Below are positions 1 through 64,000 of a stretch of 64,000 nucleotides of DNA, in pieces. The position numbers and the translations under genes were made by a program. Below the pieces are notes generated by a model, which worked only from the letters and a program-made list of their open reading frames with translations, was not told the origin of the DNA and searched no databases. The stretch spans positions 107,446,001 through 107,510,000 of the forward strand of contig NC_043003.1 of assembly GCF_006345805.1 (NCBI RefSeq), read 5' to 3'. The DNA comes from Octopus sinensis (taxonomy: Eukaryota). Each line of letters opens with the position of its first letter. Position 1 is the stretch's first letter.

Positions 1-780
<780 letters not shown>

Positions 781-1702
781 ATGTATATGTATAAGTTATA
801 TATACCTGCATACATCGACAGTCGCCCACAAATACAAATATGCAATGTAATAAGTATAAGAAATGAAAGATAAAATTATAAAAATGATAAAATTATAAAA
901 AAAAAAAATGACCACCATTTTTACTAATGTGTTTTCTTGACCCCCAGATAGCCTTAGCCACCGAAGCAATGATCAAAAAGCTGAAAATGTAAATAAAGAA
1001 AATAACTACAAAAATCAACAAAGCAAAATCAAAACAAAACAAAAAAAAAAAAACTATTATACAGCATCGCTTCGTATTTTGCTAATTTTCCTTCTTTCCA
1101 AAAACCCTTTCTGTTTATTTTGGTGTTTGTTCTGTTTTTATGTAAGCGACTGTTTCTCTTAGTCCTACGTTCTCCATTCACTCGCATCAACGGACGTACT
1201 GCGCTCTGCCAGCTTGTTTGGTTTACTAGAAATAGCAGTTACATCTATCTCCCAAATTACATAGAAGACTCTTTTTTTTTTTTTAAAGAAAAGGGCGTAT
1301 TGGTTAATGGCGGTTTTAGAAGTCTGAAAAAAAAAGAAAAAAAAGAAAAAGAAAAAGAAAAATATTGTTTGTGGCTTTGGTCATAGTGTTCCATGACCAG
1401 AGTTGGCCCTCGAGCCGAAACAATAATAAAAATGCTGACTGTGGTTTAATCACAATCGTTTCACGTCTGCTACAATAAAATAAAACTATATCCCTATGTG
1501 TGTATATTCTCACAGATGCATGCACATACACACATGTACATACACTGCCTAAATACCATTCTTGAGAGATTAGGCTTCTCAGAACCAGAAAGGAGAAAGC
1601 TAATTCGAAGACTACAGATCCAATCCATCCCTGGAACGGTAAAGATCTGTAAAACTTTCCAGAGGTTTATCATTTAAATATATATGAGCATGTCTAGATA
1701 TA

Positions 1703-2090
1703 GGGGAAGCACTCCGTCGGTTACGACGACGAGGGTTCCGGTTGATCCGAATCAACGGAACAGCCTGCTCGTGAAATTAACGTGTAAGTGGCTGAGCACT
1801 CCACAGACACGTGGTACCCTTAAACATAGTTCTCGGGGATATTCAGCGTGACACAGAGAGTGACAAGCCCGGCCCCTTGAAATACAGGTACAACAGAAAC
1901 AGGAAGTAAGAGTGAGAGAAAGTTGTGGTGAAAGAGTACAGCAGGGATCACCACCATCCCCTGCCGGAGCCTCGTGGAGCTTTAGATGTTTTCCCTCAAT
2001 AAACACTCACAACGCCCGGTCTGGGAATCGAAACCGCGATCCTATGACCGCGAGTCCGCTGCCCTAACCACTGGGCCATTGCGCCTCCAC
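1703..2090 (-). mobile_element. tRNA-derived SINE (family A), full length
   Basis: Minus strand starts gtggaggcgcaaTGGCCCAGTGGttag (A box) and GGTTTCGATTCCC (B box). TSD-like flanks atgtctagata / atgtcttagata. Paralogous head at 24300-24488. Confidence 0.85.
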
Positions 2091-2176
2091 ATGTCTTAGA
2101 TATGCAACTCTATGCATGAGAAAACATACATAAAACAAAACATAAAAATCTGCATACATACATGCATACATGCATC

Positions 2177-3038
2177 AAGAACCTGATTTGAAACGACTCC
2201 AACCAACTGTGAAACATGGCGGTATCTTTGTAATGGTATGAGGAGCTGTCACCAGCAATGGTCGTTCTGAGCTGATCGAATGTGTTGGAACCATAAACTC
2301 TGAAAAATACATTGAAATACTTAAGCAAGGACTACTTCCGATGTATTCACACGATAACATAACGAAGCATTGGGACTCCCTTCATCGAAAACCGGTGATT
2401 GTCGTACGCCGACGACAGGTCAATACCTAGAAACTGCAGTCCGTGCGTATCACTTAGGTTGACGAGGGAGGGATGACCTCCCTTTGCAAATAATATAAGG
2501 GCATAGAAAGTGTGCCTAAAGCCAGCTGGAGACGATGTTCTCCTGGAGCTACAAGCTACAGTAACACCCACCCTTAGTGGTTAGCCATATTGAGATGGCT
2601 AGTATACCTCACATTGAAAAAGGAGTTGTTATTCATGAAAGATGGGGCTCCATGCCACACAGCGAAAAGGAATCAACAATGGCTACTAATGGAAATGGGA
2701 TCAAAAAGCTTCCTTGACCAAGCCAATCTCCTGACATGAACTCAATTGAAAATCTTTGGAGCATAATAGATAGAGCTATACGAAAAATCGACAGAAACCT
2801 AAATCTTAAGATGAATGTTTCGATTGTTGCGTGAAAAGTGGGCAAATTCCACGAGAGATAATAAGAAAGCTCATCAGTCAACACCAAAAAAGAGTTTCTG
2901 AATTAAAAACTACGAAGGGAATGTCAACTAAATACTAAACTATGGAGTCCTACCTATCGATTACATTTCAATTGTTCACTTTGCGTATTAAATAAAGATT
3001 TTTAAATTAAAGTTGTCTGTTTATTTCCTATTGTCTGT
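2177..3038 (+). mobile_element. Tc1-family transposase relic (C-terminal part), split by an insertion
   Basis: Translates PTVKHGGIFVMV*GA...NSEKYIEILKQGLLP, then FMKDGAPCHTAK and, after a frameshift, *PSQSPDMNSIENLW (Tc1 DD34E motifs). Ends next to a TA tract. Confidence 0.85.
2371..2624. mobile_element. Unclassified ~250-bp repeat inserted in the Tc1 relic
   Basis: Interrupts the Tc1 reading frame between NITKH and LLFMKDGAP; no clear TSD. Confidence 0.5.
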
Positions 3039-3157
3039 AATATATATATATATATATATATATATATCTAACAATAATTGAGGAACGACCACAATAGGCC
3101 GTCGACCCACAAGAAAGAGCAGCCAGGGCTCCAACCGCAAATAGTAGTAATTCCGAA

Positions 3158-3257
3158 NNNNNNNNNNNNNNNNNNNNNNNNNNNNNNNNNNNNNNNNNNN
3201 NNNNNNNNNNNNNNNNNNNNNNNNNNNNNNNNNNNNNNNNNNNNNNNNNNNNNNNNN
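3158..3257. other. Assembly gap (100 N)
   Basis: Run of 100 N. Confidence 1.
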
Positions 3258-3799
3258 TAAATGAAACACAAAAACACAAAGGATCGACTAGCTTGCTCGG
3301 ATGCGCTTATACGCGATTGCGCGCACCGGGACCACTCTTCATGGGTAGTACACTTTAAATTAATGTGTCTATAAATTAAAACTGAATATGTGTGTGTGTA
3401 AAAGTGATAAAGTCAAGTTTCATGTATTTAGTGTCTGTAACTCCCTCCCACTCCTTTTGCTGTTTTAGCTTTCTTTCTGTACATAAATTATCTTTACAAC
3501 TTCCACACTTCAAACTGTGTTTTTTTCAATGCCTCGCTTCCTCCATTTCCTCTCTCTTATTCTTCTCTTAGCCTATGTTATTAAGTCTGCTATGCGTATA
3601 TAATTGTATGTATGTGTGTGTATAATATATACGAGCGGTCCTCTCGCCTTTGTCTCGGTGTGTAGTGTACACAAATGTATTCATAAAACATCTTTCGTAA
3701 TGCGTATGTATTAAGATCTTAATTAAAGGTTACAAGTCGATACTCTTCACAAGAAATAGTTTTAAATTCCAACCTTAAGTACACACACTCACATAGACA

Positions 3800-3935
3800 C
3801 ACACAAATTTACAGAAAACAAAAGACGAAGACAGGTGAGGGCACAACAAGAAGGTGTATTCGTTTGATGCTCGGGATAAAATGGGGAAGTCTTTGCCTGT
3901 TTAGAACCTACGCTCTTCGACAGAAAGGATCGACG
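3800..3935 (+). mobile_element. Possible Penelope-like terminal fragment
   Basis: acaaaagacgaagacaggtg...gaacctacgctcttcgacagaaagg; related to 29-110. Tentative family call. Confidence 0.3.
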
Positions 3936-3939
3936 GGGA

Positions 3940-5810
3940 AAATGGAGAGGGAACGAAAATAAAGGAGAGAGAGAGAAGATTTGTAGGAATGAACGGTTGA
4001 ACATGAAAGAAGGAGAAAAAAGCGAGATAGCAAGAAAAGAAAGAGAGAGAAAAAGAAACGAGAGGAAGAAAGAGAGAGAGAGAGAGGAAGAAGGATAAAA
4101 AGAAAACGAGAGGGAGAAAGAAGGAGAAAAAAGCGAGAGAGCAAGAAAGGAAAGAGAGAGAAAAAGAAAGGAGAGGAAGAAAGAGAGAAATGAAAGAGTG
4201 AGAGAGAGGAAGAAGGATAAAAAGAAAACGAGAGGGAGAAAGGAGAAAAAAGTGAGAGAGCGAGAGGAAGAAAGAGAGAAATGAAAGAGTGAGAGAGAGG
4301 AAGAAAGATAAAAAGAAAACGAGAGGGAGAAAGAAGGAGAAAAAAGTGAGAGAGCGAGAAAGGAAAGAGAGAGAAAAAGAAACGAGAGGAAGAAAGAGAG
4401 AGAGAAAGAGAAAAAGAAAGAAAGACAATGAGGTAATAAGAGAGTAAGAGAGAACAGACAAAGAAAAACGAGCGAAAGAGAGAGTGAGAAAGGAAACAGA
4501 GAGGGCGAGAGAGAGAATAGAAAAAGAGAAAGAGGGGGAGGAAGAGAGAAATATGGAAGATAAGAGAAGAAAAAGGTACTGAAAGAAATAAAGAGAGAAA
4601 AAGGGAGAGAGAGAGAGAGAAGAAGAAAGAGGAAAAACAAACACTGAAAGAGAGGGATAAAAGATACGTAAAAGGGATAAAGAGAATGAGAGAAAAGAAA
4701 GAGGGAGAAAGAGAGAAAAGAAAGTGAGAAGGCAAGAGAGGAGAGAAAAGAAAAAAGTAAGTCTCTTAAAGGGAAAGAGGGAAAGAAGAGAAAAATTAAA
4801 TGACAAAGAGACAGAAAGAAAGAGAGGGAGAGGGAGGAAGAGAGAAAAGGAAATTGAGAGAGTGAGAGGAAGAGAGAAGAGAAAAATTGCCAGAGAAAGG
4901 AGAAAACAGAAAGAGGAAGAGAGGAAAGAAAGAGAGAGATAAAAGGAAGCGAGTAAAGGAGAGAGATAAGGAAGAGAGAAAAGTAAAGCAGGAGAGAAAG
5001 GTAAAAGAGCGAGGGAGAAGGAGAGAAGAGAAAAAGAGAGGGAGAAATAAGGAGGGAAAAGGGGGAAAAGAAAGTGAGAGATAAGAATAGGAGAGGGAGA
5101 GAAAGAGAAAAGAAACAGAGAGGGAAAGAGGGGAATATAGGAGAGAAAAGAGAGTGGGAGATAGAGAGAGAGGAAGAAAGATAGAAAAGAGAGAGAGAGG
5201 AAAGGGAGAGTGAGAGAGTAAAGGAAAGGAGAAAGGGCATCAAAGAAAGAGAGACAAGTAAAAGAGAAAAGGCAAAGAGAATCAGAGAGAGAAAGAGATA
5301 CAGGTTAAAGAGAAAGAGAGATGAAAAAGAAAAAGGTTCGGTGCAAGAGAGAAAACGAATAGTGAAGGAGAGACAGAGAAAGAAAGAAAGAGAGGAAAGT
5401 AATAGAGAGAGAGAGAGAGAGTGAGAGAAAGCGAGAAAAGTGAAGAGGAAAAAGAGAGGGAGAAAGAAAGAGAGAAGAAAAGGGAAAGTGAAAGAATGTA
5501 AGAATAGAAAGAGAAAGAAATGAAAAAGTGAGAGACGGAGAGAGAAAGAGAAATTGAAAAATAGAGAAAGAGAATGATAAGAGAGAAAAAAGAAAAAGAG
5601 ACAGAGGAAGGAAATGAGAGAGAGAAAGAGAGGAAAGGAAAATGGGAAAAGAGAGAAAAGAAAGAGAGAGAGAGTAAAAGAGATACGGAAAGAGAAAGAA
5701 AGAAATGAAAGAGGGAGATAGAGAAAGAAAGATTGAGAGAAAAGGGAAAGAAAACGAGAAAGAGAGTGAGAGACAAAGAGAGAAAAGAGGGAGAGAGAGA
5801 GAAAATGGAA
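3940..5810. repeat. ~1.9-kb polypurine (GA-rich) low-complexity tract with an internal minisatellite
   Basis: Almost exclusively A/G on the plus strand; recurring unit aaagaaacgagagggagaaagaaggagaaaaaag at ~4000-4400. Confidence 0.9.
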
Positions 5811-5848
5811 TTTCTCTATTTCACATGTCCTCACTTTCTTCATTACAG

Positions 5849-6003
5849 GTGAACCAAAGTGATGTTTTTAGACGAACTCCTTTAATGTTGGCCTGTGAAG
5901 TGGGCGCCGATAGAAGAATCATCAAAATATTAGTATTTGCAGGAGGAGACGTGGGAACAAAAGACGTTATTGGTCGTACAGCTTTACATTGGGCTGTTGA
6001 TGG
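5849..6003 (+). CDS. Ankyrin-RING-death-domain gene, first visible exon (ankyrin repeats)
   Basis: cattacAG acceptor and GTAAGT donor; VNQSDVFRRTPLMLACEVG...GRTALHWAVDG; phase 0 to 2. Confidence 0.9.
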
Positions 6004-6189
6004 GTAAGTTGAGAATCAAGTAAAATCTCCAGATGTGTTTTTGTTTGTAAATTTGTTGCAATTGCAGACACAGGTTCAATATCCAAAGAGGCCATGGTAG
6101 TGGCAGTGGGACAGCAGCACAACAGCAGACTAGCAAACAACAACAACAAGCTTCTCTTTAGTCATTGATCCAATTCATTAGTCATTATT

Positions 6190-6375
6190 CAATCATAACA
6201 ATCCCGATGATGATGACGATGACGGTATTGATGATGGTGCTGTTGATGATGATGATGAAGAGGATGATGATGATGGAGGCGATGATGATGATGAGGAGGA
6301 GGATGATGATGATGATGATGGAGGCGATGATGGTGATGATGATGAAATCAATGATGATGATGATGATGATGTTTT
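6190..6375. repeat. (GAT)n-rich trinucleotide repeat, intronic
   Basis: Degenerate gatgat run. Confidence 0.85.
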
Positions 6376-6441
6376 GTCTGAAAGCCAAAACAATTAGGTG
6401 TTTAATGTAAATTAGTCAATGTTTCTATCTTTTACTCTCAG

Positions 6442-6589
6442 CCGTCGTCTCGAAGCCGTGGAAATCTTGCTATCTCGGGGTAGCGAGATAAATGGAAAGA
6501 GCAATGGTGGCTGGACTCCTCTCCATGTTGCTGCAGCGAATGACTGGACAGATGGCGTGGCATTCCTATTAAAACAGACCGATGTTGAG
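6442..6589 (+). CDS. Ankyrin-RING-death-domain gene exon (ankyrin)
   Basis: tactctcAG acceptor, GTTAGT donor; RRLEAVEILLSRGSEINGKSNGGWTPLHVAAANDW...QTDVE; phase 2 to 0, matches the previous exon. Confidence 0.92.
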
Positions 6590-7029
6590 GTTAGTGATTA
6601 TATATATGTCTGTGTGCGTGTGTGTGTATGTGTGTGTCTGTATACTTATATATATATATATACAAATAAAATGTATGGATGTATATATATAACGTAAATT
6701 GTGGTGTGCATATGTTAGTGTTTCTCTTCATTCATATTATATTCCGAAATAATCCTAATCTTCTCCGAAAGGTTTTTCTCGATACTTTCCTAACAATTTA
6801 TCCACTTTTTGAAAAATTACAAGGAAACAAAAGATACTCTTGTGAATTTTTGATGAACTCTTCTCCCGACATTTGGGGCACACTTATATAGGTACATATA
6901 TATAATCGTATATATAATGTATACATGCCTATAAGATATTATATATAGATATATATATATATATATATAATATATATATATATATTATATATATATATAT
7001 ATTATATATATACACATATGTATATACAC

Positions 7030-7060
<31 letters not shown>

Positions 7061-7133
7061 TATATGTATATAAACGTATATATGAGTATACATATACATA
7101 TATATATAGATACATACACACACAAACACACAC

Positions 7134-7174
<41 letters not shown>

Positions 7175-7869
7175 TTCATGAGACCCTTATTTTTTCCCCC
7201 ATAACTTTGTGGCGTTTCCTATTTTATAATGAAAATCATTGATTTTCGATGACGATTATGTTGAGAAAATGGAAGCATTTGATGAGTTTCAAACCAATCC
7301 CAACTCCAGACATAATTGTTGATTAAGACATGGAAAGTGATGGATTTTCAAAAAATTTTATTTAGAAATATTTATTCTTAAAAACTTCATGATGAACATA
7401 CAACAACATTCATATGTATATATATATATATATATATATAGGCAGAGGAGTGGTTAGTAGCTTGCTTACAAACCACATGGTTCCATAAGAAATTGGTTTC
7501 TTGATTTTTTCCACTCATCGATTGTTTTATTTTATGTAACCCCATTTTGCCCATTGGATGAGAACCCTTCCAGCAAGGAAAGTAGAATGCTCAAAAGGGC
7601 TCCTGATCCTCTGTGTGAGAAGCGGTTATGTTCAGATCACAACTAAGTTTATATATATGGGCAAAACACACACACACACAAACATATACGTACATACACC
7701 TATTGTATACATGTTTTTGCATGCCTTTGCCCCTGCCACTGTCCCACCACCACCTCCTACCCGAGTATTACCATCAACTGAAGCAAATTTGGCACCCGGA
7801 AGTAAGTTTTGTAACAGGAATAGAGAAGCCTACCTTCTCCCGCAGAGATGTGAAAGTCATACCTCTCCT

Positions 7870-8335
7870 GGTCAAACTAAAGTGTTTGGGCCGGTCTTAA
7901 AAAAAAAAAAAGTAGTGTAATAGGTGTAAAACAAATTCCTCTAAACGACTATGACCCAAAAAATGTGCGATCGCGAAAAGGGGTGGGGGAGAGGCCTTGG
8001 AAAATTCACCTCGTGAATGTTACGTGTCTGACCCGGGCACAAAAACAAAAAAAATAGTGTAATAGGTGTAAAACAACTTGTTCTAAACGATTATCAAGAA
8101 CACACACACACAAAAAGAGAAAGGTTTGGTGTTTGGTTCAAAGCAAGACTACATTGAACTGAATTTAAATAAACAAGAAAGATATTATCAAAGAAAAGGC
8201 CATAGGCCTCTCCTCCCACTCTCCTTTCGAGAGCGCACGTTTTTTATGGGTCATATTCGTTTAGAGGAAGTTGTTTTACACATATTACACTATTTTTTTT
8301 TGTTTTTATGACCGGGTCAAACGCTTAGGTTGACC
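7870..8335. mobile_element. Merlin-type MITE with ~130-bp TIRs
   Basis: Starts GGTCAA and ends TTGACC; arms 7870-7997 and 8204-8335; exact 8-bp TSD cctctcct at 7862-7869 and 8336-8343. Confidence 0.8.
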
Positions 8336-9027
8336 CCTCTCCTTTCGAAAACATGAACAATTTCGAAACATTGTTTACAAAATAATAGCTGATCCTTTGC
8401 GAAGGAGCGTGTCTACAGTCAACACGTAGGTCTTTTGCTCTGGTAACCTCTACTCTCTCCCATGTTCACGCACGACCAGCTATATATCGCTATGATTAGA
8501 ACAACGGATTCAGCTAATTTGGAAATTAGTTGTGGAGAAACGGAGAATATCGTTTATGTTGCCCATATATATATACACACAACACACACACACAAACATT
8601 ACATATATGTGTCTTTTACGCATATATGCTCGCGTGTGTGTATGCGTGACTAAAGCCATTCACACATACAAACATACATAACAACACCTGTCTGTCTGTT
8701 ATTGCCAGTAAAAAGACGAAATTATAAAAATCTCTCTCTCTCTCTGTCCCTCACCTCTCTTTACACCGTCGCTAGGAGGGGACTTAATTAATGTTTGCTT
8801 TGTAAACAATGGTAGCTTTGGCCATCTTAGAAATTTAGAAGTTATGGCTCAAAATTATTTATCGCTATTCGGGGTGTCTTGGTGGAAAATAATTTGACGA
8901 AAATACAGCTAGGGTCGTGACGAATGTCCTCCTAAAATTCTAGCGGCATGCGGGTTAATTTGTGGATGTGCATAAATTACAAAAACGTTCACACACACAC
9001 ATCTTGCATTATATATATACAGATATA

Positions 9028-9085
<58 letters not shown>

Positions 9086-9134
9086 TGTGCGTGTGTGTGT
9101 GTGTTATGTGTGTCTGTGTGTACGTGCGTGTGTT

Positions 9135-9318
9135 TGTGTTTCTGTGTTTGTCCCCCCAACATCGCTTGACAACTGATGCTTGTGTGTCCCCCATAGCATA
9201 GCGGTTCGGCAAAAGAACCGATAAAATAAGTACTAGGCTTCCAGGGGTCGATTTGCTCGACTAACGGCAGTGCTCCAGCATGGCCACAGTCACATGACGG
9301 AAACAAATGAAAGAATAA
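9135..9318 (+). mobile_element. CORE-like SINE (family B), 3' half
   Basis: gtcccccaacatcgcttgacaac...ccagcatggccacagtc...gaaacaa, matching the full copies at 46518 and 55165. Confidence 0.75.
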
Positions 9319-9615
9319 ATGTAATTATGAACACACAGATACGCGAACACACACATTTATCTGCTCTATGTGTTTATTTATTGAGTTATTCATCCTATAT
9401 GCGTGTGTGTGTGTGTGTATAAATATATTTATATGTAGATATGTCTGTGTGTATATACAATAGAAATCTCCATTACCTACTCCCCACCCCAATCATTCCA
9501 CCTGTTTAATTAATTTCATTCCTTCTCTTTTTCTGTGAGTTTTTCTTTTAATTCTTCACCACCCGACTCCCCTTTCAGACACCATTTTTAATGTTTTTAT
9601 TCTTTTCTTTTTCAG

Positions 9616-9770
9616 GTTCATGCATGGTCTAATGATGGTCGCATGCCGCTGCACTGGGCCTGTTTTCGGGGACACTTGCACATTGTCGAAATATTGTTGG
9701 GTCACAATGGCATTGATGTCAATGTGGTGGACAACGCTGGAGACACACCACTGCATGAGGCAGTTCAGCG
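9616..9770 (+). CDS. Ankyrin-RING-death-domain gene exon (ankyrin)
   Basis: ttttcAG acceptor, GTAAGT donor; VHAWSNDGRMPLHWACFRGHLHIVEILLGHNGIDVNVVDNAGDTPLHEAVQR; phase 0 to 2. Confidence 0.92.
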
Positions 9771-10734
9771 GTAAGTCCCCATTGGATCTGGAATATCCAA
9801 ATCTGTTTCTTTTATGTTTTCAATAATGTTTATTTCTTTTTCATTCAGTCATTCATGTCATAATCCCACCATGGGGTCATTGTCTTTCTTCTCTCTTTCG
9901 CACTGTAATCTACTTTATTAATTAATCATCACCATAATTGTTATTGTTGTTGCCTGACTGGACTCTTTACTTCAACTCGTTCTCCATTTCCTCAACGTCA
10001 CAGGTTCAAATCCTCTCTCTTCTTCTTTTCATCTCATCTAAAACTGCTTTCTCTCTCTCTCTCTCTCTCTTTCTTCCTCACTCTCTCTCCTTTGTAGTTT
10101 CCCTATTTACTCCGACCCTGGGCTAAATACATAATCATCCCCTTACAGTATTTACATTTGTCTCTTTTATGTTCCATGTTCAAATCCTACCAGAATATTT
10201 ACTATCACTCTGGGGTCAATATAATCTGTACCAGTAATATCCAGGGGTTCCTTTAATAAACTGTCTTCCTTCTTTTCTCCTGTTCTTGTTACTTATTACT
10301 TTCGAAGAAAATAAATTGTGTTATTTTATTTACGACTCTTTACGTTCAGAGTTCAAATCCTACCAAGGTCAACTTCTTCCATCTTTGCAAGGTTGATAAA
10401 ATACAATACCAGTCATGTACTGGGGTTCATATGATTACCTGTAGCCCTTCTTTCCTTCCTAAATTTCATGTTTATATAAGCTGTCAGAATTCTTAGCAGT
10501 ATTTTCCTGTCTTTACATTTCTGGGTTTACTCAGGTGTGTATATATCATTGTTCTACTGTGTAGAGTGTGTATTGAATAAATATATGTGTGTGTGAGTAG
10601 GTGTGTAATAATTGCTGTAATTAAGTTATTGTGACCTAATTGCATTTGTTTTCTTTAATGACCTAATAACTATTATTTCAAGCTCTGTGATGTTGGTTTT
10701 TTCATGTTTTTCTTTCCTCATCCATTACTTTCAG

Positions 10735-10771
10735 GCGAAACAATGAATTGGTGTCTCTATTGCTGAACCAG
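10735..10771 (+). CDS. Ankyrin-RING-death-domain gene, 37-bp exon
   Basis: ttactttcAG acceptor, GTTAGT donor; completes an ankyrin helix (R-RNNELVSLLLNQ); phase 2 to 0. Confidence 0.85.
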
Positions 10772-11059
10772 GTTAGTTAATAAATACATATTATATACAC
10801 TCTCCAGTATTATATTGATCTGTATAATATAAATATTACCAATGTACCAGTGAAATAATGGGGATAGATTTAAACACATGTACTACAAAACCCTTGTGTT
10901 TGTGGAGGAATTGTATATTGATCATGTTGATGATAATATTAGCGGTGTTGACAGTCCAACTGACCTCCACCACTGATAATAATATCTTTAATGGTCAAAT
11001 GAAACAAGGTCATTATGAGATGAACCAAAATATAACAGACATCAGGTATATATATATTA

Positions 11060-11406
11060 ATTGTTTCAGGTATTTGACTGCGGCCATGCTGGGGGCATCA
11101 CCTTGAATTTTTGGTCAACTGTATTCATCCCAGTACTTTTATTATTTTAAGCATATCACTTATCCTTTCAGCCTCTTTACAGAACCACTACACACACACA
11201 CACACACACACACACCACACACTAACTTACACACATAGACACACACCTGTTATGAAGCTTCTTTCAGTTTTCATTTACCAAATCCACTTACAAGATTTTG
11301 TTCAACCCTAGGTAAGACTAGAATATACTTGCCTGAGTTTCCATGCAGAGGGATTCAACGTGGAAGAGTGTATTGTTGGGAAAAAAGCTCCTTACACTAC
11401 AACCAT
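11060..11406 (-). mobile_element. CORE-like SINE (family B), degenerate
   Basis: ttgtttcag-atttgactgcggccatgctgg...ctttcagttttcatttaccaaatccacttacaag is the reverse complement of family B. Confidence 0.65.
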
Positions 11407-11499
11407 GTATATATGTATGGGTGTGTTGTACTCATTTCTGTGTAAATATATATATATATATATATACATACATACACATATGTATATATGTATAGACAG

Positions 11500-11556
<57 letters not shown>

Positions 11557-11946
11557 TACAAGCACACACACAGGTCATCAACATCATCATGCTTGCTTGG
11601 CTCAGATAGATTTTATTGAGGCAGAATTTCTGCAGCTGGATGCTCTCCCTGTCGCCAACCCTCTCCTCTTCTTTTCAAGGAAGCTAACATTTGCCAAGAA
11701 CTAGAATGTTCCCGCAGAATGTTGGAAATAAGAGACCCTGCTTATATGACAGTGGCACTCATTTACAACTATCACACAGATGTCAAGACAAAAACACACA
11801 CTCACACACACAACACATACATTCATACATGTTAGCACACAGAAAGCTATAATAAAAGATGCTTATCCAAGGGTTACATGCAAAGAAGTTGACCCCAGAA
11901 ACATTTTGTTGGGAAGCAAATGTCGTGCCACACAGTGTTGCCAGTA

Positions 11947-12400
<454 letters not shown>

Positions 12401-12526
12401 CTATATATATATATATATATATATATTTGTACGGGAGATGCATGGATGTATGGTTAGATCATATGTGATCATCTTCTAGCATATGGCTGTCCGCATAATG
12501 GTTTTTAGCCCTAAATATACACATGT

Positions 12527-13836
12527 ATCATCATCATCATCATCGTCGTTTAACGTCCGTTCTCCATGCTAGCATGGGTTGGACGGTTCGACCGGGGTTC
12601 TGGGAAGCCAGAAGGCTGCACCAGGCTCCAGTCTAATTTGGCAATGTTTCTACAGCTGGATGCCCTTCCTAACGCCAACCACTCCGTGAGTGTAGTGGTG
12701 CTTTTTACGTGCCACCTGCACAGGTGCCAGGCGGGGCTGGCAACGGCCACGGTCAGATTGGTGTATTTTATGTGCCACCGCACGGAAGCCAGTCGAGGCG
12801 GTTGCTGGCATCGGCCACGAGCGTGATAGTGCTTTTTAACGTACCACCAGACCAGGGATCCTGGCTGGTTCATTCGATTTCGATTTCGCTTGCCCCAACA
12901 TGTCTTCACAAGCAAAGGGGGTTGGCAAGGGTGCCTGTCGTACGGTCGCATTGGAGTATTTTACGTGCCACGGCCACGAGTCGGATAGTGCTTTACGTAC
13001 CACCAGACCAGGGATACTGGCTGGTTCAATTCGATTTCGATTTCGCTTGCCCCAACATGTCTTCACAAGCAAAGGGGGTTGGCATGGGTGCCTGTCGTAC
13101 GGTCGCATTGGAGTATTTTACGTGCCACGGCCACGAGTCGGATAGTGCTTTACGTACCACCAGACCAGGGATCCTGGCTGGTTCAATTCGATTTCGATTT
13201 CGCTTGCCCCAACATGTCTTCACAAGCAAAGGGGGTTGGCATGGGTGCCTGTCGTACGGTCGCATTGGAGTATTTTACGTGCCACGGCCCCGAGTCGGAT
13301 AGTGCTTTTTACGTACCACCAGGCCAGGGATCCTGGCTGGTTCAATTCGGTTTCGATTTCGATTTCGATTTCGCTTGCCCCAACATGTCTTCGCAAGCAT
13401 GGGGGGTTGGGATGGGTGTCTGTCGTCGGATGAGGTTCTATATCGACTTCGCTTGCCTCAACCGGTCTTTGTGTCCAAGGGAGGAAAGGCATTCATAAGT
13501 GGGCTGGGCTCACTTGTCCTGCCTGGTCTTCTCACGTACAGAATATTTCCAAAGGTCTCGTCTCTGGTCATTTCCTCAGTGAGGCCTAAAGTTCGAAGGT
13601 CGTGCTTCACCACCTCGTCCAGTTTTCCTGGGTCTACCTCTTCCACGGGTTCCCTCAACTGCTAGGGATTGGCACTTTCTCACACACCTATCTTCATCCA
13701 TTCTCGCCACATGACCATACCAGCGCAATCGTCTCTCTTGCACACCACAACTGATGCTTCTTAGGTACAACATTTCTCTCAAGGTGCTAACGCTCTGTCG
13801 AGTATGTACACTGACATTACACATCCATCGGAGCAA
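12527..13836 (-). mobile_element. RTE-clade LINE, 5'-truncated 3' end (copy 1 of tandem duplication)
   Basis: Minus strand MLRWMCNVSV...RLRWYGHVARMDEDRCVRKC...RGRGRPRKT; 3' UTR; (GAT)n tail. Confidence 0.9.
12841..13380. repeat. ~157-bp tandem repeat (x3.5) in the RTE 3' UTR
   Basis: gtaccaccag(a/g)ccagggat recurs at 12841, 12997, 13154 and 13313; the same array recurs 1366 bp downstream. Confidence 0.9.
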
Positions 13837-13892
13837 TGATAGTTTTCATTGTTATTTTCATATTTGTGTATGTCTATGTGTTTGTGATTATC

Positions 13893-15202
13893 ACCATCAT
13901 CATCATCATCGTCGTTTAACGTCCGTTCTCCATGCTAGCATGGGTTGGACGGTTCGACCGGGGTTCTGGGAAGCCAGAAGGCTGCACCAGGCTCCAGTCT
14001 AATTTGGCAATGTTTCTACAGCTGGATGCCCTTCCTAACGCCAACCACTCCGTGAGTGTAGTGGTGCTTTTTACGTGCCACCTGCACAGGTGCCAGGCGG
14101 GGCTGGCAACGGCCACGGTCAGATTGGTGTATTTTATGTGCCACCGCACGGAAGCCAGTCGAGGCGGTTGCTGGCATCGGCCACGAGCGTGATAGTGCTT
14201 TTTAACGTACCACCAGACCAGGGATCCTGGCTGGTTCATTCGATTTCGATTTCGCTTGCCCCAACATGTCTTCACAAGCAAAGGGGGTTGGCAAGGGTGC
14301 CTGTCGTACGGTCGCATTGGAGTATTTTACGTGCCACGGCCACGAGTCGGATAGTGCTTTACGAACCACCAGACCAGGGATACTGGCTGGTTCAATTCGA
14401 TTTCGATTTCGCTTGCCCCAACATGTCTTCACAAGCAAAGGGGGTTGGCATGGGTGCCTGTCGTACGGTCGCATTGGAGTATTTTACGTGCCACGGCCAC
14501 GAGTCGGATAGTGCTTTACGTACCACCAGACCAGGGATCCTGGCTGGTTCAATTCGATTTCGATTTCGCTTGCCCCAACATGTCTTCACAAGCAAAGGGG
14601 GTTGGCATGGGTGCCTGTCGTACGGTCGCATTGGAGTATTTTACGTGCCACGGCCCCGAGTCGGATAGTGCTTTTTACGTACCACCAGGCCAGGGATCCT
14701 GGCTGGTTCAATTCGGTTTCGATTTCGATTTCGATTTCGCTTGCCCCAACATGTCTTCGCAAGCATGGGGGGTTGGGATGGGTGTCTGTCGTCGGATGAG
14801 GTTCTATATCGACTTCGCTTGCCTCAACCGGTCTTTGTGTCCAAGGGAGGAAAGGCATTCATAAGTGGGCTGGGCTCACTTGTCCTGCCTGGTCTTCTCA
14901 CGTACAGAATATTTCCAAAGGTCTCGTCTCTGGTCATTTCCTCAGTGAGGCCTAAAGTTCGAAGGTCGTGCTTCACCACCTCGTCCAGTTTTCCTGGGTC
15001 TACCTCTTCCACGGGTTCCCTCAACTGCTAGGGATTGGCACTTTCTCACACACCTATCTTCATCCATTCTCGCCACATGACCATACCAGCGCAATCGTCT
15101 CTCTTGCACACCACAACTGATGCTTCTTAGGTACAACATTTCTCTCAAGGTGCTAACGCTCTGTCGAGTATGTACACTGACATTACACATCCATCGGAGC
15201 AA
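13893..15202 (-). mobile_element. RTE-clade LINE 3' end (copy 2 of 1366-bp tandem duplication)
   Basis: Same ORFs offset by exactly 1366 bp; one difference spotted (YVPP vs YEPP). Confidence 0.9.
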
Positions 15203-15254
15203 TGATAGTTTTCATTGTTATTTTCATATTTGTGTATGTCTATGTGTTTGTGCA

Positions 15255-17112
15255 TTATCACCATCATCATTAGCATCATTTAACATCCGCTCTCCATACT
15301 GGCATGTGTCGGCTGGTTTGACAGGAGCTTATGAGTCGGTGAGCTGCCCCACGTTCCTGTCTGATTTGGCATGGTTTCTACAGCTCGATGTCCTTGCTAA
15401 TGCCGACCACCACAGGTGTGTAACTGGTGCTTTCACATGCCACTGGCACAGGTGCCACTTGCATGACACCGACAATGGCCACGACTACGATTCACGGATG
15501 GTTGCCATCTAAATGGCACCACCAACGACTTTAATTCCCAGGTGCCAATTTACATGGCACCATCAGTGGCCACAATTACGATACCCAGGTGTCATTTGAC
15601 ATGGCACCGGAAGCGAATGGCCACGGGTATAATGCACGGGTGCCACTTATAGGACACTGGCACGGCCACATCCTTATCGTCACTTGGCCTGACATGTCCT
15701 CTCCCGCAGAGAATATCACCAGGGCTCTCGGTCACTTGTCATCTCCTCCATGATGCCCAACGGTTGGAAATCATTCTTCATCAACTCATCGCAAGTCTTC
15801 TTGGGTCTCCGTCTTCCAAAGGATCCTTCCACAGTTAGAGAGCGGCACTTTTTACACAGCTGTCCATGTCCATACACATCGCAAGACCATACCAACACAG
15901 ACGTCTCTCTTGCACACCCCATTTGATGTCTCCAATGCCCAGCTTTTCTCTCAAGGCCCCCATACTCTGTCGTACATGCACACTGACTTTGTACATCCAG
16001 CGAGGCATACTGGCTTCATTTCTTTCAAGCCTATGGAAGTCCTCAGAAGTCACATCCCATGTTTCATCGACATGTAACATAGTTGTTTACACACAGGCAT
16101 CATAACGTCTGCCTTTCAATCACAGGGAGACGTTCTTTGTTACCATTAGAGTTAAGATCACTCTGAACTTTGTACATCTTATACTTATTCTTGCAGCTAC
16201 ACTCATGGAGCAATCAACCACACTCCTGACTTGGCCACCTAGATAGCGGAAACTATCAACTACCAGTAGCTTACCTACCTGCCAATTGATGGGCTCTATT
16301 TTCTCTACACTTGTGCTGTTTATTGTACCTGTGCACCTTCCACACAAAAAAATATTATCCCTGTTAACCTTCCTCTGATATTGCTGCAACACTTATGTGT
16401 CCATACCTTACACTGGGTACATCTTATGAACTTCCTCCCCATGCTTTTTCTACAGATCGAACAGTGCCATCTTCCTGAGGGGATTTGTGATTTGTCCGCT
16501 TTCCTACTTACTGAGACTGGCTTTTGTTAGATTAAGTTTAAGGCCCTTTGATTCTAGTCCTTACTGAAATTTACCTAGTTCTGGAAGTTATTCGGCTATG
16601 ATAACAAGGTCATCAGCATTGGGGATCTCCTAGAAGCAGTTCATCTTAAATCCCTCTGTTATTGCCTGGAGGACTCTGATAAACAGGAAGGAGCTGAGGA
16701 CTAATCCATGGTGAACCCCTACTTGTACCCTAATTGATTGCTACACACGATGCCAAACCTCACCTTACTGACAGCATCCCTGTACATGGCTTGTAACGCT
16801 CTCACCAACCATTCGTCCATCCCTAGTTTTTGCAGTGACCAGCAAATAAGGGATCAAGGGATTCTATCAAAGCCTTTCTCCATGTTTAACAAATGCCAAG
16901 TACAAGGGTTTATCTTCAGCTAGGTACTTCTCCTGCAGCTGCCTTACCAGGAATATAGCATCAGAGGTGCTTCGCTCTGGCACAAAACCAAATTGCACTT
17001 CTTCTTGTCTAACACCCGTCCTAATTATTTGGTCTGTGACCCTCTCAATAATTTTCATTGCTTCATCTAATAGTGTGATACCTCTGTAATTCTTTCCGTG
17101 CAAGGCATCATC
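15255..17112 (-). mobile_element. Older, degenerate RTE-clade LINE (RT domain to tail)
   Basis: NYRGITLLDEAMKIIERV...QFGFVPERSTSDAIFLVRQLQEKYLAEDKPLYLAFV; FRYLGGQV; multiple stops and frameshifts; (GAT)n-like tail at ~15255. Confidence 0.85.
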
Positions 17113-17289
17113 CTCTCTGTATGTGTGTGTGAGCGTGTGTGTGTATTTGTAATTATTTGGAATTTGTGTATACATTTAGAAGTATGCCGCTTAAAGATCT
17201 TTCGCTGTTTCGGTTACCTCATGTCATCCACAGTTGAGCTATAAGTGACACTGGATCTACCTCATGTATTCTGCAGTGTTCGTTCAGTT

Positions 17290-17750
17290 TATAATGAATG
17301 AGGGAAGCAGAAAATGGAGTTAACGAGAATTTTTATTCATCGCAACGATTGTTTCAATCCATCTTGCATCGGTCCCTTGCAGGTAGGATATTGTATAATT
17401 GTTGTGGTACATCCTCCAGTGCAGATGCATGTCATCGGGTGTCTTCTTTTAAAGAAGATACCTCTGTAAATATATTCGGTTACGCTTGGAATGTTGTTGT
17501 TGCCAGGAGGCTGTTGTCTCTCATGTTGTAATCCAAGAAGCTTCTAGCAACAACATGTCAAGTGAAACTGAATATATTTAGTGAGGTATCTTTACATTAA
17601 AACAAGGCACCCGATGAGATGCATCTGCACTGGAGGATGCAACACAACACGTTGTATAGTAGCCCACCCGCAAGCGACCGATGCAAGATGGGTCGAAACG
17701 GTCGTTGTGATGCATATTCTCATGAACTCCGTTTCCCCAATTCATTATAT
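17290..17750. mobile_element. Long-TIR foldback MITE, TA-flanked (Tc1/mariner-type by inference)
   Basis: Arms ~17290-17464 and ~17583-17750 are diverged reverse complements (e.g. catcctccagtgcagatgcat / atgcatctgcactggaggatg). Confidence 0.7.
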
Positions 17751-18164
17751 GTATTTATATATGTAACACTGATGTTTATGTGTGTGTGCGTGCGTGCACA
17801 TTAGTTTTATGCATGTGGACGCTAACCGGCTCAGCAGTTTTATGAACCCCTTATTAATGTAGCAACATCAAAATTACACATTAGAAATTATAATTCTTCT
17901 TTACTTGACTTGATCTGCTAATCATGTGTTTACTCTAGTTCTGTTGCCCTATAACTTACTATAGTGAGGGGCAAATGTAGGACATCTTAATATGTTTATC
18001 ATGTCTCTAACACATACATGTATCAGGTTATAGAAGATCCTTATGGAAAATTTATTTCACTGACAAACATCAAATGTATTTGATCAGTTTGAAAACTGTA
18101 ATGACATTGATATCAACCCTGATTTTCATGTAAATTTTCATTTTCCATTTATACCTCCACAAAG

Positions 18165-18361
18165 GATTCAGTGAATTTAGAAATTGTGAACAAAAAATAT
18201 AGGACACCATTGCTTGAAGCTGTCTCGGACGGTCACCTCGGAATAATTCAGAGGCTGATAGCCAGGGGTGTGAATGTAAATGCTGTCGACCATGGAGAAA
18301 ATAATTGCCTGCACCTGGCGTTAGCAACCAAAGAATTTCATTCTGAGGTGGAGCACATAAG
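18165..18361 (+). CDS. Ankyrin-RING-death-domain gene exon (ankyrin)
   Basis: cctccacaaAG acceptor, GTAAGT donor; DSVNLEIVNKKYRTPLLEAVSDGHLGIIQRLIARGVNVNAVDHGENNCLHLAL; phase 0 start fits 10771. Confidence 0.88.
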
Positions 18362-18627
18362 GTAAGTTTTAAAATTATTTGTGAATAAATATATGTGTAT
18401 TTGTGTGTGTTTGAGTGAGAGAGAGAGAGAGAGCGAAACATAGATGTTGCTTGTCACGTGTCAATACACATCTATCAACCCAGTCCTCCATTACCATTTC
18501 GTGATCCAATCTTTCCTGCTAAAACTAGTTGTATTATGTAACAAACGATATTCCATCTTCTTCCACCCTCAAAGGTATCGTCTCTCAACGGTGGAGAAGT
18601 CTGATATGTTGTCCAATATAAATACAT

Positions 18628-18779
18628 ATTTCTTTACTACCCACAAGGGGCTAAACACAGAGGGGACAAACAAGGACAGACAAACGGATTAAGTCGATTA
18701 TATCGACCCAGTGTGTAACTGGTACTTATTTAATCGACCCTGAAAGGATGAAAGGCAAAGTCGACCTCGGCGGAATTTG
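18628..18779 (-). mobile_element. tRNA-derived SINE (family C, Meta-domain-like), 5'-truncated
   Basis: tttctttactacccacaaggggctaaac...gaaaggatgaaaggcaaagtcgacctcggcggaatttga; same as 44394 and 45451. Confidence 0.8.
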
Positions 18780-19836
18780 AAGCTTTGTGATTGAATTCGG
18801 TGGGCGGAAGTTACTGCCGTGTGTGTATATGTGCGTATAGCTGCTCAGTGCCTCTCCGAAAGAGAGAGGGGGAAATACAGCCATCACACTGTGAAGGAGA
18901 GGTGACCTATTGGGGAGAGGAGATATCCTCAAATATCAATATTACAGGGTAGAAGAGGGGTCAGTATGACATGATAGACGATAACATTTATAGTGCTGGC
19001 ACCGTGATAAATAGATCCAGTCCATTCTACGAGGAATTCGTCCTGAAACAGCTCTCTATTATACTTCTTTTATACCATTCATATGCTCTGACATCTTGTG
19101 GAAATGTCACAACATTGTTGAATTTTAGAACATTAGAGAATGCGTGCAATGACACAAGGTCCTTCCTGTGTTTATTTGTACTTATGTACTTAGGTTTTGT
19201 ATGTACAAATACGTATATTCATATACAAAGACACCAACATCTATCCATCGGTAGATCTGATGTTGTCAACTGTTTCTTTCCCATATAAATAAAAGTCACT
19301 ACAGATGTGTGAATCTATTTCAGACTGTTGATGGTCATCTGTAAATTGTAATAATGCCTCCTTTGGTGACATGGACCTCCTCCGGTACCCATGATCAGTT
19401 TAATAACTACAATGTGTTGGTGTGCTGCCTCAACTGTGACACTAATTCCTACTTCCTTTATTTCACCTTCATCATCCAAAGATGTTTATTAATTAATTAT
19501 GGAAACATTATTGATATGTTTGGATATGTCTGTGTGATATTGATTTTGTTATGTCTGAAGAAATTACTATGTTGTAGTTGTTCTCTTTCCTGATATAACT
19601 TACATTGTTGTCATGTTGTGTTATATTTATATATAACACAAAAAATGTAGCTTGTCATGCTTCCATAAGTATTTCGTTTGGTATGACCAGGCAGTGTTTT
19701 GTATTTGATTATTTTGATATTTGTTCCATTATATTTCCTCTTCTTGACATGAAGCTATGATTTTGTTTCTCTATCTATGTTCGTTTATTATTGAACTTAT
19801 CTTTATATATATATTACAACATTTCAACCGATGTAG

Positions 19837-20012
19837 TGGTCCTGGAAACTCTCTTTGAAGACGAAAGATAGGCTCTGTTCTACAATAGTTGCTAGTTACC
19901 TATTCGAATCGGGAGCCACTTTTTATCAGAAAAATATGGAGGGTAGGTCACCACTGGACCTCATCAAGGATGGAAATTTGAAAGAAAAATTAAAAACCTT
20001 TTTATCACCAGC
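19837..20012 (+). CDS. Ankyrin-RING-death-domain gene exon (degenerate last ankyrin repeat and linker)
   Basis: tAG acceptor, GTAAGT donor; WSWKLSLKTKDRLCSTIVASYLFESGATFYQKNMEGRSPLDLIKDGNLKEKLKTFLSP; phase 0 to 2, and the 3' phase fits the RING exon. Confidence 0.75.
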
Positions 20013-20262
20013 GTAAGTATTTCTTGGCAATGACAAGATAAACCAGTATATTTCCTATTTTTTATATAATCATGTCTATTTATTCGTTTACTTTTAATTC
20101 TAGCACTATATTGTATTGTCACTAGTATTAGCCATGCATTGGGATATATCTGTCTGCGCAATATCTTTCTTCTGTGTCCCAGTCAGTCATCATATGCAAG
20201 CTTTCATCCTAAAATAATCTACAAACACGCACTAACAGTATATATATATATATATATATATA

Positions 20263-21385
20263 CATGGTGTGTAAGATATTTGAGGACAGATTTATGTTTA
20301 TAAAAAAGCAGATATATAATAAAAGATAATAACTTTATTTATCAAAAATGCTTTCAGGATAAAAATAAACCTTCTTTTCTATAATGTTATTCAATAACGC
20401 CATCTTCAGCTTTAACAACTGCTTCTATATGAGATCTAAATCATCTACATACTCGAATCAAATGGTCCTGGTTCATTTTGAACATTACTCTGACTATGGC
20501 AGCTTGCAAAGAATTTTGAGTTATGAGCGTGATTATCGTTCGCTCTCTCTCTCTCGTTCTCTCAACAACTCTCCATGTGTAACAGTCCAATGATTGAGAT
20601 CTGGTGAATTAAGAGGCCAAATGTTAGGGGTTATATGATCATGAAAATTTTCGACCATCTATTCTTTAGTTACTAGAGCCATGTATAATAGTGCAGTCTT
20701 ACTGAAACACATAAGGCCCCATTGCATACACTGTCTATTCAGGGTTTAACAATAGTTTTCAGGACCTGACGGTAGGTGGGAGAGTTAGCTCTAAGGCCTT
20801 GTGGAAAGAATTAAGGTGGCATAACTTGTCCTTCATAGCTGACAAGAAATACCAAATCAAATCTTCTTCAGCTGGATTTTTCAGTTTGTTCAAGATACTT
20901 TTAGATTTGATGTAGTGATTTTCTTTTGCTTTTTCTGACAAATCAAATAAGATATATATCTGATGTCTTCGTGGACAACATTTCTAACTGTTCCTTCTGA
21001 CACATGGAGATCTTTTGCAATTGAACTCATGGACTTTCTGGGTTTGTAATCAATGGTCTGTTGAACTTGGTGGATAAATTCAGGTGTTCTGATGATTTCA
21101 GAGCGTTTAGAATGCATTTGATGCTTTGATACTGGTGATACATTTTCATCTGCAGTCTCTAACTCCTTACAAACTTTGTAGATGAAAGATCTGGCAACTT
21201 TTAAAAATTGAGATATTTCTAAATCGCTATGCTCGGCCATTACAACCACAATAACAGCATGTCTCTTTATTTCTTGAGTAAGCTGAGGGTCTGCCATTAT
21301 TAAATTCTGAAACAAAGTTTATACAGTGTTGCACGTTGTTCAATATCCTCAGACCAAATCGCATCACTTTTCCATGTTGTGTAGA
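20263..21385 (-). mobile_element. maT/DD37D-type Tc1-mariner relic with internal deletion
   Basis: N-terminus QEIKRHAVIV...SIAKDLHVSEGTVRNVVHEDIRY; minus-strand IWPLNSPDLN motif near 20600; C-terminus DHLIRVCR*FRSHIEAVVKAEDGVIE* near 20390-20480. Confidence 0.8.
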
Positions 21386-22013
21386 GTCTTGATACAAAGG
21401 AGCTACAATACATATCCTCAGGTGATATATAAGGATGAAACCAATATGCAATTTTATTTTCATATTTAGCATTATCAGAGGCAAAACCGTATGCACATAC
21501 CTGAGAAGGAGGTTTAATCCAAATAGTCTGAGTTTTGATCCAATCAACGGAGGTAGGGGACATATTTTGGAGGAACACAGTTAAAGTGAACAAGTTGTAG
21601 ATCAATGGAAGCTTCAGCCATACGAATGAAGATTGCATCATGTCTGTCAGCTTCAGTGACTTTCTCAATGGGCCTGGATTCAGCTCTCACTAGGGGCAAG
21701 TTTGTATGCTGAGCATTCTGTTATGATCCTTCATTTTGCAGTTCTGTAAGGATTTTTGAGATTAATATCCTTTAGAACAAATGTCCGAAATTTCCCCATG
21801 CATGGTCAGATTTTAGTTGGCAAAACTTGTAGAAGATACGTGAGTCAGGCCCTGAAATGACCAATACGGTAGTTGGACCATTTCCTCCAGTCCTTCAGTC
21901 ATAGGACCATTATGTACCTTCTATTGGTCTGGGACCATCTTGAGGTTATTGCTACATTAATGCCAGATAGAAATATAACGATTACTGCACATTAATGTGT
22001 TCTCAAATTATGT

Positions 22014-22045
<32 letters not shown>

Positions 22046-22598
22046 ACACACACACATGTATGTATTAAAAATGATTTTCAAGGCATTGTTCTATTTTAGA
22101 ACTATGACTTGTTTTGTTACATAGTGTATCTATAAAGGAAGCCATGGCAATTGTGTTCTCTCTGCCTATCTATAAAATTTGAAATCAAATATCAAAGTAC
22201 AGAACGCTTGTTAAATAGATTAGATGCAATAAAGTATTTGTTATATACACGTTTAAGAAAGTGTAATTACACAAATGAGCTTGTGTTCATTCATGTGTTT
22301 ATTCAAAAGAAATGGAGTCTATGCTAGAATTGACGTATATTTCTTCAATATATGTATCCCATTGTGTTTTTGCGATTTTAGACGTGTCACAGTCAATCAC
22401 ATATTTATCAATATGTGTATAATTAAATATATATATGCATTTGCATGTGTGCACTGTTCATACACACACAAATCTGTTTGAATGTAATTGTTAAAAGAAA
22501 TCTCTTTCTAATGTAGTCTTACTCTTCATTGTAATGTCTCGTAATATTCTCTACTCTGAACAGGTACACAATGTAATCTTTATTATTTTGTTCTACAG

Positions 22599-22741
22599 AT
22601 GTACATATTGTCAAGTGATGTATGCCTCTTCCGAATTCAAGCCCTGTGAACATATAGTCCTATGTCCTGATTGTTATATCAGAATTAAGGGGGAATCATG
22701 CCTCACTTGTCATCAGCCAATAAGTAGTGTGAGAGAATTTG
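22599..22741 (+). CDS. RING finger exon (C3HC4, MIB/IAP-like spacing)
   Basis: ttctacAG acceptor, GTAAGA donor; CTYC-x10-PCEHIVLCPDC-x8-CLTC; phase 2 to 1. Confidence 0.9.
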
Positions 22742-22984
22742 GTAAGAAAACTATTTGATAATCTGTCTGTTTGTCTCATTGACTTTATGATATATAATAC
22801 GTATATATAGTATTTAATGTGCTTCAGAATTGTCGTTAGACCCAGATCTGCCATAATCTGGCAGATTAATGTTGAAAGATGTTCCAGGTGTCATTTCTCT
22901 GTGATAGTGTATCTCTCACTACATCCACAAAACATTGTCTTTATCCAAATAGAAGACTTGTCACATTTCAAGAGGGTTCTGCAC

Positions 22985-23088
22985 AAGACTAATGAATCAT
23001 GCCGCAACATAAAACTAATGAATCATGCTGCAACATAAGACTAAAGAATCATGTTGCAACATAAGACTAATGAATGATACAGCAATAT
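22985..23088. repeat. 26-bp minisatellite x4
   Basis: aagactaatgaatcatgctgcaacat variants at 22985, 23011, 23037 and 23063. Confidence 0.85.
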
Positions 23089-24071
23089 TACTAGTAACTC
23101 ACTGAAATATCAGTACATCCGTTTTTATATCAGTAAACACCAATTTCTAACAATTGATTGTGAGTCATCAAAGTTGATTAATGATTTATCAGTATCTAGG
23201 GAAGATGATGATTAAAGACAAAGATATTCCCAAGAACATCATTTCGAGCTTTGCTGAAGTAAGATATTTAATCATAAAATCTCAGCTGAGAGTTTGAGAA
23301 CCAACATTAGAAAGTTTGACTGTTAAATCGGTTGTTCTGTGTAGGTGTAAATACTGGCAACTTGTAAAAAACGACATGGATATTTTATAAAGTTGTCCTC
23401 CGGAAATACATAAAGATCTCAAATAATTGCTTGATATGAGATATCATCTCTTGCGGTATATACAATGAAGGTCTCATCTTCGAATATATACTCTAGAAAG
23501 TAAATAAAACAAAATTGAATATTAACTCTGTATTAGAATATTGATCATTAAATGGCTATTTTGTTCTGTCTTGTAAGGGTGATAATACCCAATTCTGCTG
23601 CTGGAACTTCGATTCAGCTTTTGAAATATCAGATTCGAACACACAACTACTCATTTAATTTTCCATTGATATCACTGTTAATCTCTACGTTTTCTCTTTC
23701 GTTTCTTATATCTGTGCCAGATCTATGATATGGCATTGTTCTCTCACCTCTAGACTTCCCAAACCAACATTTTCCTATCTTCTGCTTGATTCTAATGTCA
23801 ACCAAGTTGGTCACTGTTAGATTATGTAGGATGTCTTAATAGGCAGCGGAGATTTAAGAAGATTAGAGATTTAAGAGTTAAGAAGGTTAGAAGGTTATTT
23901 TGTTGTGCACCTAAATATTGACCTATTAAATGGTAACACTGTTGAATCTATCAGAATGTTGACCAAAACCACTATGGTCACCAGTTGTTCTTTATGATAG
24001 GAATGGCTCACAATAATATAGATTATTAAGATTTTTCTATAAAGTATAAAACTTGAAAACACATATCTCAG

Positions 24072-24122
24072 GGAGTCCAAAGTTTAAAGACAAAGAAGCC
24101 AAGATGATGGCAGGGGCAGTTA
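24072..24122 (+). CDS. Candidate 51-bp symmetric cassette exon (linker)
   Basis: tatctcAG acceptor, GTGAGT donor; (G)SPKFKDKEAKMMAGAV; phase 1 to 1; the upstream intron is homologous to that of exon 28403. Confidence 0.6.
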
Positions 24123-24196
24123 GTGAGTATAAATTAAAAGTACCTTATAGATTTCTATAAATTAACAGTACCTTATCACCGTTATTACTGTGACTG

Positions 24197-24488
24197 ACCA
24201 GGCTATCAGATGTTGCTACACATCGCTGGTTACAATGCGCTTCGCATTGAGTTAGCCTTCAAGTGACGCCACCCCGATGGCTAAGCGAGCAGGCCAACAG
24301 AAGAAAGAGTGAGATAATGTTGTGGAGAAAGTGAACAGCAGGGATCGCTACAACCCCCCAGCTGGAGCCTCATGGAACTTTAGGAGTTTTCGCTCAATAA
24401 ACACTCACGGCGTCCGGTCTGGGAATCGAAACCGCGATCCTATAACCACGAGTTCACTGCCCTAACCACTGGGCTGTTGTGCCTCCAC
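24197..24488 (-). mobile_element. tRNA-derived SINE (family A head, different 3' tail)
   Basis: Same A/B-box head and body as 1703-2090; distinct 3' segment. Confidence 0.8.
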
Positions 24489-25834
24489 AACAGTACTTTA
24501 TAGATTACTATAGCATTTATCTTCGCCCGAGTGATTTTGCTTGACAGGCTGATCAGTAATTAGACGGTCCTCACTACTCTATGATGTTTTGGTTCACTGA
24601 AGCTGATGACATTTTCAGGAGGTGAGAAGGGAATGTGATGACAAAAGAATCAGGATGCGGGGAGAGAAATTTGCAATACCCCCTCTCCCGGCTGTGGGGT
24701 CTTTGTCTTACATGTCTTTTGGCTAAATATGCCAGTACTTGTGCTTTATAAAAAGGGGCCACGTACACTTTGTGAGGTAGTTGGGATCAATAAGAGCATC
24801 CTACCATAGAAAACCATGCCAAAGAAACCATCTGGGGCCTGGTGCAGTTGTCTGGCTTGTCAGATCCTGTCAAGATTTCCAACCCATTCCGGCATGGAAA
24901 ACAAACTTTGAATGTTGATGAAGATGATGATGATGCTGTCTTCCAGTGACTCATCAGAATTCTTTGTCTTAGATTGTTACAGTAGTTTCCTGTCTGGTAT
25001 AACATATTAGCTCAGTATAATAATATTGATTGGGAAAACCGGTTCAGTGATTTTGATAACATTCATATTGAACAGAGAACATATGTTCACATTTGAACAA
25101 AACATTGATGTTCACATATGCAATACATGGAAAGGAATGAACGTATGAGATTCCAGTGTGACTTGAACTCACAACTCTTTTCTAACTATATATATATATA
25201 TAATTATTGCTTGTTACGATGTTTGAATAACATTTACTGTCCATATATAGACATCGTTATACTGACAATTGTTGGCTTTGAGATGGTTTCAATTGTAAGA
25301 GAGTCACTGTTTTCAGTCTTTCACATTTTGGTTTTACTTCCGACTTGATTGTTATGTTGAAATTAGATCATGGAACCTGGTCATTGTTATTTGACTAAGA
25401 AAAGAATTCATCATTAGTATTCGGTACTGGAAATGGTTACATTTTTCTATGGTTTCTCATGGAACTACCATAATATCAACTGTGCTGAGACACAACCATA
25501 TTCATTGTAACAAATGTCACATGTTCTTCACACAGATTTTATACAATCTATATTGATAGTTAGTGTTTATATGCTGCATTAACATGATAATTAATCAGCT
25601 ACCATTCATTAACTCTCTTAAACTTGTCTGTCTGAAAGTTTCATAGCATTATCTTGTACCCTCATCTGATATTTTACACCTTGTTACCCTCAAAGTAAAC
25701 ATAACTTTTACATGGGTAAAATACGAACTAGTTTTTACAGCTGTATGCCCTTCCCACAATAATAAAGTGTTGATTATCAATAACTATAATGAAATTATAC
25801 TATAAAACGTAAAACTTGAAAATATTCATTTCAA

Positions 25835-25882
25835 AGACTCCAACTTCTGTGAAGGATGCCTTGACAACATCACAGCCAGTTG
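25835..25882 (+). pseudogene. Degenerate duplicated cassette exon (acceptor AG mutated to AA)
   Basis: Aligned position reads catttcAA/agactcca vs tatttcAG/ggagtcta; open TPTSVKDALTTSQPV; GTGAGT donor intact; the downstream intron is homologous to 28475-28740. Confidence 0.5.
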
Positions 25883-26689
25883 GTGAGTAGCAAATAACAG
25901 TACCTCATGGATTTCTATAAATTTAACTTTCACCTGAGCATTTGTAGTTTATCAGAATGACTGAGGACAAGATCCATTCCTAATTTACATCTGAAATATT
26001 AGCTGTATAATAATTCTATTAGACATTTTGATATCAATGGAATTTCACAAAATATCCAGCAGGGTTGGCATGGTTCGGAAAATGGATAATTTAGAAGACA
26101 ATAGAATTAATACTGTATTTTGAAACGGGGAACTAAAATATGTAGTTACTAAGTTTACTGATAGGTTATTGCTGTTGTTGCTATTTAGGCAAATATCTCT
26201 CATAATGTGACAGATTTACAATGAAATGTGTTCCTTATGTGAACACCCTGCCTTTTTTTTTCACTGATAATAAATTTATCATTACATCCCCTAAACATTG
26301 TCTTTATCCATGTAAAAGTATTAGGTTTGATGTTGAGACAACCGTTCTCTCTCTCCCTCTCTCTCTCTCCCTCTCTCTTTCTCCCTCTCTCTCCAAGATA
26401 GACACTGATGACCCTCATCATTTATCATCTGATGTCTATGCTCCTATCGATTGGATGGATGATTCCTATCCATGTCAGTTCTTATTAACAAATACTGTCC
26501 GCCTTGATTGGATGAGGAACACATTCCCGCTTTCCTAACATCAACCACTTTAAAAAGGGCCTTGGGCACAATTTTGCTCCAAAAGCCCTGGAAAAATGAT
26601 CATGTCGTCAACAAAATTAAATGCTCCTCTTTAACTTCTACAAGGAAATTCTGTTTGCAGATACTGAGAACAGAAAGCTAAAATACAAT

Positions 26690-27520
26690 AAAGATGAACT
26701 GGATGGATATATGCAGGAGATCCAAAGCAAAAGCAATGATTCCCATTCATAGACAGTTTGAAATGTCCATTGAAACCAGCAATCAAATACCGATTGATTA
26801 GTTCAGACTAATTTCAACCTTGAATATAGATGGCAAGATTTACAAGGTTGTATTCACAAAGAGATCAACTGTAAATCTACAGAATAATGAATATGGGACT
26901 AAAAGTATCTCAAAGACTGGAATCCTCTGGCATTCCTGGCTGTGTGGAACATGTGTCTTAAATCTAGGATGTGATACAAGACGGAAAGAAGAATAAAAGG
27001 GATTGAATGTTGTGTGATTTGATCTGGTTTATGGTTCTCTAGCAAACAAATTGTTGATGGAAGCAGTGGACCTGTTTTATATATGAGAAAAGATTAAGGA
27101 TCTGATGAGGAGCTGCTATAACAATTTCAATATGCAGTTCATGAGGAAAACTTTCTTGGCAGACTGGTATCATTTTGAAACGGGAATTGCTGTAGTTTCT
27201 ACAAAATCAGTCATTTGGTTTGTGATTGGTATGGAGATGTTACTTAAATCAGCAGATTGATAAGAAATGGCTCAAAGGAAAACACTGGAGAAGACATTAA
27301 TGGATTACATAACAATAGTAACAACAAATAAAAGGATATGCAAATAGTTCTGGATTAACTGGGTAGACTGAGGAACTTGGTGAAGAATGTGGTTCAATGC
27401 AAATGAGTAATGCAGCCCGTCATTTGTGAAAGGTCAGCAGAAACAAGTGAAGGTCAAAATAGCAGGAGAAACCCTGATGAAGTTTAAAAGGAAACTTGAA
27501 AAACTAATACGACGATGGTA
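26690..27520 (+). mobile_element. Degenerate RLE-clade (R2/NeSL/HERO-like) non-LTR reverse transcriptase fragment
   Basis: Broken frames read TLNIDGKIY, QNNEY, GIPGCVEHV, YGSL and MDYITIVT (decayed MDD motif). Confidence 0.55.
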
Positions 27521-28402
27521 CACTACCTAATTTTGCAATAAGAGTAAAGGCATTGAGATCATGTCACAGAACGAAGATGGGTTAAAAGAAATAAATATGC
27601 CAAACATTCTGGAAAATAAAAGATTTGGAGCTCGCACTTTGTATTCCCGTCTTTCTTATATATTTTTGAGTATCAGTCCTTTTGTACCATTTCAGATGTT
27701 TTCACTGCAATAATGTGTAGATGTCCAGTTGTATGTAGTGAATGGGGTTTTGTACAAGTGTACAGTGTTTTAGGACACCTGATATCACTTTTTGTTTCAT
27801 CTGTGGAGAACTGATCATTGCTCACCTTTATTAAGGAGTCTTAAAATATTCCCTGCACCAGATAATGACCAGGTGACCTGGGATGTGGGATGATAAAATT
27901 CAAGATTTCCAACAGCAAAGAGATTAGGTATTACCTTTATTTTACTTGAAGTGGTGTGTCATGCATTTGTGACGAGATCTTTGGAGACCACATTGGATGA
28001 TATTGGACTTTAGCAGAAGATGAGGAGAATGGTGGTTAGTTCAGAGGACAGTCACATGTCATAGATTTGGTAGAGATATATGAAAGGAGAGAGAGAACTA
28101 TGAGAAGAAACAGTCTCAGGAAATGATAATTAAATGATTTAATTGCAACATTGTTAGATTATGTAGGATGTCTCTGATAAAGAGAAACAAAGTTTCAGAA
28201 AGTTAGTCTATTTTGTTGCGGGCCTAAATATTGAGCTATTACATGGTCCCACAATGGAAAGTATAAAAATACTGAGCAAAACCCTAGTGGTCACCAGCCA
28301 ACCACTGATGATAACAATGTCCCACAACAATAAACTACAGAATATTTATAGAGATAAATAAGTTTTACAATGAATTATAAAACTTGGAAATATTTATTTC
28401 AG

Positions 28403-28474
28403 GGAGTCTAGTTCTGAAGGAGAGGGATCTTCTGAGAGTGGCTAAGAGGTTAGGACGTGATTGGTGGCAAGTAG
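28403..28474 (+). CDS. Death-domain exon 1
   Basis: tatttcAG acceptor, GTGAGT donor; SLVLKERDLLRVAKRLGRDWWQV (typical death-fold helix 1-2, LGxDW); phase 1 to 1. Confidence 0.8.
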
Positions 28475-29339
28475 GTGAGTATATTTGATTTCTATATATT
28501 TTACTTTCACCTGATCTATTTTATTTGTCAGAATGAATGAGAACAAGTTACATTCCTCATTTCCAATTGATAGGTTACCTGTATGACAATTTTATTTACG
28601 ATATTCCTGATATTTCATAAAATATCAACTGAGGTTAGCATGGTTGGTAATAATGGATAAACTAGAAAATACAAATGGCATTTAATATTATTTTTTGGAA
28701 GAGGGAACTAAAATATATTGTTTAAGGGTAAACAGGTGAGTGAATTTCTTTTACATTTTCTTTAGGTTCAATGTTAGGTTATTGTAATGAAGGACAAGTA
28801 CCAAAGTTCACATCTAAAACAAAGCATCTTTATTCAAACAGAAGACTTTGAGTTTGGTTCTTCTTGCAGCCATTATTTATTGGGTTATTGTGTTGGAAGC
28901 TGATAATTCCAATTTATTTTGCCATTTTGCAATGACTTTACCACATGACATATGTCTGTAAATGCTTCAATAAAAAGAGATTTAATAAAGGTGACACAGC
29001 GAAATCCTATCATTCTCCTCAGGCGAAAAACAGAGAATTTCTTTAAGGGAATTTACCAGAAAATGAACATTCACAATTCAAGCCGAACTGCAGAGGGCAT
29101 CTCTCATTGAGACTGACATAATAATAACTGAATAGGCTTTGAAGAATTGATCGAACCTGGAGTTCATTGGAGAAGTTTGAAATGGGATTGAGTTTGACTT
29201 AGAATTATCGACTGTTGGACAATCACTGATCATTTGATTTCCAGTGTCCTCTTGGGAACTTTGCAAGGTAGTAGATGGCACAGAGGGACAGTACTTTCAT
29301 GACCCTTTGAATACCAGGTCTGAAATCTAACAGAATATG

Positions 29340-29705
29340 ACAGATGTATGGGGTTCTTCTAAAGGGTCTTTGGTACTCAATAGGATTTACAGTTCAGAGA
29401 TCTGGGAGTCTCTCCAGGTTGAGCCACGTCTCCTCCACATCTGTGGTACCTCGGACATGTGATCAGGGTGTTGCAGCAATGAATTACAGGACAGGTTCTC
29501 AAAGTCAAACCAATGGAACAGGATACCGAGGGGGAGGCCAAGAAAGAAATGGTTGGATGATATCCATAGTCTTAGTTCTTCACATCATAGAATACAAGCA
29601 GAATGTCTAATGATGGATGCTTCTGATAGGACCCTATGGAGGAGGTGCCTGAGGACTCTTTCACCACAGCCCTTTCAGGAATATTGAGCGGAGGAAATGG
29701 ATGGA
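29340..29705 (+). mobile_element. RTE-clade LINE 3' fragment, degenerate
   Basis: WYLGHVIR and GRPRKKWLDDI motifs, followed by a ggat-type tail. Confidence 0.55.
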
Positions 29706-30038
29706 TCATATGCTTTCACTGTTGGAGGTCAATGTTAATTCTTGAGGTTCTGATATACTTTTGCCTCCACAAAAGTTTTCCTGCCCTCATTTACCATATA
29801 TTTTCTCAAGTATAATTTTCAATTAATTTTCTTTAAAAATCTCACTTAATTCAAACTCTTTGTAATTTTTGTCTATAGAAAACAATGTCTTATATTTTTC
29901 ATGTTTCTTAGCTATTTCTTTTTTTACTTCTCTATTGATAAAGTTTGTTTGTTATATTCATAACAACCTACAGTACACAGCGTTTTATGTTATTGTCAAT
30001 GTTGTTGCATTTATTTCTTATTGTTGTGTCTTTTGCAG

Positions 30039-30238
30039 CTATTTTTTTAGAAGTTGATACAACTGAACTGAAAATTGATGATGAGTCTATTGTCACTGTA
30101 AAACAAGGCTACCTGATGCTTAACGAATGGTTCAAAAATTGCGACCCAGAAACACGGACACACGCAACATTAAGTGCAGCTCTTGAAGAAGCTGAATGTT
30201 TCGCTGCGATGGAATGTCTGTCATTAGACGCAAAGTGA
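30039..30238 (+). CDS. Death-domain exon 2, terminal coding exon
   Basis: tcttttgcAG acceptor; (A)IFLEVDTTELKIDDESIVTVKQGYLMLNEWFKNCDPETRTHATLSAALEEAECFAAMECLSLDAK-TGA; phase 1 fits 28474. Confidence 0.85.
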
Positions 30239-31199
30239 ATTTCTGTGTAACTGTTGTTGTTTAGCCTCAGACTAACCTTGACCAAACAGAGACTTATGAT
30301 CAAACACATTCCAGCCAGGACCATCATGCCTATTTCCAAAGAGAACCCACAACCACATTGTCCAATATGCCCTTCTGTACAGTGATATCGTGTGAATTTA
30401 GCTACCAACAGGTATATCAACCACATAGTGATCCCTTCACTGGTTTGGCTCCTTTGTTAAAAATTCACATTTAAAATAAAGACAAACTTTGAAATGTTCA
30501 TTTATTGTTGTTGCTGTTGTTGTATATCTAATTTATTGTTGTTGCTGTTGTTGTATATTTAATCCCCTCCCTAAACAACCCCAACAGCTTTAATATCTTC
30601 AGCTATATTGATAGTTATCTACCTTCAGTTTTAGCTGAGAGTAGAATGCCTGGTATATATATATATATAGATGTCTTTTCCCTTTATATATCCTATAGAG
30701 ATAGTATTTCTATATAATGCATGATGTATCTAAGGATATATCTCACTTCGTGCTGTTGTGGTTTAAGACAGGCCTCTCCAAAGTGGCGGTGGTTGAATAA
30801 AAATTCAGGGAGTTTTGAGTGCAATATACAATATTTTAATTTTATATTCTTACTTTATGACCTTTGTTATTTACTAATTACTGAAATTTTCGTCTGCAAA
30901 AAAAGAACTTCACTATTATACATATGAAAATAAATCCAAAAAATTATAATTAAACAATAGCTGTGCTGAAAAAGTCTGAGATAATAAAATAATGACACAA
31001 CATTTGTTGTTTTAATTGCATGTGATTGTGGAAAAGCCACAGTATCTCTCTCTTTTTAAATAACTTCAGGTAAAGGAAGAGTACAATTCTTCCCTACAAT
31101 ATTTACCTTCATATTACTCCACTGTTATTACATGTTATTTTAATTTGACATTAGATTTCAAGTTTTTACAGCAGAGACCAAGATTAAATAAGTAAAACA

Positions 31200-34100
31200 C
31201 ATGAGACCTTCATGTACCATTCGGTGTTGCTACATGGTTTTACTTCACAAAGACTTTTTAGCAACTGCCATTTGGTGCATGAGAGAGTTCGATGCAGCTG
31301 CCCTTATCTGCACCTCCTGCCGTGAAGTTGGTTCATCTGGGATACCTGACAGGAAGAGATCCAGTTTCATTTTAAAGACATCTGCATCCACCCCATGCAG
31401 GTCTCTTAGGTTCTTCAGGAGGATATTGAAGAGCTGTGGGCCTCGGAAGCCCAGGCTATCACAGTATCTTGTCCTACATCTTGATGGCAAATTTTGGTGT
31501 CCTAGGCACCACGCAGTGGCGCCCAGTTCTGGCATTTGTGTAACTCTTGATGCCAAAGTTTGGGACAAGTCCCTCCAGGATCTTCCAGATGTATATTATG
31601 GCATATCTTTCCCGCCTACACTCCAAGGAATATAGTTTCAATCTCTTGAGTCTTTCCCAGTAGCTTATATTCTGCATAGAAGCTATCTTCTTCGTGTAGT
31701 TACGTTGGATCGCCTCAAGTTCTGTGATCAACTTGACACTGGATGGTGACCATAACTGAGAGCAATAGTCAAAGTGGCTTAGGACAAGTGTCCTCCAGAG
31801 GACCATCATGGTTTCTTGTTCTCTTGTTCTAAAGGTTCTGAGAATCCATCCGGCCAGTCGTCTACATTTCATTGCCAATTTAGCAATATGTACACGAAAG
31901 GTTGCGTCATCACTCATGTAAATACCCAGGTCACGCACTGATTGTGCCTCTGGGATTGCAATTCCTCTGGGTCCAGTGTATTCATTGGGTATTGCATTTA
32001 GTTTTGCATGCTGATAGTATAAAGCTTGAAACTTTTCAGCATTGAACTGCATGCTATTCTTTTCAGCCCACTTGTATATTTTGTCCAGCTCACATTGCAG
32101 GCGTTTAGTGTCCTCAGGGTTTTGTATTGCCTGTGAAACTTTTGTATCATCTGCATAACTTGTGATCGTAGCTCTCTGCGTGGCTGAGGGCATGTCTGAG
32201 AGGGCCATTATGAACAGTAGTGGTCCCAAAACAGTGCCCTGCGGAACACCGCTCACTATTTGCGTGTTAATGGAAGTTGGCTACTACCACCTGACTTCTA
32301 TCTTTCAGAAAGTCATGAAGCCATTCTCCCAGTTTTCCAACTATGTTGAGATCACGCAGTTTGTGACATATTCCATGATCGACTTTATCAAAAGCCTTTG
32401 CAAAGTCGAGATATATGACTTCCACATTTGAGTGGTTGAGCAGTCTTTCAGTACCCAGTCATAGTGTTGTAGGAGCTGAGTTAAACAGCTTCTCCCTGGT
32501 CGGAAACCATGTTGGGTGTCGGGCAGCAAGTCATTTTCTTCAAGGAAGGTGATCAGTTTCCTTCTGACTATTCGTTCCATGACCTTGCTGATGTGTGAGG
32601 TCAGAGAGATAGGTCTGTAGTTCTTGGCCTCCGCTCTGCTACCTCCTTTATGAATAGGGCATATTTTACCTTCCTTCAGTTTTCTTGGAAGTTTGCCAGC
32701 TGCAAGGAAGCTCTGAAAGAGGAACTGCAGTGGTCTTGCTAGGACTCTCTTACATACTTTTAGGAGGATTGCCGGGAATCCATCGGGGTCAGTAGCTGAG
32801 TCTGTTTTCATTTCATCTATAGCCTTTATTACATCGTCTTCCTTTATATCGATGTAATTTATCGTCGCCGCCTCTGATTTTATATCTGCAGTGGTAAAGA
32901 AGTCAGTTGGATTGGTGATTTGGAAATGCCCAAGGGGTGGAGTGAAAACACTCTTGAATTGCTCATTCAGTATTTCACTTACCCTCATTGGTTTTCCTGT
33001 GAGTGTGCCATCCTTTTCAAGGAGTGGCCCTATCCTACAGCGCACCGTAGCTGTTTCTTTGGCATACCTGTAGAAAGCTCTGGGGTTAGATTTTATGTTG
33101 TCTATAGCCCAGGCTTCTTTGTCTGCTCTTTCCTTTTCATGGGAGAGTTGCAGACATTTTTCAATTTCCAACAGTTTTATTTTCAGGCGGGACTTTTCAT
33201 TGCTTTCAATTTGTTTGTTTAGGCGATTTGAAATTTTTGTATGCCGTCTCATTAAAATTTTCCTCTCTCTGGGGATTTTGTTCTTGTGTACAGTGGCCTT
33301 TCTCTCTGGGACACATTTGTAGCATATGGCTTGCATTACAGACATGAATTGTTGAAGTTTCACGTCGATATCTGATGAGGAGAGACATTCAGGCCAGTTT
33401 TGTTTGAAGATCTCTTTCTCAATTTGTTTCCAGTTTGCCTTATGGTAGTTCAAGCTGGAAAGATTCTGAGGGTTTCTTGTAGGCTGCATGTCCGTGCTCT
33501 CTTTTGGCCCGTACATGGTCAGCTCTACCATATTGTGATCCGAGAGTAGTGTCGGTGTCACTTTCACATTATGGATGAGATCCATATTATTTGTGAAGCA
33601 GAGATCCAGTGTGTTACCTGCCCTGGTTGGTTGGAGTATTACTTGCTCCATGTACAGGGTGTTGGTGAGGTTCAGGAGGGACCTCGCCTGTCCTCATTCA
33701 CATCTTGTCATTCCTGGGAGAGAAAGGCCCTCGGGCCATCTGACATTGGGTAGATTGAAGTCTCCCATAAGAAGTACACTTATGTGTTGTTCTAATGTGA
33801 TTAGAACTTCTTCTATTTTTATAAGGCAGTCTTCAAACTTGCCTACATGGCTTGGGGCATCTGGAGGGCGATATGTAGCACACACAACTATATCAAGTTG
33901 CCTTATATGTACAATTAGTGTGTCACACACCGAGTTTGAGTATGACAAAAGGACCTGGGGTGTGAGGTCCTCACGGATGTACATAGCAACTCCTCCATGA
34001 CTCCTTTCTTTTCTGTTGGTCCGTAGTACAACATACTGTGGTATGTGTAATTCCGCATCTGCTATGTCCGGTTTCAGGTGCGTTTCCGTAAGTGCTATGC

Positions 34101-34667
34101 ATAAGGCTTGATTGCATGCAACAAAGTCTCTCAAGAACGGGATTTTTGTCCTGTTGCTGAGTGCTTGCAGTCCTCTGATGTTCAGTAGGAGCATCGAGGT
34201 GAGGTGTATGTTGTTGCCGGCGGTGTCCATCTTGGGTCTGTTTGCTGTGGTGGTCTTGTATATTGTGGGTAGTCCCACCTGCGAGCTTGGGTTTGATGAA
34301 GCCAGGTTAGCTGCTGTACAATCTTTTGTGCCATGCACAAAAAAGATTCTTGCTCAGCAGCTGCCCTTTCAACATCATGTTGGCGGTTTGTAGCACGCAC
34401 CACATCTGCGTACCTCCGTTTTGGGGCAGGTAGTGCGTGGTCCATCCCTTTTCCTTTTGTTGATGGTTTGTTTCTTATCTGTTTCGTGTCTCTGCGGGAG
34501 GGTCCCCGATGTGCAAAGCGGCAGCCTGCACCTTCCTCTCCATGCCAGCAGGTACCTCTCAGGTAGAACCTACACACCCGTGTGCGCTGTTTGTTTCCAT
34601 CCTTTGTGGTTCCACTTCTATTCCTGGCTGTTTCACCCTTTGGTCCTGCTTGAGCTTTTCCTTTAGT
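31200..34667 (-). mobile_element. CR1-group LINE, near full length, frameshifted
   Basis: ORF1 with CCCH-like CRFYLRGTCWHGEEGAGCRFAH; AP endonuclease (LNIRGL, ETHL, GGVAMY, GDFN); RT with SGVPQGTVLGPLLF and YADD. Confidence 0.9.
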
Positions 34668-34877
34668 CACCCCCACCTGGTGGACACCCGGGAAGTGAAC
34701 CCAAGTGCAAGTGCTCCTACCAACAACAAAGGCCATGGAGATAAAGAATCCAAGGAAGAAATAGAGGGAGGAAGAACTAAAACAAGGACTAAAAGAACTA
34801 AAAGAAAAGCTCAAGCAGGACCAAAGGGTGAAACGGCCAGGAATAGAAGTGGAACCACAAAGGATGGAAACAAACAG
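34668..34877 (+). mobile_element. Inverted 5' piece of the CR1-like ORF1
   Basis: 34797-34877 is the reverse complement of 34587-34667 (AQAGPKGETARNRSGTTKDGNKQ is read on both strands). Confidence 0.8.
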
Positions 34878-35923
34878 TCAATACGAATAGAAGCGACGAG
34901 AGGGGGCATCCCTGACGGACCAAACGTGCGATGTCGAAAGGTCTCGATAGATGTCCATTTACGTGAATTACCGAACGGATGCCTCTGTACAAAGCGGCTA
35001 TCCAGCCACAGAAGACAGGACCGAAACCAGCCGCTCCGAGGACAGCCTCCAAATATCGATGGTCTACCCTATCGAAAGCTTTCGATTGATCCAAATTGAT
35101 CAGCGCCCCACCCATGCCAGGTTCCTTAACTACCCTGTCTATGATGTAGCGCATCAGGTGGAGGTTGTCATGGATGCTCCGGCCCGTCATGGCGCGCGTT
35201 TGCGCCTTGTCGACCAGTTTCTCGATGACAAGCGCCAACCTCTTGGCTAACACCTTGGCCAAAATTTTCAAGTCTGCATTAAGCAGAGTGATTGGCCTAA
35301 AGTTATCTATTACATTCCCCTTTCTTCAGTTACGTCTCCTCGGCTCACAAAACCAGGAATGCTCCCGTTTTGCTGCCAGTTGCAGAACACCGCTGCCAAG
35401 ACGTCTCCAAACAAGTCTGGCATACAACTGTAAAGCTCGTAGGGTAGACCATCCAAACCCAGCGATTTGTCCCTCGAGCATTCTGCCATCGCGTCCTGCA
35501 CTTCCGCCGCTGTGATGGCACCTTCGCAACACCCTGTCTCTCTTGTCGAGAGTCGTGGTAGTCTGTGTAGGTAGGCACTGAAGTCCACCCTACGTTCTTG
35601 CCCGCTACTTGTCCCGAACAGTCGGGCAAAATGCTGTTGAAAAGCCTCACGTATTTTACTTGGCTCGAGCAATTCGCGCCCCTGTTCATCTACCAGAGAC
35701 CGAATGGTGACTCTGTTGCCCTGTTGTGTCTCGGCCTCTCTCGCAGCTCCAACACCTTCGTTCCTTAGAGCACACATCCTAGCTCTGACAACACACCCTT
35801 CGTGTTTGGCATTGAAGTGTTGGTTGAGGGCCAACCTCGCCGCCAAAACGTCGAATGTGATGCTGCTTCTAATTGCCTCTTCTAGCTTCTTAACTAGCTC
35901 ACCCTCTACTCTATTTCCATCTA
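34878..35923 (-). mobile_element. Tx1/L1-clade LINE internal RT fragment
   Basis: GLDGLPYELY, KILAKVLAKRL, GRSIHDNL, LDQSKAFDRVDH, VRQGCPLS; cut off before the YADD motif at the junction. Confidence 0.85.
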
Positions 35924-35929
35924 TGGCTT

Positions 35930-35942
35930 GGATGGATAGATG

Positions 35943-36025
<83 letters not shown>

Positions 36026-36042
36026 GGATGGATAGATGGCTG

Positions 36043-36078
<36 letters not shown>
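35930..36078. repeat. (GATA)n microsatellite
   Basis: tagatagata run. Confidence 0.95.
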
Positions 36079-36079
<1 letters not shown>

Positions 36080-36674
36080 CATGACTGATCTACTTAAGTT
36101 TTCTCCACTCCTGTCCAACTTTCCTTTTATGTTCAGGGTCTCCCTGGAATGTTTTGACACCAAATAATATTGCACCAACCCTTTTTATTTTAATTTTCCT
36201 TCTCCTGGTGTTTATATCATTGCCTTGTTTGCATGCTGAGTGGCTGACAAGTACAGAATATGACCTACAAGATGAAAACAACACAGCACCTGTTTTGCAG
36301 TTGCTGGAATTTATTTTGCAGGAGAATTTTTTTCAGTTCTGATTCTGCCTACCCATGTCACTTTGTGGATCTTCTGTAGGCATTATTGATGGGATGTGTG
36401 CAGGTCTTCAGTTCCTTTACTGCCATTATTGGTGGGAAATGTGTAGTTTTTTTTAGCCACCTTTATTGTCATTTTCCACGTTTCCTTATTATACAGAAAG
36501 ATAAAATATGTACTAAATTCAAATAAGTAGCAGAAGCAATCTTACCACCTAAACCTTTGAAGGTGGTGTCTTAATATGGTTGTAGTTTAGTAACCAAAAG
36601 CAAAGACTATAAACTCTCAAATAGTGTTTTCTGGTCATGTTACTGCCATTTGAATTGTCCTAAATTAAAGTTAA

Positions 36675-36893
36675 CCCTTTTGATTCCACCCTGCGTGAGA
36701 CCTCTCTGGTTTTGTGACAGAAACTTCCTGTTTTAAAATGATTTGAAATAAAACCTTCCATCAAAATTTCATGTTTATGTTCCAAACAACAGCTTAGTAT
36801 TGAGAAAGTTACTTCTACTAAACTCTTCATTATTTTCATAATTTAATTGAAATAAAGACAGTATATTTCATTAGAAATATGTTATGAAAAGGG
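36675..36893. mobile_element. piggyBac-type MITE
   Basis: ttaa-CCCTTTT...AAAAGGG-ttac termini. Confidence 0.5.
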
Positions 36894-38327
36894 TTACATT
36901 TTCTTGCACCACAGAAAGTTATTTTCAAAATGGTGAAGCAAAGTATTTCAAAAATATTTGGCTAAAACCCTATTTAAAATGATACAACAAATCATGCTGA
37001 AAATTAAAAATGATGAATTTCAGAAGAAAACCCATTCCTATCATTCCTAATGGACTTCATGTTCTAAACACATTGGGGATGATTCAATCAAGTACCATGT
37101 CCTATGAAATTTATTAATTTTGGTTAAAGAATAAATCTTTCTATTAGAATAAGGATGGGGACACACGAGTTTCTGCAGAGTTTCCATATACCAAATTTCA
37201 TTCTAGGTTACTTAATCTGTGAAGTGATCCTAACCATCTTTATTATTACTATTCTTAGTAAGGTGGCAAGCTGGCAGAATCAATTAGTACACTGGACAAA
37301 ATACTTAATGGCATATTTTCCAGTTCTTTGTTCTGGGCCAACTTTGCTGTTCATCTTTTCAGGGTCGGTAAAATAAGTACTGCTTGAACACAGGAGTCAA
37401 TGTAATTGACTTAACCCCTTAGAATTACTGGCCTTGTGCCAAAATTAGCAAGAAATATTACTATTCTTAGTATTGTCTGTTCTTCCATAAGTTGTGAAAA
37501 TTTGTTGATAGTTTCCCTTTCTGAAAGTATTATTTTCATTTTTTTGCCAGTAAACTGGCTACAGCCTGGTTCCTTTTTGTTTTTCATGTTTGAAGTTATA
37601 TTTTGAAAATTTTCTTTTGTGTACTTCTACTATAAGAAGAAATTTTAATAACATCTGTCATCTTTGCTAGTCAGCCAGTAAAAGATAAAAAGGAGATGTG
37701 ATTCAAGTAACCAAAATGAATTTTGCCACTCAAAGCTTCTCTTTATGCAATAAGTGGTAGTAATAATCTATTGAACAGCTACAGCAACAACACTGAGGCT
37801 GAAAAAGGAATCATTATTATCAGCATCATATTTGAAACAATGATAAAAGCATCATCATTATCATTTTGTGGTTATTATCCAAATGGAAATTTTTTTTTCC
37901 TTTAGATTACTAATCAGATGAAATGAATAGTTATATAAATTGATATAACTGGTTACATCTCTCTCCAAGCAATTTTGGCCTTGATCCAATATTGGACATC
38001 ATTATTATCCTTATTTAGCTTAATAAAGTAAAGCCAGGATGCAATTATTGCCATTTGAAATAAAGGTGCCATTTGCCAAAGAAATGCATAATAATAATAA
38101 TAATAATAATACTAAACACCATACAGTATTTAGTTTTGTTCTGTTTATAGTAAATTCAAATTCTGTCAGAATTGCCTGTTTCTTTCACAAGAAATGATAA
38201 CAACAGCAGCAGTTGGAACTTCTTTATCTGTGTTTAACTCAATCACACATTTTTTTGTAAGTTGAAATTGGATACTAACCCTCCATCTGGTTAAATGCAA
38301 CTTAAATTCTTAACCTTTTCAATGTAT

Positions 38328-38464
38328 AGGCATAGGAGTGGCTGAGTGGTAAGTAGCTTGCTTACGAACCACATGGTTCTGAGTTCAGTCCCACTGCGTG
38401 GCACCTTGGCAAGCGTCTTCTACTATAGCCTCGGGCTGACCAAAGCCTTGTGAGTAGATTTGGT
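38328..38464 (+). mobile_element. CORE-like SINE (family B) 5' half, interrupted by an RTE
   Basis: aggcataggagtggctgagtggtaagtagcttgc...gccttgtgagtagatttggt; resumes at ~40437. Confidence 0.85.
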
Positions 38465-40436
38465 GATACATGAAGGAGTCATACCCAATGACTGGTGTAG
38501 CAGCATAATAGTCAACTGCTACAAAGGTAAAGGTGATGCCCTAGATACAAATAATTACAGAGGTATCAAGCTGTTGGATCAGGTAATGAAGGTTACGGAG
38601 AGGGTCATAGCCCAACTGATTAGGGAGAGAGTCAGCTTGGATGAGATGCAGTTTGGTTTCATGCCAGGGAAAAGCACCACTGATGCCATATTTCTGGTGA
38701 GACAGCTGCAGGAGAAATACCTAGCTAAAGATAAGCCCCTGTACCTGGCTTTCGTTGACATGGAGAAAGCTTTCGACAGGGTCCCCTGATCCCTTATCTG
38801 GTGGTCAATGAGGAAACTAGGGATAGATGAATGGTTAGTGAGAGCTGTGGAAGCCATGTATAGAGACGCTGTAAGTAAGGTGAGGGTTGGCAACGAGTAC
38901 ACTAAAGAATTCAGGGTAGAAGTAGGGGTCCATCAAGGTTCAGTCCTCAGTCCCCTCCTATTTATCATAGTCCTCCAGGCAATAACGGAGGAATTCAAGA
39001 CAGGATGCCCCTGGGAGCTCCTATATGCTGATGACCTTGCTCTAATTGCTGAGTCACTATCAGAACTGGAGGAGAAGTTTCAGGTGTGGAGACAAGGATT
39101 AGAATCAAAGGTCCTTAAAATCAACCTAGCTAAAACCAAAGTCCTAATATATAGGAAGGCAGGCAAATCACAAACGCCTTCAGGTAGATGGCCCTGCTTG
39201 ATCTGTAGAAAAGGTGTAGGTAGAAACTCTATAAGATGCACCAAGTGTAAGCTATGGACGCATAAGAAGTGCAGCAATGTCAAAGGAAGGCTAACTGGGA
39301 AGATAGTTTTTGTACGTGGCAGATGCTCAGGAGCAATAAACACTGAAAATGCTCAGAGACCAACTTCTGCCACATTCCAGGGAGAAAAACTAGAAATTGT
39401 TGATAGCTTCCGTTACCTAGGTGACCAAGTCAGCAGCGGGGGCGGGTGTGCTGAAAGTGTAACTGCTAGAGTAAGAATAGCCTGGGCAAAGTTCAGAGAG
39501 CTCTTACCTCTGCTGGTGACAAAAGGCCTCTCGCTCGGAATAAAAGGCAGACTGTATGACGCATGTGTACGAACAGCCATGCTACATGGCAGTGAAACTT
39601 GAGCCGTGACTGCTGAGGATATGCATAAGCTTGCAATAAATGAAGCCAGTATGCTCCGATGGATGTGTAATGTCAGTGTTCATACTCGACAGAGTGTAGG
39701 TACCTTGAGAGAAGAGTTGGACCTAAGAAGCATCAGTTGTGGTGTGCAAGAGAGATGTTTGCGCTGGTATGGTCATGTAGTGAGAATGGATGAAGATAGT
39801 TGTGTGAAAAAGTGCCACATTCTAGCGGTTGAGGGAACCTGTGGAAGAGGTAGACCCAGGAAAACCTGGGATGAGGTGGGGAAGCATGACCTTCGAACTT
39901 TAGGTCTCACCAAGGAAATGACCAGAGACTGAGACCTTTGGAAGTATGCTGTGCGTGGGAAGACCCGGCAGGACAAGTGAGACCATAACCTGTGGCCTCT
40001 ACCTGGGACGTAGCCAGCCCACTTATGCATATCTTTCCTTCTTGTGACACAAACCCTACTTGTGAAGACCTGTTGAGGCAAGTGAAAATCAAAATCGAAA
40101 TCGATCAACACCAATGGAAATTGTGGCACATAAGAGAACCATTTGAACGTGGCCGTTGCCAGCACTGCCCTGACTGGCCTCCGTGCCGGTGGCACGTAAG
40201 AAGCACCATCCAATCGTGGCCGTTTGCCAGCCTCGTCTGGCACCTGTGCAGGTGGCACGTAAAAAGCACCCACTACACTCACGGAGTGGTTGGCGTTAGG
40301 AAGGGCATCCAGCTGTAGAAACACTACCAGATCAGACTGGGCCTTGCATGGCCTACTGCCTCCCCAGACCCCAGTTGAACCGTCCAACCCATGCTAGCAT
40401 GTAAAACGGACGTTAAACGATGTTGATGATGATGAT
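38465..40436 (+). mobile_element. RTE-clade LINE, 5'-truncated, RT pseudogene
   Basis: One reading frame with two premature TGA codons (38787, 39600); GVHQGSVLSPLLF, LLYADDL, RGRPRKTW; (GAT)n tail. Confidence 0.92.
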
Positions 40437-40656
40437 GTGTGTATATGTTTGTGTGTCTGTCTGTCACCCCAACATCGCTTGACAACCAATGCTGGTGTGT
40501 TTATGTCCCTGTAACTTAGTGGTTCAGCAAAATAGACAGACACAATAAGTACTAGGCTTACAAAGAATAAGTCCTAAGGTCGATTTGCTCGACTGAAGGT
40601 GGTGCTCCAGCATGGCCACAATCAAATGACTGAAACAAGTAAAAGAGTAAAGAGTA
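40437..40656 (+). mobile_element. CORE-like SINE (family B) 3' half
   Basis: ccccaacatcgcttgacaacc...gactgaaacaagtaaaagagtaaagag. Confidence 0.85.
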
Positions 40657-41780
40657 ATAGTTAAATTTCATGGTCATTCCCATATAATATCCACAAAAAA
40701 ATCTGAACTGATAATTTCTGCTTCTGCAATACTTTTGGGGGTATTTCCTGTAGGTACAGATTTCATATCCACCATTAAAGTATTTGATTCTTGATTTGTA
40801 AAGAGATATTTCATGAAATAGCTGAAAAATTGTTTTCTCTAAAAAGTGCCTCTGCTTCATCCAGGTGGAGCTTTTTTGTATTTTTTTTCTTTCAAAGCCA
40901 TATATGAAATTCGCTTTTCACAACTGGCATTAATAAAATTTTGAGTGGATATATCCACTTTTGATGGCCAAAGGGTTAATGCAGTACGTTGGAAGTGATT
41001 ATGATAGAGTTTAAATTATAACTGTAACGAAGAAAAGTTATTAATGTTAAAGCGCATTTGTTTTTGAAAATGAGAGCAAGGGAGAAAACTCCAAAATTCC
41101 ATTCGCCAATGATATTTAGCATGAGGTGAGTTTGATCTTTTGTGGCTACAGCAAAAACTCTAGCCCTATAACATTCACATTATTTTGTCAAAAGTAACGG
41201 TTATTTATTCACATCGTTTTGAATTAGTCATGCATTACTTTGTAGCTTGGAGATTTTGATGAAGTAACTGTTAATTTTTAGAATGATATTGTAGGGTTGT
41301 TATGAGAGGCCAAACCTGTCCAGTTTGAGCATAAAACAGGTAGAATATTTGGGCTGGATATGGCCGATTTAAATACTAAAATGCTAGACCTGTTTCACCC
41401 CCCTTTCAGCCTACCATTCTGGGAGACTTTGTGAAAAAGAAATTATGAATCAGGTCTCTCAATTGAGAATAATTCTTTAAGTCATAGTTTTTACTTCCTT
41501 TCTTGGAGGCTGCGAAAAAACAACAAAAAAAAAGCTATGGATGTCTTACCCTTTTTTCTCAGACTAAAAAATTTTTAAATTGAATACAAAAGTTGTTCTC
41601 AACTAAAGAATATATACTTATGTCAAGGAGGAATCTAGTTGAAGTACCTCTACATTTCACTTCTTGTATGCATAATATAATTAAGGTTAAAAAAAAAAAA
41701 CTTGTGTGCTTTCAAAAGTTCCTCTAACAGGTATCACCAACCAAATGCTATCAAACAGGGGACACACACACACATACATA

Positions 41781-41976
41781 TGAGGGTAGGGCTGAAAAGT
41801 TCCTGGTTTTAAGGGTATTGCAAAAGTCCTGGTTGGAAGCTGAACCTTCCGAGTTCTTTTACAGGGCTTAGAAAAACTGAAGGACTACTGCAATAAGTAT
41901 GTGAATCTGAGCAGGGAATACCTGATCCTCCTGCATTTTCTTTTACCCAAAGCCAGGAACTTTTCAGCACCCCTCG
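41781..41976. mobile_element. mariner-type MITE
   Basis: TIRs tgagggtagggctgaaaagttcctgg and ccaggaacttttcagcacccctcg; TA on the left, TG on the right. Confidence 0.75.
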
Positions 41977-42881
41977 TGTATATGAAATGAAGGTGCATGA
42001 CCTAGTTGTTAGGGTGTTACTCTCATGATTACAAGATCATTGTTTTAATTTCCAGATGAGTGGTGCAATGTGTTCTTGAACCAAACACTTGATTTCACAT
42101 TGCTCCAGTCTACACAGTCGTTAATGGGTAACTCTTCAATGGACTGGCAGTTGCATTCTGTTCAGGGTGAATATTGGCCTGCCAGCCTAACCAGCAGAGT
42201 GGTGTTATTCAAAGGCTACAACTATGTAAATGTATAACATTCAACAATCTGACCAGGAGTCCATGTCTATTGCTAAGAAAGAAAGGGCCTGATACATCGA
42301 TGGCTTGTTTATTTATTTAGTTCTCTTTATTCCGAGGACCTTAGAAAGGTCACCTTTACAATTGCTACACTATTGACTGTTTATTAGTTATTCAAAACTT
42401 GATTATTTTTCTTAGAAAATAAGAATAGTAAATAGCAAATCACATGTACACTTCCACGTACTTAGTATATTAACATCAGTAATAAAAGCATAAGTAAGAT
42501 CAGATAAAGACAGCTGCATGCACAGCCCTGAACGGGAAGCATCCAAATTTGTGGAACCCACTTTGTGGCGATGTAAGGAGAGGAAAACATCACACATTGG
42601 CAACTTGATTGCAGACACTGGCCTGGAATGTATCCAGGACCTTGAGACAGTGACGTTTGGACTGAAAAGTATAGTGGGTGGACTATTTTTCTGCAGCCCA
42701 GGTTGGAACTTGGCCATAATAATAATAAGATAAGGTTTCCAGACTATTATTAGCCTTATCTATAGAGATGAATGAGATTTTTTTAATACTTACTTAAATA
42801 GTGGTCCCTCGGTTTACACAGTATTCACTTTGCATGGTTTCATTTAGCATTTTTTTCCCTTCTTTTTGTAATACTTTACAT

Positions 42882-43262
42882 AGGAACAGGCTTGGCTATG
42901 TGGTAAGAAGCTTGTTTCCCAACCACATGGTTCCAAGTTCATGGCACCTTGGGTAAGTCTTTTTCCACTACAGCCTCAGGTTGACCAAAGCCTTAAGTGG
43001 TTTTGATAGATGGAAACAGAAAAAAACCCTAACCCTAACCCTAACCCATCGTGTATATGTGCACCTTTGTGTCTGTGTTTGTCCCCTGCTACTGCTTGAT
43101 AACCAGTGTTGATGTGTTTACATCCCAGCAAAAAAACTGATAGAGTAAGAACCTGGTTTAAAAAAATTAAGTACTGGGGTCGATTCATTCAACTAAAAGT
43201 CCTTCAAGGTAGTGCTCCCGCATGGCCAGTCTAATGACCTCAATAAGTACAAGATAAAAGAC
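42882..43262 (+). mobile_element. CORE-like SINE (family B), degenerate, carrying a (TAACCC)3 insertion
   Basis: Colinear with 46518-46930 except for the 18-bp insert at 43030-43047. Confidence 0.7.
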
Positions 43263-44393
43263 AGAATAACCACTTCATTATTTCCATGTTATCTTTCAGT
43301 TTTCCTTTCACTTTGCTTCTTCCATACATATACACGTGTTTCTTATATGTATATGTGTAATGTGCATTTTACAAATGAAAATACATACTTAGATGCTAAT
43401 ATTTTGATTTTCAAATATTCTGTGGCCTCTGTAGCTCCCTATTTTTCAAACTTAGCTTTGTGGCCCCCAAGAAATGATCCATGGCCCGTATGTCTCCTGT
43501 TGAGAAACCCTGCTTTAAACAGCAGCTCATTCTTCCTTCTGTTTTCTTCAGATGTTCAGTTCTATTTCCCTATGCCTAAAATTGTCAGCTCCCAGATGAA
43601 CTAATTTTCACTACTTTCGATAGTCTTCACATTCTACACAATTAACATTGCAAGACTTCAGGTTCTGCTTCAGCAAGTCCTTCAATTTTTTTCTTCTGTT
43701 GTTTTGGAAACCAATAATCACTCATTTAGACACCAACCTGAGTTGGTTTTTGATTATAATTACTTCAAAATTGGTTTTGGCTTCATGCAGGACATTAGTA
43801 TTTGATCAACAGGCCTCTCGGTTGATTTCAAGATCGCTTTGAAGGTAGCACTGATGAAAATGTTCTAAAAGCTATGACAGGCTGTCTATGCTTCAGATCC
43901 AGAGAGAACAGAACAATTTTGTAGACATTTCCATAACATTTCTAAGATCTTGTGTCTTAAGTAATCAAAGGTATGCTCTGGCCCAATATGTCAGTGCTGG
44001 ATCTCCTCATTTATGTCTTCATTAGAAAACAGGTGGGTTTCAAAATATAAAGAAGTGGTTGATATTGTTGAAAACCATTCAGCTCAAGGTTAATGTCTCT
44101 AGGTCAGTATAATATCTATCTTCTCCAATATGCATACAGTCTAAGATGGGTACGTGCATGATCAAACACTTGGAAGCTGGTTTGTAGGATATTTTTATTT
44201 TTTATTTTGTTAGTTGGAAGTACTACTTTCGTCTACATACTGAAAGTCTAGCAGGCAGTTTTGGTTGTTTTATTCTTGGATTTGAGTCTACTGAAGTTGA
44301 AGAGTTTCCCATTGTTTCTATAGAAAATTGCAATTCTAGGTAATAACATGCCCTTGATGCATGATTGTGACTATGAATACAATGAACAGTATA

Positions 44394-44625
44394 TATTTCT
44401 TTACTACCCACAAGGGGCTAAACACAGAGGTGACAAACAAGGACAGACAAACGGATTAAGTCGATTATATCAACTCCAGTGTGTAACTGGTACTTATTTA
44501 ATCGACCCCGAAAGAATGGAAGACAAAGTCGACCTCGGCGGAATTTGAACTCAGACCGTAGCAGCAGACGAAATACGGCTACGTATTTCATCCAGCGTGC
44601 TAATGATTCTGCAAGCTCGCTGCCC
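44394..44625 (-). mobile_element. tRNA-derived SINE (family C)
   Basis: Same body as 18628, plus a tRNA-like head ending gcaagctcgc. Confidence 0.8.
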
Positions 44626-45450
44626 TCAAATACAATGAACAGAATAGGTTCAATGACACATCGCTGCTTTACCATAGAGTTGACTTGGAATGGCTCAGTT
44701 GGTGCATCATTGCAAAAACCTTAGCAAATATGTCATCATGATGACTCAAAATTTTGAAGAATTTCTTTGGACAACCATCTGCTGCATGGAGAAGGCCAAA
44801 ATGGACACTGTTGAATATATTTGACAAGTTTACGAAGGCCAGATTCATTGGCTAATGTTATTCCTAACATTTTCCCCATAGTTGTTGAACTGCAAAGTTG
44901 AAATACACTTTGACATGGAAAGGTGGCCTTTGCAGTTGGTCTGAGTCAGTTACTGACAATCTGTATTAGTACTTTGCACACAATGGATAGCAAGGAGACC
45001 CGCCCTCATCATAATTTTTGTAGTCAGCTTCGTCTTCTTTTATTTGCAGATAGTAACAATCCTTGAGATCAAGAGATATTTCTTCTTGCATCCAATTCTG
45101 GATAATAAATTGATGAGCCTGAGGTCAAATTCTTTTAGAAATAAATGAGTCATATGGCCAATGAGTTTTAACAGTTCTTAAGGTAGGCGAATGTTTTTTG
45201 ATAAGTTTCAGTAATGACTTTCTATGACTCATTCAAAGTGGTAACTAAGTTTGAGAACTGATTGAGTAGTTCTTTTGCAAGACATTTTTTTTAATGTTAG
45301 CTACTTTTCTGAATTTCAAAAGCCAAGGATACTGGCTGAACATCTGTTATTAATACCAAAACATCTTTTGACTCACAGGTCTAATCTTGGGGTCAAATGA
45401 TGGTCATTCCAACAGTTATCTACACCAGTAAGTTTAGCTGGCAGCAATAC

Positions 45451-45862
45451 CTATTTCTTTACTACCCACAAGGGGCTAAACACAGAGAGAACAAACAAGG
45501 ACAAACGGATTAAATTGATTACATCGACCCCAGTGCGTAACTGGTACTTAATTGATCGACCCCAAAAGGATGAATGGCAAAGTCGACCTCGGTGGAATTT
45601 GAACTCAGAACGTAATGGCAGACAAAATACCTATTTCTTTACTACCCACAAGGGGCTAAACATAGAGAGGACAAACAAGGACAGACAAACAGGTGAAGTC
45701 GATTACATCGACCCCAGTGCATAACTGGTACTTATTTAATCGACTCCGAAAGGATGAAAGGCAAAGTCAACCTCGGCGGAATTTGAACTCAGAATGTAAC
45801 AGCCGACGAAATACGGCTACGCATTTCGCCCGGCGTGCTAACGTTTCTGCCAGCTCGCCGTT
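45451..45862 (-). mobile_element. Head-to-tail dimer of family C SINE
   Basis: aatacctatttctttactacccacaaggggctaaac occurs at ~45447 and ~45626. Confidence 0.8.
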
Positions 45863-46517
45863 GGCAGCAATAACTTTCGGTCATGAGGGCTTATACATAC
45901 ATATTCCAGAAAGTGTCAGTTGATATTGCCAACAAGCTTTGAATTTATTCTTCTACTGGAAGAAGGTACTGGTGATGATTAGATTGCCTTCAATCTATTT
46001 GATGAGAATTAGGCTGCCATTTACAATGCATTTTTCAATGCCATTCTTTCTAATGATACCCTTATTACCTCATCCTCCTATCACATTAAAATCTCCAAGA
46101 TTTGCAGAATGTGACAGGGTGTGACAGAATGTGACTGATGAGTAACAGCGGGAAAGAAATGAGGCACACACACTCAGCTGGATACATAATGTCACTTTTT
46201 GTATGAACAATGGAGCACAAATGAGTGGAGTGAAAAATGGGTGTAGTGAGTTTAAAAAATGAGTGACTTGAATGGACATATGATGTATATAGAGAATTAG
46301 GGTAAGCAGAATGATATTCACAATGTTAAGATAAATGAAAACTCCTTGATTGAAATGACAGACTCTCTCTACACAGCAGATACAAAGGGGAATTGTAACT
46401 GATAACTGGTCAAGGGAAATAACTGAAATATATTGTTTTCCAGAGGGGTAACTTGTTTCTGGAATCATTGTTTCTCACACTCATTTGACAAAGATTTTAA
46501 TCTAAAATGTTCAATAT

Positions 46518-46930
46518 AGGCGTAGGAGTGGCTGTGTGGTAAGTAGCTTGCTTACGAACTGCATGGTTCCAGGTTCAGTCCCACTGCGTGGCACCTTGGG
46601 CAAGTGTCTTCTACGATAGCCTCGGGTCGACCAAATCCTTGTGAGTGGATTTGGTAGATGGAAACTGAAAGAAGCCCGTTGTATATATGTGTATATATAT
46701 GTGTGTGTATGTATATGTTTGTGTGTGTCTGTTTGTTCCCCCAACATCGCTTGACAACCAGTGCTGGTTGTCAACCAATCCCTGTAACTTAGTGGTTTGG
46801 CAAAAGCAACAGATAGAATAAGTACTAGGCTTACAAAGAATAAGTCCTGGGGTCGATTTGCTCGGCTAAAGGCGGTGCTCCAGCATGGCCACAGTCGAAT
46901 GACTGAAACAAGTTAAATTATTAAAGAATA
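46518..46930 (+). mobile_element. CORE-like SINE (family B; octopus OR2-like by inference), full length
   Basis: tRNA-like head (tggctgtgtggt; ggttcagtccc); CORE-like caccttggggcaagtgtctt; (TG/TA) spacer; 3' tail. Confidence 0.85.
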
Positions 46931-47469
46931 TCTCTTAAATCATGCACTATTAGAACACTAGTGTTAGACTAAATGTCTTGCATAATCCAGTTATGGACCT
47001 TTACATTCTGAGTTCCAAAATTTGTGTCAATATTTGAGAGGAGGGGAAGAGGTCCATAAAATAAAGTACCAGTTAAGTACAGGACTAAATTTAATCAATG
47101 ACACTCCCCTTCTCAGATATGTGGACATGTCCCAATGTTAGAGATTAGTATTCTTAAAATCATAATAAATTTACACACCCCAACCGAAATGCAGGAATTA
47201 CCTAAAACTGTTTTGCTGAGATCATTATCGTTATTTAGCAGCCATATGGTATGGATTGGACAATTTGACAGGTCAGAGGATGGTGTTGAGCTCCAGTGTC
47301 TGTTTTAGCATGGTTTCTATGGCTGAACTGGATGCCACTTTTAATTCCAACCACTACACAAAGAGTACTGGGTACTCTTTTTATAGGAATGTCATGAAAA
47401 CTCATGACATCAGCACTAGTGAGGTTGCCAAGTACCATACAAAACAAGTTCCTTTCATTGAGATGGAGA

Positions 47470-47975
47470 GAATACCCTCCATCAGGCATTTGCCATATTC
47501 TGAATGCCTTACTTCCTTGGGCATGGATACATTGAAACTCTGACATCTGGCAGCTGACTTGGCAGACACCCATAAAATTATTAACCATCTTACAAACAAT
47601 AACTCTGAGCACCTTTTCAAACTCCATCTGTCTAACACCCGTGAACATGTTTACAAAGTCAGAAAACAGCACAGCTCCTTCCATGACTTTTGGAAACATT
47701 TTTTCATGCTAAGAGTTGCTGAAGCATGGAACAAACTGCCAGCATCAGTTGTTAGTTGTCGGAGCACTGCATCCTTCAAAACTTCCATGTTTCCTGAGAT
47801 TCGCCAACACTACACATGATTTTCTCCCCTCTATACATATGCAAGCATGTATCTGACTCATACATTGTTCACTTTCCAAACATTTGTACATTACTGCATA
47901 TACTTTATACGCACTTTTGACAAGTTGTGGTGCACCTGAACACTGTATATAATAATTTCATTATTATATTATAAT
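47470..47975 (+). mobile_element. CR1-group LINE 3' fragment
   Basis: RIPSIRHLPYSECLTSLGMDTLKL...KHFFMLRVAEAWNKLPASVV...SFKTSM, followed by an AT-rich tail. Confidence 0.8.
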
Positions 47976-48282
47976 ATTGAGGGAGGAGGCTTTATGCCAA
48001 ATGTTGAGAGGCATGAGTATGGTAGGAGGATAGGAACAGTTGTCTTGCTATGGAGGAGACACATGGCTATCCCAGCTGGAAAAAGAGAAAAGATAATGGT
48101 GATACTTTCAAGGTATAATAGGATGAATGTGAAGGGAGTGGAGAAAAGAGGAACAGGTGAGGGAGATGGACAAAGGAGCAGGTAAGTTTGCATGAGTGAG
48201 AGGCAACAGATGATTAAAGGCAAGTGAAGCAATGAAAAAAAAATGATAATGATTACAAATTAAAAGAAAAAGATCAAATTTA

Positions 48283-48578
48283 TTAAAGTTTATATAAGTG
48301 TCTGAGAGAATAAATTAGGGCAGCAAATTTATCATTATTCTTAAAATGAGACCTCCACATGAATTCGGTTAATAAAGACTGAACTGTAACTTTGTCACGA
48401 GTTCCATGTTTTTGTCGCAATTTTCTCTTGACTTCTAACCACATCTTGTCAATGTTTCTGGTGTGGATTTCAGAATCATTTGGATCTTCATAATCTATAT
48501 ATTCATGAGTATATATCCCTTGCTGGATCTGGTCGATTTGGAGATATTCAGCCCATACATCAGACACAATATGGGTAC
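48283..48578 (-). CDS. Merlin/IS1595-family transposase-derived gene, exon 2
   Basis: ttttcattgcAG acceptor; (G)THIVSDVWAEY...HTRNIDKMWLEVKRKL...LLTEFMWR...HLYKL-stop; phase 1 matches exon 1. Confidence 0.88.
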
Positions 48579-51384
48579 CTGCAATGAAAATAAGAATTTT
48601 TAAACAGTCATTAAACCTCAGATATACAGAAGTGCTGTATAATGTTGTGCTGTTCATGCACTTTCTGGGGAACACCATAAACACAAGCACTACTGGGAAT
48701 TAAAACTGAATTATAGATGCAGTTCACACAATGAAAATAATATTAGCAGTCTTAGAAACAGTGGCCTTCTTTACCAGCAAAGCATAACTATTGGTACAGG
48801 GTCAGTTGAGTGATTAAAAAGTAGGTTTAGTAATAACATGGTTTCAGGTTTGAGCTCACAGTAACGTACCTTAGGCAAGTGTACCTTCTATCATATCTCC
48901 AATCAGCGACAGAATTGTGAGGGAAATTTGGCAAGATGGAGACGAGTGTGTAAAGTTGTTGAAAGGACTGCTCCTATTGTTGGGCAGGAAGACTTAATCT
49001 GTCGCTTTTGGGTATCTTTAGCGGAGTCAACTATGTTGCCATGGATTCATTTTCCTCCATATCCCACCCGAGAATACTTTAATTCTTTACACTTCATTAT
49101 GTTTATTTGCTTATTCTCTGTCACACAGAAAAAGAAAATACCACTGTCCAAAATATTCAAATTTTGTTTTCAGTGTTTATCTTAGAGCTAAAGAAGTGTT
49201 CTGTTTGTTATATGGTATTCTTACTTCCAAACAGAACAGGATTGGAGTTATATTATTTTTCTGAGGGACTGTTCATTTTAAACATGAGATCTTGTGAATA
49301 AACCAAAATGGGTACAAAAAAATATTGGTTTGCTGTTGGACTTAACAATCAGAAGAATTGTTGAGAGTCAGGGCTAAAAATCCCCAAGTAGTCTTACTAT
49401 TTGTGAATTCCTCAAAAACTCTAACTGAGGCAAAAGAGAGCAATTTTTTTCCAAAGTAGTAGCAACAGTAATGATTCTTTACATGAGATGAGCTAAAATA
49501 CCATCAAGCTAATTGAGACAGTTATTTCTTTAGAATCAATGCAGGAATCTTGGAAGGTGATATGCTTGTACCATTACCATTTACCATCTGTCTAAAATAA
49601 GCCCTTCACACTTCAACTGACAAAACAAAGGAGCCAAGGAACCCAGACTCTGTAACAAAGTCCATGTCACTTGCCACAGCAATAATAAGTCTAAGATTAT
49701 GCTGATGATATTGAGCTTCTCTGCAGATGACATCTCAGAAGTGAATGTTAAAATGAGGATGACAGTCCTGAATCTTTTTTCCGTCCAGTGTATCACAAAT
49801 GACACACAGGACATAATTCCCTGCATTTAAGTTTCATTTATGCTAAACATTCTTAAATTTTCTCAACCACCATAGTAAATTGGTACTTAAGAAGGAAGAG
49901 CTTTATATGACTCAGAATGTACAAAACAAGGGCAAACAAAAAGTCTGAAAACAAGCATGGACGTTTAGGACAAACTTATGAAAATGTTTAGGACAGGCAA
50001 AGAGTTAACATTATAAGGAATTTCTGTAGAATTTCTCAGAAGGCCAAGTTGATAATTTGTACACAGATCATGATGGCAATTTCATTGATTTTCTTTATTT
50101 CAAAACATTGTATCCTACATTATCATAGTCCACATAACTGTCAGAAATAATTGTGAAATTTTCTGGGAAAATATCATTAAAAATGCTAAATCACCCTAAA
50201 GATTTACACTTAAGGAGGTGGGAAGACACTCTCTGAAATTTATCTTTTTAACACAATTTTATGGGACTATAAGAAATATGTATATGTTTTAAGCATTACA
50301 GATTACAATTCTGAAGAAAAAAAATTAATAAATAAATAGGAATAAGAGGAGGTGGCATGATCTTCCTTCTTTTTCTTTAATTTTTCAATTTAGACATTTT
50401 CCAAATTTTTTGGCAGATTTATGTTATACATATTTTTCAAATAACCAATCACAGATGTTTAACCATAAAATTGAACAAATTTTCAAAAAAAGTCAAAAAT
50501 GAGAAGTTATAGAAAGAAAGGAGGTAACTTCCATTTGCCTCCACTACCATCTTTTTCTCTTTTTGTGTGTGCAGGATTATAATACTATGCAATAACATAC
50601 ACATCCAAAGAAATTACAGTTTTTTGTTATACTAGATAATCTGCAATGCTATTCTTTTAGAAATGTCCTTAATCTCTTAAGATAAGACTGAAGATTATCA
50701 GAGTCATTGGAATGCCAGATAGAAGAATGTCTTGTGGAATTTGTTCTGGTTCTCTTCACTCCAAGTTAGTTCAAATCCTGCTAAAGATCGGTTTTGTTTC
50801 TCATTCTTCTGGGTTGATAATTAAAGTAGCTGTTAAGTACAAGGTTGATTTCCTCTCTCTTTCTGAATTGGCAATGTTACACTGTGATAAGAAAGGTCAC
50901 AGGGAATCACTCACACTGTTTCTTCTTCAGGAATTGTACAATGACTAGCAACCCCTTCTCAAAGAAAAAAATGACATGTTATTGGAAGCATAAGAGCAAT
51001 CCACTGTTCACCTAATTAAGTCACGAATAACACCAATGAAATGATGACCATTCCAAAATACCGCCCCCCAAGAGGATTGACTGCTATTTCTTGTGGATTG
51101 AACGAACTCGTTTTTCGAATATGGTCGATGAGGGTTAACGAGTTCTCGTTAAACATTTAATATAACTATGAGATAAAAGTAATCATGTAGTTATAACTTT
51201 AGGCGGTGATGGTGAATGGAAAGAAGAAATTGTCAAATACTTGTTCTATACTGGATATATATAGGACAAGTGGCAATGTGTGAGAAGAAACGACTTTCCC
51301 CCCGACTTATTAGGCGCAGTCATGGATATGTGATTAAGAATTTCACAACCAATATTTTTTCTTTCTTTTTCTTTATAAGTGTTC

Positions 51385-51481
51385 AGTGTCACCAAGCGGA
51401 GCCGTGGGCAAGGATCTTCTACCGCAGCTCCGGGTTAACTAATGACTTGTGAGTAAACTTGGTTGAAACTGGAAAGCTCGT

Positions 51482-51543
<62 letters not shown>

Positions 51544-51745
51544 TGCGTGAGGGTGTGCGCTGGTCTCTGTATTTGCCACCCACCGCATTACAACCGGTGT
51601 TGGTTTGTTTACGTCCCAGTAGCATAGCGGTCCGGCTAAAGAGACTGATAAAATAAGTACCGGACTTGAAAATAAGAGCTAGAGTCGATTTCATCGACTA
51701 AACCCTTCCATATGACTGCAGTCCAATGACTAAAACAAGAATTAT
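51385..51745 (+). mobile_element. Degenerate family B SINE inside the intron of the Merlin-derived gene
   Basis: acttgtgagtaaacttggttgaaactggaaagc...(TA)n...gtccaatgactaaaacaag. Confidence 0.6.
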
Positions 51746-51857
51746 TTTTACACGAATGCATGATATGCAGATGGAAAAAAAAAACCCATCTGAATAAAAA
51801 TAATTTTTACATGATATGACTACTATTACTTCAGGTATGTATAGAAATTAACCATAC

Positions 51858-52563
51858 CAGGTAAAATCCAACGAGTGACAATAGCTTCGAAAGCGTCTTT
51901 ATTCTGATGTTCGATAGGCACCAGAAAACATTTCCCAGTTTCGCGTTCAATTCCTCCAAACACCATGTGTCCTTCTTTTTCGTGTTTCTTTTCATTGTGT
52001 TTCGATTTAAAAAATGTAAACATGCCTACTTCAACAATTATTGGTTCACCTGAATCTAAATCGAATCCACCAATTTCAGGTGGATCGTCACCTAATTCAG
52101 TCGGATGATCTTCCAGAAACCATTCGAGTCGCTCTCGGATGAAATGACACCAGTCTGATATAGTTCGTTCACCAACATCTGTTTCGTGCGACATCTCGAT
52201 TTGTTGGTGTTCTCTTGACCATAAGTACATTAACCATATAAGTTTTGGTAGTGATATGTGGCTTCCAGCGAATATCGAACCATCGCGTATTGACATAATA
52301 AACCTGTCCTTTGCACATCCCCACTGCCTCCCGTCACAACTTTGCTGATAGCGGACAACTGTACACGGGTCACCACAAGTGGGACATACAGTAGAATTGC
52401 TTATGAGTCTGTGTTTTGCCAGCCAAGTAACTGCTGCATCAATTGAGTTAGTCTGCAACACAATGTCAGCGAATGTCCATCGTTCTTGCTTGATTTCGTT
52501 GTCGCTCATAACATTGTTGCTAATACTGGTCGGGTTTCGTGGCCGTCCAACACGACGAGGCAT
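51858..52563 (-). CDS. Merlin/IS1595-family transposase-derived gene, exon 1
   Basis: 706-nt open frame from ATG: AT-hook-like RRVGRPR; Zn-ribbon-like CPTC...C...WGC; HTH-like region with TISDWCHFIRE; GG...IIVEVGM; VFGGIERETGKCFLVP; WILPG followed by a GTATGG donor. Confidence 0.88.
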
Positions 52564-53071
52564 CGTCGAGGAAATGAATGCGGATTAAAATAATAAAGTT
52601 CACATAAAGTAAGGTTTCAAACGCCGCATTATAATGGAACACAATATTTACAACCTACGAAGCGATAATTGCGAGAACACTTCAAGAGTTTTTCGGTTTC
52701 AGCAAATACAATTAAGGAGTAAATAATAAAAACTAAACTAAATGAAGTTTCAAAGTGTTAGTTTCGTATTGGTGCCTTTTCAAATATTTTTTCATCAGTT
52801 TATTATAAATGCTACCAATATGTCAAGTTAAAGGATTAAAAAGTGGTTTTAACATTAATATCATAGCAATGAAAGATAGCCAAATATCATTATAATTACT
52901 ATAACTAATTATTAATAATATACAATAACTTTACGGAGATGTACTTGCGTAGCCAGTGACTTGATCTGAGATCGTGCGCGGGAACGAAAACAATTGCAGC
53001 GTGGAAGGTGTTTATAAGCCATTTAAGAAATACACAAAAACCGTTAGATTCACTTCAACATTTAAATTTAA

Positions 53072-53235
53072 GGCGATCCTTCGGTATAAGTACCGGAAGT
53101 GGCTTTGTTTACATTTGTGAAGATAACAGAAACCCATTTCTCCCACCCCAAACCTTAACCCTAAACCTAACTGCCCATATATATAAATAAAACACTTTCT
53201 TGAAAGGTATCCGGTACTTATACCGAAGTTACGCC
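53072..53235. mobile_element. Merlin-type MITE (164 bp)
   Basis: TIRs GGCGatccttcggtataagtaccgga and tccggtacttataccgaagttaCGCC; TSD aaatttaa / aaattcaa (7 of 8). Confidence 0.8.
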
Positions 53236-54085
53236 AAATTCAATTAGTCAAAATATTTTCGTCGCTTTGAGACCGCGACCTGTTCACTGACAAAACTTCA
53301 TGCTGCATCTCTATACAATAACTGTTTTTTACAATCCGAATACATTTTGTTTTTTTAAACTTTGTATGAATGTCAGTCGCGTGTTGGGTATATTTAGATG
53401 GCGTACATGGCGGAGACGTACCTCCACCTTTTTTTTTTAACGGAAACCCAACCTTTCGACTATGTAGATTCCGATACTGAAAACAAATATTGGCAAAAAT
53501 TGCAACTTAAAATTTCAATCCTACTCTCATTTCTTCATTTTTCACTGAAAGTGTTCATTCTACAAAACGAAATTTGAAAGTTACTCGGAGTTTGATGTCG
53601 CGTTCTAATATACTGCAATAGACATTTTTCCCCTTTGCGGCATATTAGGATATCAGAATAGTGTCTGTTTTGTATACTTAATAACTGCTATTTCTAGCAT
53701 ACTAAACAATCACGTTAAGGACGGACTGGCTTTCAGTTTACTTAAAAAAGTAAACGACATGGACCGCACCCACTTTCAGGGGGGCGGGTCTACAGAAAGC
53801 AACGTTTTCGATTGCGGAGATTCCGAATCTGCAAAAGAATTCAGCATTTCAACATTTTGACCTCCCCAACCAATTTTCCACTTTTTTTAAAGAAAATTTT
53901 TGGGGTCGAAATTCGTAGAAAAAATTTTCAGACGAAGAATAAGTCCGGGGTCGATTTGCTCGGCTGCAGTCAAATGACTGAAACAAGTAAAAGAGTAAAA
54001 GATATTACAATCGGACACGTGTTATTGCTGAGTAAGTAACTTAACAAGGTATCTACCCAAGTTTCAAATCTCGGTTCCTTTACGT

Positions 54086-54103
54086 CACACACACACACAC
54101 ACA

Positions 54104-54134
<31 letters not shown>

Positions 54135-54300
54135 CAGAGTTTTTTTTTCGGTTTCCCGTCTTCAAAGTCCACTCGCAAGGCTTTGATCGGCGCAGTGCTA
54201 ATAATAGAAAGGGTTTGCCCAAGGTCTCATGCAGTATGACAGAACTCGAAACTATGTGGTTGAGAAGCAAACTGCTTACTATACATCCATGCCTGCACCT
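54086..54300 (-). mobile_element. Family B SINE 5' half, degenerate
   Basis: Reverse complement of the family B head and CORE-like region. Confidence 0.65.
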
Positions 54301-54401
54301 ATAATATCTAGTATTACTTGATAAAATCAAATGCAGTTGAGAACCAAATGGTTTGTTTCACCTTAAACGTAATTGAATACTTACAATATTAGTGCATGAA
54401 T

Positions 54402-54564
54402 TATTTCGTCTGTCTTTATGTTTTGAGTTCAAATTCCGCCGACAACGACTTTGCCTTTCATCCTTTCGGGGTCGATAAATTAAGTACTAGTTGCGTACTG
54501 GGGTCGTTCTAATCGGCTGGTCCCCTCCCCCAAAATTTCGTGCCTTGTGCCTAGAGTAGAAAAG
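54402..54564 (+). mobile_element. Family C SINE variant, 5'-truncated, with a 17-bp TSD
   Basis: aatattagtgcatgaat is duplicated at 54385-54401 and 54565-54581. Confidence 0.85.
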
Positions 54565-54751
54565 AATATTAGTGCATGAATAAAGCAGAGAAAACTCGGT
54601 AACAATATGTTTTTGATGAGTAATACTTGTTTCAAATTTTGGCACAAGGCCAGCAAGTTGGAAGGAGAGGGCTAATCGATTACATCGACCCCAGTGCTCT
54701 ACTGCTACTTAGTTTATCGACCTCGAAAGGATGAAAGGCAAAGTCGATTTC

Positions 54752-55857
54752 GGCTTTCTGTTTGGCTGCGTTTTCAATCTCTTCAGTTTCTATTGAATTG
54801 ATTTCATATTCGGTGTAATGATATAGTTTTATATGCTAATCAATGCCATGACATTCATTTTCGCCATAAATCAAGGAATAAAGAGTTAACAATTTTTAAA
54901 GTTTGCTAATTCCGGATAATTTTAGCCAATTGTAAGCCACAAACACATTCTTGTCTTTTGTCTGCGAGAAAGCACGTGTTGACAAATATATACTATTCAT
55001 TGAGGTGGTGGTGAGATGTGCTAAAAATAACAGCTAAATAGGTCTTAAATCATGCACCTCCAATTTTTTTGTTTTGATTTTTGCATAGTCGTATGAATTC
55101 CTGTGTGTAGAGTACAAATTTGCAAAAAAAAAATCGAAAAATTCAAAAGAAAATTTGAAGTTATAGGCGTAGGAGTGGTTGTGTGGTAAGTAGCTTGCTT
55201 ACCAACCACATGGTTTCGGGTTCAGTCCCATTGCGTGGCACCTTGGGCAAGTGTCTTCTACTATAGCCTCGGGCCAACCAAAGCCTTGTGAGTGGATTTG
55301 GTAGACGGAAACTGAAAGAAGCCCGCCGTATATATGTGTGTATATAGTGTATATACGTTTGTGTGTCCGTGTTTGTCCCCCCCCCAACATCGCTTGACAA
55401 CCGATGCTGGTTTGTCTACGTCCCCGTAGTCTAGCGGTTCGGCAAAAGAGACCAATAGAATAAGTACTAGGCTTACAAAGAATAAGTCCTGGGGTCGATT
55501 TGCTCGACTAAAGGCGGTGCTCCAGCATGGCTACAGTCAAATGACTGAAACGAGTAAAAGAGTATAGAGTAAGTTATGAGGGGTTAAATGACGTGCGTAA
55601 AGCAGAATTCCGTCAATATTTCATTTGTTTACAGTTGACAACACGTGTTGCACGCACAAAATGACCGCTTCCGAATTTTGTTTTCTATGGGTGAAAATGA
55701 CCAAATTCTAAACCTCTATAACTTTTTTAAAAAATATTTCTGGAAAAAGTGAAACATCCCCTGAGACTCAGCTTGGAAAATTACATGAATACACCAAATT
55801 AAAATTTTTTTTATAAACTTTGAAATTTCCACTGGTGCAGCCAAACAGAAAAGATCC
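54752..55857. mobile_element. Non-autonomous DNA element with a GGATCTTTTC-type TIR (Merlin-type), inserted in a family C SINE and containing a family B SINE
   Basis: ggctttctgtttggctgc and gcagccaaacagaaaagatcc; family C SINE halves on both sides; TSD not resolved. Confidence 0.6.
55165..55572 (+). mobile_element. CORE-like SINE (family B), full length, little diverged
   Basis: Colinear with 46518-46930. Confidence 0.88.
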
Positions 55858-56129
55858 GAATTTGAACTCAGAACGTTAAGACGGAAGAAATGCTGCTAAG
55901 CATTTTGCCCGACATGCTAACGATTCTGCCAGCTCACCATTTTAGCTATGCATGATATTGCTTTCAGAATATTCACTGTAGCGTGGCAGTTTCAGCCACT
56001 TTGTTATATGACTATAGCGATATCTAATATCTTCACTGTGTGAACGGCAAAGCAGAAATAATCTCGTTTGAGGTTACAACCATCTTTGGCCAACTTTTTC
56101 TTTTTCTAAACACTAACTTGATTAGTTGA

Positions 56130-56335
56130 CGTGTGACACGAGGGTCCCTGCGTAGTTCGCGTCACTGGTGGACATGTAACACGAGGGTCCCTGCGTAGTC
56201 CGCGTCACTGGTTGACACGTGACGCGAATTGTCTCGACTTATTTTCGCGCCAATCGCGAATCAACCAATCAAGACCTTCGGTTAAAATTCCATTTTCTGG
56301 AGTTCGGTGAGCCAACCAAATATTATATAAACCAG
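56130..56335. promoter_or_regulatory. Candidate promoter: E2F site, CCAAT boxes, E-box
   Basis: CpG-rich; TTTTCGCGCC at 56242-56251; CCAAT at 56250 and 56265; CACGTG at 56216; 42-bp direct repeat; TATA-like tract at 56321-56331. Confidence 0.4.
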
Positions 56336-56889
56336 TTTTCACAGACATTTTTGTCTTGAGTTCTAGTTCCTCTAAGAACTAACTTAGACCACCTACTGCT
56401 CAACTTAGAGATATGCGATTGTTTTTGCTTGCTGCTCAACTTAGAGATAGGCGATTGTTTCTGCTACTACCTGTGCTATACTGATACAAACAACATGAAC
56501 TGTAAACCGAGTTCCGTGGTTAATCCTATGGTCAGTACCTTTTTATGCCTCACGAACACCCAGACACAAAAACATGCTAACACTTACAAACTTCCAACAT
56601 CAGCATGATTGTAAAATATGTAAATAAATAATATTTATCTACCAACAGAAGACTTGTGTCAATTCACTTATGTCCTATTGTCGTTGTATGTATTTTATGG
56701 CTTGTAATGATTTCGTTAAGAGTAGAGCTGCATGCGACCTTATTCCCGGCACGATACGACCGCATGTGATCTTACTTCTTACATCACTATCACCACAAAA
56801 TGTAGAAAGAAATTCACGTTACACCGACATACTTCTAGCTTTGATCGTTCTACGAGCTCTCATGAGCAAGCGTCTTCTTTTGTACCTCG

Positions 56890-57305
56890 AGATATTTTCG
56901 GTTTGAACGGCAGTTTTTAAAAATAATTTCCACATAACTTAACACTTTTAGACTTCGCATACTAGTAGAATGTGCATATAAAACATCTTTTTCTCTTGGC
57001 TTTATTGAGAAAATTCTATAATTTGTAAGATATTTGTTGTTTTTTCTTCTTCAATTTCTGCAATTTCAACCAATCAATGACGTCTATTGAGGTGAAAGCA
57101 TTCTGTGCCGTATGAATATGTCCCTCGTTTAAGAAACAGATTGGGTTTATTTACATTTGTGAAGAAAAAAACATACCCTTCCTCCCACCCCTACCCCAAA
57201 AAAAGATTGAAATGCAATAGATCGATACTAGGGTCATAATTATGGGTGACAATTTCATATGACACCGCTAGAAAAAAAAAACTGCCGTTCAAACCGAAAA
57301 GATCC
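56890..57305. mobile_element. Merlin-type MITE (416 bp)
   Basis: TIRs agatattttcggtttgaacggcagttttt and aaaaactgccgttcaaaccgaaaagatcc; TSD gtacctcg / gtaccttg (7 of 8). Confidence 0.8.
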
Positions 57306-58078
57306 GTACCTTGGACAGACCTATGCTCTGCTTGTCAAATCTCACCGGCGAAAACTGTGTACCAACTTATCGCGATGCAAGTGTGTAATTTAAAGGGACG
57401 TAACTGAGCTAATTCTTGTCAAATAGAGTATAGGAGAAATAGCAGTCATGATGCTCTAGCATGGTTCGATCGAATCATGGAAACTATTTTTAAAAAAAAA
57501 TTTGAGTCCTATACACCTCAAAATGAAAATTTACATTATATTAATAGGAGAAACACAGAATAACATTTTTATTTTTACGTAGTCAAGTGTAACTTTTGAA
57601 TTGCTGGGGTAATATTCTAAATTTGGATTGCTTAAAAACTTAATTACGGAATATTAATACTTGTAAGACAGACAAGTGATATTCCATACTTTGAAGAAGA
57701 AATAGGAAAGTAATAAAAATTGAAAAATTTCTTGGTACTACTAGCGAAGACTGGACCCGGTGCGCGCACACGCGCTAGCTAGTCGTAAGTAGTCGATCCT
57801 ACGACTTGCGCGTATGCAAATGAGTTGATTTTACTGAATAAAATAAAAGAATTTTTTAAAGAGAGTAAATAAATTATTTCTTAGAACAATGTATATGATT
57901 TTTTTACACAAATCAAATAAAATGTGTGTGATATATTCTTTTAGTTTTCATATTCTTTAGTTTTTAATCATGTGTGTGTGTATATATACACACCGATACA
58001 AATAGATATTATACATGTGTTTGTGTGATATATTCTTTTACTAGTTTTTGGACAGCATCCATAGTAGGTACATCATTC

Positions 58079-58108
<30 letters not shown>

Positions 58109-58117
<9 letters not shown>

Positions 58118-58819
58118 TGTCACCCATAATGAAATTGTCACCCATAATTATGACCCTAGTATCGATCTATTGCATTTCAATCTTTTTTTGGGGTAGGGGT
58201 GGGAGGAAGGGTATGTTTTTTTTCTTCACAAATGTAAATAACCCAATCTGTTTCTTAAACGAGGGACATATTCATACGGCACAGAATGCTTTCACCTCAA
58301 TAGACGTCATTGATTGGTTGAAATTGCAGAAATTGAAGAAGAAAAACAACAAATATCTTACAAATTATAGAATTTTCTCAATAAAGCCAAGAGAAAAAGA
58401 TGTTTTATATGCACATTCTACTAGTATGCGAAGTCTAAAAGTGTTAAGTTATGTGGAAATTATTTTTAAAAACTGCCGTTCAAACCGAAAATATCTCGGG
58501 TACAAAAGAAGACGCTTGCTCATGAGAGCTCGTAGAACGATCAAAGCTAGAAGTATGTCGGTGTAACGTGAATTTCTTTCTACATTTTGTGGTGATAGTG
58601 ATGTAAGAAGTAAGATCACATGCGGTCGTATCGTGCCGGGAATAAGGTCGCATGCAGCTCTACTCTTAACGAAATCATTACAAGCCATAAAATACATACA
58701 ACGACAATAGGACATAAGTGAATTGACACAAGTCTTCTGTTGGTAGATAATATTATTTATTTACATATTTTACAATCATGCTGATGTTGGAAGTTTGTAA
58801 GTGTTAGCATGTTTTTGTG

Positions 58820-58822
<3 letters not shown>
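58109..58822. repeat. Inverted duplicate of 56562-57260
   Basis: Near-identical reverse complement; the same spurious ORF MSYCRCMYF... appears on opposite strands. Confidence 0.92.
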
Positions 58823-59199
<377 letters not shown>

Positions 59200-59606
59200 A
59201 ATCTACAATATAGGATTTCTTCAATTACAATTTACCTAGCATTTTTAAGAGTACAATGCATCGCGTCATGCCAGGTCCAGTTTTTAAAATTAAACTCCAA
59301 TTAAGCAAAATTTACAGAAAACTCACATTCTGGTGTGTATGTCAAATGCTTTTCTTAGTCTGGTTTACAGCACACGCAAACGCAACACACACAGTGTGTA
59401 ACGAATAAAGTGAAACTAGATGTAATATTTGTTTCTGTCTTCCACGCTGATAGATACATGAGTAAAATGTATGGGAAGCTAACAGATAAGAGTGAGTGAA
59501 AATGTTCTTGGAAGAGAGTAAATTAGCGACAGAGTGATTTGAGGAAGACTAAACTGAAAGTATGAAACAGTGTTTATGTATAAACAGACGACACTTATAA
59601 AACCCT

Positions 59607-59912
59607 TTCGTTACCAAACCGCCCGAATTTACCTATTCATATTTAAATGAGAATATCAGAGTAAATCTCTTTAGTACATTCGTGAAAACACGTATTATAC
59701 TTCGTAAACACTTCAAATACAGTTTTGTACAAAATCGAAGTGTAATTTTAATTCCGTGAATTATGGGAGATTTTTTTCCGAAATTTGTTCCTATTGTGTT
59801 TTCAAAATTTGTAATTCTGACAAAAAATGGATACGAATTTCATTATATCAAGCAGCGAGTCAGAATTCGAAGGATTTTCTACTGAAGACCTTCATAAATC
59901 TAACTCTATGAC
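59607..59912 (+). mobile_element. piggyBac-like 5' fragment within Helitron unit 1
   Basis: Starts aaCCCTTTcgttacc; carries the acidic leader MDTNFIISSSESEFEGFSTED. Confidence 0.4.
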
Positions 59913-60308
59913 TGAAAAAAAAAAGTTGTGTGTCTGTCCCCTTCGATTTAGATTCGTAACTACTCCCACATTTTGCGGTGCAGTTTAACCAAAAGCGGGT
60001 ATCTTATAGGCGTGATTCATATCGAGCCCTTCTGGGTATTAGCGCGCGTCTACGATGAGTCTACGATTTACCATCATATTTTTCCATTTTAATGGATTTT
60101 TTCGCTTTTATATAAGGGAAGTAACTCTCTAAGAATATCTACGATGTGTCAACGATTAAAAAAAAAATTTACCTTAATTTTTTTTCAATTTTTAATGCAT
60201 TTTTTTGCTATTTTTTGGCTATAACTCTCTAAAAATGCTTACATAGTTATTTCCCTTACAACGCCGAGCAACGCCAGGCGATACTGCTAGTATATATATA
60301 TATGTATG

Positions 60309-60369
<61 letters not shown>

Positions 60370-60460
60370 ATATATATATATATATTAATATAGATATATA
60401 ATATATATGTATGTATGTATGTAGATATATATATATAATATATATATGTATGTATGTATG

Positions 60461-60493
<33 letters not shown>

Positions 60494-60535
60494 ATATATA
60501 TATATATATATTATATATATGTAATATATATATAA

Positions 60536-60573
<38 letters not shown>

Positions 60574-60574
<1 letters not shown>

Positions 60575-62466
60575 TATTATAAAAGGCAGATTTTATCTGC
60601 CTCCCTTTGGGAGTTATACAAATCTACAATATAGGATTCTTCAATTACAATTACCTAGCATTTTTAAGAGTACAATGCATCGCGTCATGCCAGGTCCAGT
60701 TTTTAAAATTTTAACTCCAATTAAGCAAAATTTACAGAAAACTCACATTTTGGTGTGTGTGTCAAATGCTTTTCTTAGTCTGGTTTACAGCACACGCAAA
60801 CGCACACACACAGTGTGCAACGAATAAAATGAAAGTAAATAGCGACAGAGTGATTTGAGGAAGACTAAACTGAAAGTATTCTGCCTATGACGCTGATAGA
60901 TACATGAGTAAAATGTATGGGAAGCTAAGAGCTAAGAGTGAGTGAAAATGTTCTTGGAAGAGAGTAAATAGCGAGAGAGAGAGTGATTTGAGGAAGACTT
61001 TACATTAAATAACCGTAGTGGCTTGTGTTAGTAATAAAGTAAACATACACTCATACATACATACATACATACATACATACATACATACATACATACATAC
61101 ATACATACATACATACATACATACATGCATACATACACACACACACACATACACACATACATACATACACACACACATACATACATACACACATACATAC
61201 ATACATACATATACATACATACATACATACATACATACACACACACATACACACACACACAGTATTGAAGCTTGAGAACAATCAGATACATTTGCAACAC
61301 ATCTGTTGAAAATATTATTGTTCACACACATACATATACATATATACATACAGACAGACAGACAGATAGACACACACACACACACACACATGATCCAGCA
61401 TGGCCACAACCTCAAGGCTGAAACATATAAAAGAATAACAGAATATAAATGTGTGCAAAGTACAAGAAATATTAATGCAGTATATGGGGATTGGACAATA
61501 AGCGTAAGGCAGTGTCAATGGTGGTTCCAGAAATCCCGAGCCATAAACTACAGCCTAGAAGACGAGCCTCATCCTGAAAGATCTGTAGAACTCGACAAGG
61601 ATATCCTGAAAACCCTGGTGGAACAAAATCTCAACGTAACTGTTGAGGAACTAGCAGAGAAGCTTGGATTTGGTCATTCAACCATTCATTGAGACCTGTG
61701 TGCTATCGGAAAAGCCAGCAAATTGGGTCAATGGGTTCCTCACGAACTTTCCGAGGCTAATTGCATGCAGGGAGTGAATGTATGCTTTTCTTTGCTGTCA
61801 CATCTCACCACTACTGCGCTATGTATATCTATATATATAAAACTGTAGTTGTGTGAGTGTCTGTCCCCTTCGATTTAGATACCTAACTACTCCCACATTT
61901 TGCGGTGCAGTTTAACCAAATTCGGGTAGCTTATAGTCGTGATTCATATCGAGCCCGTCCGAGTATTAGCGCGCGTCTACGATGAGTCTACGATTTTAAA
62001 AATAATTTAACATCATTTTTTATTCCATTTTAATGCATAATTTTTCGTGTGTCGATGGCGGCGGAGTTGGCGTCCACGCTCACACCTGCACCTGTGGGGA
62101 AGGGAGTGTAAGGAAATCAACGTCGTAATGCGTTGTCAAGGAGACCAGCGTTCTTTTAGAACAACAACGACTTCATGGCTTGAAGACACCAAAACAGAAA
62201 TGGCTAAGAAAGCGTCTACATGAGTCTACGATTTAAAAAAAAATTTACCATCGTTTTTTTTCCATTTTAATGCATTTTTTCTCTATTATATAAGGGAAGT
62301 AACTCTCTAAAAATGTCTACGATGAGTCAACGATTTTTAAAAAATTTACCATCATATTTTTTCCATTTTTAATGCATTTTTTGCTATTTTTTGGCTATAA
62401 CACTCTAAAAATGCTTACATAGTTATTTCCCTTACAAACCCGAGCAACGCCGGGCGATACTGCTAG
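60574..62466 (+). mobile_element. Composite Helitron, unit 2 (module A, mariner fragment, module B)
   Basis: Module B has its own A/TCTATATATATAAAA 5' end at 61828 and a cccgagcaacgccggg...CTAG 3' end at 62466. Confidence 0.8.
61380..61810 (+). mobile_element. mariner transposase N-terminal fragment
   Basis: RNINAVYG...SVRQCQWWFQK...SLEDEPH...TVEELAEKLGFGHSTIH*...KLGQWVPHEL (WVPHEL mariner motif). Confidence 0.85.
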
Positions 62467-63032
62467 TCTTATTATAAAAGGCAGATTTTATCTGCCTCCC
62501 TTTGGGAGTTATAGAAATCTACAATATAGGATTTCTTCAATTACAATTTACCTAGCATTTTTAAGAGTACAATGCATCGGGTCATGCCAGGTCCAGTTTT
62601 TAAAATTTAAACTCCAATTAAGCAAAATTTACAGAAAACTCACATTCTGGTGTGTGTGTCAAATGCTTTTCTTAGTCTGGTTTACACCACACGCAAACGC
62701 ACACACACAGTGGGCAACGAATAAGTGAAACTAGATGTAATATTTGTTTCTCTCTATCACGCTGATAGATACATGAGTAAAATGTATGGGAAGCTAACAC
62801 ATAAGTGTGAGTGAAAATGTTCTTGGAAGAGAGTAAATAGCCAGAGATAGTGATTTGAGGAAGACTTTACATTAAATAACCGTAGTGGCTTGTGTTAGTA
62901 ATAAAGTAAACATACACTCATACATACATACATACATACATACATACAACACACACACACACATACACACACACACACACATACATACATACACACATAC
63001 ATACATACATACATACATATACATACATACAT

Positions 63033-63063
<31 letters not shown>

Positions 63064-64000
63064 TACACACACACACAGTATTGAAGCTTGAGAACAATCA
63101 GATACATTTGCAACACATCTGTTGAAAATATTATTGTTCACACACATACATATACATATATACATACAGACAGACAGACAGATAGACACACACACACACA
63201 CACATGATCCAGCATGGCCACAACCTCAAGGCTGAAACATATAAAAGAATAACAGAATATAAATGTGTGCATGTGTGTGAGAGAGAGAGTGTGTGTGTAT
63301 ATGTATGTATGTATGTATGTATATATATATAATAATGCGGTTTTTTCAACAGCTTGAACTAAAAGTCAGAGGGGAATGGGATAAACTACTTATATTAACT
63401 TGCTATAAAAGCAGGTAGTAATTTTATCTTGTCCTTATTCATAGTGCAAGTTTTGAAGAGTGCATTTCGATTTTAACAGCTATTTTTTTCAAAGCTATAT
63501 TGGAACAGCCTAGAAGACGAGCCTCATCCTTAAAGATCTGTAGAACTCGACAAGGACATCCTGAAAACCCTGGTGGAACAAAATCTCATCGTAACTGTTG
63601 AGGAACTAGCAGAGAAGCTTGGATTTGGTCATTCAACCATTCATTGAGACCTGTGTGCTATCGGAAAAGTCAGCAAATTGGGTCAATGGGTTCCTCACGA
63701 ACTTTCCGAGTCTAATTGCATGCAGAGAGTGAATGTATGCTTTTCTTTGCTGTCACATCTCACCACTACTGCGCTATGTATATCTATATATATAAAACTG
63801 TAGTTGTGTGAGTGTCTGACCCCTTCGATTTAGATTCCTAACTACTACCACATTATGCGGTGCAGTTTAACCAAATTCGGGTAGCTTATAGTCGTGATTC
63901 ATATCGAGCCCGTCTGAGTATTAGCGCGCGTCTACGATGAGTCTACGATTTTAAAAATAATTTAACATCATTTTTTATTCCATTTTAATGCATAATTTTT
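62467..64000 (+). mobile_element. Composite Helitron, unit 3 (runs off the window)
   Basis: Starts TCttattataaaag directly after the CTAG of unit 2; module A, mariner fragment, then module B from ~63782. Confidence 0.8.

What the first reader, a model, noticed from the sequence alone, without database searches (positions are those of the whole stretch)
48283..52563. Intact, intron-containing Merlin/IS1595 transposase homologue with a remodelled catalytic triad: candidate domesticated gene
Seen: two ORFs that the track lists separately splice with canonical GT-AG sites in matching phase 1 (intron 51857-48579, 3279 bp) into a 1002-nt, 333-aa frame with no stop or frameshift. Every other transposon ORF in the window is broken. 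Established: the layout is that of Merlin/IS1595 (ISXO2-like) transposases, namely a Zn-ribbon, an HTH-like region, GG..VEIDE, VFGG-ER, LPGT.I.SD and HT.NIE..W. Seen: the first catalytic Asp is Gly (VEVGM, codon 52026-52024), the second Asp is kept (IVSD, 48561-48559), the Glu is Asp (NIDKMW, 48450-48448), and the usual VNH motif is absent. The putative DNA-binding N-terminus, including an AT-hook-like RRVGRPR, is retained. I found no TIR pair bracketing the ORF, and the intron holds old decayed SINEs, implying the frame outlived them. Inference: a host-recruited, probably non-catalytic DNA-binding protein, such as a transcription factor or transposon repressor. I do not recall such a gene being characterised in cephalopods, but I could not search.
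Basis: partly seen in the sequence, partly recalled or inferred. Interest (0 to 1): 0.85.

Follow-up and report, generated by a model that had tools for sequence, protein, structure and literature searches.

The report
Octopus gene family from Merlin transposase
The two ORFs do splice into an intact 333-aa gene descended from a Merlin "jumping gene" enzyme, and it is one of at least eight old, immobile, selectively maintained copies in octopus genomes, so it is a host gene (already listed in RefSeq as uncharacterized) rather than a live transposon.

Summary
Exon 1 (52563-51858) and exon 2 (48578-48283) join across a GT..AG phase-1 intron of 3279 bp into a 333-aa frame. It hits PF12762 (E 2.3e-11). 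The three catalytic positions read G180, D242 and D279.

The exact protein is already annotated as "uncharacterized" (O. sinensis LOC115214035; also in O. vulgaris). The genome is Octopus sinensis.

New here:
- It is not a lone gene. At least eight two-exon paralogues share the same intron position, lie in tandem clusters, and form one clade nested within Merlin transposases.
- None has TIRs. No copy in the genome exceeds 58% amino-acid identity.
- The O. bimaculoides orthologue is syntenic, with dN/dS 0.11-0.15 (p = 1.6e-8).
- The E-to-D change and the loss of the V-x-H motif are family-wide. The D-to-G change is specific to this gene and recent: a third octopod still has Asp there.
- That same octopod carries an in-frame stop at codon 163, and paralogue C is a pseudogene in O. 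sinensis. The family therefore shows birth-and-death turnover.
- Paralogues D and G each lost a different catalytic residue.

Verdict: domestication is well supported. A non-catalytic DNA-binding role is plausible but untested. This is a new member of a known kind.

The parts
51858..52563 (-). Coding exon 1 (706 nt, residues 1-235 plus the first base of G236). It encodes a basic N-terminus with a GRP motif, a three-helix region, a Zn-ribbon-like region, a helical linker and the first half of the RNase H-like core.
   Evidence: The same exon limits are found in 8 paralogues. It is identical to the RefSeq protein XP_029638916.1.
48579..51857 (-). Phase-1 intron, GT..AG, 3279 bp. It contains a (TA)n run and a decayed copy of a dispersed repeat of about 185 bp at 51381-51502.
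   Evidence: The intron is 86-90% identical to the 4100-bp O. bimaculoides intron.
48283..48578 (-). Coding exon 2 (296 nt including the stop TAA at 48285-48283, residues 236-333). It encodes the second half of the RNase H-like core and the C-terminal helices.
   Evidence: The acceptor is conserved in all paralogues.
52024..52026 (-). Codon 180, GGC = Gly, at the position of the first catalytic Asp (VEVGM). Paralogues B-H and transposon relatives have VEID. A third octopod has GAC = Asp.
   Evidence: The residue lies on strand b1 of the model.
48559..48561 (-). Codon 242, Asp. This is the second catalytic position (IVSD) and it is retained.
48448..48450 (-). Codon 279, Asp, at the position of the catalytic Glu (NIDKMW). 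This E-to-D change is shared by the whole family. Paralogue G instead has Ser (O. sinensis) or Asn (O. bimaculoides).
52264..52395 (-). Residues 57-100, the Zn-ribbon-like region. C60, C63 and C83 are conserved across all 42 aligned sequences. The fourth ligand position (86) is Asp in this gene and in paralogue D, His in the other paralogues, and Cys in the transposon relatives inspected (CxxC in P0016 and P0040).
   Evidence: and sequences. Three beta strands are modelled at 68-91. Pfam Zn_Tnp_IS1595 was not detected.
52537..52557 (-). Residues 3-9, RRVGRPR. This is an AT-hook-like GRP motif or basic cluster.
   Evidence: It is ancestral in this Merlin clade, is kept in A, C and P0014, and is lost in the other paralogues. 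Function was not tested.

Best explanation
The locus is Octopus sinensis LOC115214035. It is one member ('A', the earliest-branching) of an octopod family of at least 8-9 genes that descend from a single Merlin (IS1595-like) DDE transposase.

Shown:
- In the family ancestor the transposase lost its terminal inverted repeats and gained a phase-1 intron inside the LPG|T motif.
- The same ancestor acquired a remodelled active-site region: VEIDES became VEID(V/I)T, a 4-residue deletion removed V-x-H, and the catalytic Glu became Asp.
- The gene then multiplied, mostly into tandem clusters: three on C7 around this window, three on C14, and singles on C7 and C15.
- The copies sit at fixed, orthologous positions and are under purifying selection.
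- Gene A later lost its first catalytic Asp (GAC to GGC) in the common ancestor of O. sinensis and O. bimaculoides.

Inferred:
- The protein still folds as a full-length transposase: a three-helix region, a Zn-ribbon, a helical linker and an RNase H-like core.
- It enters the nucleus through its basic N-terminus and binds DNA through the N-terminal domains.
- It cannot carry out metal-dependent cleavage or strand transfer by itself.
- Its selected function is therefore non-catalytic. The most likely role is a sequence-specific DNA-binding regulator of Merlin-type ends or MITEs, or of host genes. It may act as a homo-oligomer or hetero-oligomer through the very conserved core domain.
- The birth-and-death turnover of members fits a conflict or regulatory family better than a single indispensable housekeeping gene.
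For: Structure and homology:
- Frame, splice and Pfam hit.
- The AF2 model is confident and places the three sites canonically.
- The best PDB folds are retroviral integrase N-terminal plus catalytic-core domains.

Immobility:
- The best other copy in the 2.7-Gb genome is 58% identical.
- There are no TIRs.
- Paralogue flanks share only scattered interspersed repeats plus about 70 bp directly upstream of the ATG.

Orthology and constraint:
- The O. bimaculoides locus is colinear with the window over about 21 kb, and paralogue B is the head-to-head neighbour in both species.
- There are 21 synonymous against 10 non-synonymous differences, dN/dS 0.11-0.15, and dS of about 0.1 matches the intron divergence. 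The binomial test gives p = 1.6e-8.
- dN/dS is 0.10-0.14 against a third octopod.

Family:
- Eight loci share an identical intron position and GT..AG sites.
- Pairwise dN/dS is 0.10-0.25 with dS from 0.45 to above 1.
- The family forms one clade with 100% SH-aLRT support and a stem of 0.51, nested in Merlin.
- 1:1 orthologues exist in O. bimaculoides and O. sinensis for 7 of the 8 (C is intact only in O. bimaculoides), and O. vulgaris entries exist for A, B, E and the F/G/H cluster.
- A profile search of 1.8 billion representatives finds nothing between the family (648 bits) and ordinary Merlins (261 bits or less).

Catalysis is not the conserved requirement:
- A lost D1.
- D lost D2 in both species.
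- G has Ser or Asn at the third site.
Against: - No transcript, protein, localisation or DNA-binding data could be examined here.
- The RNase H-like core, not the DNA-binding N-terminus, is the most conserved part of the family. Core dN is about half the N-terminal dN. This is unexpected if only DNA binding mattered.
- Five paralogues keep D, D, D and the downstream Lys, so catalysis in the family is not excluded.
- Gene A kept Asp at site 1 for most of its history under the same constraint. The G180 state is therefore not what the long-term selection acted on.
- The A orthologue of a third octopod has a premature stop at codon 163 in four allelic variants, seen in contigs from at least two sequencing runs.
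- Paralogue C is a pseudogene in O. sinensis, and lineage P0014 is absent from O. sinensis. Members are individually dispensable.
- The fourth Zn ligand is Asp in A, so metal binding by the ribbon is uncertain.
Confidence: 0.62

Rival explanations
1. The family is a domesticated but still catalytic nuclease or recombinase. Paralogues with D-D-D (B, C, E, F, H) would cut or join DNA. A, D and G would be catalytically dead partner subunits in hetero-oligomers. The precedent, from my own knowledge, is the Paramecium PiggyMac with its inactive PiggyMac-like partners.
For: - The RNase H-like core is the best conserved region. Blocks such as PEIGGFD, VFGGIERGTDKCFLVPIEH, ILPGTHIVSDIWAEYLQIDQIQQGIYTHEYIDY and the C-terminal helices are almost invariant.
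- Five members keep three acidic residues and the Lys seven residues after the third.
- The three losses hit different residues in different members, each under continued purifying selection.
- The model keeps a canonical active-site scaffold.
Against: - The family-wide E-to-D change, the loss of the Glu after D1 and the deletion of the V-x-H motif all lie at or next to the active site. None of these changes is seen in the roughly 35 transposon-like relatives that retain a D-D-E triad.
- No substrate (TIR-like sites) has been identified.
- No interaction or activity data exist.
Confidence: 0.22
2. Gene A is on its way to becoming a pseudogene. The family was domesticated, but A lost its function when D180 became Gly, and its intact frame in Octopus is a remnant.
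For: - The catalytic Asp was lost only recently.
- The orthologue in a third octopod carries a stop at codon 163.
- Paralogue C has died in O. sinensis.
- The O. sinensis branch carries 6 of the 7 non-synonymous exon-1 changes that can be assigned to one of the two Octopus species.
Against: - All divergence between O. sinensis and O. bimaculoides postdates the D-to-G change. It still shows dN/dS 0.11-0.15 with p = 1.6e-8, no indel and no stop, while the intron has diverged 10-14% with many indels.
- Both splice sites are intact in both species.
Confidence: 0.1
3. It is an autonomous, intron-containing Merlin transposon that is still mobile or was mobile very recently.
For: - The ORF is intact and has a Pfam transposase domain.
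- The genome holds many Merlin copies, some of them identical to each other.
Against: - There are no TIRs or TSDs.
- No copy is above 58% identity.
- The position is orthologous in another species.
- Paralogue flanks are unrelated.
- The catalytic Asp is missing.
- The mobile Merlins of this genome are intronless and only 28-34% identical.
Confidence: 0.02

Closest known systems
Merlin superfamily transposases (eukaryotic relatives of bacterial IS1595/IS1016; Pfam DDE_Tnp_IS1595, 'ISXO2-like')
   Same: - Same length (about 320-335 aa) and the same domain order.
- PF12762 scores above threshold.
- 37-45% identity to intronless Merlin ORFs from other invertebrates and metagenomes.
- Shared motifs: WLA..L..N, C..C...W.C, GG, VE-, WVFGGIER, ILPGT-I-SD, GIY-H, HT-N-, W..-K.
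- The N-terminal M-x-x-GRP motif is shared.
- Predicted RNase H-like fold.
   Different: - No TIRs or TSDs, and a single locus.
- A phase-1 intron.
- D-D-E is replaced by G-D-D.
- The Glu after D1 is lost.
- V-x-H is deleted.
- The fourth Zn ligand is Asp instead of Cys.
- It is syntenic between species and under host-level purifying selection.
Putative domesticated Merlin sequences proposed in protists (Stentor, Symbiodinium, Perkinsela/Bodo; PMC8101967)
   Same: - Conserved Merlin-derived ORFs without TIRs or TSDs.
- Some have a non-conserved DDE motif.
- Some were amplified by segmental duplication and are syntenic between species.
   Different: - Those are in unicellular eukaryotes, and no function has been shown.
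- That paper mentions O. bimaculoides only for its abundance of Merlin proteins (191 sequences).
- This is an animal family with a shared intron and measured dN/dS.
- I found no paper describing it.
Multi-copy domesticated DDE transposase families in animals and ciliates. From my own knowledge, not tested here: pogo-derived CENP-B/TIGD/POGK, piggyBac-derived PGBD1-5, and Paramecium PiggyMac with catalytically dead PiggyMac-like partners.
   Same: - A transposase that became immobile.
- It was kept under purifying selection and duplicated into paralogues.
- Some paralogues keep the acidic triad and others lose it.
   Different: - A different transposase superfamily (Merlin).
- Restricted, as far as the data here show, to octopods.
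- No fusion to host domains in the main isoform.
- No functional data.
C. elegans MAB-31 (nuclear factor in Sma/Mab TGF-beta ray patterning)
   Same: This is a lead only. NCBI names Hydra Merlin-like proteins 'male abnormal protein mab-31(-like)'. They are 37% identical to the octopus protein. This suggests that MAB-31 resembles Merlin transposases.
   Different: - Not tested. The C. elegans protein did not appear in the listed hits.
- The 2010 paper states that it resembles no protein outside nematodes (PMC2921377).

Membership tests
Merlin / IS1595 transposase (protein homology) | DDE_Tnp_IS1595 (PF12762) domain above the curated threshold | tested here: met
   44.4 bits against a cutoff of 27, E 2.3e-11, residues 187-312. 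The gene is nested among Merlin proteins in the tree.
Merlin / IS1595 transposase (protein homology) | RNase H-like catalytic fold, with the triad positions on b1, after b4 and on the following helix | tested here: met
   AF2 model with pLDDT 86.7. Strand 176-184, strand 238-241 and helix 277-292 carry positions 180, 242 and 279. The best Foldseek matches are integrase cores. This rests on prediction only.
Merlin / IS1595 transposase (active enzyme) | Intact D-D-E catalytic triad | tested here: not met
   The triad reads G180-D242-D279. About 35 transposon-like relatives have D-D-E.
Merlin / IS1595 transposase (active enzyme) | N-terminal CxxC...CxxC zinc ribbon | tested here: inconclusive
   C60, C63 and C83 are kept. 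The fourth ligand is D86, against His in paralogues and Cys in the transposon relatives inspected. Pfam Zn_Tnp_IS1595 gave no hit.
Merlin transposon (mobile element) | Terminal inverted repeats starting with GG, flanked by 8-9 bp target-site duplications | tested here: not met
   No bracketing TIR was found within 46500-54500. The one candidate pair is a dispersed repeat. None was found within the 1.5-kb flanks held for the 7 other paralogues.
Merlin transposon (mobile element) | Multiple similar dispersed copies | tested here: not met
   The best non-self match in the genome is 58% amino-acid identity.
Domesticated transposase gene | Orthologous, syntenic position in different species | tested here: met
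   Colinear blocks link window 57730..36078 with O. bimaculoides CM046607.1. Paralogue B is the divergent neighbour in both species. 1:1 orthologues are listed.
Domesticated transposase gene | Purifying selection measured between orthologues | tested here: met
   dN/dS is 0.11-0.15 with p = 1.6e-8. It is 0.10-0.14 against a third octopod.
Domesticated transposase gene | Open frame kept in all species that have the locus | tested here: not met
   The orthologue in the octopod of runs SRR11869391 and SRR11869384 has TAA at codon 163, seen in four allelic variants. The frame is intact in O. sinensis, O. vulgaris and O. bimaculoides.
Domesticated transposase gene | Transcribed and spliced as predicted | not testable with these tools
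   The evidence is indirect only. The RefSeq and GenBank models are identical to this splice. The GT..AG sites and the phase are conserved in 8 paralogues and in orthologues across dS above 1.
AT-hook DNA-binding motif | G-R-P core flanked by basic residues, binding the AT-rich minor groove | tested here: inconclusive
   RRVGRPRNP is present and is conserved in the A orthologues. Val replaces the usual Arg before the Gly. The GRP core is ancestral in related Merlins and is lost in B, D, E, F, G and H. Binding was not tested.

The most novel reading that the evidence does not exclude
The octopod family is a working domesticated recombinase system. The D-D-D paralogues would cut DNA at Merlin-type ends, for example the abundant GG-TIR MITEs. 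The catalytically dead members (A, D, G) would act as targeting or regulatory subunits. This would give octopuses a programmed or somatic DNA-rearrangement or transposon-excision activity of Merlin origin.
Probability: 0.06. Interest if true: 0.9.

Novelty: new member of a known kind. Interest (0 to 1): 0.55.

Why it matters
Domesticated transposases are a recurrent source of new regulators and nucleases, such as RAG1, CENP-B, PGBD and PiggyMac. For the Merlin superfamily, the searches here found only tentative cases, all in protists.

This octopod family would be a clear animal example, and it has several unusual features:
- a single domestication followed by intron gain and tandem expansion;
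- a catalytic core that is more conserved than the DNA-binding end;
- three independent losses of different catalytic residues;
- ongoing gene death.

It also gives cephalopod biologists a defined, lineage-restricted set of uncharacterized nuclear-protein candidates to test. Cephalopod genomes are known for transposon abundance and for lineage-specific gene-family expansions.

Tried and rejected
- A candidate TIR pair bracketing the gene (46515-46603 / 54215-54303) was rejected. Both arms are copies of a dispersed repeat of about 185 bp found throughout the window and other loci.
- A blastn search for inverted matches between the upstream and downstream flanks of each paralogue found only one weak repeat match, for G.
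- A sequence search of the PDB with the family profile gave no meaningful hit. Only the fold search was informative.
- Pfam did not detect the IS1595 Zn-ribbon model. It returned only a sub-threshold DUF7419 hit.
- I tried to identify the species of runs SRR11869391 and SRR11869384 from the literature. There was no relevant hit, so it is called 'third octopod' here.
- I tried to test the MAB-31 link through papers and through a protein search seeded with the Hydra protein named 'mab-31'. C. elegans MAB-31 was not among the listed hits, and the original paper reports no similarity outside nematodes. The link is left as an untested lead.
- I looked for transcript-derived contigs spanning the exon junction. 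The contigs I read from public read assemblies (Logan) read through the donor into the intron (P0014/L032, A orthologue L033/L034), as do the Logan protein sequences P0225, P0232 and P0233, so these are genomic.
- I tested for relaxed constraint downstream of the stop in the third octopod. None was seen (omega 0.08-0.09), so the stop is young.
Full report
**1. The observation**

On the minus strand an ATG at 52563 opens a frame that runs to a GT donor (…TTACCTG|GTATGG, exon end 51858). A polypyrimidine-AG acceptor (…TTCATTGCAG|GTACC) precedes 48578, and the frame closes with TAA at 48285-48283. Joining the two pieces gives 706 + 296 = 1002 nt and 333 aa without a stop. The intron is 3279 bp and in phase 1. 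The junction rebuilds the conserved motif ILPG|THIVSD.

Pfam scores the protein at 44.4 bits on DDE_Tnp_IS1595 (cutoff 27, E 2.3e-11). In an alignment with about 40 Merlin-type proteins they fall in the columns of the first Asp (VEI-D-ES), the second Asp (S-D-GW) and the Glu (NV-E-NMW). This gene reads G, D, D, and a 4-residue deletion removes the V(V/I)H motif.

An AlphaFold2 model built on a 42-sequence alignment is confident (pLDDT 86.7, pTM 0.84). It puts residue 180 on strand b1, residue 242 just after b4, and residue 279 at the start of the following long helix. These are the canonical RNase H-fold sites. Its best structural matches in the PDB are retroviral integrase N-terminal plus catalytic-core domains. 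A sequence search of the PDB found nothing.

**2. It is already an annotated gene, and the genome is Octopus sinensis**

The exact 333-aa sequence is XP_029638916.1 (uncharacterized protein LOC115214035, O. sinensis) and CAI9726406.1 (O. vulgaris). O. bimaculoides has XP_014783956.1, which differs at 9 of 333 residues. The contig length recorded for O. sinensis proteins (117,540,060) equals that of contig C7 of the window's assembly.

**3. It is not mobile**

- The best other match in the 2.7-Gb genome is 58% identical at the protein level.
- No inverted repeat brackets the gene. The single bracketing pair is two copies of a dispersed repeat of about 185 bp, which also left a decayed copy in the intron at 51381-51502.
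- The O. bimaculoides locus (L031) is colinear with the window from about 57730 to 36078. Non-coding identity is 79-93%, and most blocks are 85-93%.
- The same divergently oriented neighbour gene is present in both species.

**4. It is under purifying selection**

Between O. sinensis and O. bimaculoides the CDS has 21 synonymous and 10 non-synonymous differences. dN is 0.013, dS is 0.09-0.11 and omega is 0.11-0.15. The dS equals the intron divergence of 10-14%. A binomial test against neutrality gives p = 1.6e-8. Both species carry G180, so this constraint acted after the catalytic Asp was lost.

**5. It belongs to a family**

The genome search found seven further loci with the same two-exon layout:
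- B and C lie just beyond the window's right end (C7:107,514,297 and 107,529,132, plus strand).
- D lies at C7:89.7 Mb.
- E lies at C15:54.76 Mb.
- F, G and H lie in tandem at C14:12.17-12.21 Mb.

All split at the same LPG|T position in phase 1, with GTATG(G/A) donors and (Y)nAG acceptors. Introns are of different lengths.

- Identity to A is 59-63%. Pairwise omega is 0.10-0.25.
- dS runs from 0.45 (F/H) to above 1 (A against the rest), compared with about 0.1 between the two Octopus species. The duplications are therefore several-fold to more than ten-fold older than that species split.
- The family is one clade (SH-aLRT 100, stem 0.51) nested among Merlin transposases. A is the first branch, D is the next, and then come (B, C, E) and (F, G, H).
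- Flanks of the paralogues share only scattered interspersed repeats plus about 70 bp just upstream of the ATG in some pairs. This is what gene duplication, not transposition, would leave.
- 1:1 orthologues are annotated in O. bimaculoides and O. sinensis for seven of the eight. O. vulgaris entries exist for A, B, E and the F/G/H cluster.
- C is intact only in O. bimaculoides. In O. sinensis it has TGA stops in both exons.

A profile of the family was searched against 1.84 billion representative proteins. It returned the family as a single 50%-identity cluster at 648 bits and then dropped to 261 bits or less for ordinary Merlins. About 6,300 Merlin-like proteins were found in all. No named protein above 45% identity came from outside Octopus, although Argonauta hians proteins are in the database. 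On the data reachable here the family is confined to octopods.

**6. What is family-wide and what is specific to this gene**

Family-wide changes, which are absent from the roughly 35 transposon-like relatives that keep D-D-E:
- VEIDES became VEID(V/I)T.
- V-x-H was deleted.
- The catalytic Glu became Asp.
- The fourth Zn-ribbon ligand changed from Cys to His or Asp.

Member-specific changes:
- A lost D1.
- D lost D2 (IVSG). This is fixed in O. bimaculoides too.
- G has Ser (O. sinensis) or Asn (O. bimaculoides) at the third site.
- B, C, E, F and H keep three acidic residues and the Lys seven residues after the third.

The RNase H-like core is the most conserved part of the family. N-terminal dN is about twice the core dN.

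**7. A third species changes the picture**

Contigs from public read sets (SRR11869391 and SRR11869384; species not identified) carry four loci: an A orthologue, D and E orthologues, and a ninth lineage (P0014) that O. sinensis lacks.

- The A orthologue aligns to the window through the 5' flank, exon 1 and the start of the intron at 83% nucleotide identity. Protein identity over exon 1 is 91.5%.
- It has GAC (Asp) where Octopus has GGC. The D-to-G change is therefore recent, on the stem of O. sinensis plus O. bimaculoides.
- It also has GAA-to-TAA at codon 163 in all four allelic variants recovered.
- Omega against Octopus is 0.10-0.14, and 0.08-0.09 even downstream of the stop. The nonsense mutation is therefore young.

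Together with the death of C in O. sinensis and the absence of the P0014 lineage, this shows birth-and-death turnover. Individual members are dispensable.

**8. Interpretation**

Shown:
- One ancient immobilisation of a Merlin transposase.
- Intron gain and remodelling of the active site.
- Tandem expansion.
- Long-term purifying selection at fixed loci.
- Recent loss of the first catalytic Asp in this member.

Inferred: the product is a nuclear, DNA-binding, non-catalytic protein. It might bind Merlin-type ends or host sites, and it might oligomerise through the conserved core.

The main rival is that the D-D-D paralogues are still nucleases and that A, D and G are inactive partners. The strong conservation of the core keeps this alive. 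The family-wide changes at the active site argue against it.

A second rival is that A is decaying. The post-G180 constraint contradicts this.

A live transposon is excluded.

**9. Comparison with what is known**

The protein is homologous to Merlin/IS1595 transposases, but it fails the features of an active element: triad, TIRs and TSDs, and copy number.

The only Merlin domestication candidates I found in the literature are in protists (Stentor, Symbiodinium and kinetoplastids; PMC8101967). That paper mentions O. bimaculoides only for its 191 Merlin proteins. No paper on an octopus Merlin-derived gene family turned up.

NCBI's naming of Hydra Merlin-like proteins as 'mab-31' hints that C. 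elegans MAB-31 may be another Merlin derivative. I could not test this.

**10. Verdict**

Domestication is well supported, but at the level of a family rather than a lone gene. The remodelled triad is partly a family trait and partly a recent change. The function is untested. This is a new member of a known kind, the domesticated DDE transposases, of moderate interest.

Noticed in passing
window 53072-53235: A 164-bp MITE lies about 510 bp upstream of the gene's ATG. It has 26-bp terminal inverted repeats starting GGCGAT... and is flanked by AAATTTAA / AAATTCAA, a likely 8-bp TSD with one mismatch. The genome search gave 1219 first-look candidates. The 40 that were scored gave 43 matches; all but three of these span the full length or nearly so (16-164 at the shortest), at 82-90% identity (self aside). 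The GG start and the 8-bp TSD are Merlin-like, but the superfamily was not established.
   Followed up: partly
G000:C7:107514297-107534738 (4-25 kb beyond the window's right end); L003, L019, L004, L014: Paralogues B (intact) and C (TGA stops in both exons, a pseudogene in O. sinensis but intact in O. bimaculoides as XP_014783957.1) sit head-to-head with the studied gene. The three form a cluster.
   Followed up: yes
Annotated proteins P0013, P0226, P0229 (O. sinensis / O. vulgaris): Database isoforms join exon 1 of one paralogue to exon 2 of its tandem neighbour. B exon 1 is joined to C exon 2, and G exon 1 to F exon 2. One O. vulgaris model fuses paralogue E, cut after 'NID', to C2H2 zinc fingers. 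Whether RNA supports these models could not be checked.
   Followed up: partly
L009 (G000:C7:25422978-25423910): An intronless 321-aa Merlin-like ORF, 38-39% identical to the gene. It is intact but has Gly at the first catalytic Asp (VVELGES) and has no TIRs within its 1.5-kb flanks. In the tree it falls in an unresolved group with the family. It may be a second, independent relic or domestication. A GGCGAT-TIR MITE lies next to it at L009:3315-3767.
   Followed up: partly
Paralogue pairs F/G/H (C14) and A against the others: Synonymous divergence is lower in the core and exon-2 part than in the N-terminal part. For G/H it is 0.42 against 1.43. H of O. sinensis groups with G rather than with H of O. 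bimaculoides. Both points suggest gene conversion among tandem copies.
   Followed up: no
window 12550-13498 and 13916-14864: Near-identical ORF sets recur at an offset of 1366 bp; one of the three ORF pairs differs at a single residue. This indicates a tandem duplication of an unidentified repeat. The tested ORF has no Pfam hit.
   Followed up: no
window 31474-36089 and 38790-39602: Fragmented non-LTR retrotransposon remains. Endonuclease and reverse-transcriptase pieces are split over several frames. A separate RT piece is followed by a weak, sub-threshold PHD-finger match (21.6 bits against a cutoff of 24). There are also mariner-type HTH fragments at 61276-61692 and possibly at 20890-21318.
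   Followed up: partly
L031 about 11431-12366 (O. bimaculoides intron): The O. bimaculoides intron is 4100 bp against 3279 bp. It has about 900 bp of extra sequence that includes a copy of the same dispersed repeat of about 185 bp. This is a lineage-specific insertion into the intron.
   Followed up: no
Hits P0040 and P0248 (Hydra vulgaris): NCBI names Hydra Merlin-like proteins 'male abnormal protein mab-31(-like)'. This hints that the C. elegans nuclear factor MAB-31 is itself related to Merlin transposases, a link its 2010 description did not see.
   Followed up: partly
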